Shown: positions 1 to 64,000 of the stretch, piece after piece | Layout of the letters: every line of letters begins with the position of its first letter | How positions within the stretch are numbered: the first letter of the stretch is position 1 | From: Candidatus Magasanikbacteria bacterium CG10_big_fil_rev_8_21_14_0_10_36_32 | GTDB taxonomy: Bacteria; Patescibacteriota; Patescibacteriia; Magasanikbacterales; GWA2-37-8 | Direction of reading: 5' to 3' | DNA length: 64,000 nt | Assembly: GCA_002778465.1 (NCBI GenBank) | Contig: PFBV01000005.1 | Span: 7,534-71,533 of the forward strand | Position numbers and translations under genes: made by a program | The notes under the pieces: generated by a model | Seen by the model: the letters and a program-made list of their open reading frames with translations, nothing else | Database searches by the model: none | Told to the model about the DNA's origin: nothing

Positions 1-1956
1 GAACCGTTGGGTTTGCCGGCGACAGATATTCGTTTGATAATCGCTCGTATTATTCGTGTAGCTTTGAGTTTAATTGGAATTGTGGTTTTGGTAATAATTA
101 TTTATGGCGGTTATCTTTGGATGACAGCCGGCGGCAATGAAGACCAAATCGGCAAAGCTAAAAAAGTTTTGTTTAATGCTGTAATCGGGTTAGTTATTAT
201 TTTAAGCGCTTACGCTATTGTTTCGTTTATAATGAATATGCTTGGAGTCGGTTCAGGCGGTCCGGGAGGGGGAGGAACTTTGTCTCCGCCGGGTACGCAA
301 AATTTTCAAGGCAGTGGAGCATTGGGACAGGTAATTAAAGATCATTATCCGGCTCGCAATCAAAAAGGCGTGCCACGCAATACAAAAATTGCTATTACTT
401 TTTTTAAACCGATTAAAATTAATGATACAGCTTTAGTTATTGATAAAAACGGAAACGGTATAGCAGGTGATTGTGTAATACCGACTGTTGGAACAATGGA
501 TTGGGCCACCGATTGTGACGCTTTAAATACATCCAGTATAAAAATTGAAAGAGTGAATACTGTGATTGATATAATTACCTCGTCAACTCAGGAAGTTTTT
601 GTGCCAATCAGCGGCGCGGCAATTTTAGCTAGTTATGTTTCGTCAACTGAGTTTGATCATCAGATAGTTTATACATTAGTTCTTCGTCCTTATGATTATT
701 TGGGTGAAGAAACAGAAGACGTTCAGTATAGAGTTTATTTGACCAATAATATCAAAATAGACGATTCACAAAATAATTATCCGGCATTGTTCGCCAGCAG
801 CCCGACTAAATATTATTCATGGTATTTTACTTGTAGTACTTTGTTAGATTTATCCCCACCGCATGTTATTGATGTTTATCCGCGTAACGGTTACAAAGAA
901 GTGAAAAATACTGTTATTCAAGTTGTTTTTGATGAAGCGGTTGATCCTATGGGGGTGCAAGGCGGTTTTGATGAAACTGCCGATGAAAATCTTTTTGTTT
1001 TACAAAATAGCGGCTATATTTTTTTAACCAGTAATTATAGTGTTAAGCCTGAAGGAAATTTTGATTTATTAAACAGTTATACCACTTTGGAATTTTCTTC
1101 CAATGTCGCTTGCGGAAAAAATGCTTGCGGTAATAATATTTATTGTTTGCCGGTCTGCGATAAATCGGGTGTTGTTTGTGGTGATCCAAAAACAGATAAT
1201 TATAAGGTATTGTTGCGTGCCGCTTGGACAAACAGTAGTAGTACTTTTGAAGCAATTCCTTTTTCAGGAATTTCTGATATGGCCGGCAATGCTTTAGATG
1301 GAAATAATGATAAGGTAATTCAAAAAGCGCCTCGAACTGAACCGGTGTTTGACAGTCAAAAAGTTCCTGATAACTATTATTGGGGATTTATGTTGGAGGA
1401 TAAACTGGATTTAACTCCGCCGATTATCAACCAAACTTTACCGGGACCGGAAGCAACTTGGGTGGAACCGGAAAAAGAATGGACAATGTTGTTTGATAAG
1501 CGAATGCGTGTCGGTTCATTGTATTCAATTAGTATCCAGGAATCTCCGACACCGGCTGAACGTTGCAATCTCTTAGGTCTTTCCGGAGCCGCTTGTATTT
1601 TAGATTCTCTTTGGCGAGTGCCAAATGTTGTGTTTAACGAAGATGATTCTACCTTAACAATTATGGATCACGGTCCATTCCTTGATGGATTAGCACAAAT
1701 TTATGTGCCTTACATCAATTCACGAGTGGAAGATGCGCATTTTAATTGTCTATATCCCGGACAAGGACCTGAACATAATGTTATTGAAGGTGGGACGACT
1801 GATGATAATACCGATTATTCTAGTATTTGCGATGGAACAAATAATTGTTGTATTAAACCTGAAAACGAAACTGAAGATTTTTGTTGCAACGGAATTGAAG
1901 TCGGTTTACATGAAACCGCCAGTTCGTCTTGTTATGCTGGTTTAAAATATCCATAA
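1..1956 (+). CDS. Large surface/secreted protein, 5'-partial, open to the window edge. It has an N-terminal TrbC/VirB2 pilin-like two-helix membrane domain and a Cys-rich C-terminal half.
   Basis: The ORF is open from nt 1; the tool starts it at a TTG at nt 7. Residues GLPATDIRLIIARIIRVAL...YGGYLWMTAGGNEDQIGKAKKVLFNAVIGLVIILSAYAIVSF are near-identical to residues ~45-125 of the downstream giant protein. The architecture is hydrophobic helix, then a short Gly/Lys loop, then a second hydrophobic helix, as in VirB2/TrbC pilins. Cys-rich segments occur later (ACGKNACGNNIYCLPVCDKSGVVCGD; CDGTNNCCIKPENETEDFCCNG). Confidence 0.6.
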   Translation, partial: EPLGLPATDIRLIIARIIRVALSLIGIVVLVIIIYGGYLWMTAGGNEDQIGKAKKVLFNAVIGLVIILSAYAIVSFIMNMLGVGSGGPGGGGTLSPPGTQNFQGSGALGQVIKDHYPARNQKGVPRNTKIAITFFKPIKINDTALVIDKNGNGIAGDCVIPTVGTMDWATDCDALNTSSIKIERVNTVIDIITSSTQEVFVPISGAAILASYVSSTEFDHQIVYTLVLRPYDYLGEETEDVQYRVYLTNNIKIDDSQNNYPALFASSPTKYYSWYFTCSTLLDLSPPHVIDVYPRNGYKEVKNTVIQVVFDEAVDPMGVQGGFDETADENLFVLQNSGYIFLTSNYSVKPEGNFDLLNSYTTLEFSSNVACGKNACGNNIYCLPVCDKSGVVCGDPKTDNYKVLLRAAWTNSSSTFEAIPFSGISDMAGNALDGNNDKVIQKAPRTEPVFDSQKVPDNYYWGFMLEDKLDLTPPIINQTLPGPEATWVEPEKEWTMLFDKRMRVGSLYSISIQESPTPAERCNLLGLSGAACILDSLWRVPNVVFNEDDSTLTIMDHGPFLDGLAQIYVPYINSRVEDAHFNCLYPGQGPEHNVIEGGTTDDNTDYSSICDGTNNCCIKPENETEDFCCNGIEVGLHETASSSCYAGLKYP

Positions 1957-1994
1957 AAAATAAAATAAAATAAAATTATAAATTTTTTAATCAC

Positions 1995-4900
1995 ATGCTT
2001 TCGTCAGATAAAAGAAAATTTTTTTGGAGTTTATTACTGACTGTCATTTGCGGCGGGCTGTGGTTAGGTGTAGGTTTTACCTTGGCACAAACGACGCCGG
2101 ATTTAGGATTGGCGCAAGTTGGTGAAGGAATAGGATTGCCCGCAACAGATATTCGTTTGATTGTTGCCAGAATTATTCGGGCGGCTTTGGGTTTATTAGG
2201 AATAGTGGCTTTAGGTTTGACACTTTATGCCGGATTTACATGGATGACGGCCGGTGGCAATGAAGATAAAATTGCTACTGCTAAAAAAATTCTTTTTAAT
2301 GCCGCCATCGGTTTGGTAATAATTTTATCAGCTTTTGCCATTGTCAGTTTTGTTATCAGTAATTTAATATCAGCTACAACCGGATTGCCGGCTCATTGTT
2401 CAAACGGAGTGATTGATGCGGGTGAAGAGGGAGTGGATTGTGGCGGCGAATGTCCGGCTTGTGGTGGAGGAACAACTCCTTATGGTCCGAGCAATGTATT
2501 TTATGTCAAACAAAAACCGAGCGGATTTACTTGTATAAGAAATTATTATCCGTTAGTAGTATTTAATCATCCGGTTAATTTATCCACTTTGGAAAATAAT
2601 TTAATTGTCCGCCGGCAAGATAATCAAGAACAAGCCGTCGGTACTTGGCAATTTGCTTCTGAGACAATTCAGAACATAGTTAAATTTGTTCCGGAAGGGG
2701 ATTGTGGAAGTCCACCCAATGATTGTTTAGAGGCCAGTACTCTTTATGAATTATATTTTGCCAATGCTAGCGCCATTAAAAGTCAAACTAATTTAACATT
2801 AAATTGCAGTTTAGATGCAACTTGCGCAACATCTGAGTTTACCACAGGCGAAAGTGTTGATCGTCAGCCACCAACAGTAATAATTAGCAGTCCGGCTGAT
2901 AGTTCAAATTTAGAAAAAGGAACCACGGTGCCGGTTAATGTATCTTATTGGGATGATAATGGCATACAAAATATTTCTTTATTTGATAATGAATATTATG
3001 TTGATAGTGTTCAAGTGTCAAATTGTGAGACAACCGGTTCAGTAACTATAAATTGGCCGACAGCGTCAGCTGTCATGACAACACACACTTTGGAAACGAT
3101 TGGTTTTGATTGGTCGGCAGCCACTGGTACGGATAGTGTGGTTGTTTATTTAAGACCAAGTCATTGTTTTAATAATATTCAAGATGTCAGTCTTGGTGAA
3201 ATCGGAATTGATTGTGGCGGTGAATGCGGTTTATGTGGAGGCTCTGCTTGTTCAAGTGACGGAGAATGTGCCAGCGGATATTGTGAAATTCCACCTGGAG
3301 TTTGTGTTAATAAAATGATAATTACCAATATTGATCCGATGGCTGGTGCTACCGGCACTACTTATGTAACAATTTCCGGCAGATATTTTGGTGAAAACGG
3401 AGGACATGTTTATTTTACAAAAATTGGCGGCGGTTGGGCTGAGGCGCCAATTGTCAGTTGTGGTTCAGGTATAGATAATTGGACACAGTCACAATTAATT
3501 GTTTCTGTACCAAATAATGCGGCTGACGGCGCAATTAAAGTTGAAACCGCCACCACTCCTTTGCATGACAGTTTTGTAGATGTGACAGATGGAAGCGATA
3601 ATTGGGGAGGGATATATTATTTTGATGTTAATAATCAACAGCGTCCAGGATTATGTAATTTACAACCAAAATCCGGCGCTCCATATACAACTAATGTTAC
3701 TTTAACAGGTATTAATTTTGGCGGAACGGAAAATAGGGTTGTATTTGGAGCAGGTACCGGTGCATTTAACGCTTTAATTAAAAATTGGTCAAATGCCCTT
3801 ATTAACGCTAAAGTTCCGGGGATGGCTCCGGGAACAGTTGGAGTTAAAGTGATAGCAATGCAAGGAGGAGGAGAAGAAGTGTCAAGTAATGGTATGGCTT
3901 TTACCGTCACTGAAGATATTAATTTAGACACTCCGATTATTTTTGAAATCACTCCTAACAAAGGAGCTAAGGGACAGTATATTACAATTATCGGGAAAAA
4001 TTTTGGTAGCAATAAAGGAAAAGTTTATTTTAAATTAAATGGTGATCAAAGTGGAATTTTGGGAGATTTTAATTTTCCAGATGAATGTGGTAGTAATTTT
4101 TGGACAGACACTAAAATAATAGTTAAATTTCCGCAAGCGGCGATTGAAATACCTGGTGAATATTCAGTTCAAGTTCAACGTTCAACAGATAATGCTTTGA
4201 GTCCAATCGGTGCTTATTTTCAAGCTCAGACTGGCAGTCCCGGTCCGGGAATTTGTAAAATTGATCCTGTTTCCGGTCCTGTGCCATTTGCTGAAGGAAA
4301 ATATATGGAGTTGATCGGTGAACATTTAATTGGCGCGCAACCCTATTTTTGGCGCGCGATTGCTTCTTCTTCAACTATTGAGGGTCGTTTGCCTGCCAGT
4401 GTAGAAACTTGGTCTGAAAATAATATTTTTGCGCTCCCGCCGGCTATGGCATTATCCGGTCCGGTGGTAGTTTACCGAGCCAGTGACAGTAAGATGAGTA
4501 ATTCCATTAACTTTACTGTTTTTAATTGTTTAGAAAATAATAATACCTGTACTCAAGCTGAAAATAAATGTTGTTTACAGGGTACGGATGCCGGAATGTG
4601 CATTCCAAAAAATGAAATGTGTGACGGTGAAACTCGTTCTACCGGTTATATGTGGCGTTTTGGCACTCGTGATCTTCCTGTAGTCCCGCGTGTTATTGAA
4701 CGTTGCAATAGTGATACGGAGTTAGCTTTAAATATTCCTTCTCCTTCGCCGAGTACCATTTGGAACACAGGTGGAGTGACTGATCATGTCAATGTTTGCC
4801 GAACCGCATTGGTAACAGTTGTTTTTAATACCGCTATCAATCCGACTACTGTTGATTTAAATAATGTTCAAATTTTTAAATGTGTCAGTAGTACCATTAA

Positions 4901-7900
4901 TAAAAATATCTGTACACATGATGGAGGATCAATTAGTTTGAATCCGGAAAGTTACGTTTTACATAATGATACCAGTGAATTATCCGATGATTTTTATTTA
5001 ACGATTAAACCGGATACTGTTGGAGGAGCGTGGTCTGACGAAACGTGGTATCAAGTTATTTTGAAATCAGATATCAGAGCGGAAGCTGTGGCGGCCGGAT
5101 CTTTAATGGCTACTCGTCCGTGCGGTTCCGGAACATCTTATTGTTTTATTTTTAAAACAGATTCAACAGATTGCCGTTTGAAAGAAGTGGTGGTCACGCC
5201 GTTAGATTATTGGACAGGTGTATTGGAACGTCCGATACAATATCGAAAAGTTAAGGATAATGCCGATGATCCGGGAGTGGAATTTTGGTATCGCGGTAAT
5301 GGTTTATCTGAACAGAAATGTGTTTGGATGAATATGGATAGTTATAGTTGGAATTGGGGAGTAAGCAGTGAAAATTATGCCAGTATTTATTTTGCCAATC
5401 AAAATCAAGCCCAAGTGTCTGCTTTGGCTAATACTGTGGCCGTCGGTTTAGCTGATGATGCGGTGCGAGTTAGAGCGACTGCGAGCAAAGGAGCGTTTAC
5501 TGTTCCGCCACCGCCTTCAATTGATATTTCTGATGGTTTAGTCGGTTGGTGGAATTTTGATGATGATGGTGCAAAAGTTGTAGATAATAGTGGAAACTAT
5601 CATGATGGAACTCCGCAAAGTGGCGTAACTTATATATCACCAGGAAAAATAGGTACAGCGCTTAATTTAAATGGTTCTGCCGCAGTGATATTAGACAATC
5701 CAACAGTTGGTTTTCCAAGTGGTATGGATTCTCGTACAATTTGCGCTTGGGGCAGACCAACTGATACGGCGGGGGGATGGCGTTGGGTGTTTGCTTATGG
5801 AGATGGGGTGGAAGGAAGAGCAATGTTTATTGGTCAAAATGGGACATCACTAGACGGCGGCGCTTATGGCGCTGATTATGATATTATTGTTAATAATTTT
5901 TGGCAGCCAGGTGTTTGGCATCATGTTTGTTTAACTTATGACGGTGATGCGCAGGTGGCCAATCTTTATACCGATGGCGCTTGGAATACCAGTATGACTT
6001 TGGAATGGAAATTAAAACTGAATAGAGCTTATATTGGCGCGCAAGTACATGTTTCTCCAAATGAATTTTGGAAAGGCGCGATTGATGATGTCAGAATATA
6101 TGATAAAGCATTATCTGCAGGGGAGGTGGCGGCTGTATACAATAATTTAAGCGCGGCTCCAACACCCACAGTCACTTCACCGGAAAGCAAAACAGGTGAA
6201 GGTTTGTTGCATATTGATTTATCACAACCGAAAGTTCTTGATTATTGGCCAAAATGTTTGTCTGCTTGCACCAATGCTGAAATCGGCGCGAAGTTTAATA
6301 CTATCATGGCTAATTATAATTTAAGCGCGGTAAAATTATATAAATGTTCAGATGAAAATTGTCTCAGTAAAGAAGATATTACAAGTGGAATTAATCCATT
6401 GTTTAAATTAAGCGACCGCCGATATTTGGAAATGCCTTTAATAAGCGGGGAGTTGGAAAAAAATACTATTTATCAGATTGTTTTGTCAGCCAGTGGAACC
6501 AGTACATCAGACGGGGTGAATCAGTTGTGGTCCGGCGCCAGCACAACCAATGATGTAATTTTAAGTAAACCATATCAACAAGAGTTTACTTGGCGGTTTC
6601 GAACCAAACAGGAAAAATGTCAGCCGAGCAAAGTCAATATTTTACCGCCATCATATGTGGCCAGTTATATCAAAGAGAAAGCTGTTTATACAGCGGAAGC
6701 TTTCACTTCCCCTGATGATTGTAATCCAAATGGACAACGTTTAAATCCTTGGTTGTTAAATTGGAATTGGACAAATTCAAGTAATGCTGTTGCCACTATC
6801 CAAACTTTTGTTACTAAGGGACACAATAATTTATGTACGGCAAAATGTTTGAAAAAAGGAAGTGATATTTTGTTTGGATCGTCGGTTATTGAACCGATTT
6901 GTGGCAATGGAATTGTGGAAGCTGGCGAAGATTGTGATGTACCTGAAAAAATTACAGGAGTTTCCGCTTGTGGTTTGAATTGTTTATATTTAGGTAATAC
7001 TTCTTCTACTTGTGGTAATGGCATAATAGAAACAAATTTAGGAGAAGAGTGTGATTTGGCGGTTTCTCAAGGTTGCAGTTCCAATTGTTTAAATATGGGT
7101 TCTAACCAGTACACCGGAGCTGAGGAAATCGGTGCGTCAATATGTGGCAATAACCAAATTGGTTTTGGTGAAGATTGTGATATTGGAGTGAAGGGGGATA
7201 GATTAGTAGTAACATCATCATTATATTGTTCGGAAAAGTGTCTTCATTTGGGAACGCCTTTGTCGGCAAAATGGTGTTATGATAATGTTGCTACTTATGG
7301 TGGGTTTAGTTTGTCGGAATTTACAACTGCTTGCCAAAAAGCCATTAGCCAATGTGGTGATGGTGTAGTAAGTCCAAATGAAGAGTGTGATGCGGGTATT
7401 TATGCTTCGTCTACTTGTTCAACAAATTGTTTATTATTATCCAATTGTACGGTGGGTATGGAAGGTTGTACAACTGAAGGTCAGTTGGCTGGTTCTTCAC
7501 TCATGTATTCCGTCCCGTCAGTTTGCGGTGACGCAATTCAAGGAATCGGTGAAGCAATTGGTTGTGAACAAGGTTTTGTAATTTCACATACTTTTAATAA
7601 CCCTTGGGTTTTAGCAACCGGAGTTGGCGATGGACCTACTATCGGTTTGCCTCCAACTCAACAGACGACCATTACCGGTCAAGCTACTGCTTTCAGTGTT
7701 AGCGGTGAAGGAAAATTTATCATACCTTGCGGTTATCACAGTGATTCAGAATGTAATGCCGGTGATGCCAGTGGCAGTTTGGGGGTGGCTCAAAATACCT
7801 GTTGCTATTCACGTCCGCAAATAATTAAAACTTATCCGGTTATGTCCCCATTGCCAGTTAATGTTTGTCCGAATACTTATATTGAAATTAAATTTAATAA

Positions 7901-10900
7901 AAAAATTGACCCGTCTACTTTATATGGTAATTTAATTTTGGCTCAGGGTCGAACCGCTGCTTCTTGTTTATCTGGTGAAGAAAATGTGACCGGTAATATT
8001 ATTACTACAATAGTCTCGGCTAATTCTGATATTTGGTACAAGAAAGTATGGAAGCAGATTGTTTGGTTTGTGAAAAATTTATTTCAATCAAATACCGCTT
8101 CAGCTTTTAAAACAGATTTAAATTCGGTTTCTTGGTGCGCCGGCAAAGAATCTATAACTACTGAAGTTGTTTATGATCCGTCTGTTTCTTCAGATTCTAA
8201 CGATGTTACTTCCACTGTTAAAATAATTTTAAAGAAAGCTTTGGCGACCAGTACTGATTATGCTGTAATTTTGCGTCCAGGTATTAAAGATTCACGCGGT
8301 GTCAGTATTGGTGTATTGTCCGGAGACATAAATCGCAATTGGAAATTTATTACAGGAGAACAAATTTGTGAATTAACAGATTTATCAATTAATCCGGCGA
8401 CTCATTTATTCCAAAAAGCCGGCAACTCCATTAATTTGGAAGTAGTATCTAAAACCGGTAACGGTCAGCAAATTCAACCGATAAACGGTTATCGTTGGGA
8501 ATATGTATGGGAACCAAAAATTAATGACTATGTAACCCTGACTGTTACTACCAGCACGCCTAATGTAATTACTTCAAAAAATAGGAATGGTGAAATTGAT
8601 GTGGTGGCTGAAAGTAAATTTACTGAAAATATATTTACCGCAACATCTCCGACTTTGCGCGGCAGTTCACATATAACAATATTTTTATGTGAAAATCCTT
8701 GGCCGTCAGTTGCTGATTTGCCGTGGCATGATACGGCGTGGGATTTTTCAACTTATTATTGTCGTGATAGTGGCAGCGTGGGCACGGCTGATGATTTGCC
8801 AAATCTCTCGGCTTCTGTTGAAGATAGTCTGACCGCTCCATACAGACGAAGATATCTGATGACTGATAAAGATTTTACCGATGCCATTGGCATTATGATA
8901 TTCCCAAATCCGGAACATTTAACTGTTCAAGATTGGTATAAAATGAAAAATTTTAAAGGCACATTTACTTCATTAAATATAGATGGTTACTCAGCTATTA
9001 CAGATGGAAATAATTATTATGTTGATGCACTCAATTTAAGTTCATCCGAAAATATTTATACTAATATTTATTTATTTAGTATTAATAGTAATGCTGAACA
9101 GAATATGCGGCGTGTTTTTGAACAGATGATTACTAATTTAAAATTTAATAATGATTTTTTAAATGAAAAATATTGTGGTTCAGATTTTGTAGACGAATCA
9201 GTTAATTATAGTATGCCGTGTCAAAATGATTTGGATTGCTGGACGCAAGTTGATTTGTATAATCAAACCAATCCTTTAACGCCGAGTACTGATTATTTAT
9301 GTTTGAATCAAAAAGATAAAATTCAGAGAAATTATCAGCGTTTGAAAGATGTGAGAACAATAATTGATGTTTTGTCTAATTATAATCAAAATCAACAGAT
9401 TATTAATTCATCAACTCTTGGATTTTATCCATTGATGAAAGATAATACTTATTTAAGCGGACAAGCTTTGAGTGTTTGGCCGGCTGCTTGGACAGGTTTA
9501 GGCAGTGCGCTTGGAGCGTCTATGCCGTCAGATCCGATTAATAAATTAGCTAAAGCTGGCACTTGTTTCCAAAAAAATATTTCAAGCCAATTTACCGCTT
9601 GTACAAAAGATGAAAATTGCGCGGTTCCAGTGACCGATGGAATTGTTAGTCAATGGTTGTCAGATCAAAATCCGACAGACCAGAAAGGTATTAGTGATGC
9701 GCAGCTGGAAGGAGATGTGTCTTATTCAGCCGGAAAAGGACATGGCGATGCTTTTGATATTGCCGGCGATTCAGTCAGTAAATTAATTATTCCTCACAAG
9801 GATAATTATAATACAGAATCATTTACTTTATCTACTTGGATTTATCCACGCAAGAAAAATACCGCTGTTTTATTCCAAAAAGGTGGTTTAAGCAACGGTG
9901 GAGCAAGTTTGGGAGGTTGGGGATTGGAATATAGCGATTGGAGTTACTATGGAGATAGTTTGAGTAGTAAAGTGTTTAATAATGGAACGGTGCGATTTGC
10001 AATTTATCCTTCAGATAGCAGTGATTATAAATATGTGGCTGCTGATTCCGGAGTGCCGTTGGCGCTTAATCAGTGGCATCATTTGGCGGCTGTTTATGAT
10101 AGTACTGATATGACAAATAGAAAGGTTCGTTTATATATTGATGGTTTACCGGCCAGCGCGATAGAACCGGATGGTTGGATTATGAAAGCAGAAAACAAAG
10201 CGGGAGTGATAAGTGTGGTGAATAATGCGGATTTATCAAATAATGGTTTAAATATTGAAGTTGGTCAGAATTTTAATGGTTTGATTGATAATACGATATT
10301 TTACAATAAAGCATTGAATTTGGATGAAGTTAATAATTTATACAGAGGAGTTTGTATTATTCATGACAGTTTAACCGGTTGGAGTGTTGAAGACAGAAGA
10401 TTCAGTTTTTCTTGTAATCCGTTATCTTATGCTTACCGTTATATTTATGATACTGTTAATCGCGATTTTGATTTAAGACTAAATATAGAAGAAGATGGAA
10501 TTAATCCGGCTAATTGGCCTATATTCATTTCAGAGTTTGGTATTGATTCCGGTTCGCAAGTGTCAATGGATAGTGTTTGTCAGGCGGATGACGAAGTAGC
10601 TTCGCCGTACAGTTTAGTTTGTGGTGATGGAGTTTTGGGAGGAACGGAAGTTTGTGATCCACCGGGAAAAGTAAATTATGATACCAGTTTATGTCCTGTT
10701 TCAGCTACTAAAAAAATATGCAATAGTTCATGTCAGTGGGGATTGGCTACTACGATTACTTGCGCAGCAGCCACTGGGGCGCAATGTGGTGACGGTAAAA
10801 TTCAAGCCGTAACAGGTGAAGTTTGTGATGACGGTTTATTAAACGGCACTAATGAAAGGTGTAACACAACTTGTACAGGGATAGTTCATAATTGTGGTGA

Positions 10901-12590
10901 TTATTTAGTTCAGACAGATGAATTGTGTGATCCGACATATGGCAGGAAAATTGGTTCAATTGCACAAACCGGTTGGTGTGTCGGCGGTCAATATTTTACC
11001 GATTTAATTCCTGTAGCGTGTAGCTTAGATAGTCAATGTCCTTACACTGGAAAATGCAATAAAACACCTGATGATAAATATGGATTATTGAAAAATAATT
11101 CGTGTAATTGGGATTGTAAAAGTTATGGACCATATTGTGGGGATGGACAAGTTCAAGAGGAGTGGGGGGAAAATTGTGAAACAAATGAAAGTTGTTCCAC
11201 TGTGGGAGTATCTGGTTCAAAAAAATGTAATACAGGTTGCCGTTATGATAATGCGGGAGTAGAAGGGATAATAAGTTATTGGGGCTTTGATTATTATCGC
11301 GCTTCTGATGGTCTTATACCAGATGATAATTATATGTTTATCGGTACTTGCAAGACGGGAGTGGATTGTCCTTCTCTGACTTCTGGAATTTATAATGTGA
11401 ACAGAGCATTTAAATTCAATGGCGCGCAATATGTTCAAATCAAAAATTATTCTTCTTCGTTGGCAACTAAAACAATATATCCGCAATTTACCGTGGAAGC
11501 ATGGGTAAAACCTGATTCTGATAATACCTATCATGCCAGAGTTTTTGAAGAAGGTGGGCAATATAACAATGGCGGTTATGGTTTGGAATTTAGAACCTAT
11601 GATGATATTAATATTAATAATTTTAGATGTACAACTTGGGATGTTGGAAATATACTTTCTAAAGTTGATTCTAATCCGGTCAATACAAATGAATGGCATC
11701 ATGTTGTTTGTACTTTTAACGGGGCAACATACGGCATAGATAAAATAAAAGGTATTTTATCTATTTATGTTGATGGTGTTTTGCAGGAAGCCACTTCTAC
11801 TGCGGTTATGGCAAAAACCACTTATCCGTTGTGTTTTGGCAGTAAATGTGTCAAAACATCTTTGGGTGGTTATACTCGTTCTGCAATCAATGCATTTAAA
11901 GGTTTAATAGATAATGTGGCTTATTATTCTCGCGCATTACCATTGGAAGAAATTCAGGAACATTATGCCGCAGTAAACGGTTGGTATTGTACAGCCGGTG
12001 GCAAAACACCGGAATATTCAACTTGTGGTAATAAAGTTGTGGAAGAGGAAGAAGTTTGTGATATGGGAGATAAAAATGGTGCCGCATGCATTCCTCAATA
12101 TCCTTATACCAGCTGTACCTATTGTTCAGCTGATTGTAAAAGTGTAATTACGGTTGATACTATGTGTGGTAATGGAGTTTGGGATTATGCTGGAGGAGAA
12201 GAGTGTGATTTTAGTAATATTCTGACTGATTTTGTTAGAAATTATACAACATATCTTTCAGACAGATGTTTTGAGTGTCAATCTAATTGTACTTTTAAAA
12301 CTCCGCCTATTTTAAATACACACAACAGTCCATGTGATTTACACGGGTTAGGTTATTGCGGTGATAATATTAAAAATGGATGGGAATATTGCGATGGTAC
12401 TGATTGGGGTTCTTATTTTGAAACCTCTGCGTGTTATGAAGATGGTTATTGGGGTTATTTGACTTGCAATTCTTGTTTAAGTTTAGATTGTATACATGGA
12501 TATTGTGGTGACGGAATTATACAATCTCCGCCCGAAGAGTGTGATGGTGCATGGAATTGTTCCGTCAATTGCCATTTCTTTTCATTATAA
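1995..12590 (+). CDS. Giant (3531 aa) cell-surface protein. Signal peptide, TrbC/VirB2-like pilin domain, about four IPT/TIG repeats, three LamG (concanavalin A-like) domains and several clusters of CGDG...EECD cysteine-rich repeats.
   Basis: Single uninterrupted ORF. The N-terminal hydrophobic signal is MLSSDKRKFFWSLLLTVICGGLWLGVG. The pilin-like motif YAGFTWMTAGGNEDKIATAKKILFNAAIGLVIILSAF follows. IPT/TIG-like repeats are seen as ITNIDPMAGATGTTYVTISGRYFG, LQPKSGAPYTTNVTLTGINFGG, IFEITPNKGAKGQYITIIGKNFG and ICKIDPVSGP...ELIGEHL. LamG signatures are DDVRIYDKALSAGEVAAVYNN, IDNTIFYNKALNLDEVNNLY and IDNVAYYSRALPLEEIQEHY. The repeated CGNGIVEAGEDCD / CGDGVVSPNEECD / CGDGKIQAVTGEVCDDG / CGDGIIQSPPEECD motifs resemble the Myxococcus-type cysteine-rich repeat. 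Confidence 0.8.
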   Translation: MLSSDKRKFFWSLLLTVICGGLWLGVGFTLAQTTPDLGLAQVGEGIGLPATDIRLIVARIIRAALGLLGIVALGLTLYAGFTWMTAGGNEDKIATAKKILFNAAIGLVIILSAFAIVSFVISNLISATTGLPAHCSNGVIDAGEEGVDCGGECPACGGGTTPYGPSNVFYVKQKPSGFTCIRNYYPLVVFNHPVNLSTLENNLIVRRQDNQEQAVGTWQFASETIQNIVKFVPEGDCGSPPNDCLEASTLYELYFANASAIKSQTNLTLNCSLDATCATSEFTTGESVDRQPPTVIISSPADSSNLEKGTTVPVNVSYWDDNGIQNISLFDNEYYVDSVQVSNCETTGSVTINWPTASAVMTTHTLETIGFDWSAATGTDSVVVYLRPSHCFNNIQDVSLGEIGIDCGGECGLCGGSACSSDGECASGYCEIPPGVCVNKMIITNIDPMAGATGTTYVTISGRYFGENGGHVYFTKIGGGWAEAPIVSCGSGIDNWTQSQLIVSVPNNAADGAIKVETATTPLHDSFVDVTDGSDNWGGIYYFDVNNQQRPGLCNLQPKSGAPYTTNVTLTGINFGGTENRVVFGAGTGAFNALIKNWSNALINAKVPGMAPGTVGVKVIAMQGGGEEVSSNGMAFTVTEDINLDTPIIFEITPNKGAKGQYITIIGKNFGSNKGKVYFKLNGDQSGILGDFNFPDECGSNFWTDTKIIVKFPQAAIEIPGEYSVQVQRSTDNALSPIGAYFQAQTGSPGPGICKIDPVSGPVPFAEGKYMELIGEHLIGAQPYFWRAIASSSTIEGRLPASVETWSENNIFALPPAMALSGPVVVYRASDSKMSNSINFTVFNCLENNNTCTQAENKCCLQGTDAGMCIPKNEMCDGETRSTGYMWRFGTRDLPVVPRVIERCNSDTELALNIPSPSPSTIWNTGGVTDHVNVCRTALVTVVFNTAINPTTVDLNNVQIFKCVSSTINKNICTHDGGSISLNPESYVLHNDTSELSDDFYLTIKPDTVGGAWSDETWYQVILKSDIRAEAVAAGSLMATRPCGSGTSYCFIFKTDSTDCRLKEVVVTPLDYWTGVLERPIQYRKVKDNADDPGVEFWYRGNGLSEQKCVWMNMDSYSWNWGVSSENYASIYFANQNQAQVSALANTVAVGLADDAVRVRATASKGAFTVPPPPSIDISDGLVGWWNFDDDGAKVVDNSGNYHDGTPQSGVTYISPGKIGTALNLNGSAAVILDNPTVGFPSGMDSRTICAWGRPTDTAGGWRWVFAYGDGVEGRAMFIGQNGTSLDGGAYGADYDIIVNNFWQPGVWHHVCLTYDGDAQVANLYTDGAWNTSMTLEWKLKLNRAYIGAQVHVSPNEFWKGAIDDVRIYDKALSAGEVAAVYNNLSAAPTPTVTSPESKTGEGLLHIDLSQPKVLDYWPKCLSACTNAEIGAKFNTIMANYNLSAVKLYKCSDENCLSKEDITSGINPLFKLSDRRYLEMPLISGELEKNTIYQIVLSASGTSTSDGVNQLWSGASTTNDVILSKPYQQEFTWRFRTKQEKCQPSKVNILPPSYVASYIKEKAVYTAEAFTSPDDCNPNGQRLNPWLLNWNWTNSSNAVATIQTFVTKGHNNLCTAKCLKKGSDILFGSSVIEPICGNGIVEAGEDCDVPEKITGVSACGLNCLYLGNTSSTCGNGIIETNLGEECDLAVSQGCSSNCLNMGSNQYTGAEEIGASICGNNQIGFGEDCDIGVKGDRLVVTSSLYCSEKCLHLGTPLSAKWCYDNVATYGGFSLSEFTTACQKAISQCGDGVVSPNEECDAGIYASSTCSTNCLLLSNCTVGMEGCTTEGQLAGSSLMYSVPSVCGDAIQGIGEAIGCEQGFVISHTFNNPWVLATGVGDGPTIGLPPTQQTTITGQATAFSVSGEGKFIIPCGYHSDSECNAGDASGSLGVAQNTCCYSRPQIIKTYPVMSPLPVNVCPNTYIEIKFNKKIDPSTLYGNLILAQGRTAASCLSGEENVTGNIITTIVSANSDIWYKKVWKQIVWFVKNLFQSNTASAFKTDLNSVSWCAGKESITTEVVYDPSVSSDSNDVTSTVKIILKKALATSTDYAVILRPGIKDSRGVSIGVLSGDINRNWKFITGEQICELTDLSINPATHLFQKAGNSINLEVVSKTGNGQQIQPINGYRWEYVWEPKINDYVTLTVTTSTPNVITSKNRNGEIDVVAESKFTENIFTATSPTLRGSSHITIFLCENPWPSVADLPWHDTAWDFSTYYCRDSGSVGTADDLPNLSASVEDSLTAPYRRRYLMTDKDFTDAIGIMIFPNPEHLTVQDWYKMKNFKGTFTSLNIDGYSAITDGNNYYVDALNLSSSENIYTNIYLFSINSNAEQNMRRVFEQMITNLKFNNDFLNEKYCGSDFVDESVNYSMPCQNDLDCWTQVDLYNQTNPLTPSTDYLCLNQKDKIQRNYQRLKDVRTIIDVLSNYNQNQQIINSSTLGFYPLMKDNTYLSGQALSVWPAAWTGLGSALGASMPSDPINKLAKAGTCFQKNISSQFTACTKDENCAVPVTDGIVSQWLSDQNPTDQKGISDAQLEGDVSYSAGKGHGDAFDIAGDSVSKLIIPHKDNYNTESFTLSTWIYPRKKNTAVLFQKGGLSNGGASLGGWGLEYSDWSYYGDSLSSKVFNNGTVRFAIYPSDSSDYKYVAADSGVPLALNQWHHLAAVYDSTDMTNRKVRLYIDGLPASAIEPDGWIMKAENKAGVISVVNNADLSNNGLNIEVGQNFNGLIDNTIFYNKALNLDEVNNLYRGVCIIHDSLTGWSVEDRRFSFSCNPLSYAYRYIYDTVNRDFDLRLNIEEDGINPANWPIFISEFGIDSGSQVSMDSVCQADDEVASPYSLVCGDGVLGGTEVCDPPGKVNYDTSLCPVSATKKICNSSCQWGLATTITCAAATGAQCGDGKIQAVTGEVCDDGLLNGTNERCNTTCTGIVHNCGDYLVQTDELCDPTYGRKIGSIAQTGWCVGGQYFTDLIPVACSLDSQCPYTGKCNKTPDDKYGLLKNNSCNWDCKSYGPYCGDGQVQEEWGENCETNESCSTVGVSGSKKCNTGCRYDNAGVEGIISYWGFDYYRASDGLIPDDNYMFIGTCKTGVDCPSLTSGIYNVNRAFKFNGAQYVQIKNYSSSLATKTIYPQFTVEAWVKPDSDNTYHARVFEEGGQYNNGGYGLEFRTYDDININNFRCTTWDVGNILSKVDSNPVNTNEWHHVVCTFNGATYGIDKIKGILSIYVDGVLQEATSTAVMAKTTYPLCFGSKCVKTSLGGYTRSAINAFKGLIDNVAYYSRALPLEEIQEHYAAVNGWYCTAGGKTPEYSTCGNKVVEEEEVCDMGDKNGAACIPQYPYTSCTYCSADCKSVITVDTMCGNGVWDYAGGEECDFSNILTDFVRNYTTYLSDRCFECQSNCTFKTPPILNTHNSPCDLHGLGYCGDNIKNGWEYCDGTDWGSYFETSACYEDGYWGYLTCNSCLSLDCIHGYCGDGIIQSPPEECDGAWNCSVNCHFFSL
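2127..2370 (+). other. TrbC/VirB2 pilin-like two-helix domain inside the giant protein. It is paralogous to nt 7-240 of the first ORF.
   Basis: The two segments align directly: GLPATDIRLIVARIIRAALGLLGIVALGLTLYAGFTWMTAGGNEDKIATAKKILFNAAIGLVIILSAFAIVSF versus GLPATDIRLIIARIIRVALSLIGIVVLVIIIYGGYLWMTAGGNEDQIGKAKKVLFNAVIGLVIILSAYAIVSF. Confidence 0.55.
3310..4525 (+). other. Block of about four IPT/TIG-like beta-sandwich repeats within the giant protein.
   Basis: A repeating pattern is visible: I..I.P..G..G..VTI.G.NFG at each repeat start, and KVYF / RVVF strands further on. Confidence 0.5.
5545..6150 (+). other. LamG / concanavalin A-like lectin domain 1.
   Basis: GNYHDGTPQSGVTY...LNLNGSAAV...WHHVCLTYDG...DDVRIYDKALSAGEVAAVYNN is the canonical LamG_3 C-terminal strand motif. 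Confidence 0.6.
6890..7450 (+). repeat. Cluster of tandem cysteine-rich repeats (C-x-x-C-G-[DN]-G-[IV]...EECD). Similar clusters occur at about 10600-11230 and 12140-12585.
   Basis: The cluster contains ICGNGIVEAGEDCD, CGNGIIETNLGEECD, ICGNNQIGFGEDCD and CGDGVVSPNEECD; the later clusters repeat the same theme. Confidence 0.55.
9750..10350 (+). other. LamG / concanavalin A-like lectin domain 2.
   Basis: FDIAGDSVSKLIIPHKDNYNTESFTLSTWIYPRKKNTAVLFQKG...WHHLAAVYDS...IDNTIFYNKALNLDEVNNLY. Confidence 0.6.
11280..11970 (+). other. LamG / concanavalin A-like lectin domain 3.
   Basis: AFKFNGAQYVQIKNYSS...FTVEAWVKPDSD...WHHVVCTFNG...IDNVAYYSRALPLEEIQEHYAAVNG. Confidence 0.6.
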
Positions 12591-12637
12591 AATAATTTTT
12601 TAATTAATTTAAATTTATAATTTAAATAAAATTTAAT

Positions 12638-13420
12638 ATGTTTGATGAACCAAATCAAAATAAAATACCGGAACCGCCAAAAAATTTAGCCGCTGAACCG
12701 GTTGATATGTTTGCTGGTTTAGACGATGATAAAACATCTAAAATTTTGGATATGAATACGGCTTTAAATGCCGGAGTGTTAAAGAAAAAAGAATCCGAAG
12801 TAGATAGTTTGCCAAAAATTAGCGATGAAATGAAGCCTGGGGTCAACGAAGGAGAAATGTATGAAATGAAAAATCCAATTTTAGGCAAAGTAATAATAGT
12901 AATTGGTGTAATGGCTTTAGTAAGCGGAGTTGGTTATGGAGTTTGGAATTTTTATTCAAAAAAAACTGAAGGACAATTACCACAGGCCAACTTACCTTTG
13001 TTAGAACAGTCGCCGGTTACAGAAACGGATACTGATTCGATTAATAATGATTTGCCCACACAAGCCATAGAGTCGGTTGAGCCGGTTACCAACACAGCGG
13101 CGATAGATATGGGAAATGATAGAATTTTATTTGGCGAGGCGGTTGATACAGATAAAGACGGATTGGATGATGTGCGTGAAAGGGAGTTGGGAACTAATAT
13201 AAATAATACCGACACGGACAATGACGAATTAAGTGATTCTGACGAAGTCATTATTTGGAAAACTGATCCTTTAAATCCAGACACTGATGATGATAGTTAT
13301 AAAGATGGAGAGGAAGTTAGAAACGGGTATAATCCGTTAGGTCCGGGCAAATTATTTGCTAGTCAAATGATTAATACGACGGTGGCTACCACAGCTACCG
13401 GCACTGTGCTTGAGAATTAA
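12638..13420 (+). CDS. Membrane-anchored protein with thrombospondin type 3-like Asp-rich (calcium-binding) repeats.
   Basis: The central transmembrane segment is ILGKVIIVIGVMALVSGVGYGVW. The C-terminal stretch DTDKDGLDDVRERELGTNINNTDTDNDELSDSDEVIIWKTDPLNPDTDDDSYKDGEEVRNGYNPLG matches the bacterial TSP3 repeat pattern DxDxDGLxDxxE...GTDPxNxDTDxDG. Confidence 0.5.
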   Translation: MFDEPNQNKIPEPPKNLAAEPVDMFAGLDDDKTSKILDMNTALNAGVLKKKESEVDSLPKISDEMKPGVNEGEMYEMKNPILGKVIIVIGVMALVSGVGYGVWNFYSKKTEGQLPQANLPLLEQSPVTETDTDSINNDLPTQAIESVEPVTNTAAIDMGNDRILFGEAVDTDKDGLDDVRERELGTNINNTDTDNDELSDSDEVIIWKTDPLNPDTDDDSYKDGEEVRNGYNPLGPGKLFASQMINTTVATTATGTVLEN

Positions 13421-14636
13421 TTTTATGTTTGGAAAAAAGGAACAAATCGCCAAAAGCGTTTCACCATCACTGACTATTCCGGTAAATACGATACCTGATG
13501 ATTTTTATGCTGGCGCGAATCCGGTAGTTCAGTTTAAAGAAGTTGCCAAAACGGTTGAGTTGAATAAAAATAATAGGAGTATTTTGTCGGCTGAAGAAAA
13601 AAAAGCTTATGATAAAACCACTACTGCCGGATCGGCACAAAAATTTCATCCGGCGAATTTATTATCCAGTCGTAAGTTTTTAATTATTGGCGGTGTAATT
13701 TTATTTGTGGTTATGATTGTGGGGACAGGTTTGTATTATTGGTGGCAAGCCAAAACAATAGCTCCACAATCGCAAGAAATTATAATTGTTCCAACCCAAA
13801 CACAAACATCTGAAATTTCTGTTCCCACCATACCGACTGAATCCGCAGTCACTACTCCAATTGAAGAAGTTATTCCGGAAGAAACACCAATAATGCCGGT
13901 GGCGGCGATGGATTTTCCATCTGTATTATTGGGAGAAAGCTCCGATATGGATCATGATAATGTTAGTGATGTAGCCGAAGAATTATTTGGTATTGATCCG
14001 TTTAATTCTGATAGTGATAATGATAAATATCCGGATGGACATGAACTTTATTACTTATATAATCCAGCTGGTTTTGAACCGAAAAAAATAGTTGATTCCG
14101 GTTTTGTTAAAGAATTTCGTAATCCGACCTATGGTTTTAAGTTATATTATCCGACTAATTGGGTAGTGGGAAATGTTGATCCGATTTATCAACAAACGTT
14201 ATTCAGTACTTTAACCGGTGAAAATATTGAGGCACATGTTTTTAATTTGGAATCCGGTCAAACTTTGGCAGATTGGTTGTCTGTATCCGCGCCACAAGAA
14301 AAATTGTCAGATTTGTCTGATTTTGCCGGTTATTTTGATACTGTTGGAAAAAGACGTAACGATGGATTGGTTTATTATTTTCAAAATGGGCAGAGACTTT
14401 ATGTTTTGGCCTACCATACGACTAATTCATCAGTTGTGAATTATAAAATTGTGTTGGAAATAATGGCAAGAAGTTTTCAATTTGGAGAAGTGAATCAGTC
14501 TGCATCAGAAGTTGTTAATTCACCCATGTCGCAAATGCCGGAGGTAATGTCAGGGATACTAGAAAACGAATCAGCAGATTTAATGGAATTAGGCGATGAA
14601 ATGATGAATGAAAATGAAAGTCCTGTTAGTTTATGA
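13410..14636 (+). CDS. Second membrane protein with a TSP3-like Asp-rich repeat and an acidic C-terminus. It is paralogous in organisation to the preceding gene.
   Basis: The transmembrane segment is FLIIGGVILFVVMIVGTGLYYWW. The repeat DMDHDNVSDVAEELFGIDPFNSDSDNDKYPDGHELYYLYNP is present. Translation may start at the internal MFGKK (nt 13425), because the tool ORF overlaps the upstream gene. Confidence 0.5.
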   Translation: MRINFMFGKKEQIAKSVSPSLTIPVNTIPDDFYAGANPVVQFKEVAKTVELNKNNRSILSAEEKKAYDKTTTAGSAQKFHPANLLSSRKFLIIGGVILFVVMIVGTGLYYWWQAKTIAPQSQEIIIVPTQTQTSEISVPTIPTESAVTTPIEEVIPEETPIMPVAAMDFPSVLLGESSDMDHDNVSDVAEELFGIDPFNSDSDNDKYPDGHELYYLYNPAGFEPKKIVDSGFVKEFRNPTYGFKLYYPTNWVVGNVDPIYQQTLFSTLTGENIEAHVFNLESGQTLADWLSVSAPQEKLSDLSDFAGYFDTVGKRRNDGLVYYFQNGQRLYVLAYHTTNSSVVNYKIVLEIMARSFQFGEVNQSASEVVNSPMSQMPEVMSGILENESADLMELGDEMMNENESPVSL

Positions 14637-15067
14637 TAAAAATAGAGATAAATAACAGTAAAAAATACTCGGTTAATAATCAATTAATTTTAAATACTGT
14701 AAAATTTGCAGAAAAATTAGAAAAAACAATAAATGGAATAGTTGAAATTAATTTAGTGAATAATCAGGAAATTAAACAAATTAATAAATTGTGGCGACAA
14801 AAAAATTCAATCACTGATGTTTTGTCGTTTGCTTGGCGGGAAGAAAAAAAATTAAAAAGTGATTATTTGGGACAAATTTTTATTTCTTATCCGCGCATTA
14901 TTAAACAAGCTAAAGAGTATAAAGTAAATTCAGAGGAGGAATTTGTCAGAATGTTAGCGCATGGTTTGTTGCATTTGGTTGGTTATGACCACAAAACAAC
15001 AAAGGACGCAAAAAAAATGTTTTTCGTGCAGGAAAAAATATTATCAAAACAGTTTAAAAAAAAATAA
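14633..15067 (+). CDS. ybeY: Endoribonuclease YbeY (rRNA maturation factor).
   Basis: H-x3-H-x5-H zinc motif HGLLHLVGYDH. About 144 aa. The classic position directly upstream of dgkA. Confidence 0.85.
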   Translation: MIKIEINNSKKYSVNNQLILNTVKFAEKLEKTINGIVEINLVNNQEIKQINKLWRQKNSITDVLSFAWREEKKLKSDYLGQIFISYPRIIKQAKEYKVNSEEEFVRMLAHGLLHLVGYDHKTTKDAKKMFFVQEKILSKQFKKK

Positions 15068-15071
15068 TTTT

Positions 15072-15437
15072 ATGATATTTGGACGTTTAAAACAAAGTTT
15101 TTCCGATGCCTTTAATGGTTTAAAATATGCATTTCAAAATGAACAAAATTTTCGCGTTCAAACTGTGGTGGCGACGATAGTCTTGATATTAATGGTTGTT
15201 TTCCCTTTAAAACAATGGGAAACCATTTTAATTGTAATGATGATTCTGGTGGTATTGGTGACGGAATTGTTAAATACCGCTTTGGAAAGATTTACTGATT
15301 TATTGAAACCAAGATTACATCATTATGTTAAAGTGGTAAAGGATGTAATGGCAGGGGCTGTATTGTTGACTTCTTTGGGAGCGGTCATAATAGGGGTGTT
15401 TGTTTTTCTGCCGTACTTTATAGAAATATTTAAATAG
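15072..15437 (+). CDS. dgkA: Diacylglycerol kinase / undecaprenol kinase family membrane protein.
   Basis: Begins MIFGRLKQSFSDAFNGLKYAF. Has a TELLNTALE motif and three transmembrane helices. The start was taken at the internal ATG; the longer tool ORF (14961) overlaps ybeY in another frame. Confidence 0.8.
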   Translation: MIFGRLKQSFSDAFNGLKYAFQNEQNFRVQTVVATIVLILMVVFPLKQWETILIVMMILVVLVTELLNTALERFTDLLKPRLHHYVKVVKDVMAGAVLLTSLGAVIIGVFVFLPYFIEIFK

Positions 15438-15469
15438 TGTATAATATCAGATAGATTGATTATTTTTTT

Positions 15470-16735
15470 ATGCCAAGAGAAGAAAACAATTTAATTGCCG
15501 GTTTGGACATTGGTTCGTCGTTTGTGCGAATTGTCGTTGGCAATATGGTGGAAAGAGGTTCGGAACCTTCTGTTTTGCAAATTCTCGGCGCGGCCGAAGT
15601 TCAATCAGACGGGGTTAATAAAGGGGTGATAACCAATATTGAAAACGTTGTGTCGTCCATATCGGCTTGTTTAGAACAGGCGGAAAGAATGGTGGGGGTA
15701 CCAATAGAGAGTGTTTGGACCGGTTTATCCAGCGCTCAAGTACTAACACAAAATAGTCATGGTTATATTGTTGTTTCAAAAGCTGATAATGAAATTACTG
15801 AGCAAGATGTAGAAAGAGTTTTGGAATCATCAAAATCAATTTCTACCCCATTAAATTACGAAATACTTCATGTCTCACCTCGCAGTTTTAGTGTTGATGG
15901 GCAGATCGGCATCAAAGCTCCTGTTGGAATGACTGGAGTTAGATTAGAAGTTGATACTAAAATTATTTTAGGACAATCATCACAAATTAAAAATTTAACT
16001 AAAGCAATTTGGCGAGCTGGTGTGGAAATTGATGACTTGGTTTTATCTATAATTGCTGATGCTAACTTATTGTTAACCAGTCGGCAAAAAGATTTGGGTG
16101 TGGTATTGGTTAATTTAGGAGGTCACACCACCAGTATGGCTGTTTATGAAGAAGGTGATTTGTTGTCTGTTAATTTTTTACCTGTCGGTTCGGCTCATAT
16201 TACTAATGATTTAGCAGTTGGTTTACGTAGCCCTGTTGATATTGTGGAAAAATTAAAAATTCAATATGGTGATTGTTCGGCTGAAGCACAGACACGGAGA
16301 GGCAATGTTGATTTGAGTGAGTTTGGTGGAGAGTCACGTGAGATTTTTAAATTGAGTGATATTAATTCTATAATCCATGCCAGAGTTGAAGAGGTGATGT
16401 ATTTAATTGATAAAGAATTAAAGAAAATTCAACGCAGTGGCTTGTTGCCGGCTGGAGTTATTTTTACGGGCGCTGGCGCAAAACTGCCAGGCTTAGTTGA
16501 TGCGGCTAAAAGAAATTTACGTTTGCCGGCTGCCATTGGTTATCCTTCAGGTTTGATTAGTGCGACTGACAAAATAAATGATCCGGGATTTTCTACAGCC
16601 ATTGGTTTAGTAAAATGGGGGAGTGATATGATGGGATATGATCGGCGTATGAAAAATGGCGCTTGGACTGGGTTTAAAAATATTTTTGGATTTAAACGTA
16701 AATTACAAAAAACCATCAATTCGCTTATTCCGTAA
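15470..16735 (+). CDS. ftsA: Cell division protein FtsA (actin-like ATPase).
   Basis: GLDIGSSFVRIVVG phosphate-1 motif and IVNLGGHTTSMAVY. Immediately upstream of ftsZ. Confidence 0.85.
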   Translation: MPREENNLIAGLDIGSSFVRIVVGNMVERGSEPSVLQILGAAEVQSDGVNKGVITNIENVVSSISACLEQAERMVGVPIESVWTGLSSAQVLTQNSHGYIVVSKADNEITEQDVERVLESSKSISTPLNYEILHVSPRSFSVDGQIGIKAPVGMTGVRLEVDTKIILGQSSQIKNLTKAIWRAGVEIDDLVLSIIADANLLLTSRQKDLGVVLVNLGGHTTSMAVYEEGDLLSVNFLPVGSAHITNDLAVGLRSPVDIVEKLKIQYGDCSAEAQTRRGNVDLSEFGGESREIFKLSDINSIIHARVEEVMYLIDKELKKIQRSGLLPAGVIFTGAGAKLPGLVDAAKRNLRLPAAIGYPSGLISATDKINDPGFSTAIGLVKWGSDMMGYDRRMKNGAWTGFKNIFGFKRKLQKTINSLIP

Positions 16736-16766
16736 TTGACAAGCGTATCAAAAAATTTGTTTTTCT

Positions 16767-16801
16767 TGACATATCGTCAGCGGCATTATAAAATATGTAA
16801 G
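16767..16801 (+). promoter_or_regulatory. Candidate sigma70-type promoter (TTGACA-N17-TATAAA) in the ftsA-ftsZ spacer.
   Basis: cTTGACAtatcgtcagcggcattaTAAAAT read directly from the sequence. Confidence 0.35.
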
Positions 16802-16912
16802 CGAAAATGGTTTTTATTATTTATAAATATTTTATTGTTTAGTTGAACACAAAAAGTGTTCATTAATATTTAAAAAAATCACCGCTGAAAAGCGGCACTC
16901 TGCTTTTGGGCA

Positions 16913-18148
16913 GTGGTTAACTTTATAATATTTATGCCTCAAATTAAACCGGTAATTGAAACATTTGCCAAGATAAAAGTTATTGGTATCGGCGGTTCCG
17001 GCGGCTCGGCGGTTAATCGTATGATTAATGCCAAAATTAAAGGTGTTGATTTTATTGCTATGAATACCGATGTCCAATCGTTGGGACATAGTTTGGCATC
17101 ACAAAAAATACATATCGGAAAGACAGTTACTCGAGGTTTGGGAGCGGGTATGGATCCGGAACAAGGACGCAAAGCGGCTGAAGAAGCTCAAAATGAAATT
17201 CGTGAAGTTGTTAAAGATACAGATATGGTATTTATCACCTGTGGTTTAGGGGGTGGTACCGGTTCTGGAGCCAGTCCTGTAGTAGCAGAAGCGGCGAGGG
17301 AAGCTGGGGCTTTAACTGTGGCAGTGGTAACAAAACCTTTTTCTTTTGAAGGTGTTAAACGCCGTGAAATTGCAGAAAAGGCTTGGGAAAATTTAGCTAA
17401 AAATGTTGACGCAATAATTACTGTTCCTAACGAGAGAATTGGTCAAGTTATTGATAAACAAACAACCATGTTAGACGCTTTTAAAATTGCTGATGATGTT
17501 TTACGACAAGGTGTACAAGGTATTTCAGAATTAATCACAATGCACGGCATAATTAATGTTGATTTTGCCGACGTTAAAACAATTATGCGTGATACTGGTT
17601 CTGCTTTGATGGGTATTGGAATTGGTAAAGGAGAAAACAGAGCGATTGAAGCGGCTAAAATGGCTATTTCTAGTCCGTTATTAGAATTATCAATTGATGG
17701 TGCTCGTGGAATTTTATTTATTATTACAGGTGGTTCTGATGTGGCCATGAGTGAGATAGATGAGGCAGCAAAAATTATCACTTCATCAGCCGCTGAGGAT
17801 GCAAAGATAATTTTTGGTGTTATTATTGATGAAGAAATGAAGAAAGATGAAATTAAAATTACTGTAATAGCCACCGGTTTTGATGATAGACAACCGTTAA
17901 CAAATGCTGAAGACGCTTTTTTTCATTATCCTTTTTTTGGCGGTAAAAAAACAACATCAGATAATAAAAAAAATGAAGATAATGAAGATAATAAAAATCC
18001 CGAGTTGTTGGTTAAAAAAGCAAAACCGGCAGCTGATATTACGCCGGTGGGAATTTCTGAACACAAGAAACCCGCCGCAGCCAGTGCTGTGGAAAATGAA
18101 GAAGAATTGGAAATCCCGACGTTTCTTAGACGAAAAATGGGTATATAA
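16913..18148 (+). CDS. ftsZ: Cell division GTPase FtsZ.
   Basis: The tubulin signature GGGTGSGASPVVAE is present, as is IKVIGIGGSGGSAVNRM. An alternative start MPQIKP lies at nt 16934. Confidence 0.9.
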   Translation: MVNFIIFMPQIKPVIETFAKIKVIGIGGSGGSAVNRMINAKIKGVDFIAMNTDVQSLGHSLASQKIHIGKTVTRGLGAGMDPEQGRKAAEEAQNEIREVVKDTDMVFITCGLGGGTGSGASPVVAEAAREAGALTVAVVTKPFSFEGVKRREIAEKAWENLAKNVDAIITVPNERIGQVIDKQTTMLDAFKIADDVLRQGVQGISELITMHGIINVDFADVKTIMRDTGSALMGIGIGKGENRAIEAAKMAISSPLLELSIDGARGILFIITGGSDVAMSEIDEAAKIITSSAAEDAKIIFGVIIDEEMKKDEIKITVIATGFDDRQPLTNAEDAFFHYPFFGGKKTTSDNKKNEDNEDNKNPELLVKKAKPAADITPVGISEHKKPAAASAVENEEELEIPTFLRRKMGI

Positions 18149-18150
18149 TT

Positions 18151-18615
18151 ATGCGTTGTCCTGTTTGTAAAAGCAAGGAAACAAGCGTGGTAGACAGTCG
18201 CACCGGAAGCGACGGATTAACTGTCCGCCGTCGCCGTGAATGCGCCAAATGTCATTTTAGATTTTCTACTGTTGAAGAAATTGAATTGTTGGATATTGTA
18301 GTGGTAAAAAGTGATGGGCGACGGGAAAGTTATATGCGAAGTAAAGTTGAGGTTGGTATCAGAATATCTTTAAGTAAATGTTCATATACAGCTGAAAATT
18401 TCAGTCGACTGATACACGCGGTTGAGCGTGATATTCAAAAAAAACGAAAAAGAGAAATTTCCAGTCAAGATATTGGTGAGATTGTAATGCGTCATTTGCA
18501 TAGTTTTAATAAAGTTGCTTACATTCGCTTTGCCAGTGTCTATCGTGATTTTAAGGATGTTAAAACTTTTGAGAAAGAATTAAAGAAAATAGCCAGCAGT
18601 AAGGCGACAAAATAA
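18151..18615 (+). CDS. nrdR: Transcriptional repressor NrdR (zinc ribbon plus ATP-cone).
   Basis: MRCPVCKSKETSVVDSRTGSDGLTVRRRRECAKCHFRFSTVEE gives the CxxC...CxxC zinc ribbon followed by an ATP-cone. Confidence 0.85.
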   Translation: MRCPVCKSKETSVVDSRTGSDGLTVRRRRECAKCHFRFSTVEEIELLDIVVVKSDGRRESYMRSKVEVGIRISLSKCSYTAENFSRLIHAVERDIQKKRKREISSQDIGEIVMRHLHSFNKVAYIRFASVYRDFKDVKTFEKELKKIASSKATK

Positions 18616-18649
18616 TTGGTTAATTTAAATTAAAATTTTTTCATAGGCT

Positions 18650-19054
18650 ATGGAAAAAATAGATAAAAAAAATGAAACAGAGGTTAAAGAAAAAAAAGAA
18701 GTGATGGAAAACGAAGAAAATTTGAGAGAATTACTGGAAAAAAATTTAAAATGGTCTCAGATTATTTATGAACAAACTCGGCGTTTGAATCGCCAGCTTT
18801 TTTGGAATTCAATTTTTGGTTGGGTTAAATTGATTATTATTATTGCCCCGTTAGTTGTAGGTGTTTGGTATTTTTGGCCAAGTATTAAAAACGTCCAGCA
18901 GCAATATGTGGATATCATTGAGTTAATGAATAATACTACTAGTAGTCTCAATAATGGAAAAGTGCAGATAGATAATTCCACTGTGGATAAAATTTTAAAA
19001 ATGTTGCCGTTAAATTCCGGAATGGAAGAACAATTTAAGGCTATGATAAAATAG
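18650..19054 (+). CDS. Hypothetical membrane protein with one transmembrane helix and a Lys/Glu-rich N-terminus.
   Basis: Single hydrophobic segment KLIIIIAPLVVGVWYFW. No recognisable motif. Confidence 0.4.
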   Translation: MEKIDKKNETEVKEKKEVMENEENLRELLEKNLKWSQIIYEQTRRLNRQLFWNSIFGWVKLIIIIAPLVVGVWYFWPSIKNVQQQYVDIIELMNNTTSSLNNGKVQIDNSTVDKILKMLPLNSGMEEQFKAMIK

Positions 19055-19058
19055 TTAT

Positions 19059-20390
19059 ATGTTTAAACGAACAAAAATAGTTGCCACCATTGGTCCGAGT
19101 TCTCAAAAATATAATGTTTTAGAAAAAATGGTCAAAGCGGGAATGAATGTTACTCGCTTGAATTTTTCACATGGTAGTTATGAAAATCATGCTACTTTAA
19201 TTAATAATATTCGCAAAGCGGAAAAAAAATTAGGAGAACCGGTGGCAATTATGCAGGATTTGCAGGGTCCAAAAATAAGATTGGGAACATTGCCGGAAAA
19301 AGGTGTTTTGATAAAAACTGGGCAAAAAATTGTGATTAATACCGCTCAAAAAGAATATACTGACAATGAGTTACCTTTGGATTATCCTGATTTACATAAA
19401 TTTTTAAAAATAGGGCATCGTATTTTGATTGATGACGGACATGCTGAAATGAAAGTTTTAAAAATTGAAGGGACAAAAGTTTATTGTCGGGTAACGGATG
19501 GTTATTTATTAAAAACACACAAAGGTCTTAATTTACCGGATTCTAAATTACCGATTTCAGTTTTGAGTGAAAAAGATAAAAATGATTTATTATTTGGTGT
19601 AAAGATGGGAGTGGATGCGGTCGCATTATCTTTTGTCAGTAATGCTAAAGATATTAAAGTGGCTCGCGCTTTGATTAAAAAATATGAAAAGAAACTTCGT
19701 ATAAAAGATAAATATCCGATTTTTATTGTAGCTAAAATAGAGCGGCACGAAGCATTAACAAATATTGATGAGATTATTGCTGAAGCTGATGGAATTATGG
19801 TGGCTCGAGGAGATTTGGCAATGGAAACAACAATGTCGGAAATGCCGTTAATCCAGAAAACCATAATTGAAAAAGCAAACAGGTTGATAAAGCCGGTTAT
19901 TGTGGCTACGCAAATGCTTGATTCAATGCAACAAAATCGTCGACCAACTCGCGCTGAAATTACTGATGTGGCCAATGCGGTGATTGATCACGCCGATGCT
20001 TTAATGTTGAGTAATGAATCGGCTGTGGGAAAGTTTCCAATTGAAACGGTTGAAATGATGGCGGAAATTATAACATCTACGGAAGAATCAAAATATGATG
20101 ATGTTGATCCCAATCAGGAAGTTCATCCGCATACTTCTATCAGTAAAGCGGTTGCCGGTTTGTCTGGTTTGTTAGCTAAAGAAGTTGGAGCAAAAGCTAT
20201 TTTGGTGGCATCAGCCACTGGACATACTGGTCGTTTGGTCAGTCGTGTTCGCCCGGAATTGCCGATTTTTGTTGGAGTAGAATCCATCCGTGCTGGCCGC
20301 CATCTGTGTTTGTCTTGGGGGGTTCGTCCGTTTTTGTTGCCGATTAGCCGTAGTATTGAAGCATTATTAAAAAGGGGGATAGAGTGGTAG
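19059..20390 (+). CDS. pyk: Pyruvate kinase. The extreme C-terminus is displaced into another frame after an A5G5 homopolymer near 20370; the true stop is near 20458.
   Basis: MFKRTKIVATIGPSS and NVTRLNFSHGSYENH are present. Downstream, in a different frame, reads KGDRVVVVTGEPLGRPGSTNLLEVKEVK*, the conserved PK C-terminal strand. Confidence 0.85.
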   Translation: MFKRTKIVATIGPSSQKYNVLEKMVKAGMNVTRLNFSHGSYENHATLINNIRKAEKKLGEPVAIMQDLQGPKIRLGTLPEKGVLIKTGQKIVINTAQKEYTDNELPLDYPDLHKFLKIGHRILIDDGHAEMKVLKIEGTKVYCRVTDGYLLKTHKGLNLPDSKLPISVLSEKDKNDLLFGVKMGVDAVALSFVSNAKDIKVARALIKKYEKKLRIKDKYPIFIVAKIERHEALTNIDEIIAEADGIMVARGDLAMETTMSEMPLIQKTIIEKANRLIKPVIVATQMLDSMQQNRRPTRAEITDVANAVIDHADALMLSNESAVGKFPIETVEMMAEIITSTEESKYDDVDPNQEVHPHTSISKAVAGLSGLLAKEVGAKAILVASATGHTGRLVSRVRPELPIFVGVESIRAGRHLCLSWGVRPFLLPISRSIEALLKRGIEW

Positions 20391-20477
20391 TGGTGACAGG
20401 TGAACCGTTGGGAAGACCTGGCAGCACGAATTTGTTGGAAGTTAAGGAAGTAAAATAAAAAAACTAATACCCATTTA

Positions 20478-20499
20478 AATACCCATTTAAATGGGTATT
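20478..20499. terminator. Perfect 22-nt palindrome AATACCCATTTAAATGGGTATT followed by a T-run. A bidirectional terminator-like element with an identical copy at 61343-61364.
   Basis: Read directly from the sequence. It is preceded by an overlapping direct repeat aatacccatttaaat at 20466-20480. Confidence 0.5.
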
Positions 20500-20532
20500 T
20501 TATTTTTGAAATATAAATTATACGTTGGTTAT

Positions 20533-20567
20533 TGACAGTTGTGGTGGTCAAGCGTATACTCTATTTA
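20533..20567 (+). promoter_or_regulatory. Candidate sigma70 promoter TTGACA-N17-TATACT upstream of the 20592 gene.
   Basis: aTTGACAgttgtggtggtcaagcgTATACTc read directly from the sequence. Confidence 0.3.
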
Positions 20568-20591
20568 ATTCTTTATTAATTTATATATAAT

Positions 20592-21104
20592 ATGACAATT
20601 AAACCGAAGTTTGTCGTCGTCAGTTTGCTGTTTTGTTTATTGGGTGTGGCGGCGATTTTTTATTTTTCTTATTGGTTTAATTTAAAACAAGATCGTGTTT
20701 TGATTGGTTTGGCTGATTCACACTTTCCATATCCTGATTATACGACCGAAGAATTGGAAAATTTATATCCGCAAAATCCGAACGAAAATGTGGTCACTGT
20801 TCAAACACCGGAACAAACCCATGCTAAATTTATTACCGCCCTGAAAGCGGGGGATATCACCGGCGCAGTGGAGTGTTGTGTGGTGAGGGAAGAATGGTCG
20901 AGAATGAAAACGCGCTTATTGGATATCAATAAAAATAAAAAAATTGGCATGATGCTCGCTGATATAGAAACAATTGAAATAGAGATGATATTACCTACTA
21001 CGGCGGTGTATACATATAGAATAACAGCACAAGGACAAAAGTTTGGCAATTCAATGGTTTTTAACAAAAACTCCAAAGGTGTTTGGTTAATTGAATCATT
21101 TTAA
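20592..21104 (+). CDS. Hypothetical protein with an N-terminal signal anchor.
   Basis: N-terminal hydrophobic segment FVVVSLLFCLLGVAAIFYF. No motif recognised. Confidence 0.4.
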   Translation: MTIKPKFVVVSLLFCLLGVAAIFYFSYWFNLKQDRVLIGLADSHFPYPDYTTEELENLYPQNPNENVVTVQTPEQTHAKFITALKAGDITGAVECCVVREEWSRMKTRLLDINKNKKIGMMLADIETIEIEMILPTTAVYTYRITAQGQKFGNSMVFNKNSKGVWLIESF

Positions 21105-21110
21105 TTTTAC

Positions 21111-23546
21111 TTGATGAAACTTCCAAAAATCATCAAGATTATTCTACCGGTATTGGCAGTTATTTTTTTATTTGGCAGAATCGAATTTGTTTTCGGTTAT
21201 GATGATCAAGTCGCCCATCCGAATATCGCCGAATTAGCGGCTGAATTATATAACCAAAACTTTGAACCGGATTTAACCGTTGAAGAAATTGGTTGGATTA
21301 AACAAGGATCAAGAGAAGAAGATTCTCCCACTCGTTGGTTTAACCATTTTTACGATCCTGTTTATGGCAACGGTTTTAATGATATGATTGGAATGAATTT
21401 AGTTAATTTAAGTTTTACTTCGGCCAAAGATTGGGTTGTAACTCCATCTAAACAGGTTGATTTTTCTTTGGGCGATCGTAGTTGGCCGCGTGGTTTAGCG
21501 GATTTTAGTCAAAACAATCGCCAAATGGCTTTTATTGAACTTGGTCACGTTATTCATCTTATTTCTGATATGGCTGTGCCGGCGCATACCCGCAACAGTG
21601 AACATGTCGGTGATCCTTTTGAAGCGTTTGTTAAAAACAATTGGACAAGCATCGTCAAACAATTAAATTATAATTTTATCGCGGTTGATAATTTAGATAA
21701 TGCTTTTATAGCCTTGGCAAAATATTCAAATAATAATTTCTATAGTGAGAAAACAATTGAAAGTGAAAAATATAAAATAATACCAATTATTAAACAAACA
21801 ATTATTGCAAATGATAAAATATTGTTTATTTCAAAAAACGAAGATGATCAATTAATTAATCTGTATGTGGCTAATAAAAAAGGCGAATGGGAATCTCCTT
21901 CTTATCAATCTACATCAATAATTAATAATTACAATGTTCTTTTAAGTTACTCCACACATCTCCTCCCCAAAGCTATTGGTTATAGCGCGGGAGTGATTAA
22001 ATTATTTATTGATGAAGGCAACAAGAAAATCGCTGCTGACGAAGACAAAACAATTTGGCAGAAAATGACAGACAGCGAATTACCTTTAAATCGCATTAGC
22101 ACAAAAGGAATTTTTAATCGGGTGTTGGGGTATGTGATTAGCGGAGCAGAAAAGACGATGAATTATTTTGGTGCTGCGCAAAAGATAGAACCGTCTTTAG
22201 CTCAAGGTAAACCGGACGAACCTCAATTAGAAAAAGAGCTATCAGTTATACCGCCTGTTGAAATTAAACAAAAAATTACACCGATTGTAAACACTGTTGC
22301 ATTACAATCAGTTAAGCCGGCTCAGCCAGTAATCATAGAAAGTTCAGTTGTAAACGAACAATTGATTGTTGAACAACCCATAATTGCAGTACCTGTCACA
22401 GAATCGTTAATCTCGCCGGTTATAATAATTCCTGCACCACAACAAATAGAACCGCTTAAAGTTTTTAGTTGTAATGGTTGTGGAGGTGTAAAAGATGTTG
22501 TGGAACCTGTGGTTGTGGCTGTGGAAGAGGCTATAGTGTCCATTGTAGAAACTTCGGCTGTTATTGAAGAAGTTGCCACCACGACATCTGTTGTAGACAT
22601 TTCCACTGTCACCGTTGAAATTGCAACTACTACTGAACCCGTGATTGAAGAAACTACAACCACGTTGGAAATTCCTGAAATGATTATAATGTTACCTCCA
22701 CAGCTGGACATTATTTTTAACACTACTACTTATACAACTTCAAGTGTGATAAAGATTTTTGGTGAGTGTGCCACTAATACATTATCTATACAAGTTTTTC
22801 GTGTAGATGAAACAACACCACTATCCGAACCAGAATTGATGGTTTGGGTGATGCCTGTTATTAATTTGTCATCATGGCAAGTTGAAATGCAAATTAATAA
22901 TGGCGAAAGTTTGTTTTATTTTGTTGCGGTCGGCTCAACTACTAGTTCGTTATTTTCTGAGTCGGCGAAATTTGTCAAATCAGTTCCGTCGGCGGAAGCA
23001 GAACCAGATTTACCTGAATATATTTTTACTACGTTTGATGATACAGAAGTTGTCAGTACCGCATTGTCGCCATCCGGAGCCGGTTCCGCCATATTTCAAG
23101 TTGTAAAAGCTCCTATAACAGGTATAGTTTATTCTCTCAATACTAAAATTCAAAAATATATTCCACCAAACACTACACGCCCATGGTATCATAATTCATC
23201 TTGGAAAGCCGTGGTTGTGAATGTGTCTTCTGAGACAGGGGATGAATGTGGAATAGCAACACATCGTATCGTTGAATCAGATAATGCTGTTGATGCTCCT
23301 GATAATTTGACAGAAATCACGTTTAATTTTGCATCTACTACTGTACAGAAAGATTCGTTTTATTGTTTTATGATTTACAGAAGTTATGGTTTTACTAATA
23401 AAGCTTGGATAAATATTTTAGACAAATCACCGGCTGATATTTATTCTGGTGGCAACGCTTTGCTTAATGGTAGTACTATTGATGCCGATATTTGGATGAA
23501 AATTCCGATTAAACCAACCCAAGAGGAAATTCCGGAATTGACGTAG
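21111..23546 (+). CDS. Membrane-anchored 811-aa protein. It has an N-terminal zinc-dependent phospholipase C / P1-nuclease-like domain, a low-complexity Pro/Val/Ile/Glu/Thr linker and an uncharacterised C-terminal domain.
   Basis: The motifs WFNHFYDP and AFIELGHVIHLISDMAVPAHTRN align with Bacillus cereus PLC HFYDP and AFFYLGLSLHYLGDVNQPMHAAN, which are zinc-ligand regions. The N-terminal hydrophobic segment is IIKIILPVLAVIFLFG. Confidence 0.6.
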   Translation: MMKLPKIIKIILPVLAVIFLFGRIEFVFGYDDQVAHPNIAELAAELYNQNFEPDLTVEEIGWIKQGSREEDSPTRWFNHFYDPVYGNGFNDMIGMNLVNLSFTSAKDWVVTPSKQVDFSLGDRSWPRGLADFSQNNRQMAFIELGHVIHLISDMAVPAHTRNSEHVGDPFEAFVKNNWTSIVKQLNYNFIAVDNLDNAFIALAKYSNNNFYSEKTIESEKYKIIPIIKQTIIANDKILFISKNEDDQLINLYVANKKGEWESPSYQSTSIINNYNVLLSYSTHLLPKAIGYSAGVIKLFIDEGNKKIAADEDKTIWQKMTDSELPLNRISTKGIFNRVLGYVISGAEKTMNYFGAAQKIEPSLAQGKPDEPQLEKELSVIPPVEIKQKITPIVNTVALQSVKPAQPVIIESSVVNEQLIVEQPIIAVPVTESLISPVIIIPAPQQIEPLKVFSCNGCGGVKDVVEPVVVAVEEAIVSIVETSAVIEEVATTTSVVDISTVTVEIATTTEPVIEETTTTLEIPEMIIMLPPQLDIIFNTTTYTTSSVIKIFGECATNTLSIQVFRVDETTPLSEPELMVWVMPVINLSSWQVEMQINNGESLFYFVAVGSTTSSLFSESAKFVKSVPSAEAEPDLPEYIFTTFDDTEVVSTALSPSGAGSAIFQVVKAPITGIVYSLNTKIQKYIPPNTTRPWYHNSSWKAVVVNVSSETGDECGIATHRIVESDNAVDAPDNLTEITFNFASTTVQKDSFYCFMIYRSYGFTNKAWINILDKSPADIYSGGNALLNGSTIDADIWMKIPIKPTQEEIPELT

Positions 23547-23850
23547 TTGATTTTTTCAAATCGGTTGTTGATGCGACAGCTGATTTTGTATATAATTATG
23601 CCAGCTCATTAAAATATATCCGACAGGAGATAAAAAATGACTCGGAAAATACCGGATTTTATGATTGTGCTATTAGTAGTGGTAATCACATTCATATTTT
23701 TATTTTTTTGTGGGGAGTTGCCATAGTGGCGCTTTTTTTATTGATATCCTATGGTATTACTCGTTTAGTGATGAAGTGTTAAAAAATATATCAACATCGC
23801 AAAGTCGTCCGTAAACAGCGACAACAAGCATTTCGCGCAGAACATACAAA

Positions 23851-24087
23851 ATGATTAAAATAATCAGGCATAGTTTGATTGCCACCGTCGGTTTGATGGC
23901 AGGCGCTTTATTGACTCGGCAATTATCTTTTCCATGGATTGTTATTGGTGCGATAATTTGGGGAATTTCTTCTTTGATTTTCGATTATCCGCTTAATCCA
24001 TTGTATTGGTTTTTGGGACAAATCGGATTGACATTTTGTCTTGTTTTTTGTGTGATATTTCATATGAGCAAGAAAATGCATCATTAG
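23851..24087 (+). CDS. Small (78 aa) membrane protein with two or three helices, hypothetical.
   Basis: Hydrophobicity pattern only. Confidence 0.35.
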   Translation: MIKIIRHSLIATVGLMAGALLTRQLSFPWIVIGAIIWGISSLIFDYPLNPLYWFLGQIGLTFCLVFCVIFHMSKKMHH

Positions 24088-24119
24088 CCTTATTGTCGAT
24101 GATATTAACTTGTTCTTTT

Positions 24120-24147
24120 AACCCCGATTTATATCGGGGTTTTTTAT
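24120..24147 (+). terminator. Intrinsic terminator (aaccccgatttatatcggggtttttt).
   Basis: GC stem CCCCG/CGGGG followed by a T-run, directly after the 78-aa ORF. Confidence 0.6.
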
Positions 24148-24212
24148 TATTTAAATCAAGTTATCAACCCTTTACTAAAATAGCTAAAATCTGATAAAAT
24201 TAGTATATTCAT

Positions 24213-25208
24213 ATGAATATTATAGATAAAATTAAAACAGCTAAATTGACCGGTAGAGGCGGGGCTGATTTTCCTACAGCTACGAAATGGCAAGGAGTTT
24301 TAAAAGCCCATTCAAAATATCCCGACAAACCGGTTTATGTTGTTTGTAATGCTACTGAAGGTGAACCTGGAATTGAAAAGGATAAATTTATTCTTCAAAA
24401 TTATCCGGAAAAAATGTTGGCCGGAATGAAAATTGCTATGGAAACATTGGGAGCGGAAAAAGGTTATATTTATTTGAATCCGGTTTATTATAAAAAATTT
24501 GCCGCTAAATTAAAAAAAATCATAGGTAAATTGCCGATTGAATTTTTTGTTGAATATGGCGGATATATTTGTGGTGAGGAAACGGTATTATTAGAAACAA
24601 TTGAAGGTAACCGTTCTGAGCCACGTTTGAAACCGCCGTTTCCTACCGAGCGAGGATTATTTAGTTGTCCAACCTTGGTAAATAATGTTGAAACATTCTA
24701 CTATGTTGCTGAAATTGCCGATGGCGCATATCAACAGACAAGATTTTATTATGTGGGTGGTGATGTAAAGAATTCCGGAGTTTATGAATTGCCGATTCAT
24801 TTAAGTATCGGAAAAATTTTAGATGAAACTAAAAATTCTCCGCCATTTGAATTTTTTATTCAGGCTGGCGGCGGCGCATCCGGTGAAATTTTAACCAGTG
24901 GCGAGTTAGATATACCATTAAAAGGAGCTGGTTCAATTATTGTTTATAATTTTAAAAAAACAAAAACATTATTATTGATTAAAAACTGGGTAGAGTTTTT
25001 TTACAAGAGTAATTGTGGAAAATGCGCGCCATGTCGGGAAGGTTTTTTTCGTTTGCGTCAATTGTTAAAATGTCGGCAGTTAAATATAGCTTTGTTGCGC
25101 GCTTTGGTTCAAACAATGAAAGACGCCAGTTTTTGTCCTTTGGGACGCAGTATTTGGTTGCCAACCGTCGGTTTGTTGGAGAAAATTGGTTTGAATAATA
25201 AAAAATAA
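24213..25208 (+). CDS. NuoF/HydB-like flavoprotein subunit (NADH-binding 51 kDa subunit family), short form.
   Basis: LTGRGGADFPTATKW, EYGGYICGEETVLLETIEGNRSEPRLKPPFPTERGLFSCPTLVNNVETFYYV and the 4Fe-4S motif CGKCAPCREG are all present. Confidence 0.75.
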   Translation: MNIIDKIKTAKLTGRGGADFPTATKWQGVLKAHSKYPDKPVYVVCNATEGEPGIEKDKFILQNYPEKMLAGMKIAMETLGAEKGYIYLNPVYYKKFAAKLKKIIGKLPIEFFVEYGGYICGEETVLLETIEGNRSEPRLKPPFPTERGLFSCPTLVNNVETFYYVAEIADGAYQQTRFYYVGGDVKNSGVYELPIHLSIGKILDETKNSPPFEFFIQAGGGASGEILTSGELDIPLKGAGSIIVYNFKKTKTLLLIKNWVEFFYKSNCGKCAPCREGFFRLRQLLKCRQLNIALLRALVQTMKDASFCPLGRSIWLPTVGLLEKIGLNNKK

Positions 25209-25212
25209 TTTT

Positions 25213-25719
25213 ATGGAAAATGTAGGAGCTTTAAAAAAAGAAAAAATATCGGCCATCGGACAATTTTTGTTAATTTTAGGAGGTTTGATGGTTGTGCCAA
25301 TGTTTCCCAATCAGTTATTTTCTGGCCCATTGGTAAATGCCTTACTTTTTATTGTGACTGTTTTTCTTGGTTTGCGCAGTGGAATCATTTTATCTTTTGT
25401 GCCAAGTTTAATGGCTTTATTTGGCGGTTTGTTGCCGGCTATTATGGCGCCATTTATCCCATTTATTATAATAAGCAATATTATTATGGTAGTTTTATTT
25501 CATTATGTCCGACGGAAGAACTACTGGTTAGGTGTTGGTGCTGGCGGTGTGGTGAAATTTTTATTCTTAACTGTTAGCATTCAATTATATTTTCAACTTT
25601 TTTTAAACAAACCGATAACGCAGGCGATAGTGACCATGATGTCGTGGAATCAACTTTACTCAGCATTAATGGGAGGAGTTATTGCTTTTGTGTTTTTGAA
25701 ATTTGTTAAGAGAATTTAA
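25213..25719 (+). CDS. Polytopic membrane protein (about five transmembrane helices) of unknown function, embedded in the hydrogenase cluster.
   Basis: Hydrophobic helices throughout. No motif recognised. Confidence 0.4.
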   Translation: MENVGALKKEKISAIGQFLLILGGLMVVPMFPNQLFSGPLVNALLFIVTVFLGLRSGIILSFVPSLMALFGGLLPAIMAPFIPFIIISNIIMVVLFHYVRRKNYWLGVGAGGVVKFLFLTVSIQLYFQLFLNKPITQAIVTMMSWNQLYSALMGGVIAFVFLKFVKRI

Positions 25720-25725
25720 TGAATT

Positions 25726-27510
25726 ATGATTAAAAAATTCATAATGACAATTGATGGACAAAAGATTGAAGCTAAAGAAGGTGAAACTATTTTGCAAGTT
25801 GCTTTGCGTAATTGTATAGATATTCCTCATTTATGCGCTCATCCTGACACAAAAGTTAAGGCTAATTGTCGTATGTGTGTGGTTAAAATAAAAGGAGTAA
25901 ACGGGTTGCAAACTGCTTGTTCTACACCAGTGAGCGAGGGTATGGATGTAGAAACATTAACTCCTGAAATAAGATGGGCCAGAAAATTTAATTTAGAATT
26001 AATTTTTGGTCAACATGTTGAAGATTGCTCTGTTTGTGTTTTAGATTCAAAATGTGATTTGTTAAAATATAGAAAAATATATAATTCTAAAATGTTGCGC
26101 TTTCCTGACCGTAAAATTAATTATCCCATTTATCAATTTGGGCCTATAATTTTTGATCAGACCAAGTGTATTGATTGTCGAAATTGCGTGGAAGTTTGTC
26201 CGACGGGATATTTAGAATTAAAAGATAGAGGGTCTGATATAAATATTGAACCGTCAGCCGACAAAAAGAAAGATTGTATTGCTTGCGGACAATGTTTGGT
26301 CCATTGTCCGGTTGGTGCCATTAAAAGTGAAGGTGAGTTTGAATCAGTTAAAGAAATTAAAAAAATTTTACAACAAAAAGATAAAACTGTTGTGGTGCAA
26401 TTTGCGCCGGCTATTCGTACCAGTATTGGAGAGGAATTGGGTTTGCCTTACGGTTTAGTCGTTACTGATTTGTTGACTGCCGGTTTGCGTAAGCTCGGTT
26501 TTCATAAAGTTTTTGATACTTCAGTTGCGGCTGACTTTACCACTAGCGAGGAAGCGGGTCAGGCAGTTAATCATATCAAAGAAGGAAAAAATTTACCGGT
26601 TTTTACATCCTGTTGTCCATCCTGGGTATTATTTATTGAGTTTAATTATCCGGAATTAATAAAAAATATCACCACAGTTCGTTCACCGGAAATAATACTT
26701 GGTGGTTTAGTTAAGTCATATTGGGCGGAAAAAGAAAAAATTGATCCGAAAAAAATTGTAATGGTTTCAGTAATGCCATGCACATCTAAAAAAATTGAGA
26801 TTGAAAGAAAAGAAATGTTTATCAAAGGTAATAAGCCGGTTGATATTGTTTTAACAACTCGAGAATTAGCATGGATGTTAAAAGATGAAAAAATAGATTT
26901 GGAAGCTTTAAAACCCGAATTGGCGGATAATCCGTTCGGTGATCCGTCTGGCGCCGGTGTAATTTATGGTGCAAGTGGCGGTGTTATGGAATCAGCATTA
27001 AGAACAGCTTATTATCGTTTGACCGGTGAAAACTTAAAGAGTGTTGATTTTAAAGAAGTGCGCGGGCAAGAAGGTATAAAACGAGCTGTTATTAAACTTT
27101 GTAAGCCGGTCAAAACTAATTCTGGAGAATGTATTGAAATTAAGGCGGCAGTGGTAAATGAAATTAAGAATGCAAGAATTATTTTGGATGAATTAAAAAA
27201 AGACCCGAAAAAGTATGATTTTGTGGAAGTGATGGCCTGTCCCGGTGGCTGTGTTGGTGGCGGTGGACAATCCTTGCCTACTAATTCTTTTATTCGTAGT
27301 AAACGAGCGGCTTCACTTTATACTATAGATAAAAATAAAAAAATTCGTTTAGCTCATGAAAATCCTGCTGTAATAAAAGCATATCAAGAATATTTTAACG
27401 ATGAAAAAATTTGTAAAGAAGTATTTCATACTAGTTTTCATCAGCAAAAAAAGAAACCGATTGGTCGTTTGAAAAGAGATATGAAAGATTTTAAATTAAT
27501 TAAAAAATAA
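25726..27510 (+). CDS. hydA: [FeFe]-hydrogenase catalytic subunit HydA, with an N-terminal 2Fe-2S ferredoxin-like domain and two 4Fe-4S domains.
   Basis: All three H-cluster signatures are present: L1 FTSCCPSW, L2 MPCTSKKIEIE and L3 EVMACPGGCVGGGGQS. Ferredoxin-type motifs CIDCRNCVEVCP and CIACGQCLVHCPVGAI are also present. Confidence 0.85.
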   Translation: MIKKFIMTIDGQKIEAKEGETILQVALRNCIDIPHLCAHPDTKVKANCRMCVVKIKGVNGLQTACSTPVSEGMDVETLTPEIRWARKFNLELIFGQHVEDCSVCVLDSKCDLLKYRKIYNSKMLRFPDRKINYPIYQFGPIIFDQTKCIDCRNCVEVCPTGYLELKDRGSDINIEPSADKKKDCIACGQCLVHCPVGAIKSEGEFESVKEIKKILQQKDKTVVVQFAPAIRTSIGEELGLPYGLVVTDLLTAGLRKLGFHKVFDTSVAADFTTSEEAGQAVNHIKEGKNLPVFTSCCPSWVLFIEFNYPELIKNITTVRSPEIILGGLVKSYWAEKEKIDPKKIVMVSVMPCTSKKIEIERKEMFIKGNKPVDIVLTTRELAWMLKDEKIDLEALKPELADNPFGDPSGAGVIYGASGGVMESALRTAYYRLTGENLKSVDFKEVRGQEGIKRAVIKLCKPVKTNSGECIEIKAAVVNEIKNARIILDELKKDPKKYDFVEVMACPGGCVGGGGQSLPTNSFIRSKRAASLYTIDKNKKIRLAHENPAVIKAYQEYFNDEKICKEVFHTSFHQQKKKPIGRLKRDMKDFKLIKK

Positions 27511-27539
27511 TATTTAAATTTTTATTTAATAGGGTTAAT

Positions 27540-29219
27540 ATGATGAAAAAACAAAATATTTTTTCTGTTTTAGTTGGTGGTGCAGCCGGAGATGGTGCGA
27601 GAGAAGCGGCGGCTAATCTAAGCAGATTATTGACCAATGTTGGTTTTGAAGTGATTCAAACAGTGGAATATCCATCACTTATCCGCGGTGGGCATAATTT
27701 TGCCAGAGTTACTTTTTCCGATGATAAAATTCATAGTGATTATGAAGCGTTGGATATTTTAGTTGCTTTAAACAAAGAAACTGTTGATTTGCATTTTAAA
27801 GAATTAAAGAAAGACGGTTTGGTTATTTTTGATTGTGAAAAACAAGATAAGAAAATTATTAATTTACCTCTTTGCGCTTATGCAAAAGAAATGGGTGCGC
27901 CGCCGATTTTGCGTACAGCCGCAGCTTTAGGGGCGATATGTTGGATTTTAAATTTGGATTTGGAAGAATTAAATAAAATTTTTAAAACAGTTTTTAAAGA
28001 TAAGGCTGAAGCCAACATTAAATTATCGGTTAAAGGTTATGAAAATTTTAAAAATAGAAAAATTACGCAAATTAAATTACCAAAACCAAAGAAAATTATT
28101 CGTAAGTTGGTTGATGGTAATGAGGCTTTTGCCGAAGGTTTGATTAAGGCTGGCTTGGAAAATTATTTTGCTTATCCGATGACTCCATCCAGTTCTATTC
28201 TTCATTTTTTGGCTGGTAAAGCGCATGAATACAAAATAAAAGTGGCTCAACCGGAAAATGAAATTGCTGTTATTAATATGGCTTTGGGTTCAGCGTATGC
28301 TGGTAAACGGACCGCTACGGCCAGTACTGGAGGCGGATTTGCCTTGATGTTGGAAGCTATGGCTATGGCCGGAATGGAAGAATTGCCAATTGTAGTGGCT
28401 GATTCTCAACGTGCTGGAACTTCAACCGGTGTGGCAACGCGTACAGGACAGGGTGATTTGGCTTTTGTCCGTAATTTGCCAGGTGAATTTCCACAAATTG
28501 TTTTGGCGCCCGGTGATCAAGAGGAAGCCTATCTATTAGGGGGTTTATCGTTAAATTTGGCTTGGCAATTTCAAACGCCGGTAGTTGTTTTGTTGGACAA
28601 ACTTTTATCTGAAAATATGTCAGCTTGCCAGTTGGATGATAAAAAAATAAAAATTATTTCCAGCAAACCGTCTAAAGCCGGAAAAAAATATCAGCGTTAC
28701 GAATTTACCGATGATGGAATTTCCCCGTTGGCTTTTCCTGGTGATAAAGATGCTGTAGTTAAAGTTTGCAGTTATGAACATGATGAAAAAGGTTACATAA
28801 CAGATTCTTCTGAGATTACCAAAGCAATGTGTGAAAAAAGATTTGCCAAAATAAAAGGTATAGTAAAAGAATTGGCAAAACATGAAATGATCAAAGTGTA
28901 TGGCGACACAAAAAGCAAAAATACTTTAGTATTTTTTGGTTCAACTAAAGGAGCAATTTTGGAAGCGTTAAAATATATTAAAAAACCTGTTCGAGCTGTT
29001 CAGATTTTATGTTTGGAACCGTTAGATACAGCTCAACTTAAAAAAATATTAAAAGAATCCAATCGGATTATTGATATTGAAAATAATTATACCGGACAAT
29101 TAGCTAATTTAATTCGTGAAAAAACCGGCATTGAAGTTTGCAAGAAAATTTTAAGATATGATTCTTTTCCGTTTGAACCATTGTCATTGGCTGATACAAT
29201 TAATAAAATTTTAAAATAA
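27540..29219 (+). CDS. 2-oxoacid:ferredoxin oxidoreductase alpha subunit with a fused N-terminal gamma domain (Por/Kor family).
   Basis: A gamma-like N-terminus VGGAAGDGAREAAANLSRLL is followed by the alpha-domain motif GNEAFAEGLIKAGLENYFAYPMTPSS. Confidence 0.8.
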   Translation: MMKKQNIFSVLVGGAAGDGAREAAANLSRLLTNVGFEVIQTVEYPSLIRGGHNFARVTFSDDKIHSDYEALDILVALNKETVDLHFKELKKDGLVIFDCEKQDKKIINLPLCAYAKEMGAPPILRTAAALGAICWILNLDLEELNKIFKTVFKDKAEANIKLSVKGYENFKNRKITQIKLPKPKKIIRKLVDGNEAFAEGLIKAGLENYFAYPMTPSSSILHFLAGKAHEYKIKVAQPENEIAVINMALGSAYAGKRTATASTGGGFALMLEAMAMAGMEELPIVVADSQRAGTSTGVATRTGQGDLAFVRNLPGEFPQIVLAPGDQEEAYLLGGLSLNLAWQFQTPVVVLLDKLLSENMSACQLDDKKIKIISSKPSKAGKKYQRYEFTDDGISPLAFPGDKDAVVKVCSYEHDEKGYITDSSEITKAMCEKRFAKIKGIVKELAKHEMIKVYGDTKSKNTLVFFGSTKGAILEALKYIKKPVRAVQILCLEPLDTAQLKKILKESNRIIDIENNYTGQLANLIREKTGIEVCKKILRYDSFPFEPLSLADTINKILK

Positions 29220-29224
29220 ATTAT

Positions 29225-29995
29225 ATGATTGATCTCAATACCCAAGCAAAAAATACATGGTGTCCCGGTTGTACAAATTTTTTGATTTTATCCGCTTTTA
29301 AAAATGTGTTAAATGAATTGTTTTCCACCGGATTAAACAAAGACAATGTTGTTATGACGGCCGGTATCGGTTGTCATGGAAAAATTGCGGATTATGTTAA
29401 TATTAACAGTTTTATTTCTTTACATGGACGAGAAGTGGCCACTGCCACTGGAATAAAATTAGCTAATCCAAAGTTAACAGTAGTGGCTTTTGCTGGTGAT
29501 GGTGACGCGTACGCTGAAGGAATTGAACACTTAGTTCATGCCGCCAAAAGAAATAGTAATATAACCTTGTTGGTTCATAATAATCAGGTTTTTGGCCTTA
29601 CAACCGGTCAGGTGACACCAACCAGCGTTAAGGGCTATAAAGGCCGTTCTACTCCATTTGGCAGCGTAGAAGAGCCATTAAACCCACTATCAGTGCTATT
29701 GTCGTCTGGTGCGACGTTTGTTGCGCGTACCTATGCGGGAAATTTACAGGAAATGCAGGTAATTATGAAAAAAGCGATTCAGCATAAAGGTTTTTCTGTT
29801 GTTGATATACTGCAGCCTTGTATCAGTTTTAAAGACACTCGTGAATATTTTAAAGAGAGAGTTTGTGAATTGGAAAAAAATTATCCGACCGATAAATTAG
29901 ATATGGCTTTGGTTGAAGTCAGATCAAACGGAGATAAAATTCCTTGTGGAATTTTTTATCAGGTTCAGAAGCCAATTTTTGAAGATTCATTTTAA
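29225..29995 (+). CDS. 2-oxoacid:ferredoxin oxidoreductase beta subunit (TPP-binding).
   Basis: WCPGCTNFLI N-terminal motif and GDGDAYAEG TPP-binding motif. Confidence 0.8.
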   Translation: MIDLNTQAKNTWCPGCTNFLILSAFKNVLNELFSTGLNKDNVVMTAGIGCHGKIADYVNINSFISLHGREVATATGIKLANPKLTVVAFAGDGDAYAEGIEHLVHAAKRNSNITLLVHNNQVFGLTTGQVTPTSVKGYKGRSTPFGSVEEPLNPLSVLLSSGATFVARTYAGNLQEMQVIMKKAIQHKGFSVVDILQPCISFKDTREYFKERVCELEKNYPTDKLDMALVEVRSNGDKIPCGIFYQVQKPIFEDSF

Positions 29996-30018
29996 TATTT
30001 TAATGAGTTAGCTTATTT

Positions 30019-32052
30019 ATGAATCTTGATAAATTATTTAATCCGCGCGCTGTAGCGGTTGTGGGTGCGTCTGATGATAAAACAAAAATCGGACATACTT
30101 TAATGTATAATTTATTGCGCGGAAAAAAACGAAAGGTATATCCGATTAATCCGGCTTTTAAAAAAGTGGAACATATTTTGTGTTACCCCTCGGTTAAAAA
30201 TATTACAAGTGAGATTGATTTAGCTGTAATTGCCGTTAAACCGGAAATTGTTCCGGCAGTTTTAAAAGATTGCGGCGAGAAAAAAATTCCTTTTGTCATT
30301 ATTATCACCGCCGGTTTCAAAGAAGTTGGTGCTGAGGGCAAAAAATTGGAAGAAGAAATTAAAACTATCGCCGCCAAATATAAAATTAGTTTAGTCGGAC
30401 CGAATTGTTTAGGTGTGATGGGTGTACAAAGCGATTTAAATGCTACTTTTGCCGGTGATCTGCCGATAAAAGGTAAAACGGCTTTTATCTCGCAATCGGG
30501 TGCGGTCGGAACAGCTATGTTGGATTGGGCGAAAAAAGAAAAAATTGGATTTTCAAAATTTGTTTCCATCGGCAATGAGGCCGGTCTGACGGAAAATGAT
30601 TTTTTGAAATATTTTACCGATGATTCTTCGGTTGCGGCGATCTTAATGTATCTAGAAGGCATTAGTGATGGACAAAAATTTGTTAAATTAGCTAAAAAAA
30701 TTACAGCTAAAAAACCGTTAGTTATCTTAAAGGCTGGAAAATCAGCCCGTGGTTCAGCGGCGGTTGCTTCGCATACCGGTTCGTTGGCGCCGTCGGAAAA
30801 GATTTTTCAATCCGCTTGCCGTCAGGCCGGCGCGGTTTATGTTGAATCGCTGGAAGATATGTTCAATCTGGCGAAAATGTTTGAAGCTGGATTATTGAAG
30901 CCGATGACTAATTTGGCGATTTTAACCAATGGCGGCGGACCGTCGGTGGTGATGTCCGATTTAATTGAAGCGTCTGAACACTTGTCACTGGCTGAAATTT
31001 CCGAACCGGTTAAAAATCAATTAAGGAAAGTTTTGCCGCCGACGGCGGCGGTTGGCAATCCGGTTGATATTATTGGCGATGCTTTGAGCGACCGTTATGA
31101 AGCGGCTTTGAAAATTTTAACCGAGGAAAAAAGCATTAATGGAATAATTGTGATTTTGACCCCGCAAAAAATGACCGACGTAAAAGAAACGGCTGAAGTT
31201 TTGGTTAAATATAAGAATAAAAAACCGATTGTTCCGGTTTTTCTCGGCGGCGAGGCGATTATTCCGGCCGAAGAAGTATTTAAGAAAAATCGGATGGCTT
31301 ATTTTCATGATCTTCGTCCGGCGCAAAAAGCTTTGGACGCGCTGGCAGTTGGAGTTAAAAAGGCTTCCGCTGACGCTCCGGCTAAAACTAAAAAAGATGA
31401 AACAGTTTCGGTCAGACAATTGGATTTTGAGGAATCAAACAAACTGTTATATTCGGTTGGGTTAAAAACTGTGGGTGTTTTTGCTAAACAAAAAACCGAT
31501 TTGAAAAAAGCGCTGGTCGGAATGAAGTATCCACTGGCGATGAAAGTTGTTTCAGAGCAAGTAATACATAAATCCGACGCTGGCGGCGTACAGATACAAC
31601 TGGCGGATTTCGCGGCGGTGGAAAAAGCTTGGGATGTCATTGTTAAAAATATAAAAATAAAAGTTCCGAAAGCTAAAATTGACGGAATGGTTATTCAGCC
31701 AATGGTTTCCGGAAAAGAAGTTATTATCGGTATGAAACGCGACGCTTCGTTCGGTCCTGTGGTTCTGTTCGGTTTGGGCGGTATTTTTACCGAGGTGTTG
31801 AAAGACGCGTCAATGCGGGTTTTGTCGGTGGCGGAAAAAGAGGCGATGGAAATGATTGATGAATTGAAAGGCTCGGCGATTTTAGCCGGCAGCCGCGGTG
31901 AAAAATCGGTTGACCGCAAGGCTTTGGTTAAAATAATTTTGGCCATTGCCAAATTGGCGGAAAATCATCCGGAAATTAGGGAAATTGATTTAAATCCGGT
32001 AATGGCCACGTCCACCGGTGCTACTTTAGTTGATGTAAGGATTTTGACTTAA
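30019..32052 (+). CDS. Acetyl-CoA synthetase (ADP-forming) / NDP-forming acyl-CoA synthetase with fused alpha and beta domains.
   Basis: CoA-binding N-terminus AVAVVGASDDKTKIGH, the succinyl-CoA-synthetase-like GPNCLGV motif, and a C-terminal ATP-grasp domain. Confidence 0.8.
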   Translation: MNLDKLFNPRAVAVVGASDDKTKIGHTLMYNLLRGKKRKVYPINPAFKKVEHILCYPSVKNITSEIDLAVIAVKPEIVPAVLKDCGEKKIPFVIIITAGFKEVGAEGKKLEEEIKTIAAKYKISLVGPNCLGVMGVQSDLNATFAGDLPIKGKTAFISQSGAVGTAMLDWAKKEKIGFSKFVSIGNEAGLTENDFLKYFTDDSSVAAILMYLEGISDGQKFVKLAKKITAKKPLVILKAGKSARGSAAVASHTGSLAPSEKIFQSACRQAGAVYVESLEDMFNLAKMFEAGLLKPMTNLAILTNGGGPSVVMSDLIEASEHLSLAEISEPVKNQLRKVLPPTAAVGNPVDIIGDALSDRYEAALKILTEEKSINGIIVILTPQKMTDVKETAEVLVKYKNKKPIVPVFLGGEAIIPAEEVFKKNRMAYFHDLRPAQKALDALAVGVKKASADAPAKTKKDETVSVRQLDFEESNKLLYSVGLKTVGVFAKQKTDLKKALVGMKYPLAMKVVSEQVIHKSDAGGVQIQLADFAAVEKAWDVIVKNIKIKVPKAKIDGMVIQPMVSGKEVIIGMKRDASFGPVVLFGLGGIFTEVLKDASMRVLSVAEKEAMEMIDELKGSAILAGSRGEKSVDRKALVKIILAIAKLAENHPEIREIDLNPVMATSTGATLVDVRILT

Positions 32053-32065
32053 ATTACATTAAAAA

Positions 32066-32091
32066 AAGCCGCCCAGTTGGGTGGCTTTTTA
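32066..32091 (+). terminator. Intrinsic terminator (aagccgcccagttgggtggcttttt).
   Basis: GC-rich hairpin plus T-run after the ACD gene. Confidence 0.6.
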
Positions 32092-32162
32092 TCTTGCCTT
32101 TTTTTTTCGCTTATGTTAGAATAATTACGCTCTTTTTTGAGCTTAATTTTTATATCAAAAAC

Positions 32163-34904
32163 ATGTCATTTCTTAATAAAATTTTTGGTGATCCGAATAT
32201 AAAAGTAATTAAAGAAATTCAGCCGATTGTTGATAAAATTAATTCGCTGGAACCGGAAATTCAGAAGTTGAGTTTGGAAGGTCTAAAAAATAAAACTGAA
32301 GAGTTTAAAGACCGTTTGATAAAAGGTGAGTCTTTGGACGATATTTTACCTGAAGCCTTTGCGGTTGTCAGGGAAACTTCAAAACGCGTAACAGGTATGC
32401 GTCATTTTGATGTTCAGTTGATTGGCGGTGTGGTTTTACACCGTGGACAAATTTCAGAAATGCGTACTGGTGAGGGAAAAACTTTGGTAGCGACTTTACC
32501 TACTTATTTAAACGCCTTGTCAGGCAAAGGTGTTCATTTGGTAACAGTTAATGATTATTTGGCAAAACGTGATGCTGTTTGGATGGGTCAAATTTATGAT
32601 GCTCTAGGTTTGTCTATCGGTATTATTCAGCAACAGTTGACTTCTTATAAATATTCTGCCACCGCCAAAGCCAATGTTGGTGAAGGAAGTGAAACCGACA
32701 AAGAGAGAGATGTTATTGGTATGTTTAAAATTGAACATGATTATTTGTTGCCTTGTTCGCGTAAAGAAGCTTATCAGTGTGATATTACTTATGGCACGAA
32801 TAATGAATTTGGGTTTGATTATTTGCGTGACAATATGGTTCAAAATTTGGACGATATGTCTCAACGTGAATTGAATTTTACCATTGTTGATGAAGTTGAT
32901 TCTATTTTGATTGATGAAGCTCGGACACCTTTGATTATTTCCGCGCCGGCAGAAAAAGCAACAGACATATATTATAAATTTGCCGAATTGGTTGAACGCT
33001 TAAAAGAAAATGAAGATTATAATGTTGATGAAAAAATGCGTTCGGCGACTTTAACCGATGCTGGTATTAAGAAAATGGAACAGTGGTTGGGAGTAGATAA
33101 TATTTATGCCGAAGGAGGTGTTGGCACTGTTCATCATGTTGAGTCGGCTTTGAGAGCTAAAGTTCTTTTTAAGCGTGATCGCGATTATGTGGTAGAAAAC
33201 GGCGAAGTTATTATTGTTGATGAATTTACCGGAAGAAAGATGATTGGCCGACGTTATAGTGAAGGTTTACATCAGGCGATTGAGGCAAAAGAGGGTGTAG
33301 AAATTCAACGTGAAAGTCAGACAATGGCTACTGTTACCTTTCAAAATTATTTTAGAATGTACAAAAAAATATCAGGCATGACCGGTACGGCGGTGACTGA
33401 AGCCGAAGAATTTGGGAAAATTTATAATTTGGAAGTTGTAGTTATTCCAACTAATAAAAAAATTTGTCGTTTAGACCATTCAGATCGCATTTATCGAACC
33501 GAGGAGGCAAAATATCGGGCGATTGCTAAACATGTTAAAGAATTACAAGATAAAGGACAGCCGGTTTTAATTGGTACTATTTCAGTGGATAAAAATGAAG
33601 CTTTGAGTTTATTTTTAGAACAAGAGGGTATTAAACATGAGATTTTGAATGCTAAAAATCATGAGAGGGAAGGCGAAATTGTGGCACAGGCTGGCCGTGC
33701 AGGAGCGGTTACTTTAGCTACCAATATGGCAGGTCGTGGTGTGGATATTATTTTGGGCGGAAATCCACCAGATAAAGAATTGTCGGAAAAAGTTAAAACA
33801 AATGGCGGTTTATTCGTTATCGGCACTGAACGACACGAGAGTCGTCGTATTGATAATCAATTACGAGGCCGTGCTGGACGTCAGGGTGATCCAGGTGAAA
33901 CTCAATTTTATCTTTCCACCGAAGATGATTTAATGAGAATTTTTGCCGGTGATCGAATTCGGGCAGTTATGCAGACATTACGTGTGCCGGAAGATATGCC
34001 GATTGAACAAAAAACCATTACTCGCATTATTGAATCGGCGCAGAAAAAAGTGGAAGGTTTTCATTTTGATACTCGTAAACATTTATTGGATTATGATGAT
34101 GTGTTAAATCGTCATCGCGAAGTGGTTTATGGAAAACGTCGGCAAATTTTGGAAATTTATGATATAGAAAAAAGATTATTGGTTGAACCAAATGCTGCTA
34201 AACCGGAAAAATCATTGCGTCAGTTGATTTTAGATATGGTGGAAGCGGAAATTGAACAGGTGGTATCTTTTCATACCAATACAGAAGATGCAAGTGAGTG
34301 GAATTTAAAAGAAATTGGAGAAACAATAACTACAATTTTTCCGTTAACAAATGCGGAAAAAATAGAGATAACAAATTTTGGACAAAAAAGCGCATTAAAA
34401 TTGGAATCAATTGAACATCGAACAAAAATTATTGAATATTTGGTGCAATTAGCTGGTCAAAAATATGAAGAAATGTTGGTTAAAGCAACTAATCAGCCCG
34501 AGTTAATGGTAGAAATAGAAAAACAGTTATTGCTTCGTTCGGTGGATAATTTATGGATTGAACATTTAGTGGCAATTGATTATTTGCGTACAGGCATTGG
34601 TTTGCGTGGGTATGGACAGCGTGATCCGTTAGTTGAATACAAAAAAGAAACTTATCGGATGTTTAATGAATTGTTGAATTTGATACAGAAGGAAGTTGTG
34701 TATTCTGTTTTCAAAATTAGTTATGGAATTCAAATGGCACCAAGCGTTATGCAAAAAGGTAATTTGGTTTTGACTGGCGCGGAGAAAGAACAATCGCCGG
34801 TCTCTTCTGGAAAAATTAAAGATGCTGAAGGTAAAACCATTGGCCGCAATGATCCATGTCTGTGCGGATCAGGCAAGAAATTTAAGAAATGTTGTGGATC
34901 ATAA
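32163..34904 (+). CDS. secA: Preprotein translocase ATPase SecA with a C-terminal zinc-binding tail.
   Basis: Begins MSFLNKIFGDPN. DEAD-like motor motifs are present. The C-terminal motif is CLCGSGKKFKKCCG. The start was taken at the internal ATG after the upstream terminator. Confidence 0.9.
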   Translation: MSFLNKIFGDPNIKVIKEIQPIVDKINSLEPEIQKLSLEGLKNKTEEFKDRLIKGESLDDILPEAFAVVRETSKRVTGMRHFDVQLIGGVVLHRGQISEMRTGEGKTLVATLPTYLNALSGKGVHLVTVNDYLAKRDAVWMGQIYDALGLSIGIIQQQLTSYKYSATAKANVGEGSETDKERDVIGMFKIEHDYLLPCSRKEAYQCDITYGTNNEFGFDYLRDNMVQNLDDMSQRELNFTIVDEVDSILIDEARTPLIISAPAEKATDIYYKFAELVERLKENEDYNVDEKMRSATLTDAGIKKMEQWLGVDNIYAEGGVGTVHHVESALRAKVLFKRDRDYVVENGEVIIVDEFTGRKMIGRRYSEGLHQAIEAKEGVEIQRESQTMATVTFQNYFRMYKKISGMTGTAVTEAEEFGKIYNLEVVVIPTNKKICRLDHSDRIYRTEEAKYRAIAKHVKELQDKGQPVLIGTISVDKNEALSLFLEQEGIKHEILNAKNHEREGEIVAQAGRAGAVTLATNMAGRGVDIILGGNPPDKELSEKVKTNGGLFVIGTERHESRRIDNQLRGRAGRQGDPGETQFYLSTEDDLMRIFAGDRIRAVMQTLRVPEDMPIEQKTITRIIESAQKKVEGFHFDTRKHLLDYDDVLNRHREVVYGKRRQILEIYDIEKRLLVEPNAAKPEKSLRQLILDMVEAEIEQVVSFHTNTEDASEWNLKEIGETITTIFPLTNAEKIEITNFGQKSALKLESIEHRTKIIEYLVQLAGQKYEEMLVKATNQPELMVEIEKQLLLRSVDNLWIEHLVAIDYLRTGIGLRGYGQRDPLVEYKKETYRMFNELLNLIQKEVVYSVFKISYGIQMAPSVMQKGNLVLTGAEKEQSPVSSGKIKDAEGKTIGRNDPCLCGSGKKFKKCCGS

Positions 34905-34912
34905 AATAAAAA

Positions 34913-34934
34913 AGTCCGGCACGGTGGCCGGACT
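34913..34934. terminator. Bidirectional hairpin (agtccggcacggtggccggact) between convergent secA and the minus-strand gene.
   Basis: 8-bp GC stem with T/A runs on both sides. Confidence 0.5.
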
Positions 34935-34950
34935 TGAAAAAAGAACGAGT

Positions 34951-35445
34951 TTAGATGAGAAGAGGATAAAGATTTTTTCGGTAAATGATATCGCTTCCGC
35001 TACTGAGACGGTACAAATCCGTTTCACCGACAATTTGATAGCGGTGCTGCGTCAGGAACAGCCTGATTCCGAAATTATTTGCTTTGGCGTCGCAGAGCAC
35101 ATTAACGGATCCGAATTCCATCGTTCCTTCAATCTCGGCATTTTTGATGAGAAAACTGGCAAGGTAGCGTCCGCGCAGGTCTGGTCTGACTGTAAGATTT
35201 TTTAGCTCAAGGGTTTTAGTATATTTTTTATGGCGCTGATACACCATTACCCCGACAATCTGATTCAGTGAAAGCGCGATGATAACTCTTTTGTTTCCGT
35301 CCTTGATTTCCTGATGCGTTTTCTGCACCCAATCCTCGAAATCAGGATAATTCGCGTGAGGGGTCCACAATCGCGGACCCAAGAGATAATTAACAATCTC
35401 ATCTAATCTGGAAGTTGGATATTCATTGGTAAATCTGAAATCCAT
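34951..35445 (-). CDS. Hypothetical protein of 164 aa, possibly a small acyltransferase-like fold.
   Basis: Intact ORF convergent with secA. No confident motif. Confidence 0.4.
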   Translation of the reverse strand: MDFRFTNEYPTSRLDEIVNYLLGPRLWTPHANYPDFEDWVQKTHQEIKDGNKRVIIALSLNQIVGVMVYQRHKKYTKTLELKNLTVRPDLRGRYLASFLIKNAEIEGTMEFGSVNVLCDAKANNFGIRLFLTQHRYQIVGETDLYRLSSGSDIIYRKNLYPLLI

Positions 35446-35582
35446 TTTAATTTTTTCTCCTTATTTCTGTTGTTTATTGATTTTATGATTAGTTGAGACA
35501 AAGAACAAACTATTTATAATATATTTTAAAGGTTTTGTCAAGATAGTACTCAATATGTAGAATATTGCATAATCATAAAAAT

Positions 35583-35764
35583 AACCCCTCCGTTGCGGGA
35601 GGGGTTGGAAAGAACTTCGTAGCGTTGGGGACCGATTTACGTCGGGAGCAAAACCGCCAGCGCGGCGACCTCCTGATTTTATCGGGCAATTGCTGCGGGG
35701 TTATAATTCTCCGCATCGTTGATTGGAACAATCACTGGTTTGTCCAGACAACACGGAGGGTTAT
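35583..35764. ncRNA. Candidate structured non-coding RNA or cis-regulatory element. A GC-rich island of about 180 nt is closed by a long-range stem, in the divergent intergenic region. Strand and class are undetermined.
   Basis: The 5' segment ataacccctccgt is complementary to the 3' segment acggagggttat. Internal hairpins include cccctcc/ggagggg, ccgc..gcgg and gattg-gaa-caatc. The segment is strikingly GC-rich against AT-rich flanks. The overlapping 71-aa ORF is probably spurious. Confidence 0.35.
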
Positions 35765-35817
35765 GATAATAAAAATATAGCAAATTTATATAAAATTGTC
35801 AAGTATCTAATAATAGT

Positions 35818-36234
35818 ATGGATAAATATCAAAAGATAGTCACAACAGGATGTCTTATGCAAAATAATAAGGTTTTAATAGTGCGTCGCTCTGATGCAGA
35901 AACATTTTTACCCGGTTATTATGAAATGCCGGGAGGAAAATGCGATTTTGGAGAAAATCCAGAAGAAAGTTTAAAACGAGAATTTAAAGAGGAAGTTGGA
36001 TTAAAAATAGAAGCTACTAAACCGTATAGGATTTTTTCATATGTGTCGGATGAAGGAAAGAGACATACTGTTGAGATTGTTTATTTAGTAAAAGATGGTG
36101 AAGGTGAGATTCAATTAGGCAAGAATCATGTTGAGTATATTTGGATTACAAAAGATGAAATTAACAAATACCGAATTTCAGATGAGATAAAAATTTCAAT
36201 TTTGAAAGGTTTTGAAGAATTTTCACAGATGTAA
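35818..36234 (+). CDS. NUDIX hydrolase.
   Basis: Nudix box GGKCDFGENPEESLKREFKEEVGL, matching Gx5Ex7REUxEExGU. Confidence 0.75.
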   Translation: MDKYQKIVTTGCLMQNNKVLIVRRSDAETFLPGYYEMPGGKCDFGENPEESLKREFKEEVGLKIEATKPYRIFSYVSDEGKRHTVEIVYLVKDGEGEIQLGKNHVEYIWITKDEINKYRISDEIKISILKGFEEFSQM

Positions 36235-36245
36235 AAATAAAAATT

Positions 36246-36845
36246 ATGAATTATCAGACAATACTGTTTGATTTTGACGGAGTATTATGTAAGGGGCGAT
36301 TTTATGAAAAAACTTTGTTGCCGGATTATCCTGAAGTATACGATTGGATTCAGTTAAATATTTTTAAGGATAAAGAATTAGTTAGAAGATGGATGAGAAA
36401 TCAAATTGATTCAATTGAGATTAATAAATTGATTAGTCAAAATACGGGTATAGAATATGAGATTTTAAAGAAGTTGTATAAAGAAAGTGTTAGGAATATT
36501 AAACTGGATGATAAATTGGTTGGTTTAGCTAAATCTATAAAATTGTCCGGTAAAAAAATCGGAATTGTAACAGACAATATGGATATATTTACTCAAATTA
36601 CTGTTCCGAATCACCGGCTTAATGTATTGTTTGATGTCATAATAAATTCGGCGGATTATGGCAGATTGAAAAATGAAGATAATGGCAAATCATTTGATGT
36701 TGCTTTATCCGATTTAGGTGAAAAAATTGAAAGTAGTTTAATGATAGATGATTCAGAATCGACGATTGAATTATATAAAAAGAAAGGCGGACACGGATTT
36801 GTATATAAAAATATTGAGGAATTAAAATCGTTTTTACGGGTATAG
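36246..36845 (+). CDS. HAD-superfamily hydrolase.
   Basis: Motif I ILFDFDGVL at the N-terminus; Asp-rich motifs later in the protein. Confidence 0.6.
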   Translation: MNYQTILFDFDGVLCKGRFYEKTLLPDYPEVYDWIQLNIFKDKELVRRWMRNQIDSIEINKLISQNTGIEYEILKKLYKESVRNIKLDDKLVGLAKSIKLSGKKIGIVTDNMDIFTQITVPNHRLNVLFDVIINSADYGRLKNEDNGKSFDVALSDLGEKIESSLMIDDSESTIELYKKKGGHGFVYKNIEELKSFLRV

Positions 36846-36856
36846 AAATAATAAAC

Positions 36857-37427
36857 ATGAAAATAATACTAGGTTCACAATCAAAGGGTCGGCGGGGAGT
36901 TTTAGAAAAAATGGGATACGAATTTGAAGTAATGCCGTCTAATATTGATGAAGAAGAAATCAGATTAGAAAATCCGCAGGAATTAACTTTGGCTTTGTCT
37001 TACGTAAAAACTAACGCTTTATTGTCAAAAATTAAAGAACCGGCAATTTTAATCACTTCTGATCAAGTAGTCTGTTGGAATGGAACGGCTTCGTGAAAAA
37101 CCGGAAAACGAAGCTCAGGCAAGAGAATATTTATCTCGGGCAGTTGAATATCCTTTGGAAACGGTTACGGCTGTAGTGATTACTAATACTGTCACAGGTA
37201 AACAAGAGGAAGGAATAGATGTTGCAAAAGTTTATTTTTTAGATATTCCGGAAGAAACAATTGAAAAATTAATTAAAGAAGGACATATTTTTCATCAGGC
37301 TGGAGGATTTTCTATTGATGACCCGTTAGTGAGAGATTTTGTCAAACAAATTGAAGGGGAGCCGGAAAGTATTATTGGTTTGCCGAAAAAATTAACTGAA
37401 AGATTGATAGGGGAAGTTAAAAAGTGA
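36857..37427 (+). pseudogene. maf: Maf-family nucleoside triphosphate pyrophosphatase, split by a +1 frameshift near 37075-37085.
   Basis: The N-terminal half MKIILGSQSKGRRGVLEKMGYEFEVMPSNIDEE...ITSDQVVCWNG ends at TGA. The C-terminal half ERLREKPENEAQAREYL...IGLPKKL continues in the next frame. Together they form one Maf-length protein. Confidence 0.6.
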
Positions 37428-37507
37428 AAGCCTTTTGTCCACTTGCCAAAATTATAAAAAAGCGTTAAAATCACTGAAAATATATTTTTATTTAATTTAT
37501 CAGTTTT

Positions 37508-39553
37508 ATGGCTCATAAAAAAACATTTATTAAAACCATAACCAAAACTCAGGCTCGCTGGAGAGTGGCCGGTATTGCGATTTTGGCTATTGTTTGTTTG
37601 TTTTTAGTTTTACCAAATTATGTTAATGTTGGATTAAATTGGGTTAACAATCAGGTTAATTTAGGTTTACCATTATTACCGGAGTCAAGTTTTAATTTGG
37701 GTTTGGATTTGCAAGGAGGAGCTCATTTGGTTTATAAGGCTGATGTGATCAAAGTCGCGCCAGATCAGCGTGCAGCTTCAGTTGAAGGTGTCCGAGATGT
37801 GATTGAAAGAAGAGTTCGTGGCGGTTTGGGTGTGGCTGAACCTTTGGTTCAAACCACTAAATTTGGAGAAGAACACAGAGTGATTGTGGAGTTGCCAGGT
37901 GTTACCAATGTTTCTGATGCTATTCAAATGATTGGTGAAACTCCTGTTTTGGAATTTAAAGAAGAAAATAATGATCCACCAAGAGAGTTAACTGTTACGG
38001 AGAAGAAAGATTTAGATGAATTTAATCGATTGGCTGATAAAAAAATTAGAGAAGCGAAAAATGCTTTATACAGAATGAATTTTGAAGAAGCGGTTGGGCA
38101 ATATTCTGAAGATGAAGCCAGTAAAAAAGAATCAGGTAAAATCGGATTTATTACAGAAACAGGCTATCCAGAAATGTATAGCTGGGCTAAAACAGCTGCT
38201 ATTGGTGATGTTTCCGGTGTTATTAAAACAGCCGACGGTTATAGTATAGTTAAAAAATTATCTGAACGAACCGGAGAAAAATCAATCCAAGCATCACATT
38301 TGTTAATTTGTTATAGAGGCGCTGAACGTTGTGATGCAACTTATACCAAATCGTCTGCCAAAGAAAAAATTGAAGAACTTCAAAAACAGATAAATAAAGA
38401 TAATTTTGTTGAATTAACTAAACAATATTCTACCGAACCGGGCGCCCAAGAAGGTGGCGGTGATTTAGGTTTATTTAAAAAAGGAGAAATGGTGCCGGCG
38501 TTTGAAAATGCCGTTTGGGATTTGCCAATGAACACTGTTTCGGAAGTGATTGAAACAGAATTTGGTTATCATTTAGCTATTAAAATAGGAGAAGAACAGA
38601 AAATGGAGTATGAGTTGGCAAAAATTTTTGTTCCTACAAAAAGTGTAACAGACATTATTCCTCCAGTTGGTGAATGGAAGATTACCGGTTTAGACGGGTC
38701 ATTGTTAAAACGAGCTGAGGTTGTACAGAATAGTCAAATTGGAGAAATTCAAGTTAGCTTGACCTTTAACGATGAAGGCGCAAAATTATTTGGCGATATT
38801 ACCAGACGCAATATTGATAAGCCTGTGGCTATTTTCTTGGATGGTGAAGCAATCAGTATACCGAAAGTCAACGAACCAATCCTGGATGGTAGTGCGGTGA
38901 TTACCGGTGGATTTACTTGGGATGAAGCTAAATTATTAGCGCAGCGTTTAAATTCTGGTGCATTGCCTGTTCCTGTTGAATTAATTAGTCAACAGAAAAT
39001 TGATGCCGCTTTGGGTGTTGATTCGTTGACTACCAGTTTTAAGGCCGGATTGATTGGCTTATTACTGGTTATTATATTTATGGTATTCTATTATCGTTTA
39101 CCGGGTTTAATTTCAGTCTTAGCTTTATTAATTTACGCGGCTATCACATTAGCCATCTTTAAGGTTATTGGTGTTACCTTGACCCTTTCTGGAATTGCAG
39201 GTTTTATACTATCTGTTGGTATGGCAGTAGACGCGAATGTGTTGGTATTTGAACGTTTAAAAGAAGAATTAAAACAGGGTAAAAGCTTAAAACCGGCAAT
39301 GGAAGAAGCTTTTGTTCGCGCTTGGACTTCTATTCGTGACAGTAATGTTACCACATTAATCAGTTGTGCATTTTTAATTTGGATGGACATTGGTTTTGTT
39401 CAGGGTTTTGCCGTTACGTTGGCAATTGGTATTTTAGTTAGTATGTTTACTGCTATTATTGTCACTCGAAATTTAATGCGTGTATTTTTTAGCTGTTTCA
39501 AAGACAAAGCTAATTGGTTGTTTTTGGGAAGCTCGTCTAATAAAGAACAATAA
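37508..39553 (+). CDS. secD: Protein translocase subunit SecD with a parvulin-type (PpiC) peptidyl-prolyl isomerase domain inserted in the periplasmic region.
   Basis: SecD N-terminus LNLGLDLQGGAHLVY. Parvulin signature IQASHLLICY...GGGDLGLFKKGEMVPAFENAVWDLPMNTVSEVIETEFGYHLAIKI. C-terminal SecD/F transmembrane bundle. Confidence 0.8.
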   Translation: MAHKKTFIKTITKTQARWRVAGIAILAIVCLFLVLPNYVNVGLNWVNNQVNLGLPLLPESSFNLGLDLQGGAHLVYKADVIKVAPDQRAASVEGVRDVIERRVRGGLGVAEPLVQTTKFGEEHRVIVELPGVTNVSDAIQMIGETPVLEFKEENNDPPRELTVTEKKDLDEFNRLADKKIREAKNALYRMNFEEAVGQYSEDEASKKESGKIGFITETGYPEMYSWAKTAAIGDVSGVIKTADGYSIVKKLSERTGEKSIQASHLLICYRGAERCDATYTKSSAKEKIEELQKQINKDNFVELTKQYSTEPGAQEGGGDLGLFKKGEMVPAFENAVWDLPMNTVSEVIETEFGYHLAIKIGEEQKMEYELAKIFVPTKSVTDIIPPVGEWKITGLDGSLLKRAEVVQNSQIGEIQVSLTFNDEGAKLFGDITRRNIDKPVAIFLDGEAISIPKVNEPILDGSAVITGGFTWDEAKLLAQRLNSGALPVPVELISQQKIDAALGVDSLTTSFKAGLIGLLLVIIFMVFYYRLPGLISVLALLIYAAITLAIFKVIGVTLTLSGIAGFILSVGMAVDANVLVFERLKEELKQGKSLKPAMEEAFVRAWTSIRDSNVTTLISCAFLIWMDIGFVQGFAVTLAIGILVSMFTAIIVTRNLMRVFFSCFKDKANWLFLGSSSNKEQ

Positions 39554-39563
39554 TTTTTTTCAT

Positions 39564-40475
39564 ATGAATATACCGTTCATCAAATATTCAAAATTTTTTC
39601 TTAGTTTTAGCATTGTGGTAACCGTAGTAGCCTTGATGTCTTTATTTTTTTGGGGATTAAAACCAGGGATTGATTTTACCGGCGGTTCGTTAATGGAATT
39701 GAATTTTGCCAATAATCGTCCGGAAACATCAGAAGTACAACAGGTTTTAGGAGAAATGGATTATAGAAGTGTCACGATTCAAAAAACCGGCGAAAAGGGG
39801 TTGATTATTCGTACTGCTTTTTTAACGGAAGATAAACACCAAGAAGTCTTACAAAATATTAAGGATAGTTTCAATCAAGACGATAACATGGTGGTTGAAA
39901 GCAGTTTCCAGACCATTGGACCGTCGGTGAGTCAGCAATTGCGTCAGCGTTCTCTTTGGGCAATAATTTTGGTCAGTTTGGGTATTATTTTTTATATTGC
40001 TTATGCTTTTAGAAAAGTTTCTAAGCCGGTAGCCAGCTGGAAATATGGCGCGTTAGCCATAGTGGCTATGATTCATGATGTTTTGTTAGTCGTAGGTGTA
40101 TTTGCTTTTTTAGGCAAGTTTGCGGGAGTGGAAGTTGATGTTGCTTTTGTTGTAGCTATGTTGACAGTTATCGGTTATTCAATCAATGATACCATTGTTG
40201 TTTATGATCGCATTCGAGAAAATTTACTTCACCACACATCGTGGAGTTTTGCTGATTTGGTTAATTATGGTTTAAATCAAACCATGATGCGTTCAATTAA
40301 CACCACCCTAACCACTTTATTGCCATTGTTGGCTTTATATTTCTTCGGAGGTGCAACTATCCATAATTTTGTATTAGCGTTATTGATTGGTATCGCTAGT
40401 GGTGCTTATTCTTCCATATTTATTGCCAGCCCATTGTTAGTTTTGGTAGAAAAATGGCAAGCACGAAGAGCTTAA
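39564..40475 (+). CDS. secF: Protein translocase subunit SecF.
   Basis: Begins MNIPFIKYSKFF. IDFTGGSLMEL motif and six transmembrane helices. The start was taken at the internal ATG. Confidence 0.8.
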   Translation: MNIPFIKYSKFFLSFSIVVTVVALMSLFFWGLKPGIDFTGGSLMELNFANNRPETSEVQQVLGEMDYRSVTIQKTGEKGLIIRTAFLTEDKHQEVLQNIKDSFNQDDNMVVESSFQTIGPSVSQQLRQRSLWAIILVSLGIIFYIAYAFRKVSKPVASWKYGALAIVAMIHDVLLVVGVFAFLGKFAGVEVDVAFVVAMLTVIGYSINDTIVVYDRIRENLLHHTSWSFADLVNYGLNQTMMRSINTTLTTLLPLLALYFFGGATIHNFVLALLIGIASGAYSSIFIASPLLVLVEKWQARRA

Positions 40476-40500
40476 TTTTTTGGCTAAAATAAAGTAAATT

Positions 40501-40534
40501 AACCCCGTATCAAATTTTGTGGTGATGCGGGGTT
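40501..40534 (+). terminator. Intrinsic terminator (aaccccgtatcaaattttgtggtgatgcggggtttt).
   Basis: About 10-bp stem with one G-U pair, then a T-run, after secF. Confidence 0.5.
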
Positions 40535-40582
40535 TTAATATGTGTTATTTTGTGGTACAATATAATTGAATTTAATATATTT

Positions 40583-40745
40583 TATGAGTGATAACGCGGT
40601 TAAACATTTGGTAGCTATGTTTGCCACCATAATTTGTGTGCTGGCTTATCTAGCCGGTTATTTTTCCGGTCAATTGGATTGGTGGTGGACAGTATTTTCC
40701 GTATTAATAATTTACGGCGGAATTTACCGTTTGATGAGTAAATAA
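40583..40745 (+). CDS. Unannotated small ORF of about 53 aa with two hydrophobic helices. A candidate VirB3/VirB2-like small membrane protein immediately upstream of the VirB4-N-domain paralog. Coordinates are accurate to about one nucleotide.
   Basis: Translation MSDNAVKHLVAMFATIICVLAYLAGYFSGQLDWWWTVFSVLIIYGGIYRLMSK. It is absent from the ORF track because it is shorter than 60 aa. It ends 15 nt before the 40760 gene. Confidence 0.35.
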
Positions 40746-40759
40746 TTAAGCGTCAGAAT

Positions 40760-42142
40760 ATGCCGCCGATTATTTTTGACACACCTTTTGGTTTTAGTAT
40801 TGATCTGTCTTTTTGGCAGGATTTTTTCAGCATGTCCATTTCACAACAGTTGAAAGGTTTTTTTGTTTTTATTATTTGGTGGGCGGTAGCGTTAATATTA
40901 TTTAATTTTGCGTTACAAAAATGGGTGGCTTGCCGGCAAAAAAAATATGTCAGTGATTGGCAGTGGTCTGTTTTAGCGGTGGATGTACCAGCTTTGTATG
41001 TTCAATCACCAAAAGCAGTAGAACAAATTTTTGTTAATTTAAGCGGCGCGGCTTTTTCACCAAAATTATTTGATAAATATTGGACAGGTAAAATACCAAA
41101 ATGGTTTAGTTTTGAAATTATAAGTATTGAAGGTTATATTCAGTTTTTGGTTCGTACGGAATCGGAATTTCGTGATTTGGTTGAAGCGGCTATTTATGCC
41201 CAATATCCGGAAGCAGAAATTACTGAGGTAGAGGATTATGTTGGAAATATTCCAGATATGTTTCCAAATGAAACGCATGAAATTGCTGGTGCGGAATTCA
41301 CTTTGTTACAAAATGAAGCTTATCCGATTCGTACTTATCCGCATTTTGAATATAAAATCAGTAAAGATGTTGTTTTTAGTGATCCAATGGCGGCAATTTT
41401 GGAAAATTTTTCACGCATCGGTTCAGGAGAAAATTTTTGGATGCAATTGGTGGTTAAACCAGCGGATAACAGTTGGAAGAAAAATGGAATTGATTTAGTT
41501 AAAAAAATAATTTCCAACAAAAAAGAATCTAAAGCGCCGTCAATTGTTTCGGTGGTTGGAGGTTTGCCGGAAGTTGCATTGAAAACAGCTATTCAAATTT
41601 GGAATTGGGAATTTGAAACAGAAAAGAAGGAAGAAACTTCTGGTAAAGTTTCAGATTTAACGCCGGGAATGAAACAGGTAGTGGAAGCAATTGAAGAAAA
41701 AATTTCTAAACTTGGTTTTTATTCTCGTTTAAGAGTTTTGTATTCGGCAAAAAAAGAAGTTTTTAATCCACGCAAATGTTTGGCTGGTTTAGTAGGTTCT
41801 TTAAATCAGTTCTATATCGCTGATCGTAATGGTTTGGCGGCGCAAAAAGCCGGAGGTTCCGATTTGGTCTTATCTTTTAAACAAAGAAAATTAAAATTTT
41901 TTAAGAGCTCCAAGGTAAAAGCTGTGAATGAACCCTATGTTTTAAATATTGAAGAGTTGGCTACTTTGTGGCATTTTCCGTTACCTGACGTAAAAACACC
42001 TCTAGTACAAAAATCATCAGCTAAACGCGGTGAACCGCCGACAAATTTACCTGTGGATAGTCCTGATAGTTTACCAACCAAAGATGAAGGTATTACGGAT
42101 GATTTACCAGTTGTTCCACCAGAAGAATTGCCATATGCCTAA
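40760..42142 (+). CDS. Paralog of the N-terminal (non-ATPase) region of the VirB4/TrbE-like ATPase encoded at 54997-57552. One N-terminal transmembrane helix. No P-loop.
   Basis: IYAQYPEAEITEVEDY...LVVKPADNSWKKNGIDLVKKI...EELATLWHFPLPDVKTP aligns with IHAQYPHAEITEETDY...YVVRPASTEWRKDGVRIIREI...EEMASFWHLPTSLTETP of the 851-aa protein. Confidence 0.55.
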   Translation: MPPIIFDTPFGFSIDLSFWQDFFSMSISQQLKGFFVFIIWWAVALILFNFALQKWVACRQKKYVSDWQWSVLAVDVPALYVQSPKAVEQIFVNLSGAAFSPKLFDKYWTGKIPKWFSFEIISIEGYIQFLVRTESEFRDLVEAAIYAQYPEAEITEVEDYVGNIPDMFPNETHEIAGAEFTLLQNEAYPIRTYPHFEYKISKDVVFSDPMAAILENFSRIGSGENFWMQLVVKPADNSWKKNGIDLVKKIISNKKESKAPSIVSVVGGLPEVALKTAIQIWNWEFETEKKEETSGKVSDLTPGMKQVVEAIEEKISKLGFYSRLRVLYSAKKEVFNPRKCLAGLVGSLNQFYIADRNGLAAQKAGGSDLVLSFKQRKLKFFKSSKVKAVNEPYVLNIEELATLWHFPLPDVKTPLVQKSSAKRGEPPTNLPVDSPDSLPTKDEGITDDLPVVPPEELPYA

Positions 42143-43097
42143 AAAATGGTTTGAATTTAAAAAACCGATTATTGCTTTAGCTCCAATGGCTGATTATACA
42201 GATCAGCCATTTTGTTTATTGTGTCGAAAAATTTCCGGCAACGACTTTGTTATTTTTAGGGAAATGGTAAGTGCTGAAGCGATTGTTCGTCAAAACAAAA
42301 AGACTTTGAAGATGTGTAAAATTAACAATAAAGAACGTCCGGTTGTCATACAAATTTTTGGTGCCAAATCGGAAACAATAGTTGAGGCGGCCAAAATTAT
42401 TGTTAAAAAATTTAAACCGGACGGAATTGATATAAATATGGGTTGTCCAGTAGCGAAAATTGCTGGTAAAAATATGGCCGGCGCATCGCTAATGAAAGAT
42501 ACGGTTAGAGCGGCGAAGATTGTTAAAGCGTTAAAAATTGCTAAATTAGGGGTGCCAATATCAGTTAAAACTCGTTTAGGTTGGAATGATAAAAAAGAAA
42601 TTTTAAAGTTTGCCCCAATATTAGAAACAGCTGGCGCGGATTTAATTTCTATTCATGGACGGACTAAATCACAAGGTTATTCTGGCGAGGTTGATTGGTC
42701 AATGATCGGACAAGCGGTTAAAATGGTTAAAATTCCAGTATTGGCGAATGGTAATATTCGTACTGTTGAAGATATAAAAAAATGTTTGGACATTACTAAA
42801 GCGGCCGGCGTAATGATAGGTCGTGGAGCAATGGGAAAACCATGGATATTCCGAGAAATTCAAAATTTAAAATCAAAAATTAAAAATAATAAAGAAGAAA
42901 TAAAAAAAATTGTTTTGCAACATGCTAAATTACATTTTGAACATTATGGCGAAAGAAGTATGGTTACTTTCCGCAAGCATTTGGCTTGGTATTTTAAAGG
43001 GGATCAAATTGTGGAATTAGAAAATTTAAAAGATTTAAGAATCAAATTAATGAAAATTAATTCTTTATCAGAATTAGAAGAATTGTTGAAATTTTAA
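42135..43097 (+). CDS. dusB: tRNA-dihydrouridine synthase.
   Basis: IALAPMADYTDQPF and the TIM-barrel FMN motifs. The start at MPKKWFEF overlaps the upstream stop by 8 nt. Confidence 0.8.
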   Translation: MPKKWFEFKKPIIALAPMADYTDQPFCLLCRKISGNDFVIFREMVSAEAIVRQNKKTLKMCKINNKERPVVIQIFGAKSETIVEAAKIIVKKFKPDGIDINMGCPVAKIAGKNMAGASLMKDTVRAAKIVKALKIAKLGVPISVKTRLGWNDKKEILKFAPILETAGADLISIHGRTKSQGYSGEVDWSMIGQAVKMVKIPVLANGNIRTVEDIKKCLDITKAAGVMIGRGAMGKPWIFREIQNLKSKIKNNKEEIKKIVLQHAKLHFEHYGERSMVTFRKHLAWYFKGDQIVELENLKDLRIKLMKINSLSELEELLKF

Positions 43098-43781
43098 TTT
43101 CAACATTACGATAAAAAATTCAATAATATCTTTTTTATTAAGTTTGGATTGGTCGTGTTTTCGGTTTGGAAAGTTTACAGGCACTTCCACCACTTTATTT
43201 CCCGTGCGTTCCACTTTGAATAGAATTTCTTCTTGAAAAGCATAACCATTGCTTTTTATTTTTTTCAAATCAATTTTTTCTAAAGTTGATTTTTTAAAGC
43301 AACGAAATCCGGCGGTTACATCTTTTGTTTTTAAATTTAAAATTAGTCTGGCGAAAAACATTGCTCCGTTACTCATTAATTTTCTTTTCAAATTCCAACC
43401 CTCAATTTTTCCACCGGCGATTTTTCGCGAACCAATTGTTAAATCAGCACCATTAGCACAAGTTGTAATTAATAGCGGAATATCCTTTGGATTATGTGAC
43501 AAATCAGCATCCATCTCAATAATATAATCAGCATCCATCTCAAAAGCTTTTTGAAAACCAATTAAATAAGCTGAACCTATCCCGAGTTTTTTGGGGCGCT
43601 GAATTAGATGAATCGGATGTTTAATTTGCATTTTTTTTATTGTGTCAGCTGTACCATCTGGCGAATTGTCATCAATAAATAAGATTTCCAATCCAGAAAT
43701 ATTTAAAGAAAAAATTTGTTCAACCAGTGATTCAACATTATTTTTTTCATTATAAGTTGGGATAATAATAATTGTTTTCAT
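43074..43781 (-). CDS. Family 2 glycosyltransferase (dolichyl/polyprenyl-phosphate mannosyl- or glucosyltransferase-like).
   Basis: IIIPTYNEKNNV...FIDDNSPDGTADTI and the DAD motif MDADLSH. Confidence 0.75.
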   Translation of the reverse strand: MKTIIIIPTYNEKNNVESLVEQIFSLNISGLEILFIDDNSPDGTADTIKKMQIKHPIHLIQRPKKLGIGSAYLIGFQKAFEMDADYIIEMDADLSHNPKDIPLLITTCANGADLTIGSRKIAGGKIEGWNLKRKLMSNGAMFFARLILNLKTKDVTAGFRCFKKSTLEKIDLKKIKSNGYAFQEEILFKVERTGNKVVEVPVNFPNRKHDQSKLNKKDIIEFFIVMLKLKFQQFF

Positions 43782-43905
43782 AAGACTAATTAGATGCCGT
43801 TAATTCAAGACTTTTTAGTGTTGGGTTAATTATATATGAAAGATAATATATGGACAAGTTGTTCGGCGATTATTTTTTTTATTAACTAAGTCAGATTGAC
43901 ATTGT

Positions 43906-43914
43906 TGATATAAT
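43906..43914 (+). promoter_or_regulatory. Extended -10 element TGaTATAAT upstream of the metallopeptidase gene.
   Basis: gttgaTATAATgtg read directly. No good -35 at 17-nt spacing. Confidence 0.3.
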
Positions 43915-43994
43915 GTGCTAATTTAATTTTATACTTTGTTCTTTAACAATTAACCAATCTCAACAAGATCGGAACAACGCAAGAGAGGTGGAGA

Positions 43995-45971
43995 ATGTGC
44001 GAAAAAATGAAGCGATTTTGGTTGTCAATCAGTGTGATTATTGTGATTTTGATGTTTGTGAGTTGTGGTACTGTGACAGCTTTTGTTCCGCCGGATATCA
44101 GTTTGTCGGTTCTTGATTCTGACATGTTTGACAATGGTGTCATAAATCCACCGTCATCAAAAGTTCCCAGCAGCGTAGCGGTTCCCTTTGAGGCTTTGGA
44201 AACCGAACAGTTACTCAAAAATTTGGTTATTCCCGCCTGTAATTATCGTGATATCACTCTTCGTTTGGCTGATCCGGGAGTTGAAATTCCAGAAGTGGTA
44301 AACACAAACCCGCCAAATTATAAAATTGATGATGAACGACAGTTTTGGGTGTCTAATGTTGACACTGGAAAGTATTACAGTATTATCGCCAAGTTGGTGT
44401 ATAAGACTGAGCATGCTTATATTTGGTTGGAAAAAGGAGCCAAAACTCAATTGGTAAGTCTGAAAAAGGCGGCTGATTTATGGGATAAAAAGTATTATCC
44501 CACAGATCGTGAGTTTTTCGGCAGTGAATGGTCGCCCGGCGTGGATAATGATGCCCGTATTAATTGGCTTATCTCAGATAAAATGGGTGAACATGCGGCT
44601 GGTTATTACAGTAGCATGGATGAATATAGTAAATTAGTTAACAAATATTCCAATGAAATGGAAATGTTCTATCTCAGTTCTGAAAATAATCCGGCCGCTG
44701 TTCCGTATTTTAATGGAGTATTGGCGCATGAGTTTGCTCACATGATTCAATGGTATCACCATTCCAATCAAGCAAATTGGATTGATGAGGGTTTGGCCGA
44801 GTTAGCTGTTCAAATTAATGGTTTAGATCCTGGTTTGAAGCGAATTCGGTTTGCATATAATCCGGACATTCAGCTAAATTCTTGGCCTGAATTGGATAGT
44901 GCTACCGCTTATTATGGTGCCGCCTATATGTTTATGTCTTATTATTTGGATCGTTTTGGAAAAATTGCTACTCAAGCGTTGATTAGTAGCACATCATACA
45001 GTACAGCAGCAATAGACGAAGCTTTGAAAGATAAAAACATTACTTTCAATCAGGTGTTTGCTGATTGGACAATCGCTAATTATATTAATAATTCGAATAT
45101 TGGTAATGGTGAGTACGCTTATCGTACCATTCAACCAACTCGTTTTAAAGCTTGTCAGAAGATTCAGCCAAGTGATTATCCGATAGATATTACTGATAGT
45201 GTTGCTCAATACGGAACTGATTATATTGAAATTTCAGGACATACTGATTTGGAAGTAAAATTTACTGGTGATTCAACTGTTGGTTTGACTGCAGTTACCG
45301 CTCACAGTGGAAAATATATGTGGTGGGGTGGTTCAAATAATGCCAGCGACGCAACCTTGACACGGACATTTGATTTGTCCGGCGCTGAAAAGGCAACATT
45401 GACTTTTTGGACATCGCATGATATTGAAGAAGGATACGATTATGTTTTTGTAGAAGCTTCCGTTGATGGTAAACATTGGACAACTTTACAGGGTACTAAC
45501 ACTGTAATTGATAATCCTAACGGAGCTAATTACGGTTTTGGTTATACTGGTACAAATAATGGTTGGGTTCAAGAAAAAATTAATCTAAGCCAATATGCCG
45601 GAAATAAAGTTCAAATTCGTTTTGAATATATTACTGATGCAGGATTAACCAAGTCTGGTTTTTTCTTGGATGATATTGCAATTCCTGAAATTGGTTATAT
45701 GTCTAATGTAGAGAAGAATAATGGTGGTTGGACAGCGAGAGGATTTGTCCGTAACGCCAATATTTTGCCACAATACTGGTCAATTCAACTTATTACTGTT
45801 GGTTTGACTACTACGGTTGAGAAATTGCCAGTAACCCAAAATGCTACAGGAAATTGGACTGTTCATTTTAAAAAGGATGATACGCGTTATACTGTGTTGG
45901 TAATCAGCGGTTTGACACCGATCACATTGGAACGACCAAGTTATAAGTTGGTTGTTAATATTAAAAAGTAA
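43995..45971 (+). CDS. Secreted zinc metallopeptidase (HExxH...E gluzincin) with a C-terminal beta-sandwich domain resembling a pre-peptidase C-terminal domain.
   Basis: GVLAHEFAHMIQWYH followed by NWIDEGLAELA. N-terminal signal or lipoprotein-like MKRFWLSISVIIVILMFVSCG. The C-terminal part reads YDYVFVEASVDGKHWTTLQG...GWVQEKINLSQYAGNKVQIRFEY. Confidence 0.6.
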   Translation: MCEKMKRFWLSISVIIVILMFVSCGTVTAFVPPDISLSVLDSDMFDNGVINPPSSKVPSSVAVPFEALETEQLLKNLVIPACNYRDITLRLADPGVEIPEVVNTNPPNYKIDDERQFWVSNVDTGKYYSIIAKLVYKTEHAYIWLEKGAKTQLVSLKKAADLWDKKYYPTDREFFGSEWSPGVDNDARINWLISDKMGEHAAGYYSSMDEYSKLVNKYSNEMEMFYLSSENNPAAVPYFNGVLAHEFAHMIQWYHHSNQANWIDEGLAELAVQINGLDPGLKRIRFAYNPDIQLNSWPELDSATAYYGAAYMFMSYYLDRFGKIATQALISSTSYSTAAIDEALKDKNITFNQVFADWTIANYINNSNIGNGEYAYRTIQPTRFKACQKIQPSDYPIDITDSVAQYGTDYIEISGHTDLEVKFTGDSTVGLTAVTAHSGKYMWWGGSNNASDATLTRTFDLSGAEKATLTFWTSHDIEEGYDYVFVEASVDGKHWTTLQGTNTVIDNPNGANYGFGYTGTNNGWVQEKINLSQYAGNKVQIRFEYITDAGLTKSGFFLDDIAIPEIGYMSNVEKNNGGWTARGFVRNANILPQYWSIQLITVGLTTTVEKLPVTQNATGNWTVHFKKDDTRYTVLVISGLTPITLERPSYKLVVNIKK

Positions 45972-45986
45972 TTTTTGTTCTTTGAT

Positions 45987-46016
45987 AGCCCCACAATATG
46001 TGGGGCTTTTTATTTT
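45987..46016 (+). terminator. Intrinsic terminator (agccccacaatatgtggggcttttt).
   Basis: CCCCAC/GTGGGG hairpin followed by a T-run. Confidence 0.6.
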
Positions 46017-46112
46017 TACATTGACAAATACTTAAAAAGGTGATATAGTACTATGTTCTTTACAATAAAACTCTAGTTGGGTAAAAACCAACTACGCCAA
46101 AGGAGGCGTAAA

Positions 46113-47015
46113 ATGGACGAATTTTTGGAAATGAGAACACACCAGAGAAAAGATTGGTTAATTAAGTTAGCAGTTGTAATTATATTATCTGGTTGTCTCG
46201 TAGTGTTTTGTTGTTGGGTTTTTCCTCAGATGAGCTTGTCACCAAGCGTAACTAAGGCATTTATACCTGAAACACTGCCGCCGGCACAGTCTGATCCGAT
46301 GGATAGGTTGGAAAATGATTTGCTCTCTGCTTCGTTCGTTGTGTATGGTTTTTCAAAAGATGGAGAACACAAAAACATTCAATGTTCGGCTACAGTTTTT
46401 GAAAAAGAAGGCAATATTTATCGTTTAATAACTTCTGCTCATTGTTTGGTTGAAGATGAACAATACGATGGTATTGTTAGAGTGTTGCCTTATAATATTT
46501 TCATCGCCCATAACAGTTTGGACAGTCTAATTTTTTCTGCTCGACTGGTTGCTATTGGTTTTCAAGGTCGCTATGATGATTTTGCTGTATTGCAAGCGGA
46601 AATTGTAGACGATACGATTCCTGCTATTCCATTAGCCAAAAGTGACCCGGTGATAGGCGAAGAAGTGGTGAATGTTTCTTTTCCGTCTCTTGTTGGTCGG
46701 CAGTTGGTTAGAGGAATAACAATGATTGAACAAGTAGAAATAAGTTCGGGTGAGATGAAGGGGGATAAAGTTACTGTTTTTGATTTAACTTCTGGTTCTG
46801 GTTCGTCCGGTTCGGCCATTGTTAGTCGAGAACAAAAAGCCATTGTTGGTGTTTTGACTGGTGGTTATTCACAAGAAGGCCAGTTGTTAAATGAAACAAC
46901 TGTAGGTTTGCCGGTTAGCAAGTTTCGTATTTTTTGGGAAGCGGTTAAGGCCGATGAATACCCGTGGTACCAGTCATCCGAAGAGTCGGTTGGTAGTGGA
47001 GACTTTTTATATTAA
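46113..47015 (+). CDS. Secreted trypsin-like serine protease, paralog 1 of 6 (S1/Trypsin_2-like).
   Basis: AGGAGG ribosome-binding site 8 nt upstream. N-terminal transmembrane or signal segment. Catalytic motifs TSAHC (His), DDFAVL (Asp) and GSGSSGSAIV (Ser). Confidence 0.65.
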   Translation: MDEFLEMRTHQRKDWLIKLAVVIILSGCLVVFCCWVFPQMSLSPSVTKAFIPETLPPAQSDPMDRLENDLLSASFVVYGFSKDGEHKNIQCSATVFEKEGNIYRLITSAHCLVEDEQYDGIVRVLPYNIFIAHNSLDSLIFSARLVAIGFQGRYDDFAVLQAEIVDDTIPAIPLAKSDPVIGEEVVNVSFPSLVGRQLVRGITMIEQVEISSGEMKGDKVTVFDLTSGSGSSGSAIVSREQKAIVGVLTGGYSQEGQLLNETTVGLPVSKFRIFWEAVKADEYPWYQSSEESVGSGDFLY

Positions 47016-47040
47016 GGATTAGAGTTTTATTTTATTTTTT

Positions 47041-47066
47041 ACCCCGCCTGTTAAGGTGGGGTTTTA
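47041..47066 (+). terminator. Intrinsic terminator (accccgcctgttaaggtggggtttt).
   Basis: Hairpin followed by a T-run. Confidence 0.6.
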
Positions 47067-47241
47067 ATTTATTATGGTCTATAATTTATTGTTATTTTAG
47101 CCAAAAAAATGATGCATCAAAAATAAATAAAAACACTTGACAGTTTTTTTGTTGTTTGTTACATTACATTTGGTTCTTTTAAAAATTAACTTTTGGTAAA
47201 AACATTTTTAAACAAGTGACTTAACCCACGAGGAGGGTGAA

Positions 47242-48162
47242 ATGGAAAAGAAGATGTTTGGTTTCGTTATGTTTATTATGGCATTCGTTTGCGCAATGAT
47301 GCTCAGCGGGTGTGGAGCAGTCAGTTTCTATAGCGGTTCCAATACCGTGATCAATGCCAGTGGCAATAGCCATTCCGTCAGTGTCCTAGAGAAGGATATG
47401 GAATCGGCCGTGGCTCTGCTTTACGCCAAGAAGGATGACGGGCAGCTGCGCATGTTCTGTACAGCAACCGCTTTTGAGCGTTCGGGTAAGACTTACCGTT
47501 TTGTTACCGCCGCACATTGTGTCGCCGAAGATATCAACGGCATGGTGGAACTGGTACCGTACCAGTGGTTTATCAGTTTCGACGAACCGGGCGTCAAGAC
47601 ATTTTATCCTGCCAAACTGCTCGGCGTTGGTTATCAGAGTCGCGGTGATGATTTCGCCGTACTGGAAACCACCCTGGATCGCCAGATTCCGGTTATTCCG
47701 ATGTCAGCTACCGATGCCGAACTCGGTGAACAGGTAAGTAATGTCGCTTCGCCGCTCGGTTTGGGCAAGCAGCTCTTCCGCGGACATGTGACCACTGTTT
47801 ATATGGACAGGCCTGTTGTAGGTGCCGGTCTTAATTGGACAGGTGCAACATTGCTTCAAATCAGTTGCGGACCCGGATCTTCCGGTTCGTCTGTAGTAAG
47901 TCAGAACAGACACACTATTGTTTCTATTCTGGTCGGTATGATTTACCGAGGTCCGGCGGTGTTCATTGTTTCCATTCCGGTAACAAAGTTCAACCGTTTT
48001 TGGAGAGATATTCAAACCAATAAGTACCCTTGGTACGCGCCTGCCTTCAATGCCAACGGAATTCCCGTTTCTACAAGCAGCAGCCAGCGAGATCTTTCGA
48101 ACTTTATGAATCGGATTGATCGTGGTCTGTCGGTTGTTTTGGAACCGGAACCCACTAAGTAA
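47242..48162 (+). CDS. Secreted trypsin-like serine protease, paralog 2, with a lipoprotein-like signal.
   Basis: GGAGGG ribosome-binding site. Signal MFGFVMFIMAFVCAMMLSGCG. Catalytic motifs TAAHC, DDFAVL and CGPGSSGSSVV. Confidence 0.65.
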   Translation: MEKKMFGFVMFIMAFVCAMMLSGCGAVSFYSGSNTVINASGNSHSVSVLEKDMESAVALLYAKKDDGQLRMFCTATAFERSGKTYRFVTAAHCVAEDINGMVELVPYQWFISFDEPGVKTFYPAKLLGVGYQSRGDDFAVLETTLDRQIPVIPMSATDAELGEQVSNVASPLGLGKQLFRGHVTTVYMDRPVVGAGLNWTGATLLQISCGPGSSGSSVVSQNRHTIVSILVGMIYRGPAVFIVSIPVTKFNRFWRDIQTNKYPWYAPAFNANGIPVSTSSSQRDLSNFMNRIDRGLSVVLEPEPTK

Positions 48163-48190
48163 ACCTACCAAAAGCTCTTTAACACTCCTA

Positions 48191-48217
48191 ACCCCCAATG
48201 AAATTTGGGGGTTTTTT
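48191..48217 (+). terminator. Intrinsic terminator (acccccaatgaaatttgggggtttttt).
   Basis: Hairpin followed by a T-run. Confidence 0.6.
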
Positions 48218-48327
48218 ATGTTATTATGTTTGACATTTTTTTGTAAAAATGCTTTAATAGCTCAAGTTCCTTACAACAAAACAATATTGTCCTCTGCCAA
48301 ATGGAAAATGGGGACGAAGGAGGAGTG

Positions 48328-49092
48328 ATGAGACAAAATTGTATATGGTTGGTTATTTTGGTAGCGATTATGTTTTCAATGTTGACGACCAGTGTTTCGT
48401 CCGATGAAATATCGGATCAACAGCTGGAAAGAGATCTTCAGAAAGCTACTGCCACGGTGTATATTAATACTGATGAAGGAGATATGGAACCAATATGTTC
48501 AGCTGTGGCGTTCAAGCGCGGAGCTGATAATACTTATTATTTTATCACTTCATCTGATTGTCTCGGTGATGACCTGGTTGTGAGTTTATTTGGAGATGTT
48601 ATTACTGAGATGGATTTTTATCTTGCTTTCAATCAAGCCGGCAAGGTAAAAATGTTTCCGGCGAAGATTACTCAAGTTATTCGTAGTCAGCAATTGTATG
48701 GTGGGGGAGTTGTAATTTTTCAGTCAGTTCTTTATTGGAATATTCCGGTTATTCCACTGGCGACTGATTCAATGAAAGCCGGTGAAAAAATAATTAATTA
48801 CTCCCTGATCAGTAATCCGGATCAGCCCATATTTAATGGTTGGGTGACCAGAATGAAGGTTTCAAAACCGTTAGTGGTCAATGGAATAGAAAATTTCAAC
48901 GCCATTGTACTTTGTGTGAATCAGAATATAGACAATAAATTGGCTGTATCTGATCCGATAATTGTTAGTCGTGATCAAAGAGTCATTGTAGCTATTTTTG
49001 TTGGCACGGCTAATTATTTTGGGGTGAAAAAGCCGGCCGCTGTTCCTATCAATAAAATTATTACATCCGCACCCACAGAAGACAAACAGTAG
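48328..49092 (+). CDS. Degenerate paralog 3 of the protease family, a predicted catalytically dead pseudo-protease.
   Basis: The family N-terminal signature is retained (CSAVAFKRGADNTYYFITSSDC), but His is replaced by Asp (TSSDC), and the DDFAVL Asp motif and the GSSGS Ser motif are both absent. AGGAGG ribosome-binding site and N-terminal transmembrane segment are present. Confidence 0.55.
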   Translation: MRQNCIWLVILVAIMFSMLTTSVSSDEISDQQLERDLQKATATVYINTDEGDMEPICSAVAFKRGADNTYYFITSSDCLGDDLVVSLFGDVITEMDFYLAFNQAGKVKMFPAKITQVIRSQQLYGGGVVIFQSVLYWNIPVIPLATDSMKAGEKIINYSLISNPDQPIFNGWVTRMKVSKPLVVNGIENFNAIVLCVNQNIDNKLAVSDPIIVSRDQRVIVAIFVGTANYFGVKKPAAVPINKIITSAPTEDKQ

Positions 49093-49108
49093 ATTTTTTG
49101 TTCATTTT

Positions 49109-49140
49109 AACCCCCGACATTGTTCGGGGGTTTTATTTTT
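49109..49140 (+). terminator. Intrinsic terminator (aacccccgacattgttcgggggtttt).
   Basis: Hairpin followed by a T-run. Confidence 0.6.
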
Positions 49141-49235
49141 TCCTCATAACTTGACTGTTTATTCAACCGTATGTTAATGTAATTATACAGGTTCTTTAAC
49201 AAACAAAATAACCAATTGCCTTAGGGAGGCTTCAA

Positions 49236-50195
49236 ATGGACAACAGAACGTTTAAACAAATTTGTCTTATTGCCGGCATTACATTGGTCGGCTCCATGCT
49301 TGTGGTGTTGTTGTGTATGGTGGCTTTTATGGCTGGTTCTATGAATAATCGCTTGGTTGTTCAACAGCCAATTTATGGCTACGCGCCTCCGCCGTCGATT
49401 TCCGAATCAGAGGAATCGCTTGCGCAGTTGGAAAATGACGCAATCAATGCTACTGCCTTGCTATATTTTGAAAACAAATCCGGCGGAATGGATTTTTATT
49501 GTACCGCCACCGCTTTTGAGAGGGTGGGTCATTACTATAAATTTCTTACCGCCGCGCATTGTGTTTCCAGTGACGATACTGTCAATAAAATGGTTCGTAT
49601 TAAGCCGGGGAAATGGTATATCAATTTTGATATGCCTAACAATAATGAATTTCATAGAGCGAACGTACTCGCTGCCGGTTATATGTCAGACGGAGATGAT
49701 GTAGCGGTATTGGGGGCTTATCTGGATGATTTTAACCCGATTATTAATTTGTCTCAGGAAGACGCTGTAATCGGTGAACGCATAATTAATATTGCTGGTC
49801 CGCGTGACCTTGGAAAGCAGCTTATTCGGGGTAATATCAGCCAAGTAACTCCTGGGAGAGGTTCGTTTTTGAGTGATAGAATAATGATTCAGATTCATAG
49901 CGGTGGTGGTTCGTCCGGTTCGGCGATTATTAGCCAGAATAAGAAAGCAATTGTTGGTGTATTGGTAGCTGGTTTCGGTGGTTTTTTTCAAATGGAACCG
50001 TTTTACGATGTAACTGTAGCTGTTCCTATTGGAAAGTTTCATCGTTTTTGGGCAGCTATCAAAGCGAATAATTATGAACATTTTAATTTTGAAAGTTATG
50101 AGCCGACAAATCAGCTTTCAAAGGATATGGACACTCCGGTTGATTCCGACACTGGAACAGATGCTGGAGTTGATTGTTCTAATTCGGACAAATAA
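49236..50195 (+). CDS. Secreted trypsin-like serine protease, paralog 4.
   Basis: GGGAGG ribosome-binding site. N-terminal transmembrane segment. Catalytic motifs TAAHC, DDVAVL and SGGGSSGSAII. Confidence 0.65.
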   Translation: MDNRTFKQICLIAGITLVGSMLVVLLCMVAFMAGSMNNRLVVQQPIYGYAPPPSISESEESLAQLENDAINATALLYFENKSGGMDFYCTATAFERVGHYYKFLTAAHCVSSDDTVNKMVRIKPGKWYINFDMPNNNEFHRANVLAAGYMSDGDDVAVLGAYLDDFNPIINLSQEDAVIGERIINIAGPRDLGKQLIRGNISQVTPGRGSFLSDRIMIQIHSGGGSSGSAIISQNKKAIVGVLVAGFGGFFQMEPFYDVTVAVPIGKFHRFWAAIKANNYEHFNFESYEPTNQLSKDMDTPVDSDTGTDAGVDCSNSDK

Positions 50196-50240
50196 ATCCA
50201 TTGATTTTGTTTCTTAATTAACTTAGTTCTTTTATGTCTT

Positions 50241-50275
50241 ATCCTCCTAACTTTGGTTAGGAGGATATTTTTTTT
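50241..50275 (+). terminator. Intrinsic terminator (atcctcctaactttggttaggaggat followed by T9).
   Basis: 11-bp perfect stem and a T-run. Confidence 0.6.
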
Positions 50276-50327
50276 AATTTGTCAAAAGCGAGCCATAATG
50301 CTAAGATATATAATAAAAATAGAAATT

Positions 50328-51281
50328 ATGACTAAAATTATCAAACCGATAAAATTAAAAAAAGGTGATACAGTTGGAATAATCGCTCCATCAGAGCCTA
50401 TTATTTATAAACAAAAGTTCAGACGCGGTGTTCAGGAATTAAAAAAGTTGGGACTAAAAGTTGTTTTTAGTAAAAATATTTTTAAGCGTTATGGCGGATA
50501 TATGGCGGGAACACCAGAAGACCGACTTGATGATTTACATAGCATGTTTAAAAACAAAAAAATCAAGGCTATTTTTGCCGCGCGAGGTGGATTTTGTTGT
50601 AATCAACTTTTGTCTTTGATTGATTGGAAATTAATTAAAAAAAATCCAAAAATAATTTTTGGTTATTCTGATGTTACTGTTTTACTTAATGCTATTTATC
50701 AAAAAACAGGATTAGTAACTTTTCATGGTCCTAATGTTGAGTTGTCCATATCCCAATGGGGACATTATACAAAAAAATATTTTTCTAAAGCCGTTTTTTC
50801 AGATGATATAGTTGGTAAAATTATTCAGTTAACTAAGTGGAAAATATTAAAAAAAGGCAAAGCGTCTGGTCGTCTAATTGGTGGAAATTTAAGTGTTTTA
50901 AGAACCTTATTAAATACACCTTACAATCCTAATTGGAAAAACACTATTTTATTTTGGGAAGATACGGGAATAACTTGTGAAGATTTAGATCATTTTTTGA
51001 CCCATTTGAAATTAGCAGGAGTTTTTGATAAAATTTCAGGTATGATTATCGGAAAAAATAATAAATTAAACAAAATAGAGGAAAAGTCTGATTTAAACAA
51101 ACTGTTATTTTTGTCACCAGAAAAAATAATTTTAGAAATTACTAAAAAGTACAAGTTTCCCATTATTAGTGACGTTGATTTTGGACATAGTGGTGAACAA
51201 ATTACAATTCCAGTGGGTGTTAAGGCAACTATTGATACTTCCAAAAAATTGTTTTCTATAGACGAAAATGCAGTTAACTAG
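50328..51281 (+). CDS. ldcA: LD-carboxypeptidase (muramoyltetrapeptide carboxypeptidase, S66 family).
   Basis: GDTVGIIAPS, the Ser nucleophile in IFGYSDVTVLL, and the C-terminal motif DFGHSGEQITIPVG. The start was taken at the internal MTKIIKP. Confidence 0.75.
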   Translation: MTKIIKPIKLKKGDTVGIIAPSEPIIYKQKFRRGVQELKKLGLKVVFSKNIFKRYGGYMAGTPEDRLDDLHSMFKNKKIKAIFAARGGFCCNQLLSLIDWKLIKKNPKIIFGYSDVTVLLNAIYQKTGLVTFHGPNVELSISQWGHYTKKYFSKAVFSDDIVGKIIQLTKWKILKKGKASGRLIGGNLSVLRTLLNTPYNPNWKNTILFWEDTGITCEDLDHFLTHLKLAGVFDKISGMIIGKNNKLNKIEEKSDLNKLLFLSPEKIILEITKKYKFPIISDVDFGHSGEQITIPVGVKATIDTSKKLFSIDENAVN

Positions 51282-51284
51282 TTT

Positions 51285-52199
51285 ATGAAATTAAAATTTT
51301 TATTACTAGTTATTTATCTTTCTGTTTTTGGTGGCGCTATTGGCGTATTTGCCAAGGTAGCTTTACCGGCTTTTTCGCCAATGGTAATGATTTTTTATAG
51401 AGTTCTTATTTCAGTGGTTATTTTTACTGCTGTTTTTATTTATCAAAAAAAATTATTATCCGCCTTTAAAGTTATTTTCAGGCATTGGGGCAAGTTTATT
51501 ATTTTGTCATTGTCCTGTGTCGGTTTGGCAATGGTGGTAGGTTTTTTAGGTTTGCGTTATACCACCGCCATTAATTACGGTTTGATTTATAATCTTAGCC
51601 CGATTTTCATAATATTTTTTGCCCGTTTGCTGTTAAAGGAAAAAATGGGGCGGTTTGATCCGATTTTTATTCTGATGGCTTTTTTAGGCGTGGCGGTTAT
51701 CGTCACCAATGGAAAGTTTGCCATTAATATTCTGGAACCGCATTTTTTTGGCGATTTTTTGGTTTTGATTTCCGCTTTGGGCTGGGCGCTTTATTCAGTT
51801 CTGGGAACTAGATTTTCCCGTGTTGCTTCGGAATTTGATTCCTTAACCATAAATTTCGGGTCGCTTTTGATTGGTGTGATTTTTTTGTCGCCGATTGTGT
51901 TTTTTGGAATGCCGGACGGCGGAATTACCATGTCCGCTCTAAGTATTAAAACTGTTTTAAATCTTTTGGGTTTGGCTGTTTTATCCACCGCTTTTCTTTT
52001 TTTCCTCTGGTTCAAGTTCATTAAGGAAAAAGGAGGAACTTGGGCGTCGCTGGTCGCTTTTTCGGAAAATCTGAGCGGAGTGCTTCTGCCGGTTATTTTT
52101 TTGGGAGAAAAATTGACCCCGGCGGTTTTGACCGGAGGCGCGCTGATTGTTTTGGCGGTGGTGGGGAAAGAATTGTTCGATCGCAAACCGACGGCGTAA
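51285..52199 (+). CDS. DMT-superfamily (EamA-like) transporter with 10 transmembrane helices.
   Basis: Two repeated five-helix halves and EamA-like Gly-rich helices. Confidence 0.65.
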   Translation: MKLKFLLLVIYLSVFGGAIGVFAKVALPAFSPMVMIFYRVLISVVIFTAVFIYQKKLLSAFKVIFRHWGKFIILSLSCVGLAMVVGFLGLRYTTAINYGLIYNLSPIFIIFFARLLLKEKMGRFDPIFILMAFLGVAVIVTNGKFAINILEPHFFGDFLVLISALGWALYSVLGTRFSRVASEFDSLTINFGSLLIGVIFLSPIVFFGMPDGGITMSALSIKTVLNLLGLAVLSTAFLFFLWFKFIKEKGGTWASLVAFSENLSGVLLPVIFLGEKLTPAVLTGGALIVLAVVGKELFDRKPTA

Positions 52200-52245
52200 T
52201 TTTATTTTAAATTAAAAAACATTCCAGGAGTTGGGATGTTTTTTT

Positions 52246-52262
52246 GTTCCGAGACTAGGATT
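52246..52262 (-). repeat. 17-nt duplicate of the 3' end of tRNA-Gln (gttccgagactaggatt). The original copy is at 52306-52322.
   Basis: Exact repeat, read directly from the sequence. Confidence 0.7.
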
Positions 52263-52266
52263 TTTA

Positions 52267-52280
52267 CCCTCTCACCAATT
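52267..52280. repeat. Left arm of an imperfect inverted repeat flanking the tRNA (ccctctcaccaatt). The partner is at 52413-52426.
   Basis: The partner reads aattggtgaggggg; 13 of 14 positions are complementary. Confidence 0.5.
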
Positions 52281-52307
52281 TTAGAGTGTTGTACTTTTCG
52301 GCAAGGT

Positions 52308-52377
52308 TCCGAGACTAGGATTCGAACCTAGATAACGAGATTCAGAGTCTCGTGTCCTACCATTAGACGATCTCGGA
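52308..52377 (-). tRNA. tRNA-Gln (anticodon CUG).
   Basis: Manual cloverleaf. Acceptor UCCGAGA/UCUCGGA, U8. D-arm GUCU-AAUGGUA-GGAC. Anticodon stem CGAGA/UCUCG with loop CUCUGAA (U33, CUG, A37). T-arm CUAGG-UUCGAAU-CCUAG. Discriminator A. CCA is not encoded. Confidence 0.8.
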
Positions 52378-52412
52378 ACTCTGACGAAAAGTAAAATTGT
52401 AATTTTATATAA

Positions 52413-52456
52413 ATTGGTGAGGGGGCGGGCCTAGACCTGCCTGCCGGCAGGCAGGT
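52413..52456. repeat. Right inverted-repeat arm followed by a GC-rich perfect palindrome (cctgcctgccggcaggcagg).
   Basis: Read directly. It sits between the full tRNA and the partial tRNA copy. Confidence 0.5.
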
Positions 52457-52500
52457 AACGAGATTCAGAGTCTCGTGTCCTACCATTAGACGATCTCGGA
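52457..52500 (-). repeat. 44-nt exact duplicate of the 5' half of tRNA-Gln (acceptor 5' strand through the anticodon stem).
   Basis: Identical to 52334-52377. It lacks a T-arm and acceptor 3' strand, so it is not a functional tRNA. Confidence 0.7.
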
Positions 52501-52506
52501 GTTTAA

Positions 52507-53367
52507 TTATTGCCAAATTGGTTCGCCCGAAGTCAAAGTGTTCAACAGTTCTTTGTTGACTATTTTTACATTTGCCCATTTCCACCCGCGTTTTTTGAAA
52601 ATGTCAGGGTGGGCGATATACTGTTTTTGCGTTTTGGAAATCAGATAAATACGTTTACCGTTTTGTACTTTAACCAGAGTTTTTGGTTCTGTAAAGAGAA
52701 CACGAGCCGGGCCATTGGCTTGGCCAGTAATGCGGTCAAAATCATGTAATGTTTTCAAAATAGTATCATATTTATAGCGAAAGTCAAGCCCTTTAGGATT
52801 GCCAGAATCTTGAACAATAAATTCTTTTTTAGCATCATCAAAACCGCTTATAACCATCATGTGATAGGAAGAACCGTCTTGACGGAATCTTAAAGCGGGA
52901 TTATTCAATTCAAAACCGTAGTGCATTGAGATGACTGGTCGTTTGACCATCAATTCATTTTTTATTTCATCCAGAGTCGGATTTTCCTTAATAGTAGCAG
53001 TGAAAGATAAAAATTTATTTATAAATTGCATTGTTTCTTCGGCATTGGTATCTTTGTTAAAACCGAACAGTTCGTTTTCTAGGGTAAAAATTGGCAGCAT
53101 TAATTTTTTTGCTTCAGCGTTGGTTAATTTATTTTTTCCTTGGTAATATTGATCAATCATGGTTATGGTTGCTTCTTCGCAGGCGTTTTTCCACGGATCA
53201 ATCCATTTTCCATCCGGAACCTCAACAGCAAAAGGAATTTTTAATTTTATAAAAGTTATTTTTTTAGCCGCTAAAGATTTGATTGGATTAGATAAAATAA
53301 AAACCGCCATGAATAGCGGAATTAAAAATATGATAATATTTTTTTTCAACATATTGTTAAGAAACAA
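52507..53367 (-). CDS. Secreted or membrane-anchored putative papain-like cysteine peptidase (C39-like fold).
   Basis: N-terminal transmembrane segment. Candidate catalytic Cys in DPWKNACEEATITM. His in SSYHMMVISGFD. Weak assignment. Confidence 0.4.
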   Translation of the reverse strand: MFLNNMLKKNIIIFLIPLFMAVFILSNPIKSLAAKKITFIKLKIPFAVEVPDGKWIDPWKNACEEATITMIDQYYQGKNKLTNAEAKKLMLPIFTLENELFGFNKDTNAEETMQFINKFLSFTATIKENPTLDEIKNELMVKRPVISMHYGFELNNPALRFRQDGSSYHMMVISGFDDAKKEFIVQDSGNPKGLDFRYKYDTILKTLHDFDRITGQANGPARVLFTEPKTLVKVQNGKRIYLISKTQKQYIAHPDIFKKRGWKWANVKIVNKELLNTLTSGEPIWQ

Positions 53368-54940
53368 CTTCTCCGCCGAATTCTGTCGCTAACTCTGTTA
53401 ATACGGGATCGTTGGGAATATCGGTTTCGTTTTGCTGTGTTTGTGGATCAACTTCGCATAAAATTCTCATTTTTTCTTTAAATAATTCTTGCAAACCGTC
53501 TTCAATGGCCATTCTAGATTTTTTTTCTTCAATTTTTTCTTTATGAAATAAATAAGGCACAGTAAAAGTCAAATATTGTCCATCCCAATTTTTCAATTCC
53601 GCCATTTTTAGAACAAAAATTAAAGAATGGTATTCTTCAGATAGTTTATTGATTAATTCAGGCCAGCGATTTTGAATGTCAGCAAAAGAAATCCCAGGTG
53701 ACAACGTGTTTTTACTTTCAATCGGCTTAACAGAATTTTTTTTATGTATGGTTTTTTGTATTGTTGGTGTTTCATGTGTTTCTTTTTTTGTTTCAGATTT
53801 TTTACTGGAAGTTGCCGGTTGTACATCGTTAGAATTAGAAATTGAACCCGTATAGTCTCCACTCAACTCAATTACCATTAGTTCTAGGGGTAATTGAGGA
53901 ATAGGTGATTGTTTCATTTCTAAACGTCGGCGCATGACGGCTTCCATTATGTGAATAATTTCTTCAGTGGAAAATTTTTCAGAAAGTTCTTTAAGTTTTT
54001 TTCTGGCCGAATCATTTAAATCTGAAAAATGCAAATTTTTTTGTCCGAGTTGTGTAATCATAATGGTGCGAAGAGTTTCAATTAAATCCAGAGTAAATTG
54101 TTCCAAGTTTATCCCAGTTATTACCATTTCTCCTATTAATTCAAGAGCTTGTGTCGGATTTTTTTCAACTAGTGTTTCTAAGAAAATTATAATTTGTTCA
54201 ATGTCAGTTGCCGGCAATATTGTTTGAATATCTTTTTCTGTTATTTTTTTTAAATCAAGCGACAAAATCTGTCCAAGCAGGCTTTCGGCGTCGCGCAAGC
54301 AGCCGTCACTTTTTCCAATGATACGTTTAATAACCATTGGGTCAACTTTTATACCTTCTTCTTCGGCAATTGTCTGCATTTTTTTGGTGATTAAATCAGG
54401 AGAAATTTTTTGAAAATTAAATCGTTGGCATCGGGAAATAATAGTAGCTGGAATTTTATGCCATTCAGTGGTGGCCAAAATAAAAATTATATGAGCAGGC
54501 GGTTCCTCCAAAGTTTTAAGCAGAGCATTAAAAGCCGGAGTAGACAGCATGTGCACTTCGTCGATAATAAATATTTTATATTTGGAGTGTGATGGCCGGA
54601 ATTGTGCACTGTCAATGATATTTTCGCGTACGTTATCAACACCAGTATGTGACGCAGCATCTATTTCAATAACATCAATGTTTCTACCCTCGGTAATTTC
54701 TATACACGAAGAACATTTATTACAAGGTTCAAATTTTCTTTCTTTTCGATCCTGACAATTGACGGCCTTGGCGATTAAACGCGCCAAAGTGGTTTTGCCA
54801 ATGCCGCGCGGTCCAGAAAATAAATAAGCATGCGCCATGCGATTGGTGGCGATTTCATTGGTGATGGTTTGTGTTAGATGTTCTTGTCCGAGCAGGTCGG
54901 AAAAAGTTTGTGGACGGTATTTCCTGTAAAGAGTGGACAT
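53357..54940 (-). CDS. dnaX: DNA polymerase III subunit gamma/tau.
   Basis: YRKYRPQTFSDLLGQEH...AHAYLFSGPRGIGKTTLARLIAKAVNC (Walker A) and the zinc module CxxC. Confidence 0.85.
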   Translation of the reverse strand: MSTLYRKYRPQTFSDLLGQEHLTQTITNEIATNRMAHAYLFSGPRGIGKTTLARLIAKAVNCQDRKERKFEPCNKCSSCIEITEGRNIDVIEIDAASHTGVDNVRENIIDSAQFRPSHSKYKIFIIDEVHMLSTPAFNALLKTLEEPPAHIIFILATTEWHKIPATIISRCQRFNFQKISPDLITKKMQTIAEEEGIKVDPMVIKRIIGKSDGCLRDAESLLGQILSLDLKKITEKDIQTILPATDIEQIIIFLETLVEKNPTQALELIGEMVITGINLEQFTLDLIETLRTIMITQLGQKNLHFSDLNDSARKKLKELSEKFSTEEIIHIMEAVMRRRLEMKQSPIPQLPLELMVIELSGDYTGSISNSNDVQPATSSKKSETKKETHETPTIQKTIHKKNSVKPIESKNTLSPGISFADIQNRWPELINKLSEEYHSLIFVLKMAELKNWDGQYLTFTVPYLFHKEKIEEKKSRMAIEDGLQELFKEKMRILCEVDPQTQQNETDIPNDPVLTELATEFGGEVVS

Positions 54941-54996
54941 AAGTCAAATGTGGGATTATAAAAATCCGTCTTAAACAAAAAGTGTTTTAATTATAC

Positions 54997-57552
54997 TTAC
55001 AAACGTGGCCCGGAGTCAACACCAATTTCTCTTTTACTTGTCGCCCCAAGTTTAGAACGTTCCATAATTTCTTCTTCAACAATTTCTCTCGGGCGGCCAT
55101 ATTTTAAACGGGATAATTCTTTGATTGCCGCTGCCAGTTCGGTATTGCCTTTTTGTGGCGGATAGGGACTAAAATTAAACGGTTTAGCTGCCGTGTTGTC
55201 AATTAATAATTTTAAATAGACAGTGTATTGTTCAATATTGATTAAATCATAAGCTCCAAAAACAGGTGCAAATTCTTTAGCTAATATTTCAGCATCTTCA
55301 GTGCCAATGCGATAAACAGCAATCGTACCGGCATTTCCCAAGACAGCATCACGAACAGTGGATTTTCCTTTATTATCTTCCAGTTGTTTTAAATATTGAT
55401 GGGCAATAGTAAGATTTAATCGGTATTTTCGAGCTTCAGAAAGAATGGTGGCAATAGATTCGGTAATAAAGTTTTGAAATTCGTCTATATATAAGAAAAA
55501 GTCGTGACGTTGGTCTTCAGGAAGAGAAGCTCGTTCCATTGCTGCCATTTGCAGTTTGGAAACAATAATCATGCCCAATAAATTGGAATTAATTTCTCCA
55601 ACCAAACCTTTGGCCAAATTAACTAATAATATTTTTTTCTTATCCATTATTTCACGGAAATTAAAACCGGAATGTGTTTGTCCGACAATATTGCGAACCA
55701 TTGAATTTTCCACAAATCGTCCGACTTTGGAAATTAAATAACCAAGCATTTCCGATTTGTGAAAGTCGGAGGTTTTTGCCATTTCTTGATTCCAAAAATT
55801 TAAAACCACCGGATCTTTAATTTTCTTTTTCCATTCAGTCACAAAAGTATCATCAGTAAACATTCTTGGAATCTCAGCAATGGTACCGGGATTTTCATTG
55901 TCTGACATTAAAGTCAGCATCACATTTCTCATTTGATGTTCAAACATCGGTCCAATCATTGATGGATCGGTGACCAATTTATAAAAAATTGATATCATTT
56001 CTTGATTAATAAAATCTTTTTGATCCTCTGTTTTTGCTTCCAACATATTTAAACCAATCGGTCGTTCTACATCGGACGGATTAAAATAAATCACATCTTC
56101 TGCTCGTTCTTTTGGTACATGCTGTAAAACATACTCAACAAAATCTCCGTGCGGATCTATAACACAAACACCCTCGCCGTTTTGTACATCTTGAACGGCC
56201 AAATTTTGTAATAATACGGTTTTACCGCTGCCTGATTTACCAACCACATAGAAATGACGTCTTCGATCAGCTCTTTTCATTTTTACGATAGTTTCTTCAC
56301 CTCGATAAACAGTTCTCCCAAGAGTAATGCCTTCCCGTGGCATATTTACTGGCGGAGGGGCTTTACGAGCTCCAAGCCAGTTAATATGAGGTGTTTCAGT
56401 TAAAGATGTCGGTAAATGCCAAAAACTGGCCATTTCCTCAGTATTGGTTATCATAGATAAACCGGGTCGCATTGTTCGGTGAATTGATTCACGAATTAAT
56501 GTGTCTGGTTTTTTTGGAATAACTGCACCAAAAGAATTACCGTAACGGTAAATGTTATATTGATTAAATGAGTTTAAGATATTTTCTAAGTTTAATTGAG
56601 CTTTTTCGTTGGAGGATGAAGTACTGACAACACGAATTGTAATTTCCAATCCGCCGTGGCTGATTTTATCTTCCATTCCTTTTAACATTTCTTCTTCCAT
56701 TTGTGTCATTCGGTAAGATTCAGTGGGGGATTGTTCCTTGTTTTGTTTTTTTGGTTTAGACCATTTTTTAAATAAGTTTGATATACCGGTTCGGCGCACT
56801 ACATTTTCAAATTTTTCTCCGGCGCGTATTTCTCTAATTATTCTTACTCCGTCTTTTCGCCATTCGGTTGAAGCCGGACGAACGACGTATTGAATAATAG
56901 CCCCCTCATTTTCTACTAGTTTGCTTAAGGGATTTAATAATCCCACAAGTGGATCACTGTCCATTTGTTTATATGTTTTGAACGGAAAAACTGATTTTTG
57001 TTTGAACCACAGGTAAGCGCCGACTATGTGGCTATCCGGTTTGAAAATATTATAATCGGTTTCTTCGGTAATTTCCGCGTGTGGATACTGAGCGTGGATT
57101 TGTTGAGAAACAAAATCTTTCATTTTATCAGGTACGGCCACATAAAAAGATATTTTACTGTCTCTGACCACCACTTCAAATGAAAAAAGTTCTTTTGGTC
57201 CCAAAAACCATGACATAAATCCTTGTTCGCGCCGCAATCCGGCAAGGGAAGAAAATAAAGTGGCAGCTATGGCAATTTGCTCACGATTTTGACTAACGGT
57301 ATCAGTGCCAGCATTTAAAGTTTCACCTTTTTTTTCTTTTGGTACGCGGATAAGTATGATGGTTTTGTGAAAAGCCTTACTATCAAGATTTTTTATTTGA
57401 AGAATTTTTCTAATCAAATTAAAAACAATAATTAAAGCGGCAACAAAAAGTGGAATCAGTAATAACCAAAGCCAATCCGCGCTTGGTGTTGGAATTGTTG
57501 AGGCGCTTAAAGACATTGTGTCAAGCGGATTGATTGGAAATTGATTTTCCAT
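54997..57552 (-). CDS. VirB4/TrbE/CagE-family (T4SS-type) ATPase with an N-terminal transmembrane helix and a large N-terminal domain.
   Basis: Walker A HFYVVGKSGSGKTVLLQN. Walker B-like FFLYIDEFQNF. The RKYRLNLTIAHQ motif matches the VirB4 RK...TQ signature. N-terminal transmembrane segment WLWLLLIPLFVAALIIVFNL. Confidence 0.6.
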   Translation of the reverse strand: MENQFPINPLDTMSLSASTIPTPSADWLWLLLIPLFVAALIIVFNLIRKILQIKNLDSKAFHKTIILIRVPKEKKGETLNAGTDTVSQNREQIAIAATLFSSLAGLRREQGFMSWFLGPKELFSFEVVVRDSKISFYVAVPDKMKDFVSQQIHAQYPHAEITEETDYNIFKPDSHIVGAYLWFKQKSVFPFKTYKQMDSDPLVGLLNPLSKLVENEGAIIQYVVRPASTEWRKDGVRIIREIRAGEKFENVVRRTGISNLFKKWSKPKKQNKEQSPTESYRMTQMEEEMLKGMEDKISHGGLEITIRVVSTSSSNEKAQLNLENILNSFNQYNIYRYGNSFGAVIPKKPDTLIRESIHRTMRPGLSMITNTEEMASFWHLPTSLTETPHINWLGARKAPPPVNMPREGITLGRTVYRGEETIVKMKRADRRRHFYVVGKSGSGKTVLLQNLAVQDVQNGEGVCVIDPHGDFVEYVLQHVPKERAEDVIYFNPSDVERPIGLNMLEAKTEDQKDFINQEMISIFYKLVTDPSMIGPMFEHQMRNVMLTLMSDNENPGTIAEIPRMFTDDTFVTEWKKKIKDPVVLNFWNQEMAKTSDFHKSEMLGYLISKVGRFVENSMVRNIVGQTHSGFNFREIMDKKKILLVNLAKGLVGEINSNLLGMIIVSKLQMAAMERASLPEDQRHDFFLYIDEFQNFITESIATILSEARKYRLNLTIAHQYLKQLEDNKGKSTVRDAVLGNAGTIAVYRIGTEDAEILAKEFAPVFGAYDLINIEQYTVYLKLLIDNTAAKPFNFSPYPPQKGNTELAAAIKELSRLKYGRPREIVEEEIMERSKLGATSKREIGVDSGPRL

Positions 57553-57553
57553 G

Positions 57554-58123
57554 CTAAAGTTGATTTTTATTTTTTAGACCTATAATGTAATCGGTTTTTA
57601 TTTTTGCCTCTTGTTCAAGAAAAAAACGGTTTACGCCGGGAAGCATATATAACCATTCTAAAATTAATCTAAATATTTTTTTTACTTTAATTTTGGTAGC
57701 GTGCAGCAGTTCGCTTATTTTATCCGCTGTTTCCTCGCCTTTTATTTTAAATTCTTGTTGGGCGATAGGGGAGAGTTTTTCGTATGATTCCCGAATTCCT
57801 TCCTCCATTATTTTTTCCACCTTTAATGCTAATTCGTCTCGGATTATCCGTGTCGGCGGGATAATTTTTTTCTTTTTAAAAGGCAGTTTGGAAAGTAATG
57901 ATTTTTCCTGTGTGGCCGATTTTGTTTCAGGAAATGATTTTTTTTCGTTTGGCTCTGTTTCCTTCTCATTATTGGTTATTTCCGCGGTTGGAATATTCAA
58001 AGAATCCGGCTTTGTTTCAATGGCCGGGTAGCGTTCAATCTCAGGAATTATATTCTCCTGTTTTTTGATATCCATAACAATATTAATGATATTATTATAC
58101 CATATTATATGAAATGAGGACAA
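57554..58123 (-). CDS. Hypothetical charged or coiled-coil protein, co-transcribed upstream of the VirB4-like ATPase.
   Basis: Abuts the ATPase start with a 1-nt gap. Lys/Glu-rich. No motif. Confidence 0.4.
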   Translation of the reverse strand: MSSFHIIWYNNIINIVMDIKKQENIIPEIERYPAIETKPDSLNIPTAEITNNEKETEPNEKKSFPETKSATQEKSLLSKLPFKKKKIIPPTRIIRDELALKVEKIMEEGIRESYEKLSPIAQQEFKIKGEETADKISELLHATKIKVKKIFRLILEWLYMLPGVNRFFLEQEAKIKTDYIIGLKNKNQL

Positions 58124-58227
58124 ATGGGTTTTGTGGGCAAAATTATTGAATAAAACCTTGAAATTGAGGGTGTTTTAAATTTTTAATTTTTAAGGTTTAA
58201 GATTATTTTTATTTAATTATTAAAATA

Positions 58228-58236
58228 TGGTATAAT
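58228..58236 (+). promoter_or_regulatory. Extended -10 promoter element TGgTATAAT about 30 nt upstream of corA.
   Basis: atatGGTATAATaaatt read directly from the sequence. Confidence 0.3.
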
Positions 58237-58266
58237 AAATTACATTAAAAATTAAAACTTAAAATT

Positions 58267-59214
58267 ATGAAAAATAATAAGTATATTCAAGAAATTGAAA
58301 CCAAGGGCATTAAGTGGATAAATGTATCAAAACAGTCCGAACCAGAATTGAATTATTTGCAAAAGCAGTTTGATTTGGACGAATTAGATATTAAAGAAAG
58401 TTTGCCGCCATTTCAACGCGCCAAAATCGCTAAGCGTCCGGATTATTATTTTATGGTTTTGCATTTTCCAATTTTTGATCGCGTTAGTCGGCGGCTATTG
58501 TTTACCGAAGTCGATTTCTTTTTAAGCCATAATTATTTAATTACAGTTCATGATGGAAAATTGATTGCTTTGGAACAATTTTTTAATCAGTGCAAGAAAT
58601 ATCCGCAAATGAGCAATGAATATTTTACCGGTTCAGCGGTGCATATTTTATTTGAATTATTAAACAGAATGTTGGAAGCGATTTTTCCTATTTTATTGCA
58701 TGTTAATGATGATATTACTTTGGTGGACAAAAAATTATTTACTCATATCTCCGGACAAGAAATGGCGGAAGAGGTTTTACGCTTAAAAACCAATGTAGTT
58801 ACTTTTCGTCGGACTATGCAGGGACACAGAACGGTGATGGAACGTTTGATTTTGTATAGTGGAATGTTTAATGATAAAAATTTGGATTTGCAAGCACAGC
58901 AGCATTACATTAACAGTTTGCGTGAATTTACTTCTGAAATTTGGCATATGTTGGAGAATCAAAGAGAAAGCATTAATGCTTTACATGAAACCAATGAGTC
59001 AATTATTAGTTTGCGTACCAACCAAGTAATGAAAATTTTGACTATAATCTCAGTGATTACTTTTCCATTATCGTTGTTGGCGGCGATTTTTGCCATTGAC
59101 GCGCCTGGCCGACCGTTTGTTGATTGGCCTTATGGATTTTGGATTATTTGTGGATTAATGGTTCTTGGCGCGACATTTATGATTTCTTTGTTTAAAAAGA
59201 AAAAATGGCTGTAA
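58267..59214 (+). CDS. CorA-family divalent cation transporter with a non-canonical selectivity motif (AID in place of GMN).
   Basis: The C-terminal two-helix pair LTIISVITFPLSLLAAIFAIDAPGRPF aligns with CorA LTIVSTIFLPLTFIAGIYGMNF. Confidence 0.6.
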   Translation: MKNNKYIQEIETKGIKWINVSKQSEPELNYLQKQFDLDELDIKESLPPFQRAKIAKRPDYYFMVLHFPIFDRVSRRLLFTEVDFFLSHNYLITVHDGKLIALEQFFNQCKKYPQMSNEYFTGSAVHILFELLNRMLEAIFPILLHVNDDITLVDKKLFTHISGQEMAEEVLRLKTNVVTFRRTMQGHRTVMERLILYSGMFNDKNLDLQAQQHYINSLREFTSEIWHMLENQRESINALHETNESIISLRTNQVMKILTIISVITFPLSLLAAIFAIDAPGRPFVDWPYGFWIICGLMVLGATFMISLFKKKKWL

Positions 59215-59228
59215 TTAAATAAAATCAA

Positions 59229-59261
59229 AAGATCGCCTTGTTGCAACTTGGCGATCTTTTT
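59229..59261 (+). terminator. Intrinsic terminator (aagatcgccttgttgcaacttggcgatctttt).
   Basis: 9-bp stem plus T-run after corA. Confidence 0.5.
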
Positions 59262-59351
59262 AAATTGACTAAATACTTGTCATGTGCTAAGTTACTTTTG
59301 GTGTTCTTTAAAAATTATTCAGCCAAAAAGTCACTTTGGTCGGAGGAAACA

Positions 59352-60140
59352 ATGAGTCAGAAAAAAGAGTCTATGAGTCGTTTGGAAAAAGATTTGCTGG
59401 CGGCTACAGTTTTTTGTATCATGATTGTAAATATAACGGTTAAGGATGAAAAAACCGGCAGGAAAAAGAGGCAGGACGATGTTCGTCAATTTTCCGCCAC
59501 CGCCTTTGAAAAGGAAGGCAACATTTATCGATTTATAGCGGCGGCGCATTGTATTGGTGACAATAATCAGATGTGTGATGATATTATGAATAATTCGTTG
59601 AAAATTCCTCCCATGATTTATTTGTCCAAAAATAGTCTGGCTACTAAACAGGGTATCTATAGAGCTAAATTAGTAGCTATGGGAAAATTGTCTGAAGGTG
59701 AAGATTTTGCCGTTTTGGAAGCGGAAATAAACGATTGTGAAATAACGGTTATCCCATTAGTAGATTCTAATTTGGAAATGGGCGATGAAGTCATTAATAT
59801 TGCCACGCCAATTGGTTGGGACAAAACATTGTTTCGTGGTTATGTCGCCAATCTAAATATGGATAAATTTAAATATTCCATCGGAGAAGATTCAATTGAA
59901 ATTAAAACTGCCATACTGTGCAGTCTGCCATCTGGACCTGGTTCTTCCGGTTCAGCCATTGTCAGTGAAAAACATGGCGGCATTGTGGCAATTTTAGTAT
60001 CCAGTTTGAAATCCGGAAAAAAAACAATTGCGCCCGTTTCGGTTGTTTTACCGATTAGAATGTTTAAAGAGTTTTGGAAGATGTTTAAATTGGAAATTAA
60101 ATCTAATCAATATTTTGAAGAAAATATTGATTTTGTTTAA
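59352..60140 (+). CDS. Secreted trypsin-like serine protease, paralog 5.
   Basis: GGAGG ribosome-binding site. Start at MSQKKESM. Catalytic motifs AAAHC, EDFAVL and SGPGSSGSAIV. Confidence 0.65.
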   Translation: MSQKKESMSRLEKDLLAATVFCIMIVNITVKDEKTGRKKRQDDVRQFSATAFEKEGNIYRFIAAAHCIGDNNQMCDDIMNNSLKIPPMIYLSKNSLATKQGIYRAKLVAMGKLSEGEDFAVLEAEINDCEITVIPLVDSNLEMGDEVINIATPIGWDKTLFRGYVANLNMDKFKYSIGEDSIEIKTAILCSLPSGPGSSGSAIVSEKHGGIVAILVSSLKSGKKTIAPVSVVLPIRMFKEFWKMFKLEIKSNQYFEENIDFV

Positions 60141-60198
60141 TTTAGAGGTTGTCACGGAAAAATCGGCTGAATAATATTTTTTGTTCTTTCTTAAATTT

Positions 60199-60223
60199 AC
60201 CCCGATTCAAATCGGGGTTTTTA
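60199..60223 (+). terminator. Intrinsic terminator (accccgattcaaatcggggttttt).
   Basis: Hairpin followed by a T-run. Confidence 0.6.
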
Positions 60224-60305
60224 TTTTATCTCTTGACCATCTTATATATAGTTGGTAGATTACCTTATTGTTCTTTTACAATAACAACGCTTAAGGAGGC
60301 GAAAA

Positions 60306-61232
60306 ATGGTTAAGAAGAATGAATCCGGACTTGTTACTCAACCTAAAGAAAGTTTTTTGTCGCCATTGGAACAAAAGGCGATGGCGGCAACCGGTGTGAT
60401 GACATCTATGATGGAAGCTGTAGATAGTGCTACTGGAGAAAAATTTTTGATACCTCGGGGTATGTGTACAGCCACGGCCTTCAAACGCCGTGGCAATGTC
60501 TATTATTTTATTACCGCCGCGCATTGCGCTGGTATAGCCGGACCTACTCAGGGTGATATGTGTTTACCTGAAGATAGTGATCGTGGTTTTATTAGAGTAA
60601 TGCCATGGAAATGGTTTATTGATTTGAGCGAAGGCGGTTTATCACTGTCTGTTTTGCATGAAGCAGAACTTTATTCCATTGGTCACACTGGACAAGGCGA
60701 TGATTTTGCTGTTTTTAAAGTTAAGTTGCAAAAACCTATTCCAGTTATGCCACTGGCTCTCTGGGATCCGCGAGTTGGTGAGCCCGTCATCAATGTGGCC
60801 GCGCCGGCGAATTTGGGCAAGCAGCTTTTTCGTGGTCATGTCAGTAGAGAATATTTTTCGACTAGGGGTGACAAAGATGCGGGAAAGGTTTTGTTTCAGT
60901 TGCCGTGCGCCCCAGGTTCTTCCGGTTCGTCCATTATTAGTCAGTCGCAAAAAGGTATTATTGCTATTTTGAATGAATCAATTAGTATTTCTTCGACCAC
61001 AGATGATGGTAAAGAATTTGTTACTCAACTTAATTCTGCCGCTTTGCCTGTTAGTCGGTTCGTGAAGTTTTGGAAATTATCCGAAAAAGGTGAATACCCT
61101 TATCCGGCTTTTGTTCCGTTGAATTTTCAGCCATGGATGCTTGGCTTGGAGGATATACCCGAATTAAACGATGCTTGTGGCAATTGTGAAGGTTGTGAAT
61201 GTCATTCTAAAAAAAACATTCACGGAAGATGA
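60306..61232 (+). CDS. Trypsin-like serine protease, paralog 6 (no obvious N-terminal hydrophobic segment).
   Basis: AGGAGG ribosome-binding site. Catalytic motifs TAAHC, DDFAVF and CAPGSSGSSII. The C-terminus is Cys-rich (CGNCEGCECH). Confidence 0.65.
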   Translation: MVKKNESGLVTQPKESFLSPLEQKAMAATGVMTSMMEAVDSATGEKFLIPRGMCTATAFKRRGNVYYFITAAHCAGIAGPTQGDMCLPEDSDRGFIRVMPWKWFIDLSEGGLSLSVLHEAELYSIGHTGQGDDFAVFKVKLQKPIPVMPLALWDPRVGEPVINVAAPANLGKQLFRGHVSREYFSTRGDKDAGKVLFQLPCAPGSSGSSIISQSQKGIIAILNESISISSTTDDGKEFVTQLNSAALPVSRFVKFWKLSEKGEYPYPAFVPLNFQPWMLGLEDIPELNDACGNCEGCECHSKKNIHGR

Positions 61233-61307
61233 ACCATCGGAATCACTTTTAGAAAAATAGGGTATTTCTTCGACTGAAGAAGTGTCTGAATAATTTTTGT
61301 TCTTTTT

Positions 61308-61336
61308 ACCCCACCTATTTAGGTGGGGTTTTTATT
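61308..61336 (+). terminator. Intrinsic terminator (accccacctatttaggtggggttttt).
   Basis: Hairpin followed by a T-run. Confidence 0.6.
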
Positions 61337-61342
61337 TTAAAT

Positions 61343-61364
61343 AATACCCATTTAAATGGGTATT
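61343..61364. terminator. Second copy of the palindrome AATACCCATTTAAATGGGTATT, lying between convergent genes.
   Basis: Identical to 20478-20499. Confidence 0.5.
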
Positions 61365-61393
61365 ATTTATTTCAACATTCAAAAATTTATTTT

Positions 61394-62920
61394 TTATATT
61401 TTTGTTACTTTTGTTCCGGTAGTGTCGTCTTCAACCTGATATCCAAGTACAATCAGTCGATCGCGAATTTCGTCGCTGGTTTGCCAATTTTTATTTTTTC
61501 TCGCTTCATCCCGTTTAAAAATCAATTGTTGTATTTCTTTTGGCAATTCTTCTTGTTGATCAAGTTTTTCTACCTGATTTTTTATATCCAAACCAAAAAT
61601 TTCGTCAAATTTTAAAATTGTTTGCCAGTTGATTTGTTTATTTTTTATAGCCGTCCAAACTCCGGCCAGTGCTTTTGGTGTATCCAAATCATTATTAACC
61701 GCTGTTAAAAATTCATTTTCCAAGTTAATGTCGGTTTTAATTTCTTTGGTTTTTAATTCTGCCGCCGCTTGGTATAAATGATGTACACCGCTGGCAGCTG
61801 CTTCTAACGCTTCCCAAGAAAAATTTAATTGTTTGCGATAATGAGTTTGCAGTAAAAAGTAGCGGTAGGCTAGAGAGTCAATTCCTTTCTCTTTCAGCGT
61901 ATTCACAGTGATAAAATTGCCGGACGATTTGGACATTTTTACATAATTCATTAAACCACATTTGGGACATTTGCCCATTTGATTTTCTGATCTACCTTCT
62001 CTATTTATCCCCTGAATTGCGATTTTATGTATCATTTTAGGAATATATTTTTCACCACACGATTCACAAATTACCTCATCGTTTGTATTTGTCGGAGGAA
62101 TTTTTATAAATTCATTATGTAACCAGTAATTTGCCATTGTTTTTCCGTTGGCGGTTTCGCTTTGGGCTATTTCATTAGTGTGATGGACGGGAACATGATC
62201 AATACCGCCACAATGAATATCAAATGGCTGACCGAGATATTTTACCGACATAGCCGAACACTCAATATGCCAGCCAGGAAAACCAACGCCCCAAGGACTG
62301 CTCCATTCCATCTGTCGTTTTTGTCCAAATGGTGAAAATTTCCACAAAGCAAAATCAGTTATATTTTTTTTGCCACCCATGTTCACTCTGGCTCCGCCAA
62401 GCAATTCGTCTTTATTCAACTGCGCTAATTTGCCGTAATCGTTTAATTTGGAAGTGTCAAAATAAATTCCGTCGGAAGTTTCATAAATAAAACCTTTTTT
62501 CTCAAGTTTTTTTATAAGTTTAATTTGTTCTTTAATGTGAACGGTTGCTCGGCACCAAATATCCGGTTCCTCAATATTTAAATCGGCTAAATTTTCTCGG
62601 AATGCCTTGATATAAAAAGCGGCGATATCCCAAGCGCTTTTTCCTTCGCGCTTGGCTCCTTTTTCCATTTTATCTTCACCTTCGTCGGCGTCGCTGGTTA
62701 AATGTCCGACGTCGGTGATGTTCATTACATGTTTAACTTTATAACCATTATATTTTAAGACACGTTTTAAAATATCTTCAAAAATATAGGAACGAAGATT
62801 TCCGATGTGTGCGTAATTATAAACCGTCGGGCCGCAAGTGTATATTCCAACTTTTCTGTCTTTAATTGGTTTAAATTCTTCAATTTTTCTATTTAAAGTG
62901 TTGTATAGATTGATATTCAT
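61394..62920 (-). CDS. cysS: Cysteinyl-tRNA synthetase (class I), with a Cys-rich insertion before KMSKS.
   Basis: HIGH motif [20 protein letters not shown] motif KMSKSSGN. Inserted segment [11 protein letters not shown]...GKCPKCG. Confidence 0.9.
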
Positions 62921-63075
62921 ATATTGAAAAGATGATGTTGATATTTTATCCTAAAATAAGGAAGTTATCAACAGGGGATACCATAAATTGTCTTTATTTG
63001 ATATAATATAATCAATAAACTAATATGGATTTCGTCTGTTTAGTTGTTTATTGGATTTTAAAATTACTATCTTAT

Positions 63076-64000
63076 TATGTGTTCATTATTTTCAAAACCA
63101 AAATCTTATTTAGGAGTTGATTTGGGTGCCGGTGGCATAAAAGTAGTAGAGGTACAGGAAGTTAAAAAACGTCCCATGCTTTTTACTTATGGTTTTACTT
63201 CGGAATTTCAGGACATTCATCGTTTATCGGCTGGCAAAGAAATAGAACCGGAAGATTTTCAGGTTGAACAAACTGAAGGAATTCGGCCAGTGAAAAAGAA
63301 TTTGCCACAGATTGGAATAAGTGAACAAAAAATAGACAAATACGCCGCTACGTTGAAAGAAGTTTGTCGCCAAGCAAAAACCAGTTCTAAAAATGCTTCA
63401 GTCAGCTTGCCTGTTTCGGCGGTTTTTCATTCTATTGTCACTTTGCCGAAAGTTAATGAGAAAGATTTAAATTCAATTTTAAAAGCGGAAGTAAAAAAGC
63501 TTTTGCCATATCCGATAGATGATATGGTTTTAGATTATCAGATTTTAGAAAAATTTTCTGATGAGCGGCATAAAAAAATAATGGTGAATGCTGTGCCGAA
63601 GAGTATTGTGGAATTTTATACCAAAGTTTTTCAACGTGCTGGTTTGATATTAGATTCATTGGAGCCGGAATCAACCGCTTTAGAGCGGGCTTTGGTGGGT
63701 CGTGATCAGGCGGTGACGATGTTGATTGATATGGGCGCAGAACGTACTAATTTGTTTATTATTGATCAAACTGTTCCAATTACCAACCATACGATTGAGT
63801 CTGGCGGAAATAAAATAAATAAAATTTTATCGGCCACTCTTGGTGTGGATGAAAAATTGGTTGAGCGAATGAAGCGTGATTTGTTTGATAATTCATCAAA
63901 ATCAAACAATGGACAAAAATTAGACAAAGAAAATTTTATTAAATTATTGGATCCGATTATTGATCCGATTGTTAAACAGATTGAGTATAGTTTTGATTTG
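63076..64000 (+). CDS. pilM: Type IV pilus assembly ATPase-like protein PilM, 3'-partial; it runs off the window.
   Basis: MCSLFSKPKSYLGVDLGAGGIKVVEV is an actin-like N-terminus typical of PilM. The ORF stays open to nt 64000. Confidence 0.65.

Follow-up and report, generated by a model that had tools for sequence, protein, structure and literature searches.

The window, that is, the whole 64-kb stretch of DNA analyzed here, belongs to a Candidatus Magasanikbacteria bacterium (Patescibacteria/CPR) annotated within the CG10_big_fil_rev sample series, a name that probably refers to Crystal Geyser groundwater. It contains a GNAT-like acetyltransferase gene on the minus strand and, on the other side of an intergenic region, the NUDIX, HAD and split Maf genes on the plus strand, the same neighbors that a preliminary description of the sequence had listed. 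The GC content is 0.46-0.58 across 35550-35750, compared with 0.22-0.32 in both flanks (100-nt windows), and the mean GC of the element is 0.519 against 0.365 for the entire window, which bears out the GC-rich island in AT-rich surroundings noted earlier. The plus strand of the island folds at -81.1 kcal/mol (z -5.7; 0/200 shuffles as good), and the minus strand at -63.6 kcal/mol (z -3.5 against dinucleotide shuffles). The unit is somewhat bigger than the extent first given for it, 35583-35764, with an RNA of approximately 35576-35767 and a promoter reaching 35802.

The interval between secA and secDF (window 34905-37507) is a variable cassette site by comparison with L007 (8766-8846), L107, L109, L088 and L091. 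In L007, the closest GTDB genome, the site is empty and secA directly abuts secDF; hence, the GNAT-RNA-NUDIX-HAD-Maf block lies in a variable region. Elsewhere, the cassette holds changing sets of small "house-cleaning" genes, including NUDIX, HAD, Maf, MazG, dCMP deaminase, HIT, NYN, ASCH and GNAT. The Maf gene of the window is split into overlapping plus-strand ORFs (36857-37096, 79 aa, and 37080-37427, 115 aa), as it also is in the independent assemblies L001-L004 of this organism; it is either a pseudogene disrupted by a frameshift or a gene expressed through programmed frameshifting.

Other features of the window include a tRNA-Gln(CTG) gene (52305-52377, minus strand), which is the sole tRNA in the 64 kb, and, at a distance of 123 nt, a partial copy of this gene (52453-52500; 48 nt, 98% identity) that is not among the called tRNAs. 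About five paralogous genes with repeated segments (families D2-D7) are found at 46383-50000 and 59490-61000; these include the motif ACCGCCGC(A/G)CATTGT, which would read TAAHC, presumably resembling the motif around the catalytic histidine in S1 serine peptidases. Several of these paralogues are followed by near-identical ACCCC...GGGGTTTT terminators (family D8). Additionally, four Cys-rich coding repeats (TGTGG[TC]GATGG...TGTGAT = CG[DN]G...CD) occur within large ORFs at 6899-12062, which suggests repeat-containing surface proteins.

Homologues of the island were found on four metagenome contigs (L086, L110, L111 and L112), which together with the window copy (W) form a family of at least five members in differing genomic contexts; the contigs are of the CPR type and the hosts appear to be CPR/Patescibacteria, as established for the window genome only. 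L086 was reached through GNAT homologues (GNAT 85% identical; nhmmer E of 6e-39 for the element), and L110, L111 and L112 were found only through spurious ORF calls covering the element, as a phmmer search of a 71-aa ORF of the island against 1.8 billion proteins returned three short ORF "proteins" at 45-61% identity. A covariance model (R1) gives 171-182 bits for all five members, scores that are not independent, R1 having been derived from those very sequences, and it had no further match elsewhere in the ~0.8 Mb of fetched loci. The element is absent (nhmmer and covariance model) from 80 secA loci of GTDB genomes, and absent as well from the closer secA relatives P0048 (82% identity) and P0049 (78%), which have other small genes between secA and secDF, and from the GNAT loci L087-L092 and L113. 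A metagenome scan with a purine/pyrimidine-degenerate core pattern gave 14 chance matches, missed a known contig of identical sequence and used a pattern that L110-L112 could not match, so its negative outcome carries little weight. No similarity was found in viral contigs (4 patterns) or in plasmid and phage collections.

The flanking genes differ in all five loci. They are GNAT and NUDIX in W; GNAT and a fragment that is DUF5680-like in look, unconfirmed and without a Pfam match, in L086; an ISNCY transposase and a convergent gene in L110; an MFS transporter in L111; and small ORFs, a tRNA and a Mur-ligase C-terminal fragment in L112. In L110, ~180 nt separate the RNA promoter from the end of the transposase gene upstream of it (686-1540, minus strand; NCBIfam score of 259 bits against a cut-off of 250), and an ORF downstream of the RNA in L112 resembles a transposase N-terminus, with no family match. 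In L111, a GC-rich, strongly self-complementary stretch at 800-1000 (GGACCACCCGCCUUUUGCGCGCG...CGCGCAAAAGGCGGUGGU) adjoins the RNA homologue and has no Rfam match at E<=1. L086 contains a second candidate sRNA unit just downstream of its GNAT gene (1283-1475, plus strand), with a TTGACA-17-TGcTATTTT promoter and a structured RNA of ~160 nt (z -4.85) that ends in a hairpin followed by U7. This second unit has neither an Rfam match nor a counterpart in the window, is flanked by ~30-nt direct repeats (TTTTTTTATTGTCCACAACACTT), and its 5' end (CCGCAACGGAGAGUUCUUUC) has a 10-mer and an 8-mer in common with the 3' end of the window RNA.

The elements of a transcription unit bracket the island on its minus strand (Table 1). 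The sigma-70-type promoter of W scores 11/12 in the promoter/terminator scan, with a TG preceding the -10, and the same scan detected the intrinsic terminator on this strand, whose hairpin folds at -16.8 kcal/mol (z -3.2); the two enclose ~190 nt. This hairpin accounts for the local pairing with GGGAGGGG that had been described as a structural alternative: the pairing exists and is the 9-bp hairpin at 35583-35606, scored here as a minus-strand intrinsic terminator. Other terminators of the window share the ACCCC...GGGGUUUU type (family D8). An own promoter and an own intrinsic terminator around conserved non-coding sequence is the arrangement by which sRNA genes are generically recognized, and the island shows it.

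Table 1. Features of the GC-rich island and its surroundings (window coordinates; W, window copy; L086 and L113, related contigs; A1, minus-strand alignment of the family).
Feature	Position	Strand	Details or basis
GNAT-like gene	34951-35445	-	
GNAT promoter, -35 box (TTGACA)	35535..35540	-	Lies beyond the RNA terminator; kept in W, L086 and L113
Intrinsic terminator	35576..35606	-	9-bp hairpin AACCCCUCC-CGCAAC-GGAGGGGUU (35606-35583), then AUUUUUAU
Single-stranded linker, ~12 nt including GA at the SL2 foot	35607..35617	-	Same length in all members
SL2, 80-nt irregular hairpin, most conserved part	35618..35697	-	Pair counts, folds
Invariant CUGG, SL2 apical loop	35657-35660	-	Alignment A1
SL1-SL2 junction, 11 nt, A/U-rich, GAAUU conserved	35698..35708	-	Alignment A1
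SL1, 50 nt	35709..35758	-	P1 of 10 bp: 35749-35758 with 35709-35718
P2 within SL1	35740-35747 with 35723-35731	-	RNAalifold consensus, pair counts
Invariant CCAG, SL1 loop	35735-35738	-	Alignment A1
Predicted transcription start (A)	35767	-	7 nt past the -10; inferred from promoter geometry
Sigma-70-type promoter of the proposed RNA gene	35774..35802	-	TTGACA 35802-35797, 17-nt spacer ending TGC (extended -10), TATATT 35779-35774
71-aa ORF over the RNA gene, spurious	35565..35780	+	Codon-position variability, stop/frameshift in relatives
52-aa ORF, spurious	35573-35731	-	Same codon-position partition

L086 and L110 also have both the promoter and the terminator on the RNA strand according to the scan, and L112 has a promoter recognized by eye (TTGACA-16-TGCTAGCCT) and, by folding, a hairpin followed by U7; in L111, neither a recognizable promoter nor a U-rich terminator tail was found. 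The distance from the -10 to P1 is 15-16 nt in W, L086, L110 and L112. The promoter hexamers are kept across the relatives with diverged spacers, and the terminator hairpins, unrelated in sequence, are followed by U runs and lie in the same location. A compensatory change in the terminator stem between W and L086 was considered and rejected, the differences being in the loop. Downstream of the RNA terminator, the GNAT promoter has a -10 hexamer that is present but weak (TATAAA in W, judged by eye). It is strongly indicated that a strong sigma-70-type promoter is directed towards the GNAT gene and, equally, that transcription of the RNA stops before the GNAT promoter, at an intrinsic terminator belonging to the unit.

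The RNAalifold consensus of the minus-strand alignment A1 has 44 pairs, arranged as two independent stem-loops, SL1 and SL2; a terminator completes the family architecture. In this shared structure, 94.5% of the cells are paired and 8 pairs (11 cells) are changed on both sides; the observed paired fraction, double changes and covariation score were reached by 0/500 shuffles, to be read with the five members amounting to ~3-4 lineages, which leaves covariation statistics little power. Sliding the partners by 1-3 columns reduces pairing to 30-41%. Furthermore, each of the five RNAs folded singly (minimum energy) has SL1, SL2 and a hairpin at the terminator position. The search for homologues and covariation proposed in the preliminary description thus yielded four relatives and a paired consensus, and its claim of a conserved structured non-coding RNA is upheld, now as a family of five that is absent from Rfam.

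In SL1, the 5' strand of the RNA pairs in P1 with CGAUGCGGAG (family consensus). According to the pair counts, helix 1 has 98% of its cells paired, and in helix 2, 5/8 pairs are changed on both sides. SL2 consists of four helices in the pair counts (helices 3-6), or of five (P3-P7) when subdivided by hand, with 88.6-96% of the cells paired and two pairs changed on both sides. Its internal loops are GAAA / CGUAWA and UCNC, the former of which we take to resemble the bulged-G (S-turn) motif. Past the GA at the foot of SL2, the 3' hairpin begins 12 nt downstream in all four of the members folded separately. The identity between members is 79-92% in SL2 versus 57-78% in SL1, and between W and L086, SL2 is 90-92% identical compared with 70% at the third codon positions of GNAT, a difference that would point to selection on SL2.

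Of the two stem-loops, it is SL1 that indicates the strand: it has 86/90 paired cells on the minus strand versus 77/90 on the plus strand, where 13/90 cells are unpaired, each of them an A-C-type mismatch or worse. SL2 does not distinguish the strands, with 122/130 paired cells on the minus and 124/130 on the plus strand. Excluding the W copy, the transitions in helices result in 11 wobble pairs versus 3 A-C mismatches on the minus strand. The W copy has 3 wobbles and 4 C-A/A-C mismatches on this strand, the latter being G-U pairs on the plus strand, and because these four substitutions keep G-U there, the plus strand of W folds better (-81 vs -64 kcal/mol). This could mean drift of the W copy, or a local role for its plus strand as well.

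Here it is proposed, with a probability of about 75%, that the island constitutes a gene in its own right, transcribed from the minus strand as a separate unit and specifying a structured small RNA of ~190 nt.

The preliminary description had written the element on the plus strand, ahead of NUDIX-HAD-Maf. Read in this way, it would be a leader or riboswitch at the 5' end of that operon, transcribed from a promoter-like site at 35535-35563. The very stable fold of W on this strand (-81.1 kcal/mol, z -5.7), the score of 10/12 of the upstream site and the four W substitutions whose G-U pairs exist only on the plus strand are in line with such a leader; however, the promoter, the terminator and the wobble pattern of SL1, which loses 13/90 paired cells on the plus strand, all give the minus strand. 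In addition, the scan found no plus-strand terminator or sequestering structure ahead of NUDIX, NUDIX-HAD-Maf is downstream in 0/4 homologues, and the promoter-like site is not conserved, its L086 counterpart (TGTCAAGA) being the GNAT -35 box read backwards, all of which makes this orientation very improbable. A rival reading on the minus strand would make the RNA a cis-regulatory leader (riboswitch or attenuator) of the GNAT gene, with SL1 and SL2 as the sensor, the terminator hairpin (35606-35583) as the expression platform, and the 5' end as an anti-terminator competing for the terminator 3' half. The order of promoter, structured RNA, terminator and co-oriented GNAT gene in W and L086 agrees with this, and so does the weak -10 of GNAT's own promoter in W. 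The complementarity of the element's ends (AUAACCCCUCCGU / ACGGAGGGUUAU), which had been pointed out before, is indeed in the sequence, and the minus-strand duplex of 5' end and terminator 3' half reaches -17.6 kcal/mol in W (2/500 shuffles as good) and -18.0 kcal/mol in L086 (0/500). In these two members, the 5' end could pair with the terminator 3' half, and both ends would be locked together after release. The duplex is, however, only moderate in L112 (14/500 shuffles as good) and absent, at chance level, in L110 (98/500) and L111 (196/500). It is a lineage-specific alternative in W and L086 that lies outside the family architecture, and the closing helix that had been suggested from it does not stand as conserved architecture, the consensus being two stem-loops plus the terminator. 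Moreover, L113, L087, L088 and L091 have GNAT homologues without the RNA, and L110, L111 and L112 have the RNA without GNAT, the next gene in L110 even being convergent. The GNAT gene of L113, from the same 90%-identity cluster as that of L086, lacks the RNA unit and has a different upstream sequence, and the homology between the two loci begins exactly at the GNAT -35 box, so the RNA unit is separable and GNAT has its own promoter. The GNAT of L087 is 73% identical to the window's, with only ~100 nt upstream of it in its locus. Since the neighbors differ at each locus and GNAT occurs without the RNA, the RNA is not regarded as a cis-regulator; the earlier suggestion of a riboswitch finds no support in the same observations, and a GNAT leader in particular is improbable.

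A small protein gene, or what is left of a MITE-like mobile element bounded by terminal inverted repeats, is extremely improbable. For a protein speak the three ORF "proteins" recovered by phmmer; against it, the variable sites are spread flatly over the codon positions (24/52, 26/53 and 22/52, in a partition that also covers the minus-strand frames), there is an in-frame stop in L086 and a frameshift (1-nt deletion) in L112, and the ORFs over the element differ in their starts and lengths (47, 56, 71, 71 and 104 aa). A word-index protein search with the ORF gave no match. The 71-aa ORF is therefore spurious, as had been supposed, the check for protein-level conservation having come out negative, and its apparent conservation is a by-product of nucleotide conservation. 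P0168, P0169 and P0172, recorded as hypothetical proteins of 56-104 aa in public protein collections, are members of the RNA family and are mis-annotations caused by the GC-rich RNA gene. For a mobile origin, the ends of the island resemble 12-nt inverted repeats, the unit lies in a variable region missing from L007, the closest genome, where secA abuts secDF, and transposase genes are near two homologues; yet the "inverted repeats" are a strand of SL1 and the terminator stem, the island occurs as a single copy in the 64-kb window and once per homologous contig, with no more in ~0.8 Mb of fetched loci, and conservation extends to its promoter and terminator. A trans-acting base-pairing (antisense) sRNA, from the same gene and strand, would pair a short exposed segment with mRNAs, for example occluding Shine-Dalgarno sequences, through the C/U-rich linker UUCUUUCC, the CCCUCC 5' end or the CCAG loop. 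Promoter, hairpins, single-stranded linker and terminator are typical sRNA architecture, and the linker plus terminator 5' half of W and L086 (UUCUUUCCAACCCCUCCC) is complementary to GGAGG-type ribosome-binding sites. The linker, however, is not conserved outside these two members (GAAUUUUAGCCC, GAGUUCCAUCCC and GAGUUUCAUUUC in the others), invariant single-stranded stretches never exceed 4-5 nt, and it is in SL2, in its helices and internal loops, that most of the conservation lies; such a role is unlikely.

Regarding the function of the independent small RNA gene, we infer action in trans, in which the RNA would most likely bind proteins or serve as a scaffold. Protein binding is favored, weakly, over seed pairing because the conservation of SL2 exceeds what pairing needs and there is no long conserved single-stranded stretch; taken alone, this mechanism is tentative, at somewhat less than an even chance. 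Among the loop nucleotides, invariance is limited to CCAG in SL1 and CUGG in SL2; these two motifs are mutually complementary and might form a loop-loop contact between the two stem-loops. It is rather doubtful, as a further step, that the RNA is a subunit or dedicated partner of an unrecognized ribonucleoprotein widespread in CPR/Patescibacteria, as a lineage-specific housekeeping RNA; in such a particle, the S-turn-like internal loops of SL2 would serve as the protein platform and the CCAG/CUGG contact would lead to a compact fold.

CPR/Patescibacteria have tiny genomes that have shed most regulatory machinery, and to our knowledge almost nothing is known of their non-coding RNAs. A strong promoter of its own and an 80-nt domain kept at 79-92% identity across unshared flanks suggest that the RNA has a function worth keeping. 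With a covariance model, strand, ends and structure, the family offers a testable handle for CPR transcriptomics and pull-downs. It also calls for caution in annotation, as three of the five members stand in protein databases as hypothetical small proteins.

Regarding known RNAs, Rfam 15 gave no match for the window at the gathering score, for 35400-35900 at E<=10, or for L086 and L110-L112 at E<=1; the permissive searches returned only terminator-driven sub-threshold matches, none of them common to the five elements. The earlier statement that tmRNA, RNase P, SRP and the TPP, FMN and cobalamin elements are not matched agrees with this check, which likewise gave no match to other known riboswitches, T-boxes, ribozymes or known sRNAs. 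In the literature on CPR small and structured RNAs, no description of this RNA was found. Retron msr-msd, IS110 bridge RNA, tracrRNA, TIGR arrays and group I intron fragments were considered and rejected, with RT, recombinase, Cas and tRNA halves absent nearby.

Among the known systems, 6S RNA (ssrS, RF00013) is a regulator that binds sigma-70 RNA polymerase by open-promoter mimicry and templates pRNA, and a divergent RNA of this type had been suggested for the island. The likeness consists of a stand-alone, highly structured gene product of ~190 nt, found in several reduced genomes, whose ends can pair in W and L086. However, 6S RNA is a single end-to-end rod with a large central bubble, whereas the conserved fold here comprises two independent stem-loops whose end pairing is not conserved, and the 6S model had no match even at E<=10 on 500 nt, nor on the homologues; a 6S-type RNA is very improbable. 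Bacterial SRP RNA (4.5S, ffs) is similar to SL2 in being a long irregular hairpin with strongly conserved internal loops and flanking helices, a pattern that a platform for protein binding would be expected to show. It differs in that SL1 is an additional domain here, the apical loop of SL2 is GCUG or ACUG (RCUG) and not GNRA, helix-8 loop motifs were not recognized by inspection, and the Rfam SRP models have no match. Terminator-type riboswitch leaders share with W and L086 a promoter, a structured domain, a terminator, a co-oriented gene and an alternative pairing that involves the terminator, but the gene downstream of this RNA is not conserved and has its own promoter, and both the gene without the RNA and the RNA without a downstream gene occur. 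The closest parallel in kind comes from the GC-IGR approach of the Breaker laboratory, which reportedly uncovered orphan structured small RNAs as GC-rich intergenic islands in AT-rich bacterial genomes. None of such families in Rfam 15 was matched; the RNA described here has in common with them the GC-rich island, the own promoter and terminator, the covariation-supported hairpins and the narrow phylogenetic range, and it constitutes a new family, outside the catalogued ones, within a kind of RNA already known.

Follow-up and report, generated by a model that had tools for sequence, protein, structure and literature searches.

A candidate export-linked foldase: a tandem parvulin insertion within the SecD motor subunit of Patescibacteria

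The stretch of DNA analysed here (the window; 64,000 nt) comes from Candidatus Magasanikbacteria bacterium CG10_big_fil_rev_8_21_14_0_10_36_32 and carries secD directly followed by the gene for its partner subunit, secF (Table 1). As the preliminary description of this locus had stated, the secD reading frame is uninterrupted and encodes 681 aa, and the parvulin motifs quoted there (ASHLLI, GGDLGLFKKGEMVPAFENAVWDL, and GYHLAIKI) are all present. A protein deposited at NCBI as 'SecD [Candidatus Magasanikbacteria bacterium CG10_big_fil_rev...]' is 100% identical to the product. The NCBIfam secD model TIGR01129 covers residues 64-657 with 359 bits (cut-off 244), and SecD_1st (residues 93-154), SecDF_P1_head (residues 394-488, E 1.5e-26), and SecD_SecF_C each score above their Pfam cut-offs, with a further Pfam match to Sec_GG at residues 62-79. 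The canonical SecD N-terminus and C-terminal transmembrane bundle described earlier are thus both present, and the product is a bona fide SecD. Its topology is that of SecD: TM1 comes first, a large P1 domain (base and head) follows outside the cytoplasm, and five more TM helices close the chain. TM1 (MAHKKTFIKTITKTQARWRVAGIAILAIVCLFLVLP) is preceded by a Lys/Arg-rich cytoplasmic N-terminus, which by the positive-inside rule would place everything between TM1 and TM2 outside the cell.

Table 1. Features of the secD-secF locus, in positions of the window
Feature	Position	Strand	Details
secD, with the tandem-parvulin insertion inside	37508..39553	+	681 aa; TIGR01129 and Pfam
TM1, residues about 13-40	37544..37627	+	AF2 helices 13-34 and 36-50
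P1 base, N-terminal part (GG motif and SecD_1st), residues 57-154	37676..37969	+	Pfam
Par-A, degenerate parvulin-like domain, residues about 158-257	37979..38278	+	
Par-B, canonical parvulin PPIase domain, residues 258-362	38279..38593	+	Pfam Rotamase_3 and Rotamase
Par-B predicted catalytic tetrad	H264 38297-38299; E310 38435-38437; T350 38555-38557; H355 38570-38572	+	
Par-B proline pocket			L320, M328, F332
Par-B Cys pair			C268, C275
Return strand and linker, residues 363-393	38594..38686	+	AF2 single continuous strand 353-376
P1 head subdomain, residues 394-488	38687..38971	+	Pfam
TM2-TM6 bundle, residues 490-663	38975..39496	+	Pfam SecD_SecF_C, residues 490-658
secF, SecD partner subunit	39564..40475	+	303 aa; start 10 nt past the secD stop codon

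Residue D575 (39230-39232) in TM4 aligns with the proton-path Asp D340 of Thermus thermophilus SecDF (GMAVDANVLVFERLKEE aligned against GAAVDGNVLSFERIKEE) and is invariant among 65 homologues (alignment A1). The secF product matches TIGR00966 with 298.5 bits; secF follows secD in all 19 of the 19 related loci of sufficient length, and the two genes are fused in loci L020 and L044. Judged by the invariance of D575 and the adjacency of secF, the SecDF motor is intact. The gene directly upstream of secD, maf, is split by a frameshift.

The SecD protein carries about 240 additional residues (155-393) in the connection between the base and the head of P1. Residues 57-152 align with residues 27-117 of T. 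thermophilus SecDF and residues 398-658 with its residues 163-423, so that about 245 residues stand in place of about 45 in the base-to-head link. Within the insert, the parvulin PPIase families PF00639/PF13616 of Pfam both match: Rotamase_3 at residues 245-357 in two stretches (E 8.8e-33; 113.7 bits, with the cut-off at 22.5) and Rotamase with an E of 4.4e-30. The proposal of a parvulin module inside SecD is borne out by these clearly significant profile scores, with SecD_1st lying before the module and SecDF_P1_head after it. The insert fold is predicted by AF2 with high confidence (pLDDT about 87-95). With pTM values of 0.42 (full SecD) and 0.51 (periplasmic fragment), the models do not fix how the parvulins are placed against the P1 head or the SecYEG exit. 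No other parvulin genes are found within the 64-kb window.

The second domain, Par-B, is a canonical parvulin in both profile match and fold. Its closest relatives among solved structures are PrsA PPIase domains (E 1.6e-14 to 9e-12), and Foldseek aligns it with the PPIase domain of S. aureus PrsA at a TMt of 0.81 and about 36% identity. The first domain, Par-A, corresponds to the weaker parvulin-like stretch noticed earlier, and its homology to the parvulin domain is established by profile-profile comparison (hhalign, residues 150-257 versus 255-368; probability 97.4%, E 1.4e-11, 80 columns), by the two Rotamase stretches, and by a match to the SurA P1 and P2 domains that spans both Par-A and Par-B. 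Both catalytic histidines are lost in Par-A. No N-terminal beta1/His motif is found in it, and the position of the second His is occupied by Ser here and by Asn, Val, Glu, Ala, or Tyr in homologues, but never by His. Free-standing multi-parvulin relatives, unlike Par-A, keep the His in every domain. In the AF2 model, the strand at residues 366-376 (YELAKIFV), which follows Par-B, may provide the beta1 that Par-A lacks; it bears Arg, Lys, or Ala where the parvulin His would stand. A permuted Par-A construct aligns with Par-B over 102 columns with a global score of 63.7, compared with 79 columns and 52.5 for the native-order control, which lends modest support to the completion of Par-A by this strand.

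The families of known parvulin foldases do not accommodate the fusion. The preliminary description had likened the insert to a PrsA/PpiD-like foldase, and this likeness fails at the level of the family: the insert has no flanking NC chaperone domain, the PrsA models score far below their cut-offs (NF002846, 73.6 bits versus 361; NF002827, 70.3 versus 343) with the parvulin part alone aligning, and no lipobox is present in the SecD fusion, whose N-terminus is TM1 of SecD. For PpiD, only the parvulin parts align, and the score lies far under the cut-off. SurA membership is rejected as well (NF008038, 56.5 bits versus 394), only P1-P2 (profile 189-378) being aligned. By its sequence, the insert is no more than two parvulins in tandem, and it most resembles the SurA P1-P2 pair.

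We surveyed the distribution of the fusion in the loci of 23 GTDB species representatives and in at least 120 clusters at 90% identity. The identical (100%) protein occurs on 6 contigs, the clusters are 59-100% identical to the query and all of those listed share its architecture, and 21 of the 150 best representatives at 50% identity show the same architecture and junctions. The insert lies at the same site in all 23 species representatives, which come from independent studies. Its carriers include Magasanikbacteria, Uhrbacteria, Falkowbacteria, the Parcubacteria group, and Peribacteria, and the insert-bearing form is the SecD standard across a large number of Patescibacteria lineages. The architecture, which had been called unusual, is thus unusual relative to model organisms but not within Patescibacteria. 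The records of several fusion loci carry the label 'uncultured Gammaproteobacteria', which we treat as doubtful. Of the two parts of the protein, the insert is the faster-evolving (mean column identity 0.63-0.69, versus 0.80-0.83 for the SecD core), and the divergences of the two are correlated (Pearson 0.76, 528 pairs). This co-divergence and the common site in the 23 genome loci fit one ancient, vertically inherited insertion, and we consider that it probably arose in a single event early in a Patescibacteria lineage. Searches with a profile of the insert (alignment A2) mostly retrieve free-standing multi-parvulin proteins and SurA, whose repeated domains sum in score; the named free-standing multi-parvulin matches belong to Planctomycetota, Myxococcota, and Rhodothermaceae, and the searches add nothing about the fusions themselves.

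We assessed the catalytic competence of Par-B by the presence of a His, Cys-or-Asp, Thr-or-Ser, and His tetrad together with a Leu-Met-Phe proline pocket, using residues that we take to be equivalent to those of Pin1/Par14 on the basis of our own alignment of known sequences. Both the tetrad and the pocket are found in Par-B. Among 33 diverse fusions, the tetrad is kept almost without exception (H264, 33/33; E/D310, 32/33; T/S350, 33/33; H355, 33/33), as are L320 (32/33) and F332 (33/33) of the pocket, and M328 is kept in 25/33. M328 and D319 of the GDLG motif vary in some lineages. This conservation is seen despite a whole-insert identity that falls to 25%, and the catalytic residues of Par-B are evidently under strong purifying selection. 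The most likely role of Par-B is that of an active peptidyl-prolyl cis/trans isomerase, and the most likely role of Par-A, by analogy with SurA P1, is that of a peptide-binding or scaffold domain.

Taken together, we favour, with a probability of roughly 60%, the reading that this protein is the SecD subunit of a functional, proton-driven SecDF motor, with an acquired parvulin pair acting on exported chains, in which Par-B serves as the isomerase and Par-A as the binding or scaffold domain. Because the parvulin module is tethered beside the P1 head, which captures polypeptides as they leave SecYEG, it would act as a covalently attached holdase and prolyl isomerase, holding nascent exported chains and isomerising their prolyl bonds while they are being pulled. 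Such an arrangement would provide bacteria of small genome with a foldase built into the translocon, replacing or supplementing a separate PrsA, PpiD, or SurA. The location of the pair within SecD P1 and its conservation across many Patescibacteria (CPR) lineages suggest that export is physically coupled to folding in these bacteria; of this picture, the architecture, the site of the insert, the way the catalytic residues are conserved, and the distribution are shown directly, catalysis and the choice of substrates are inferred, and the link to translocation is read here from anatomy and published analogues.

The same anatomy would also accommodate a non-catalytic role, in which both parvulins add peptide-binding surface to the P1 head and the insert serves as a holdase or grip extension that improves substrate capture and pulling without prolyl isomerisation, much as PpiD and SurA P1 do with their inactive parvulins. 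We hold this to be the less probable explanation, although one with evidence on its side. Both catalytic histidines are clearly gone from Par-A, SurA and PpiD of E. coli work as chaperones without requiring PPIase activity, and the low certainty of the predicted domain arrangement (pTM 0.42 and 0.51) suggests a flexible arm. The conserved 'catalytic' residues of Par-B could be kept for structural reasons instead. However, the tetrad and the Leu and Phe of the pocket are kept in at least 32 of the 33 fusions in an insert that otherwise diverges down to 25% identity, and their retention in Par-B and loss in Par-A, under the same structural constraints, argue that catalysis is selected in Par-B.

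An extension of the favoured reading, which we regard as unlikely, is a foldase whose cycle is coupled to energy and powered by the PMF. The parvulin pair lies at the hinge where the P1 head, swung by the PMF, meets the static P1 base, and therefore the conformational cycle of the motor could mechanically drive substrate binding, isomerisation, and release. If true, the fusion would be a PMF-powered foldase in a compartment without ATP. A further possibility is that Par-A is circularly permuted and completed by the strand after Par-B, with Par-B nested within it.

It is also quite improbable, in our estimation, that the insert is a maturation factor dedicated to one class of CPR surface proteins, such as pilins or the neighbouring genes' giant Ig/laminin-G surface proteins, rather than a general foldase. 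The window does encode large secreted or surface proteins whose N-termini resemble those of pilins (7..1956 and 1995..12590), and reduced genomes rely heavily on surface structures in the episymbiotic lifestyle. Against this, secD has no conserved linkage to surface-protein genes in the related loci, where secF is the only constant neighbour, and SecDF handles Sec substrates generally, with no sign of specificity in the insert. Finally, a chimeric assembly or a frameshift joining a parvulin gene to secD can be dismissed: the split maf upstream means that the assembly or the genome has at least one frame disruption, but homologous SecD sequence flanks the insert on both sides, so that two joined genes are impossible as its source, and the same junctions recur across independent assemblies (at least 119 other clusters, the 21 of 150 representatives, and the 23 species representatives).

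We found no description of a SecD-parvulin fusion in the literature searched, and a CPR-related paper that names both SecD and rotamase treats the two as unrelated items. The database annotation of the fusion is plain "SecD", which conceals the parvulin insert. How chains from the Sec channel are handed over to folding factors outside the cytoplasm, without ATP, is an open question, and the recent proposals of contact between SecDF and parvulins (SurA in E. coli and the PrsA-like dome in Mycoplasma) come from crosslinks, AlphaFold models, and EM at low resolution. The covalent fusion described here, being natural, ancient, and widely conserved, is independent "Rosetta stone" evidence for cooperation between SecDF and the parvulin foldases. 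It locates the foldase at the P1 base-head junction, offers a compact one-polypeptide system for testing the coupling of translocation and folding, and presents a concrete adaptation in the poorly understood biology of the CPR cell envelope.

To our knowledge, none of the solved or described SecDs carries a PPIase. In canonical SecDF (T. thermophilus, PDB 3AQP/5YHF; E. coli SecD/SecF), the two-parvulin stretch is absent, and in the T. thermophilus protein about 45 residues take its place. CPR hosts, unlike the host of SurA, are not known to possess BAM or a pathway for outer-membrane proteins that a foldase could serve. SurA (E. coli, PDB 1M5Y) and the SecD insert both contain one inactive and one active parvulin in tandem, the active one of the insert being predicted, and the SurA match spans Par-A and Par-B (NCBIfam, residues 166-357 to SurA 189-378; PDB, E 2.2e-10; Foldseek, about 240 columns). 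AlphaFold models place the P1 and P2 parvulins of SurA on the P1 head of SecDF, and SurA binds the holo-translocon (PMC9987972). The proposed SurA-SecD contact is transient, whereas the insert is covalently linked to SecD, and the N- and C-terminal chaperone core of SurA is missing from the insert. PpiD of E. coli, which is membrane-anchored and contains a parvulin, is likewise positioned at the Sec translocon for emerging chains, and PpiD-YfgM associates with SecYEG (PMC9643414), but its parvulin is inactive and lies inside a chaperone domain, it has its own TM anchor, and its partner is SecY rather than SecD.

PrsA of Firmicutes, which provides the nearest relatives of Par-B among solved structures, works on Sec substrates as an extracytoplasmic, membrane-tethered foldase, and its hosts have no outer membrane. 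It is, however, a separate lipoprotein dimer with one parvulin within an NC domain, whereas the SecD insert has two parvulins and neither a lipobox nor an NC domain. In M. pneumoniae, SecDF-SecYEG is covered by a dome built from PrsA-like PPIase lipoproteins (bioRxiv 10.1101/2025.04.25.650208; 10.1101/2024.09.05.611430). The dome (Mdp444/436/489) consists of PPIC-domain proteins that sit on SecDF at the translocon exit of a genome-reduced, wall-less host, and one of them alone is catalytically intact, so that dome and insert would share the logic of an active PPIase beside a degenerate one. The dome is a non-covalent chamber of large trimeric lipoproteins, whereas the insert is compact, has two domains, and lies within SecD itself; by analogy, it would be the natural fusion counterpart of both the SurA-SecDF contact and the PrsA-like dome of Mycoplasma.

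The secD ORF runs without interruption and contains the motifs quoted in the preliminary description, which had placed a parvulin domain inside SecD. The Pfam map and the TIGR01129 score of the 681-aa protein (359 bits over residues 64-657; this NCBIfam equivalog of SecD has its cut-off at 244) bear out this placement far beyond chance. D575 aligns with the proton-path residue D340 of Thermus thermophilus SecDF and is invariant in homologues, so the SecDF motor looks intact. Because the Lys/Arg-rich N-terminus precedes TM1, the P1 domain would lie outside the cell. A maf-like gene (36857..37427, +) located 80 nt upstream of secD is split by a frameshift at ~37080-37096 into two overlapping ORFs, and it is either a pseudogene or the site of an assembly indel. 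T4SS_pilin-like N-termini are also encoded by two neighbouring ORFs (649 aa and 3531 aa), the larger of which has TIG, Big_5 and three Laminin_G_3 domains as well; the pair resembles the giant proteins of the surface or of pili that are typical of CPR.

Features of SecD (residues) and of the window (nucleotides)
Feature	Position	Strand	Details
ORF, 649 aa	7..1956	+	
ORF, 3531 aa	1995..12590	+	
secA	32094..34904		upstream of secD
maf-like ORF 1	36857..37096	+	Maf profile positions 1-73
maf-like ORF 2	37080..37427	+	Maf profile positions 77-185
secD	37508..39553	+	681 aa
Sec_GG	residues 62-79		Pfam
SecD_1st	residues 93-154		Pfam
Par-A (first parvulin-like domain)	residues ~158-257		diverged parvulin
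Par-B (second parvulin-like domain)	residues 258-362		
Rotamase_3	residues 245-357		Pfam, E 8.8e-33, two stretches
Rotamase			Pfam, E 4.4e-30
C268	38309..38311	+	beta1 and next loop of Par-B, with C275
C275	38330..38332	+	CX6C pair with C268
SecDF_P1_head	residues 394-488		Pfam, E 1.5e-26
SecD_SecF_C	residues 490-658		Pfam
secF	start 39564		303 aa; TIGR00966, 298.5 bits; 10 nt past secD stop codon
ORF, 460 aa	40760..42142	+	285 nt downstream of secF; hydrophobic N-terminal region, no Pfam match
ORF, 851 aa	54997..57552	-	TrwB/VirD4-type type IV secretion coupling protein domains

Alignment with T. thermophilus SecDF (3AQP) pairs query residues 57-152 with 27-117 and residues 398-658 with 163-423, and these bounds on both sides indicate that the connection between P1 base and P1 head comprises ~245 residues in the query versus ~45 in Thermus. 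The insert (residues 155-393) consists of two parvulin-like domains, and the weaker parvulin-like stretch noted ahead of the canonical one is confirmed by a profile-profile match of Par-A to Par-B (probability 97.4%, E 1.4e-11, 80 columns). SurA matches cover both domains, in NCBIfam (residues 166-357 to SurA 189-378), with PDB 1m5y and over ~240 Foldseek columns. The PrsA and SurA chaperone cores are absent from the insert, and its scores against the NCBIfam profiles fall far below the family cut-offs, so the PrsA- or PpiD-like foldase proposed in the preliminary description is rejected. Because the SurA match spans both domains and the cores are absent, the insert is a bare SurA-like P1-P2 tandem, which shares the parvulin pair of SurA but not its chaperone core. 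Its closest non-SecD relatives are free-standing secreted proteins of ~280-415 aa with two or three tandem canonical parvulins (loci L018 and L019; proteins P0123, P0127 and P0284-P0300), and they are a possible source of the tandem. The few named ones come from Planctomycetota, Myxococcota and 'Deltaproteobacteria' MAGs.

Par-B residues were placed on Pin1 and Par14 by our own alignment of known sequences, which gives H264, E310, T350 and H355 as the catalytic tetrad and L320, M328 and F332 as the proline pocket. Among 33 diverse fusions (core identity 47%-86% outside the insert, insert identity 25%-70%), H264, T350 (or Ser), H355 and F332 are kept in 33/33, and E310 (or Asp) and L320 in 32/33. 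Par-A lacks the N-terminal beta1/His motif, and its second His position is never His in these fusions (Asn, Val, Glu, Ala, Tyr or Ser). Since the free-standing relatives keep the His motifs in every domain, this degeneracy is specific to the fusion. A purely non-catalytic extension of the grip on the substrate is possible but disfavoured, because the strictly conserved Par-B tetrad contrasts with the degenerate Par-A. The C268/C275 pair is invariant in 65 close homologues and co-varies in the diverse fusions (both Cys in 25/33, neither in 8/33); being extracytoplasmic, it probably forms a disulfide staple, in some lineages only.

The AF2 model of full-length SecD has a mean pLDDT of 79.9 and a pTM of 0.42, with the insert at pLDDT ~87-94, and the periplasmic part alone (residues 41-500) gives 84.7 and 0.51. 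The individual domains are thus confidently predicted, and their mutual arrangement is not fixed by the models. Long continuous strands bridge Par-A to Par-B (244-267) and Par-B to the return segment (353-376). As Par-A has no beta1 of its own, strand 366-376 was tried in that role: with residues 362-380 placed ahead of 158-257, the permuted sequence aligns with Par-B over 102 columns, beta1 included, versus 79 columns for the native-order control (global scores 63.7 and 52.5). This comparison gives modest support to a topology that is nested or permuted and has the ends of the insert adjacent, as required for a domain insertion.

An NCBI SecD entry from a Candidatus Magasanikbacteria MAG (CG10_big_fil_rev) matches the protein at 100% identity, and this sequence occurs on 6 contigs. 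SecD-domain and Rotamase Pfam sets occur together in all 120 of the best-scoring 90%-identity clusters (59-100% identical, mostly 653-711 aa), two of which (990 and 996 aa) could by their length be SecD-SecF fusions. When the insert alone was searched against 1.84 billion 50%-identity representatives, 21 of the best 150 matches were SecD-flanked, with insert identity down to ~33%. Two proteins from this search differ in layout: P0193 (781 aa) carries an additional parvulin-like segment of ~100 aa inside its first domain, and its return linker is longer; P0183 (286 aa) has a P1-head-like segment before the parvulin, not after, and may be either incomplete or differently arranged. Scanning GTDB species representatives with one peptide pattern gave at least 80 loci, a lower bound, and the insert occupies the same SecD position in 23 of the 30 examined. 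Fusion loci are titled Patescibacteria group, Parcubacteria group, Falkowbacteria, Uhrbacteria and Peribacteria. secF follows secD in 19/19 sufficiently long loci and is fused to it in two more, the Peribacteria loci L020 and L044, where SecD, insert and SecF form one ORF of ~1020-1046 aa. Eight fusion loci (L005, L010, L014, L015, L017, L021, L022 and L029) are co-assembly MAGs titled 'uncultured Gammaproteobacteria', labels that look doubtful because these loci encode the fusion type of SecD found in Patescibacteria. The gene neighbourhood of the related loci lends no support to the idea that the module serves particular surface proteins only. An assembly artefact joining two genes by sequencing error, as the preliminary description had considered, is excluded because SecD sequence flanks the insert on both sides and the architecture recurs across independent assemblies.

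Evolution has been faster in the insert than in the core (mean column identity 0.63-0.69 versus 0.80-0.83), and the pairwise identities of the two are correlated (Pearson 0.76, 528 pairs). This co-divergence and the identical insertion site, the basis of the reading, fit one ancient insertion followed by vertical inheritance.

Full-text literature searches turned up no description of a SecD-parvulin fusion. Source databases name such proteins 'protein translocase subunit SecD', although SecD and parvulin domains alike are present in the precomputed Pfam lists. SecD and parvulins are each known, as is the fact that they work together; what appears undescribed is that they are fused covalently across a lineage, that a degenerate parvulin stands in tandem with an active one, and that the insertion lies at the P1 hinge. 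It is established that the SecDF P1 head binds emerging preproteins and moves with proton flow (summarised in PMC9987972). The parvulin tandem would be tethered outside the cell at the junction of P1 base and head, with Par-A as an inactive, peptide-binding parvulin and Par-B as a catalytically intact one, and would bind exported chains and catalyse isomerisation at their prolyl bonds during exit from SecYEG. In E. coli, SurA binds the holo-translocon, and AlphaFold puts both SurA parvulins on the SecDF P1 head (PMC9987972). In M. pneumoniae, SecDF-SecYEG is covered by a dome of PrsA-like PPIC proteins, of which one is active and the rest are degenerate (bioRxiv 10.1101/2025.04.25.650208; 10.1101/2024.09.05.611430). 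In E. coli, PpiD-YfgM is located at SecYEG (PMC9643414). These three associations are non-covalent, whereas the SecD-parvulin fusion is their covalent counterpart and provides independent evolutionary support for all three models.

Follow-up and report, generated by a model that had tools for sequence, protein, structure and literature searches.

A stand-alone DUF8128 membrane protein of Magasanikbacteria, the probable separated half of an uncharacterised split translocation ATPase

Introduction

What might a membrane protein do that resembles the front part of a secretion ATPase but carries no ATPase domain of its own? The question is raised by a 460-aa protein of Candidatus Magasanikbacteria, encoded in the 64-kb stretch of DNA analysed here (the window, to which all positions refer). 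Nearly all Patescibacteria, despite their tiny genomes, keep VirD4-like ATPases that are unlinked to type IV secretion systems (T4SS) and have no known role (PMC12102498). A preliminary description, made from the letters of the window, had read the 460-aa protein as an ATPase-less duplicate of the N-terminal domain of a VirB4-like 851-aa ATPase, and a small ORF ahead of it as a VirB3- or pilin-like protein. The following features were used in the analysis.

40475: secF stop, 5' of the small ORF
40501..40538, forward strand: terminator-like hairpin with a 12-bp stem, a 10-nt loop and a U run after it, read in the sequence between the secF stop and the small ORF
40584..40745, forward strand (ATG to stop): membrane protein of 53 aa, two hydrophobic helices predicted, partner of the DUF8128 protein
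40760..42142, forward strand: 460-aa stand-alone DUF8128 protein, subfamily A (PIT88074.1, COU29_03610)
40844..40927, forward strand: the only hydrophobic segment in the 460-aa protein, residues 29-56, from hydropathy, flanking charge and an AlphaFold helix at residues 27-65
40958..42064, forward strand: DUF8128 domain of the 460-aa protein (residues 67-435), from hhalign against residues 61-409 of the 851-aa protein
42116..42139, forward strand: C-terminal peptide PPEELPYA, the second PPxxLP copy in the 460-aa protein, candidate docking peptide
42135..43097, forward strand: dus, tRNA dihydrouridine synthase (Pfam Dus, E 4e-79; gene call in locus L081)
54997..57552, reverse strand: 851-aa membrane-anchored ATPase (COU29_03675) with one helix, a DUF8128 domain of subfamily B and a VirD4/TrwB-like motor
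56326-57372, reverse strand: DUF8128 subfamily-B domain of the 851-aa ATPase (residues 61-409), from hhalign
Residues 410-851 of the same ATPase, reverse strand: VirD4/TrwB-like motor, from Pfam models

The 460-aa protein and the DUF8128 family

BLASTP aligned residues 116-431 of the 460-aa protein with residues 123-405 of the 851-aa ATPase (E 5e-29, 26% identity) across both conserved blocks quoted in the preliminary description (IYAQYPEAEITE..DY / IHAQYPHAEITE..DY and EELATLWHFP / EEMASFWHLP), and hhalign matched residues 67-435 with residues 61-409 (99.8% probability, E 8e-28, 335 columns). Judged by these alignments, the similarity is far above chance, and the homology to ATPase residues 61-409 takes in the whole cytoplasmic part of the 460-aa protein. 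It ends about 30 residues ahead of the ATPase P-loop (GKSGSGKT, residues 438-445), and beyond its DUF8128 domain the 460-aa protein runs on for 25 residues only, with no P-loop and no C-terminal Walker A/B ATPase domain in the polypeptide; it essentially stops, as had been claimed, where the ATPase domain begins. The domain closes with the motif EPPTNLPV (425-432), and the residues invariant in both DUF8128 subfamilies include, among others, A147, Q148, D159, Y160, W404, H405, P407, P426, P427 and P431. Both proteins have a single hydrophobic segment near the N-terminus (residues 29-56 in the 460-aa protein, 23-54 in the 851-aa protein), and that of the 460-aa protein is flanked by no Lys/Arg in the 15 residues before it and three in the 15 after. 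As Lys/Arg lie on the C-terminal side of the segment, both proteins are predicted to have the N-terminus outside and their bulk in the cytoplasm. The segment of the 460-aa protein is preceded by the conserved N-terminal peptide TPFGFSIDLSFWQ, and W19, W40, F10 and G11 are conserved in the N-terminal part of its family.

The shared domain is already catalogued as DUF8128 (Pfam PF26449), which precomputed matches place on the cluster of the 460-aa protein, on 119 of the 120 homologues listed for it and on the N-terminal part of the 851-aa protein; UniRef gives the 460-aa family the same name, and a literature search found no mention of DUF8128 or PF26449. The DUF8128 family comprises 3840 clusters at 50% identity (E <= 1e-3), and the best 150 of these are nearly all stand-alone proteins of 420-690 aa. 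Three arrangements of the domain were found: fused to a motor, as in the 851-aa protein; encoded by a separate gene 5' of a motor without the domain (a domain-less motor); and alone, as at this locus. By gene order, the separate gene directly 5' of a domain-less motor is the arrangement of most other Patescibacteria, where subfamily A directly precedes a domain-less ATPase in 53 of the 66 informative metagenome loci, commonly in the order SecD-SecF-sigma/HARE-DUF8128-ATPase. The small ORF, the DUF8128 gene and a gene for a domain-less TrwB-like ATPase are consecutive in locus L085, with gaps of 2 nt and 1 nt; loci L087 and L089 have DUF8128 followed by the domain-less ATPase, as does L083, where the ATPase is cut by the contig end, and in L090 a 320-aa gene follows DUF8128. 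The sigma70_r4/HARE-HTH gene of the other lineages is absent from the window and from 80 of 80 Magasanikbacteria loci.

Because the 460-aa protein shares 38-44% identity with the stand-alone DUF8128 proteins of split systems and 22-28% with the fused type, it is, by sequence comparison, an ortholog of the separate half of the split system and a member of a large stand-alone subfamily; on the same grounds it did not arise by recent truncation of a copy of the 851-aa ATPase. The earlier term duplicate thus holds in the sense that the protein is a paralog of the N-terminal domain of the ATPase, and not in the sense that it was derived from it.

The motor gene expected 3' of the domain gene is missing at this locus, and dus stands in its place, which could mean that the 460-aa protein has no function any more and merely stayed behind when an adjacent motor was lost or moved. 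Such a relic is extremely improbable, given that the reading frame of the homologue is intact in all 80 Magasanikbacteria loci (48-61% identity), that 93 residues are invariant in 31 sequences of the 460-aa family (50% mean column identity), including motifs common to the fused paralog, and that the partner ORF is conserved with coding-type divergence. The earlier statement that the protein is not a pseudogene is in line with its own membrane helix and with at least 2938 database homologues.

The C-terminus is a further conserved element. A PPxxLP-type tail was found in 107 of the 120 close homologues listed for the 460-aa protein, and a PxxxLP-type motif occurs in the last 12 residues of 128 of 146 stand-alone cluster representatives (background 1.6% per such window). 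In the fused 851-aa ATPase the same motif, in the form APPPVNMP, joins the DUF8128 domain to the motor. From this pattern, the PPEELPYA tail is a candidate for a docking peptide.

Relation to VirB4, TrsD and coupling proteins

The best structural match of both DUF8128 paralogs was the VirB4 N-terminal domain of the R388 T4SS (PDB 7o42, 7o41 and 8rtb), with TM-scores of 0.32-0.36 and 5-10% sequence identity for models of pLDDT 68 and 62; the predicted fold of DUF8128, in models of moderate confidence, thus matches this domain. Sequence methods, on the other hand, link DUF8128 to none of VirB4, TrsD and VirB3. The 460-aa protein gave no match to Pfam CagE_TrbE_VirB, NCBIfam VirB4 (TIGR00929) or NCBIfam TrsD at E <= 0.01, none of the 31 DUF8128 family members matched the VirB4 N-terminal domain models even at E <= 10, and a PDB sequence search with the 460-aa family profile returned chance matches only (E > 0.5). 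Comparison of the same profile with pSK41 TrsD, a single TrsD sequence and hence a test of limited sensitivity, gave an hhalign probability of 0.3%. The VirB4 identity proposed earlier therefore stands for the predicted fold and not for the sequence models.

The closest analogues of the 53-aa and 460-aa pair are TrsC-TrsD-TrsE and VirB3-VirB4. In TrsC-TrsD-TrsE (pSK41/pGO1, MPF-FATA) a small VirB3-like membrane protein, a stand-alone VirB4-N relative and an ATPase follow the same gene logic (PMC12102498), and their order is matched exactly by the small ORF, DUF8128 and ATPase of L085. The window, in contrast, has no ATPase 3' of the pair and no other conjugation genes nearby; the 460-aa protein, with a membrane helix of its own, is twice as long as TrsD (227 aa), and the motor that partners DUF8128 is VirD4/TrwB-like, not VirB4-like. 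Among the T4SS-type proteins of Patescibacteria, TrsD is found most often (2272 homologues), and Southlakia requires it as an essential protein (PMC12102498). This might suggest for the 460-aa protein the part of a TrsD-like accessory to a canonical Patescibacteria VirB4 T4SS encoded elsewhere. We hold this to be very unlikely, considering the pSK41 TrsD comparison, the lack of an NCBIfam TrsD match and the TrwB-like motor that is the gene partner in relatives. Most TrsD homologues moreover adjoin virB4, and the T4SS loci of ABY1, the class to which Magasanikbacteria presumably belong, lie near comF, recG and radA, unlike the window.

In R388, VirB3, a protein of ~100 residues with three helices and two transmembrane helices, wraps the VirB4 N-terminal domain, and the VirB4central-VirB4outside dimer interface consists of N-terminal domains alone (PMC9259494). 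The pair described here is similar, as far as predicted helices go, to TrwM/VirB3 and TrwK/VirB4 of R388, in which a membrane-proximal cytoplasmic domain has a partner with two transmembrane helices encoded directly 5'; DUF8128 proteins differ in carrying their own membrane helix and in the lack of a CagE_TrbE_VirB signal. EccE of type VII secretion (ESX-3, ESX-5), compared by fold only, was a far weaker match than VirB4, and the remaining type VII machinery is different.

The motor half of the 851-aa protein was assigned by sequence models and not by fold, since its AlphaFold model is poor (pLDDT 30-50). Residues 425-773 matched TrwB_AAD_bind at 45.6 bits (cut-off 20.5), T4SS-DNA_transf reached 41.7 bits (cut-off 20.1) and TraG-D_C 27.9 bits (cut-off 22), and TrwB was the best PDB sequence match, while VirB4_CagE (TIGR00929) aligned with the P-loop region only (21 bits, cut-off 643). 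By these models the motor half contains a TrwB-type nucleotide-binding domain with the all-alpha insertion and resembles VirD4/TrwB and not VirB4, contrary to the preliminary description; the NCBI name of the family is 'type IV secretion system DNA-binding domain-containing protein'. Matches of the ATPase to mad8 and HerA cover the generic motor region only, and a defence-system reading was rejected.

Residues 410-851 of the 851-aa protein thus pass the Pfam cut-offs of the TrwB/VirD4/TraD coupling proteins, and TrwB is the one solved structure related to them by sequence. In classical coupling proteins two helices form the membrane domain at the N-terminus, and a VirB4-like domain is not known from them, whereas here a VirB4-type domain of 350 residues lies between a single helix and the motor or is supplied from a separate gene. 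VirD4-like genes number 5713 in 2918 Patescibacteria genomes, about two per genome, and their products, mostly unlinked to virB4, may serve another function (PMC12102498). The 851-aa family is probably counted among them. Our data suggest that a VirB4-type N-terminal domain belongs to one family of these ATPases, as part of the same protein or from a separate gene, and that the DUF8128-motor family is a hybrid of both T4SS motor types with a defined membrane-proximal partner. The DUF8128 family, with its several thousand clusters, hereby gains a structural and genomic context.

The small membrane protein

In 78 of 80 Magasanikbacteria loci, tblastn placed the small ORF immediately 5' of the homologue of the 460-aa gene (39-70% amino acid identity). 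It starts with ATG in 68 of 77 copies, encodes 52-62 aa and is mostly separated from the next gene by -15 to +25 nt. Its divergence at codon positions 1/2/3 amounts to 0.34/0.23/0.57, and both other forward frames are broken in all 50 copies of equal length. On account of this synteny and coding-type divergence the ORF is, by comparative sequence evidence, a real gene and a conserved partner of the 460-aa gene, and the two genes, closely spaced or overlapping, make up a conserved unit on which purifying selection acts. The preliminary description had rightly recognised the ORF and quoted its 53 residues exactly, with a start at 40583 that was one base early.

The consensus of the small-protein family is M.D...RH.VA..AT.I..LAY.AGY.SG..GWWWT.F..LI.YGG.Y..I.K, in which H8, G25, W34, W35 and Y44 are invariant. 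Hydropathy and inspection by eye indicate a strong hydrophobic segment at residues 4-29 and a second, Trp-rich one at about residues 33-48. The proposed likeness to VirB3 or pilins agrees with the position of the gene and with its two predicted helices, but not with the family models: the 53-aa protein had no Pfam or NCBIfam match, and hence none to the VirB3, PrgI or TrsC models, and its family gave an hhalign probability of 0.2% against pSK41 TrsC. When the 460-aa and 53-aa proteins were scanned with Pfam, NCBIfam and PADLOC, the sole match was a marginal generic '2TM effector' one for the small ORF (E 0.006). Gene sets of JGI, Logan and ENA contain exactly this 53-aa product, for which the protein collection lists no NCBI source, while the 460-aa protein is an NCBI entry; the analysis adds it as a conserved small membrane protein. 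The ORF was seen in close lineages only, besides the more distant loci L085 and L088. Most lineages with the split pair lack it, and it is therefore not a core part of the system.

Gene neighbourhood and transcription

The neighbours of the 460-aa gene are secA, secD, secF, dus and a glycosyltransferase gene. The gene keeps the post-secDF position usual for the separate-gene form, followed by dus with no adjacent motor. The Pfam-scanned ORFs of the window (about 39 of the larger ones, the 3531-aa ORF and several small ORFs being left out) contain no VirB6, VirB8, VirB1, VirB4 or VirB11 and neither a relaxase nor a T4SS locus; the scans show housekeeping genes such as secA, secD, secF, dus, dnaX, ftsA and ftsZ. 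A VirB2-like pilin domain was seen in the window only on an unrelated surface-protein ORF (7-1956). With such neighbours, and with the ATPase gene 13 kb away, the locus does not bear out the cryptic minimal T4SS module proposed earlier.

The hairpin at 40501..40538 has a folding energy of -18.3 kcal/mol (z -4.07), and none of 200 shuffled sequences folded as well; it falls outside a simple terminator scan, as its loop exceeds 8 nt. Its location between the secF stop and the small ORF suggests a transcript for small ORF-DUF8128-dus distinct from that of secDF. With its ATG, dus begins within the final 8 nt of the 460-aa gene, which makes co-transcription of these two genes probable. A dus gene occurs in the flank of 31 of the 80 loci, directly 3' of the 460-aa gene and on the same strand in about a dozen of them, and we take it as operon context and not as part of the machine. 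A second hairpin (42185-42211) was rejected as a terminator because it lies inside the coding region of dus.

The order SecD-SecF-small ORF-DUF8128 is kept in about 72 of the 80 loci, secA stands just 5' here and in L085 and L088, and the secDF link persists in distant lineages. The pair could accordingly be read as an accessory of Sec export that works with SecDF and not with a T4SS-type ATPase. We regard this as quite unlikely: the domain gene of those distant lineages is accompanied by the motor gene, so that the synteny is that of the whole DUF8128-ATPase unit, a strong hairpin stands between secF and the small ORF, and the predicted fold points to VirB4 and EccE and to no Sec component.

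A proposed split translocation ATPase

We favour, with somewhat better than even confidence, the explanation that the 53-aa and 460-aa proteins are the membrane-proximal, ATPase-less half of a split Patescibacteria translocation ATPase that consists of DUF8128 and a VirD4/TrwB motor. The 460-aa protein would still work with a motor, most likely the 851-aa ATPase, which is the only candidate motor for it inside the window and has its own divergent DUF8128 copy. Binding may occur through domain-domain contacts, by analogy with VirB4central-VirB4outside of R388, and would place an ATPase-less outer 460-aa subunit around the motor hexamer. The PPxxLP tail may dock in trans where the like motif joins domain and motor in cis, and the 53-aa protein, in the manner of VirB3, would clamp the domain at the membrane with its two helices.

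The gene for the 851-aa ATPase, however, adjoins dnaX on the opposite strand, 13 kb from the 460-aa gene, and its product has a domain of its own; the 460-aa protein may hence not be needed by it. Since subfamily A pairs elsewhere with domain-less motors, such a motor could also lie outside the window. The pair might then be the partner of a second, domain-less TrwB-like ATPase elsewhere in the genome, the genes being merely separated, and the 851-aa protein an independent paralogous machine. Identity values are consistent with this, the 851-aa motor sharing 45-47% with split motors while metagenome split-type motors share 56-75% with the L087 split motor used as query, and so is the presence of about two VirD4-like genes per Patescibacteria genome (PMC12102498). 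Nevertheless, we consider a separate domain-less partner unlikely, as no such ATPase was found within 6 kb of the gene in the 80 Magasanikbacteria loci or in the window, and as the fused ATPase lies 2-5 kb 3' of the 460-aa homologue in at least 10 of these loci, a nearness that recurs.

If the favoured pairing of the 460-aa protein with the 851-aa ATPase is carried further, DUF8128 and its VirD4 motor might form a phylum-wide, previously undescribed translocase that works without the rest of a T4SS and is genomically tied to secDF, with a two-ring version in Magasanikbacteria in which the 851-aa hexamer is ringed by ATPase-less 460-aa subunits, each clamped by a 53-aa protein. This extension is doubtful; if true, the two-ring machine would be a natural version of VirB4central/VirB4outside with an outer subunit that has no motor. 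The Magasanikbacteria set of a motor with its own domain, a domain-only protein and the 53-aa protein makes the role of the outer VirB4 subunit testable, since the outer candidate comes here without an ATPase.

Relatives of the fused architecture were also observed in phages. Gp156 of Bacillus phage G (825 aa) has the same fusion of DUF8128 and motor as the 851-aa protein (tblastn E 4e-50, with 89% of the latter covered; domain hhalign 97.7%). Identity to phage gp156 and gp203 is just 20-25%, and gp156, unlike the window proteins, has no hydrophobic stretch in its first 119 residues. It follows TrbL/VirB6-like gp153, the 125-aa gp154 (PrgI/VirB3-like by eye, no Pfam match) and VirB4-like gp155, a T4SS-like cluster of a kind that the window does not have. 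Viral contigs scanned with both family alignments yielded zero relatives; phrog_5156 (SP-10-like phage gp203) matches both the 460-aa and the 851-aa protein.

A stand-alone relative of the N-terminal domain of a fused ATPase

The window, a low-GC chromosomal stretch (about 36% GC) of the Magasanikbacteria genome, encodes a 460-aa protein, a small ORF ahead of it and, on the opposite strand, an 851-aa ATPase adjoined by a further ORF:

40584-40745, + strand: 53-aa ORF, from the ATG at 40584 to the stop at 40745
40760-42142, + strand: 460-aa ORF, stand-alone DUF8128 protein (COU29_03610)
54997-57552, - strand: 851-aa ATPase (COU29_03675)
57554-58123, - strand: 189-aa ORF, Lys/Glu-rich, ending 1 nt short of the ATPase gene's start

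The homology of the 460-aa protein to the N-terminal part of the ATPase, proposed in the preliminary description, was borne out by significant alignments. BLASTP matched residues 116-431 with residues 123-405 of the ATPase (E 5e-29, 26% identity), taking in both motif blocks quoted in that description, and the profile-profile comparison of the two families, built from 31 and 21 homologues, respectively, joined residues 67-435 to residues 61-409 with 99.8% probability (E 8e-28). The smaller protein had been said to stop exactly where the ATPase domain would begin, which essentially holds: the homology ends about 30 residues ahead of the P-loop, and the 460-aa protein runs on for 25 residues before its stop. 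Hydropathy revealed in both proteins just one hydrophobic segment, at the N-terminus and with Lys/Arg after it, from which the domain common to both is predicted to be cytoplasmic and membrane-tethered.

With the Pfam and NCBIfam models used, CagE_TrbE_VirB included, the 460-aa protein had no match, nor had any of 31 family members when the threshold was relaxed to E <= 10. Tests for membership of the VirB4, TrsD and VirB3 sequence families, the last with the 53-aa protein, were negative. The protein belongs to Pfam DUF8128: it is labelled PF26449 in the large protein collection and named DUF8128 by UniRef and the contig look-up, and the N-terminal part of the ATPase bears the same PF26449 label. 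No solved-structure relative of the 460-aa family was found by PDB profile search, and the literature searched contains no mention of PF26449 or DUF8128. Foldseek independently ranked 13 TrwK/VirB4 chains first for the predicted fold (E 6e-6 to 2e-3). Since the 460-aa protein lacks a P-loop, and proteins with one are missing from its listed matches, the matching part would be the VirB4 N-terminal domain. The earlier reading as such a domain is upheld by the predicted fold and not by any sequence-defined family. DUF8128 is a catalogued but uncharacterised family, whose modelled VirB4-type fold appears to be new as far as we searched.

The motor half of the ATPase

Residues 410-851 of the ATPase scored above the Pfam cut-offs for TrwB_AAD_bind, T4SS-DNA_transf and TraG-D_C. 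Its best NCBIfam matches were TraD and VirD4 models, and TrwB was its only solved-structure relative by sequence, while VirB4_CagE reached 21 bits against a cut-off of 643. Hence, the 851-aa protein is a hybrid that joins a VirB4-type N-terminal domain to a VirD4-type motor. Its orthologues (80% mean column identity among 21) are named 'type IV secretion system DNA-binding domain-containing protein' at NCBI. VirD4-like genes are numerous in Patescibacteria, with 5713 in 2918 genomes and only 148 near virB4, and may have been recruited into different roles (PMC12102498); the 851-aa protein probably belongs among them. In PADLOC, the motor half (55000-56300, - strand) matched mad8 of the MADS defence system best (E 6e-17), with HerA models next; a defence role was rejected, and these matches are read as generic HerA/FtsK-type similarity. 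The adjoining 189-aa ORF lacks any obvious hydrophobic stretch, matches nothing in Pfam, NCBIfam or PADLOC, and was not detected in related loci, most of which end inside the ATPase gene.

A conserved small ORF upstream of the 460-aa gene

The small ORF, whose start had previously been placed one base early, proved to be a real gene. Of 80 related genome loci, 78 have a homologue (39-70% amino-acid identity) immediately upstream of the gene for the 460-aa homologue; the start is ATG in 68 of 77 copies, and lengths are 52-62 aa. Its divergence at codon positions 1/2/3 (0.34/0.23/0.57) follows the pattern of translated sequence. The pair is tightly spaced or overlapping, with 14 nt between the stop and the 460-aa gene in the window and mostly -15 to +25 nt in homologous loci. 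The exact 53-aa product is present among JGI, Logan and ENA gene calls, and no NCBI source is listed for it in the protein collection. The family is lineage-restricted, occurring in Magasanikbacteria and the distant loci L085 and L088.

Terminal His/Gly-rich extensions (GGHGGGHH, MSGHGGHGHG) were observed at one end of many small-ORF homologues, in L012, L026, L032, L047, L054, L057, L059, L060 and others, and in several 460-aa homologues (P0044, P0090, P0099) the disordered loop that follows residue 250 contains His/Gly-rich inserts. Such sequences hint at metal binding on the cytoplasmic side.

Split and fused forms across Patescibacteria

Exhaustive profile search returned 3840 clusters (50% identity) at E <= 1e-3; the P-loop is absent in 146 of the best 150, nearly all of which are 420-690 aa long. 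With other stand-alone members (subfamily A) the 460-aa protein shares 38-44% identity, and the N-terminal domain of the ATPase is 40-48% identical to those of other fused proteins of about 858 aa (subfamily B), whereas A and B share only 22-28% identity.

In the distant loci L087 and L089 the gene right after DUF8128 encodes a TrwB-like ATPase (about 580 aa) without the domain, and the same holds for L083, where the ATPase is cut by the contig end; in L090 a 320-aa gene follows. L085 shows the order SecA-SecD-SecF-small ORF-DUF8128-ATPase, with gaps of 2 nt and 1 nt. These split motors share 45-47% identity with the motor of the 851-aa protein. When a split motor was used as the query, subfamily-A DUF8128 stood directly upstream in 53 of the 66 metagenome loci with enough upstream DNA, commonly in the order SecD-SecF-sigma70_r4/HARE-HTH protein-DUF8128-ATPase. 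That domain and motor are fused in some lineages and adjacent in others is strong evidence that they work together. This systematic pairing of DUF8128 with VirD4-type motors beside secDF across Patescibacteria appears to be new as far as searched.

Conserved in many Patescibacteria, the Sigma70_r4 and HARE-HTH protein (about 370 aa) is encoded after secF and ahead of the DUF8128 gene (L087 1200-2294; L089 4655-5827; L090 3262-4374; about 40 of the metagenome loci L093-L172). It is absent from the window and the Magasanikbacteria loci, where the 53-aa ORF takes that place; the 53-aa ORF, in turn, was not seen in loci of the sigma/HARE type.

Arrangement in Magasanikbacteria

The order SecD-SecF-small ORF-DUF8128 is kept in about 72 of 80 loci, the 460-aa gene staying after secDF. 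This synteny suggests a Sec-linked role independent of any ATPase, which we consider improbable, as other lineages keep the motor together with the domain and a strong hairpin with a U-run separates secF from the small ORF. No motor follows the 460-aa gene, the stop of which is overlapped by dus (start 42135) by 8 nt. Within the window, the fused ATPase, which adjoins dnaX 13 kb away, is the sole TrwB-like motor; in at least 10 relatives its block lies only 2-5 kb downstream of the pair. The most serious rival to the fused ATPase as partner, itself rather unlikely, is a domain-less motor elsewhere in the genome.

The 460-aa protein is the ortholog of the separate half of split systems, kept without a neighbouring motor in genomes whose motor has a divergent domain of its own. 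The 460-aa protein is indeed ATPase-less and no pseudogene, being conserved and free of a P-loop, but at 22-28% identity between the subfamilies it is neither a duplicate nor a truncated copy of the 851-aa ATPase. Conservation likewise speaks decisively against a decaying relic, which is hardly credible. The combination of fused motor, domain-only protein and 53-aa partner appears to be new as far as searched.

Proposed mechanism and relation to known systems

EPPTNLPV (residues 425-432) closes the domain of the 460-aa protein, and a second copy of the motif, PPEELPYA, closes the protein itself. Among 146 stand-alone representatives, 128 have a PxxxLP-type motif within their final 12 residues (background 1.6% per window), and 107 of 120 close homologues end alike. 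In the fused protein a copy, APPPVNMP, forms the linker into the motor. The 460-aa tail may thus dock on a motor in trans at the site that the linker takes in cis.

In the R388 T4SS, VirB4 is a hexamer of dimers whose central-outside contact is made entirely by N-terminal domains, VirB3, which has two transmembrane helices, wraps the N-terminal domain of the central VirB4, and the role of the outer subunit is unclear (PMC9259494). By analogy, the 460-aa protein would serve as an ATPase-less outer or adaptor subunit that uses domain-domain contact and its tail to bind a TrwB-like motor, the 851-aa protein being the likeliest candidate, with the 53-aa protein as a putative VirB3-like membrane clamp.

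Structurally, the nearest counterpart is the pairing of TrwM/VirB3 and the TrwK/VirB4 N-terminal domain, with EccE of type VII systems as a weaker analogue in both structure and concept. In gene logic the closest analogue is TrsC-TrsD-TrsE (pSK41/pGO1). A TrsD-like role for a canonical VirB4 T4SS is nonetheless quite improbable, there being no similarity to pSK41 TrsD. Magasanikbacteria are presumably placed in class ABY1. The T4SS loci of ABY1 lie near comF, recG and radA (PMC12102498), which also argues against such a role.

One further link of the family to T4SS is a cluster of Bacillus phage G:

L091 85916-98228: T4SS-like cluster of gp153 (TrbL/VirB6-like), gp154, gp155 (VirB4-like) and gp156 (DUF8128 and motor)

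The fused homologue gp156, which comes after the other three genes, reached 97.7% in hhalign for the DUF8128 domain, and gp154 (125 aa, no Pfam match) looks PrgI/VirB3-like by eye. SP-10-like Bacillus phages (L092, phage SP-10) encode gp203, a homologue of 843 aa that comes after a 114-aa protein containing hydrophobic stretches; phrog_5156 corresponds to this family.

Other features of the window

7-1956, + strand: 649-aa ORF with N-terminal T4SS_pilin (PF18895, VirB2-like; E 6e-8) and a Big_5 Ig-like domain
1995-12590, + strand: 3531-aa giant ORF following it
13410-14636 and 21111-23546, + strand: large ORFs of 408 and 811 aa, no Pfam match
32094-34904: secA
36857-37096 and 37080-37427, + strand: Maf (PF02545) split in two overlapping ORFs of 79 and 115 aa
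37508-39553, + strand: SecD with two PPIC-type rotamase (PPIase) domains inserted in the periplasmic region
43995-45971: InhA-like MAM-domain protein
46077-47015, 47242-48162, 49236-50195, 59238-60140 and 60306-61232, + strand: five paralogous ORFs of about 300 aa with Trypsin_2 peptidase domains

Aside from the ATPase, PF18895 is the window's sole T4SS-type signature. The Maf split recurs identically in an independent Logan assembly (L081) and could be a real or a programmed frameshift. The two-PPIC architecture of SecD was also found in L081, L085, L088 and L090. The Trypsin_2 paralogues lie within 15 kb, flanking the ATPase block on both sides.

Follow-up and report, generated by a model that had tools for sequence, protein, structure and literature searches.

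Gene array and predicted transcription units

The window, i.e., the whole 64-kb stretch of DNA that was analysed, comes from a groundwater Magasanikbacteria genome, a low-GC lineage of the candidate phyla radiation (CPR), and carries six paralogs of one serine protease family, designated P1 to P6 here. As given in the preliminary description, P1-P4 are consecutive and on the same strand, and two more copies (P5 and P6) lie farther on at 59352-61232. A family HMM search of the window returned exactly these six members, a count that applies to this 64-kb part of a larger genome. The features are as follows, the promoters and terminators being consensus-based predictions.

43896-46007 (+): InhA-like (M6-type) metallopeptidase lipoprotein gene, the neighbour of the array; CDS 43995-45971 (Pfam InhA-like_MAM, 1.3e-32); promoter 43896-43924, leader box GTTCTTT 43938-43944, pre-terminator GTTCTTT 45977-45983, CCCC/GGGG terminator 45987-46007
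46021-47062 (+): P1; CDS 46113-47015, 300 aa (Trypsin_2, 1.6e-10); promoter TTGACA-N17-TGaTATAGT 46021-46049, leader box 46055-46061, Shine-Dalgarno (SD) site AAGGAGG 46100-46106, terminator 47041-47062
47137-48213 (+): P2; CDS 47242-48162, 306 aa (Trypsin_2, 2.4e-12); promoter 47137-47165, leader box 47173-47179, SD 47230-47236, terminator 48190-48213
48230-49132 (+): P3, putative pseudoprotease; CDS 48328-49092, 254 aa (no Pfam match); promoter TTGACA-N17-TTTAAT 48230-48258, leader box variant GTTCCTT 48266-48272, SD 48317-48323, terminator 49109-49132
49151-50267 (+): P4; CDS 49236-50195, 319 aa (Trypsin_2, 2.7e-10); promoter 49151-49180, leader box 49191-49197, SD 49223-49229, pre-terminator GTTCTTT 50226-50232, terminator 50240-50267
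59265-60218 (+): P5; CDS 59352-60140, 262 aa, start read from sequence (Trypsin_2, 5.7e-08); promoter 59265-59293, leader box 59303-59309, SD GGAGG 59342-59346, pre-terminator GTTCTTT 60183-60189, terminator 60199-60218
60233-61364 (+): P6; CDS 60306-61232, 308 aa (Trypsin_2, 2.4e-08); promoter 60233-60261, leader box 60270-60276, SD 60293-60299, pre-terminator GTTCTTT 61299-61305, terminator 61308-61329, palindrome 61343-61364

The promoter pattern matched nine times in the window against 0.73 expected, and six of these matches lie upstream of P1, P2, P4, P5, P6, and the InhA-like gene; the P3 promoter, with its variant -10 hexamer TTTAAT, falls outside the pattern. An AGGAGG-type Shine-Dalgarno site was found 5-9 nt before the ATG of all six paralogs, as had been claimed, and a hairpin with a T-run follows every one. 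Judging from these signals, each paralog appears to be its own transcription unit, with a near-consensus extended -10 sigma-70 promoter, a strong Shine-Dalgarno site, and an intrinsic terminator, in agreement with the independent transcription proposed previously. The InhA-like gene has the same build (promoter, leader box, pre-terminator box, and terminator).

The terminators were described as four of the CCCC/GGGG type plus one palindrome. Actually, a CCCC..GGGG terminator is present after five paralogs (P1, P2, P3, P5, and P6). P6 has one of its own, and the palindrome AATACCCATTTAAATGGGTATT (61343-61364) comes farther downstream as an additional element; an identical palindrome serves as terminator of the pyruvate kinase gene at 20478. 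The terminator of P4 does have an unrelated stem (TATCCTCCTAAC), as stated. Terminators of the CCCC..GGGG type are present after the InhA-like gene (45987) as well, and after unrelated units at 24120 (+) and 35583 (-); the stems have little in common beyond the G/C clamp.

Family assignment, fold, and predicted localisation

The assignment to the S1/Trypsin_2-like family is borne out by the Pfam PF13365 Trypsin_2 profile (gathering threshold, 27.6 bits), above which five of the six paralogs score (P1, 42.4; P2, 48.2; P4, 41.6; P5, 34.0; P6, 35.3 bits). In the multiple alignment these five have the His-Asp-Ser triad in canonical order and positions (His92/Asp137/Ser214 in P2), within the motifs TAAHC, (D/E)DFAVL, and GSSGS (TSAHC, DDFAVL, and GSSGS in P1). 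A profile search of the PDB aligned the DDFAVL Asp to the catalytic Asp of HtrA and the second Ser of GSSGS to the Ser of HtrA GNSGG, which places the motifs noted earlier at catalytic positions; across 21 family members, no variation occurs in the His, the Asp-Asp pair, or Gly-Ser-Ser-Gly-Ser. P5, with its triad intact, carries Phe in place of the first Cys of the His-loop pair, and its orthologue on another contig (L075) likewise lacks this Cys and is leaderless. P6 ends in a Cys-rich tail (CGNCEGCECH).

The AF2 models of P2 (pLDDT 83.4) and P3 (pLDDT 83.7) both matched DegS/HtrA protease domains best, with a Foldseek probability of 1.00 (for P2, E about 1e-11 and TM about 0.76), so that the best match for their predicted fold is the HtrA/DegS-like double beta-barrel of chymotrypsin. 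By profile and structure alike, the paralogs are best matched by the protease domains of HtrA/DegP/DegS (MEROPS S1C); the Asp and Ser of the active site line up, both have a similar strand motif, G-L-G-x-x-(L/V)-x-x-G-(H/I)-V-S, and the envelope location of HtrA proteins would be shared by the paralogs. However, identity is 16-20%, and the scores stay far below the cut-offs of NCBIfam TIGR02037 and TIGR02038 (degP_htrA_DO/DegS; P5, 21 vs 416 bits; P6, 15 vs 423 bits; the others, no match). The paralogs also have TAAHC with a paired upstream Cys, which is chymotrypsin-like, where HtrA has the TNxHV type, and bear a helix of their own at the C-terminus (KF..FW....Y.WY) as well as a tail that varies. 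Because a Pfam search (E<=0.1) found no PDZ domain in any paralog, the proteins ending 40-90 residues past the protease domain, they are not canonical HtrA proteins. An anti-phage defence protease was also considered and rejected: PADLOC gave only weak generic trypsin-domain matches (PDC-M35A, 1e-8 to 1e-3; RT-Protease, 4e-5), no specific system model was matched, and neither a reverse transcriptase nor a defence partner gene was found near the protease genes.

Hydropathy and lipobox calls predict an N-terminal membrane anchor in P1 (hydropathy 3.04) and P4, a lipoprotein signal in P2 (lipobox LSGC), and a cleavable-type signal peptide in P3. The same reading detected no N-terminal export signal in P5 or P6, and because of this only four of the six paralogs (P1-P4) look exported. 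The N-termini therefore vary between copies, as had been recognised, and P6 is indeed without a signal; but P5 lacks one as well, and the view that all six are secreted is not supported. The P5 clade has also lost its first His-loop Cys. The products would be sorted apart: P1 and P4 may be held in the membrane by the N-terminal helix, P2 would be lipid-anchored, P3 may be released as a soluble protein, and P5 and P6 may stay in the cytoplasm or leave by a non-classical route. Residues 16-30 of P5 are moderately hydrophobic; they align to the first beta-strand and are conceivably an anchor.

Proposed role of the array

We consider it probable that the locus represents an ancient lineage-specific expansion of PDZ-less, HtrA-like clan-PA (S1, Trypsin_2) serine endopeptidases, encoded in separate units, whose products are sorted apart and serve surface proteolysis. 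Cell-surface proteolysis is the most likely role: P1, P2, and P4 would act as cell-surface endopeptidases via the classical His-Asp-Ser charge relay and, together with the identically organised InhA-like metallopeptidase (HExxH-type metalloprotease matches in NCBIfam; lipobox FVSC), may break down proteins of the envelope or from outside the cell. Scavenging of amino acids or remodelling of the host surface is plausible. With their very small genomes, CPR bacteria are believed to rely on other cells, and for this reason six genes for one protease family plus a metallopeptidase gene probably mark an important interface function (e.g., nutrient acquisition or surface remodelling).

Alternatively, the paralogs may be housekeeping proteases for envelope quality control, which degrade misfolded exported proteins and are sub-functionalised by location (membrane, lipid-anchored, soluble, and cytoplasmic) rather than devoted to obtaining nutrients or interacting with a host. 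Among solved structures and sequence profiles, those of HtrA, DegP, and DegS come closest, an HtrA-like motif (G-L-G-K-Q-L-F-R-G-H-V-S) precedes the active-site loop, and the P2-type gene is widespread and single-copy in many lineages, as a housekeeping function would predict. Nevertheless we think this unlikely: the PDZ domain, which senses substrates and gates activity in HtrA proteins, is absent, the degP_htrA_DO and DegS models are missed by a wide margin, the TAAHC motif and the Cys pair are reminiscent of classical secreted S1 enzymes, an InhA-like secreted metallopeptidase is encoded in the same cluster, and six copies exceed what quality control alone would explain. The family, found widely in uncultured bacteria, is a PDZ-less branch close to HtrA that has yet to be characterised.

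P3 departs from the four-protease array of the preliminary description. The triad motifs that stand in P1, P2, and P4-P6 are replaced in P3 by TSSDC (for TAAHC), GGGVVIF (for DDFAVL), and AVSDP (for GSSGS), so that all three catalytic residues are lost (His to Asp, Asp to Gly, Ser to Asp), and the C-terminal helix and tail are missing. Its homology to the active family is evident (family HMM, 114.7 bits; hhalign, 100%, E 6e-40), and the triad is absent in all six P3-clade members. Because P3 and its six known relatives keep an HtrA/DegS-like fold in spite of the triad loss, its sequence identifies P3 as a conserved, catalytically dead pseudoprotease. On each of the four contigs with a P3 gene (the window, L012, L074, and L076), P2 adjoins it. 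The conservation of P3 beside P2 despite the loss of the whole triad makes a non-catalytic function most likely, e.g., in binding substrates for the active paralogs, regulating them, or acting as their decoy.

A more elaborate proposal, which we regard as quite unlikely, is that P2 and P3 have stayed adjacent as the two components of a surface machine, in which secreted, dead P3 and lipid-anchored P2 (perhaps also P1/P4) would form hetero-oligomers, assembled as HtrA-type trimers are, with P3 recognising targets or gating activity and in effect replacing the missing PDZ domain in trans. The organism would have to process proteins of a host or partner cell, and the promoter and GTTCTTT leader box common to the whole set, with the InhA-like metallopeptidase gene included, would define a single regulon.

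Age of the copies and conservation of P3

The expansion noted earlier is unusual, the family being single-copy in all 72 other loci recovered by the family HMM search. Local pairwise alignments put the identity between paralogs at 28-46%, the multiple alignment at 25-36%. The dN/dS analysis, a check that had been suggested, gave NG86 ratios of 0.15-0.30 at saturated synonymous sites (dS above 1.5). DNA identity between copies (60-80%) is restricted to the catalytic motifs, and the DNA comparison found no near-identical segments between copies. The six paralogs are thus old, diverged copies under purifying selection.

Three other samples yielded four short metagenomic contigs on which parts of the array recur: P1-P2-P3-P4 in L012, P2-P3-P4 in L076, P2-P3 in L074, and P5-P6 in L075, where the P6 orthologue adjoins that of P5. 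Position-matched orthologues are 39-63% identical, always above the cross-paralog identities (e.g., P1, 48% with L012; P4, 59% with L012 and 50% with L076), and from this comparison the duplications are judged to predate the split from the organisms that carry these orthologues. P2 is the family-typical member, 45-67% identical to the single-copy orthologues elsewhere, and we propose that the ancestral single-copy gene was of the P2 type, a lipoprotein or secreted enzyme. This ancestor would have given rise to six subfamilies kept as separate genes, in the fixed order P1-P2-P3-P4 plus the P5-P6 pair.

It was formerly suggested that gene and terminator had been duplicated together. Between the terminators of P1 and P6, 82% identity extends over 44 nt, the stems of P2 and P3 resemble each other, and the unit layout is uniform, all of which would suit recently duplicated, diversifying gene-terminator cassettes that encode six secreted, active proteases. 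This is very improbable given the low paralog identity and saturated dS, the closer orthologues of each paralog in other organisms, the dead P3, and the signal-less P5 and P6. Moreover, the common promoter, leader, and terminator features border unrelated genes as well; the GTTCTTT box at both unit ends and the CCCC/GGGG hairpins are genome-wide punctuation and no evidence for joint gene-terminator duplication.

Like known pseudoproteases, P3 retains the fold without nucleophile, base, and acid and stands beside an active paralog; it combines the loss of catalytic residues with purifying selection, intact ORFs, and conserved synteny with P2. Pseudoproteases are kept as binding or regulatory proteins, and P3 is a putative case from a tiny clade, with only three clusters at 50% identity among 1.84 billion representatives. 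The loss of all three catalytic residues and of the C-terminal extension, together with the lack of a Pfam match, might suggest a decaying pseudogene in an eroding array, but we hold this to be the least credible reading, since the intact ORF comes with a full set of its own signals (promoter, Shine-Dalgarno site, signal peptide, terminator), the six clade members from different samples are all intact (37-58% identity; 60 invariant columns among five of them), dN/dS is 0.26 against the L012 orthologue, a confident model retains the fold, and P2 is adjacent throughout.

The Spl proteases of Staphylococcus aureus belong to subfamily S1B, are much more alike one another, and, as far as is known, all have signal peptides. 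Their six tandem serine protease-like genes, splA-F, are spoken of as one operon (PMC5061998, PMC8765433). Both systems have about six trypsin-fold serine protease paralogs per genome in tandem with exported products, but the array described here consists of separately punctuated, deeply diverged units with one dead and two leaderless members. An Spl-type single operon was rejected, each gene having its own predicted promoter and strong hairpin/T-run terminator. The MIB-MIP Ig-protease arrays of Mollicutes (NCBIfam NF045841) are likewise repeated surface serine protease genes in a reduced-genome bacterium; membership was rejected, since P5 matched only faintly (18.7 bits vs a cut-off of 125) and a MIB partner is absent.

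The locus is a solid but fairly ordinary family expansion, which refines annotation usefully rather than surprisingly and does not overturn current understanding. It offers expressible candidates (three enzymes predicted to be exported and active, a conserved pseudoenzyme, and two forms that lack a leader) and a natural case of sub-localisation and pseudoenzyme evolution after duplication. The GC content of P2 is 0.49, compared with about 0.36 in the surrounding DNA.

Family identity, fold and predicted location

Magasanikbacteria belong to the candidate phyla radiation (CPR, i.e., Patescibacteria). The family HMM matched six ORFs in the window, all on one strand and at the sites where the preliminary description had placed them, and no seventh member. 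P1 to P4 form an array and P5 and P6 a separate pair.

Family ORFs and adjoining genes (positions in the window)
P1, 46113-47015, family ORF
P2, 47242-48162, family ORF
P3, 48328-49092, family ORF
P4, 49236-50195, family ORF
P5, 59352-60140, family ORF
P6, 60306-61232, family ORF
InhA-like gene, 43995-45971, metallopeptidase lipoprotein gene just 5' of P1
Putative CysS, 61394-62920, minus strand, 508-aa ORF identified by eye

In existing annotation the products are called either hypothetical or 'trypsin-like peptidase domain-containing' proteins; P2 and P3 match COU29_03635 and COU29_03640, hypothetical proteins of the 'Candidatus Magasanikbacteria bacterium CG10_big_fil_rev' MAG, with 100% identity. 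Five paralogs (all but P3) exceeded the Pfam Trypsin_2 gathering score, and the catalytic motifs said to be shared across the array are present in P1, P2, and P4 but not in P3 (0/3 motifs). In the 21-sequence family alignment, on which the locus searches were also based, the His of TAAHC, the Asp-Asp of GDDFAVL, and the entire G-S-S-G-S are invariant, and the triad of P2 is His92, Asp137, and Ser214. A profile search of PDB sequences aligned the family Asp with the catalytic Asp of Mycobacterium tuberculosis HtrA (TDLAVL) and paired the second Ser of GSSGS with the Ser of GNSGG, placing the motifs at catalytic positions as had been proposed.

The top matches of the P2 AlphaFold model (pLDDT 83.4) were the protease domains of DegS, DegP, and HtrA (Foldseek E about 1e-11, target TM-score about 0.76, 16-20% identity). 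However, the Pfam scan found no PDZ domain in the paralogs, and their scores against the DegP and DegS family models were far under the cut-offs, indicating that they are not HtrA members; the NCBIfam scan gave no named family. Judging from sequence and model, the paralogs are predicted to function as trypsin-fold serine endopeptidases, closest to HtrA yet outside the HtrA family. TAAHC together with a conserved Cys 20 residues upstream resembles classical secreted S1 enzymes, and this Cys pair may be likened to the S1 His-loop disulfide. A defence-system protease was rejected, as PADLOC gave weak generic matches only.

From the sequence, P1 and P4 are predicted to carry an N-terminal hydrophobic anchor of 22-26 residues, P2 a lipobox (LSGC) that is kept in many P2 orthologues, and P3 a cleavable-type signal peptide. 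P6 had been singled out as the copy lacking an N-terminal signal, but P5 lacks one as well. Both start right at the conserved LEKDL motif, which comes after the signal in the other paralogs; the first His-loop Cys is replaced by Phe in the P5 clade (window copy and orthologue alike), and P6 ends in a Cys-rich tail, CGNCEGCECH, that is absent from its orthologue. These features are consistent with P5 and P6 being cytoplasmic.

Homology, the kept or lost triad, the fold, purifying selection, and the sequence signals are shown here; we infer that P1, P2, and P4 act as endopeptidases at the cell surface. Because the array clusters with the exported InhA-like metallopeptidase gene, with LD-carboxypeptidase and C39-like peptidase genes nearby, and because the genome of the organism is reduced, we favour the digestion of external or partner-cell proteins as their role. 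Envelope quality control of the HtrA kind is the main rival explanation.

The triad-less paralog P3

P3 was matched to the active family with an hhalign probability of 100%, while the residues at its His, Asp, and Ser positions are Asp, Gly, and Asp. It has a four-residue insertion in the active-site loop and no C-terminal extension, and the best matches of its confident model (pLDDT 83.7) were again HtrA and DegS. The ORF is intact, with its own predicted promoter, Shine-Dalgarno site, signal peptide, and terminator, its dN/dS against the orthologue in L012 (a locus outside the window) is 0.26, and the triad is missing in all six known members of the clade. P3 is a conserved pseudoprotease rather than a decaying gene. 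To size the clade, 1.84 billion cluster representatives were searched exhaustively with an HMM, and only three P3-type clusters were found; past these the score falls from 218 bits to 99, the level at which the active family starts. A metagenome scan with the P3-clade profile gave no matches. On the contigs carrying it, P3 always adjoins P2, and this constant position suggests that it acts as a non-catalytic partner.

Pseudoproteases as such are already known, and what is new here is modest: a conserved dead paralog, and one family whose members differ in predicted localisation. Our literature search found no paper on this array, on protease expansions in CPR or Magasanikbacteria, or on the promoter motifs. 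The spl genes of Staphylococcus aureus are a known tandem array of S1 protease genes (PMC5061998).

Age and distribution of the duplications

Identity between paralogs is 25-36% when taken from the multiple alignment and 28-46% when they are aligned locally in pairs, and their DNA similarity (60-80%) is limited to the catalytic motifs. P1, P2, P3, and P4 are 48, 63, 39, and 59% identical to the position-matched genes of L012, above all cross-paralog values, and for each of the six a closer orthologue of its own exists elsewhere; synonymous divergence is saturated (dS above 1.5), and dN/dS values of 0.15-0.30 show purifying selection. Because each paralog is closer to its own orthologue and dS is saturated, the duplications are judged to be older than the split of these lineages. 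Copy number in relatives agrees with an expansion that is real and lineage-restricted: arrays occur in four loci, and the gene is single-copy in 72 of 72 other loci of the genome and metagenome collections, mostly GC-rich contigs and many of them short.

Loci with more than one paralog outside the window
L012, sample SRR22387786, P1-P2-P3-P4
L076, sample SRR22388036, P2-P3-P4
L075, sample SRR22388036, P5-P6
L074, sample ERZ27247707, P2-P3

Recent duplication or gene conversion was rejected, as there are no long high-identity repeats between copies, and so was DGR-type diversification, for the same reason and because the Pfam scan found no reverse transcriptase in eighteen neighbouring proteins. 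The flanks are ordinary chromosomal genes (SecDF, Dus, GT2 glycosyltransferase, LD-carboxypeptidase, EamA transporter, tRNA-Gln, DnaX, VirD4-like ATPase, and CorA). A recent mobile island finds no support, given the housekeeping flanks (SecDF, Dus, DnaX, putative CysS, CorA) and the synteny of the array in relatives.

GC content, about 36% on average in the window, rises to 0.40-0.42 at 46-50 kb (vs. about 0.36), with P2 (GC 0.49, GC3 0.52, far above the 0.36-0.43 of its neighbours) as the main contributor. The L012 orthologue of P2 (GC 0.45) shows a weaker form of the same elevation, with synonymous sites saturated. It could stem from selection on codon usage for high expression or from a gene transfer long ago out of GC-rich relatives.

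Transcription signals and other elements of the window

The regions upstream of the six paralogs and the InhA-like gene align, with TTGAC(A/T/C), a 17-18 nt spacer, and an extended -10. The window has nine matches to the strict pattern, where 0.73 would be expected, and six of the nine lie upstream of P1, P2, P4, P5, P6, and the InhA-like gene; the P3 promoter, with a variant -10 (TTTAAT), falls outside it. A hairpin and T-run lie 3' of each paralog, and an AGGAGG-type Shine-Dalgarno sequence stands 5-9 nt before the start codon in 6/6, as first described. The enrichment of the promoter pattern upstream of the paralogs supports the earlier proposal of independent transcription units, which by prediction are probably strongly expressed.

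The terminators fared less well. CCCC/GGGG hairpins follow five paralogs rather than four and are not protease-specific, being found also at 45987, 24120, and 35583 (minus strand); since the duplications are too old, they cannot be relics of the gene and terminator having been duplicated together, as had been supposed. P6 has a terminator of its own, and the palindrome taken for a paralog's terminator is a distinct element lying beyond it. This 22-nt sequence, AATACCCATTTAAATGGGTATT, has identical copies 41 kb apart (0 expected), one at 20478-20499, which is the pyruvate kinase terminator and has a partial tandem copy ahead of it at 20465, and one at 61343-61364, between P6 and the convergent putative CysS gene.

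A heptamer, GTTCTTT (variants GTTCATT, GTTCCTT), occurs 6-14 nt past the -10 of near-consensus promoters and also 1-8 nt before terminator hairpins (7/18 hairpins, binomial p about 5e-13).

GTTCTTT sites in the window
Leader: 43938, 46055, 47173, 48266 (variant), 49191, 59303, 60270, 35500 (minus)
Pre-terminator: 24112, 45977, 50226, 60183, 61299, 35609 (minus), 34940 (minus)

The box also flanks unrelated units (a GNAT gene and the putative sRNA described below), is present in L012, L074, L075, and L076, and, in three related organisms with protein identities of only 40-67%, is kept in both positions. Its TTCTTT core fits TTNTTT, the NusG-dependent pause motif of Bacillus subtilis (PMC9963633, PMC8060035). 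Pairing with the Shine-Dalgarno sequence was rejected, the two not being complementary by eye.

Promoter and box also lie 5' of the single-copy orthologue in 7/38 GC-rich loci. Single-copy orthologues in L002, L004, L006, L007, L008, and L011 bear the MAG labels Vicinamibacterales, Gammaproteobacteria, and Binatia; promoter and GTTCATT box are near-identical in L002, L007, and the Patescibacteria-labelled L003, and L006 and L007 each have one neighbouring gene family in common with Patescibacteria-labelled loci. Binning artefacts may explain these labels; alternatively, the protease gene may be mobile. In five of 11 genome loci (L003, L004, L007, L009, L010), the single-copy gene adjoins a gene for a Pur_ac_phosph_N + Big_13 (Ig-like) protein of about 750-1100 aa, perhaps a conserved surface partner or substrate; it does not adjoin the proteases in the window.

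The segment 35574-35802 (minus strand) may encode a small non-coding RNA. About 190 nt downstream of a near-consensus promoter (TTGACA-N17-TGCTATATT, 35802-35774) stands a strong CCCC/GGGG terminator (35606-35583); the interval holds no convincing ORF, and the predicted RNA (fold -63.6 kcal/mol, z = -3.6) matched no Rfam family.

The periplasmic region of the SecD homologue (37508-39553) contains an insertion of two PPIC-type peptidyl-prolyl isomerase (rotamase) domains; it is unusual for a folding catalyst to be fused to a translocon subunit in this way. A 649-aa protein that combines an Ig-like domain with a T4SS-pilin-like N-terminus, the giant 3531-aa ORF after it (together 7-12590), and a VirD4/TrwB-like coupling ATPase (54997-57552, minus strand) may belong to a CPR surface or secretion apparatus. 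Finally, the first 48 nt (52330-52377) of tRNA-Gln(CTG) (52305-52377, minus strand) are repeated with 98% identity at 52453-52500, 123 nt upstream and directly after the C39-like peptidase gene; this partial copy, which is followed by a perfect GC-rich palindrome, could be an integration or deletion remnant or a truncated tRNA copy.
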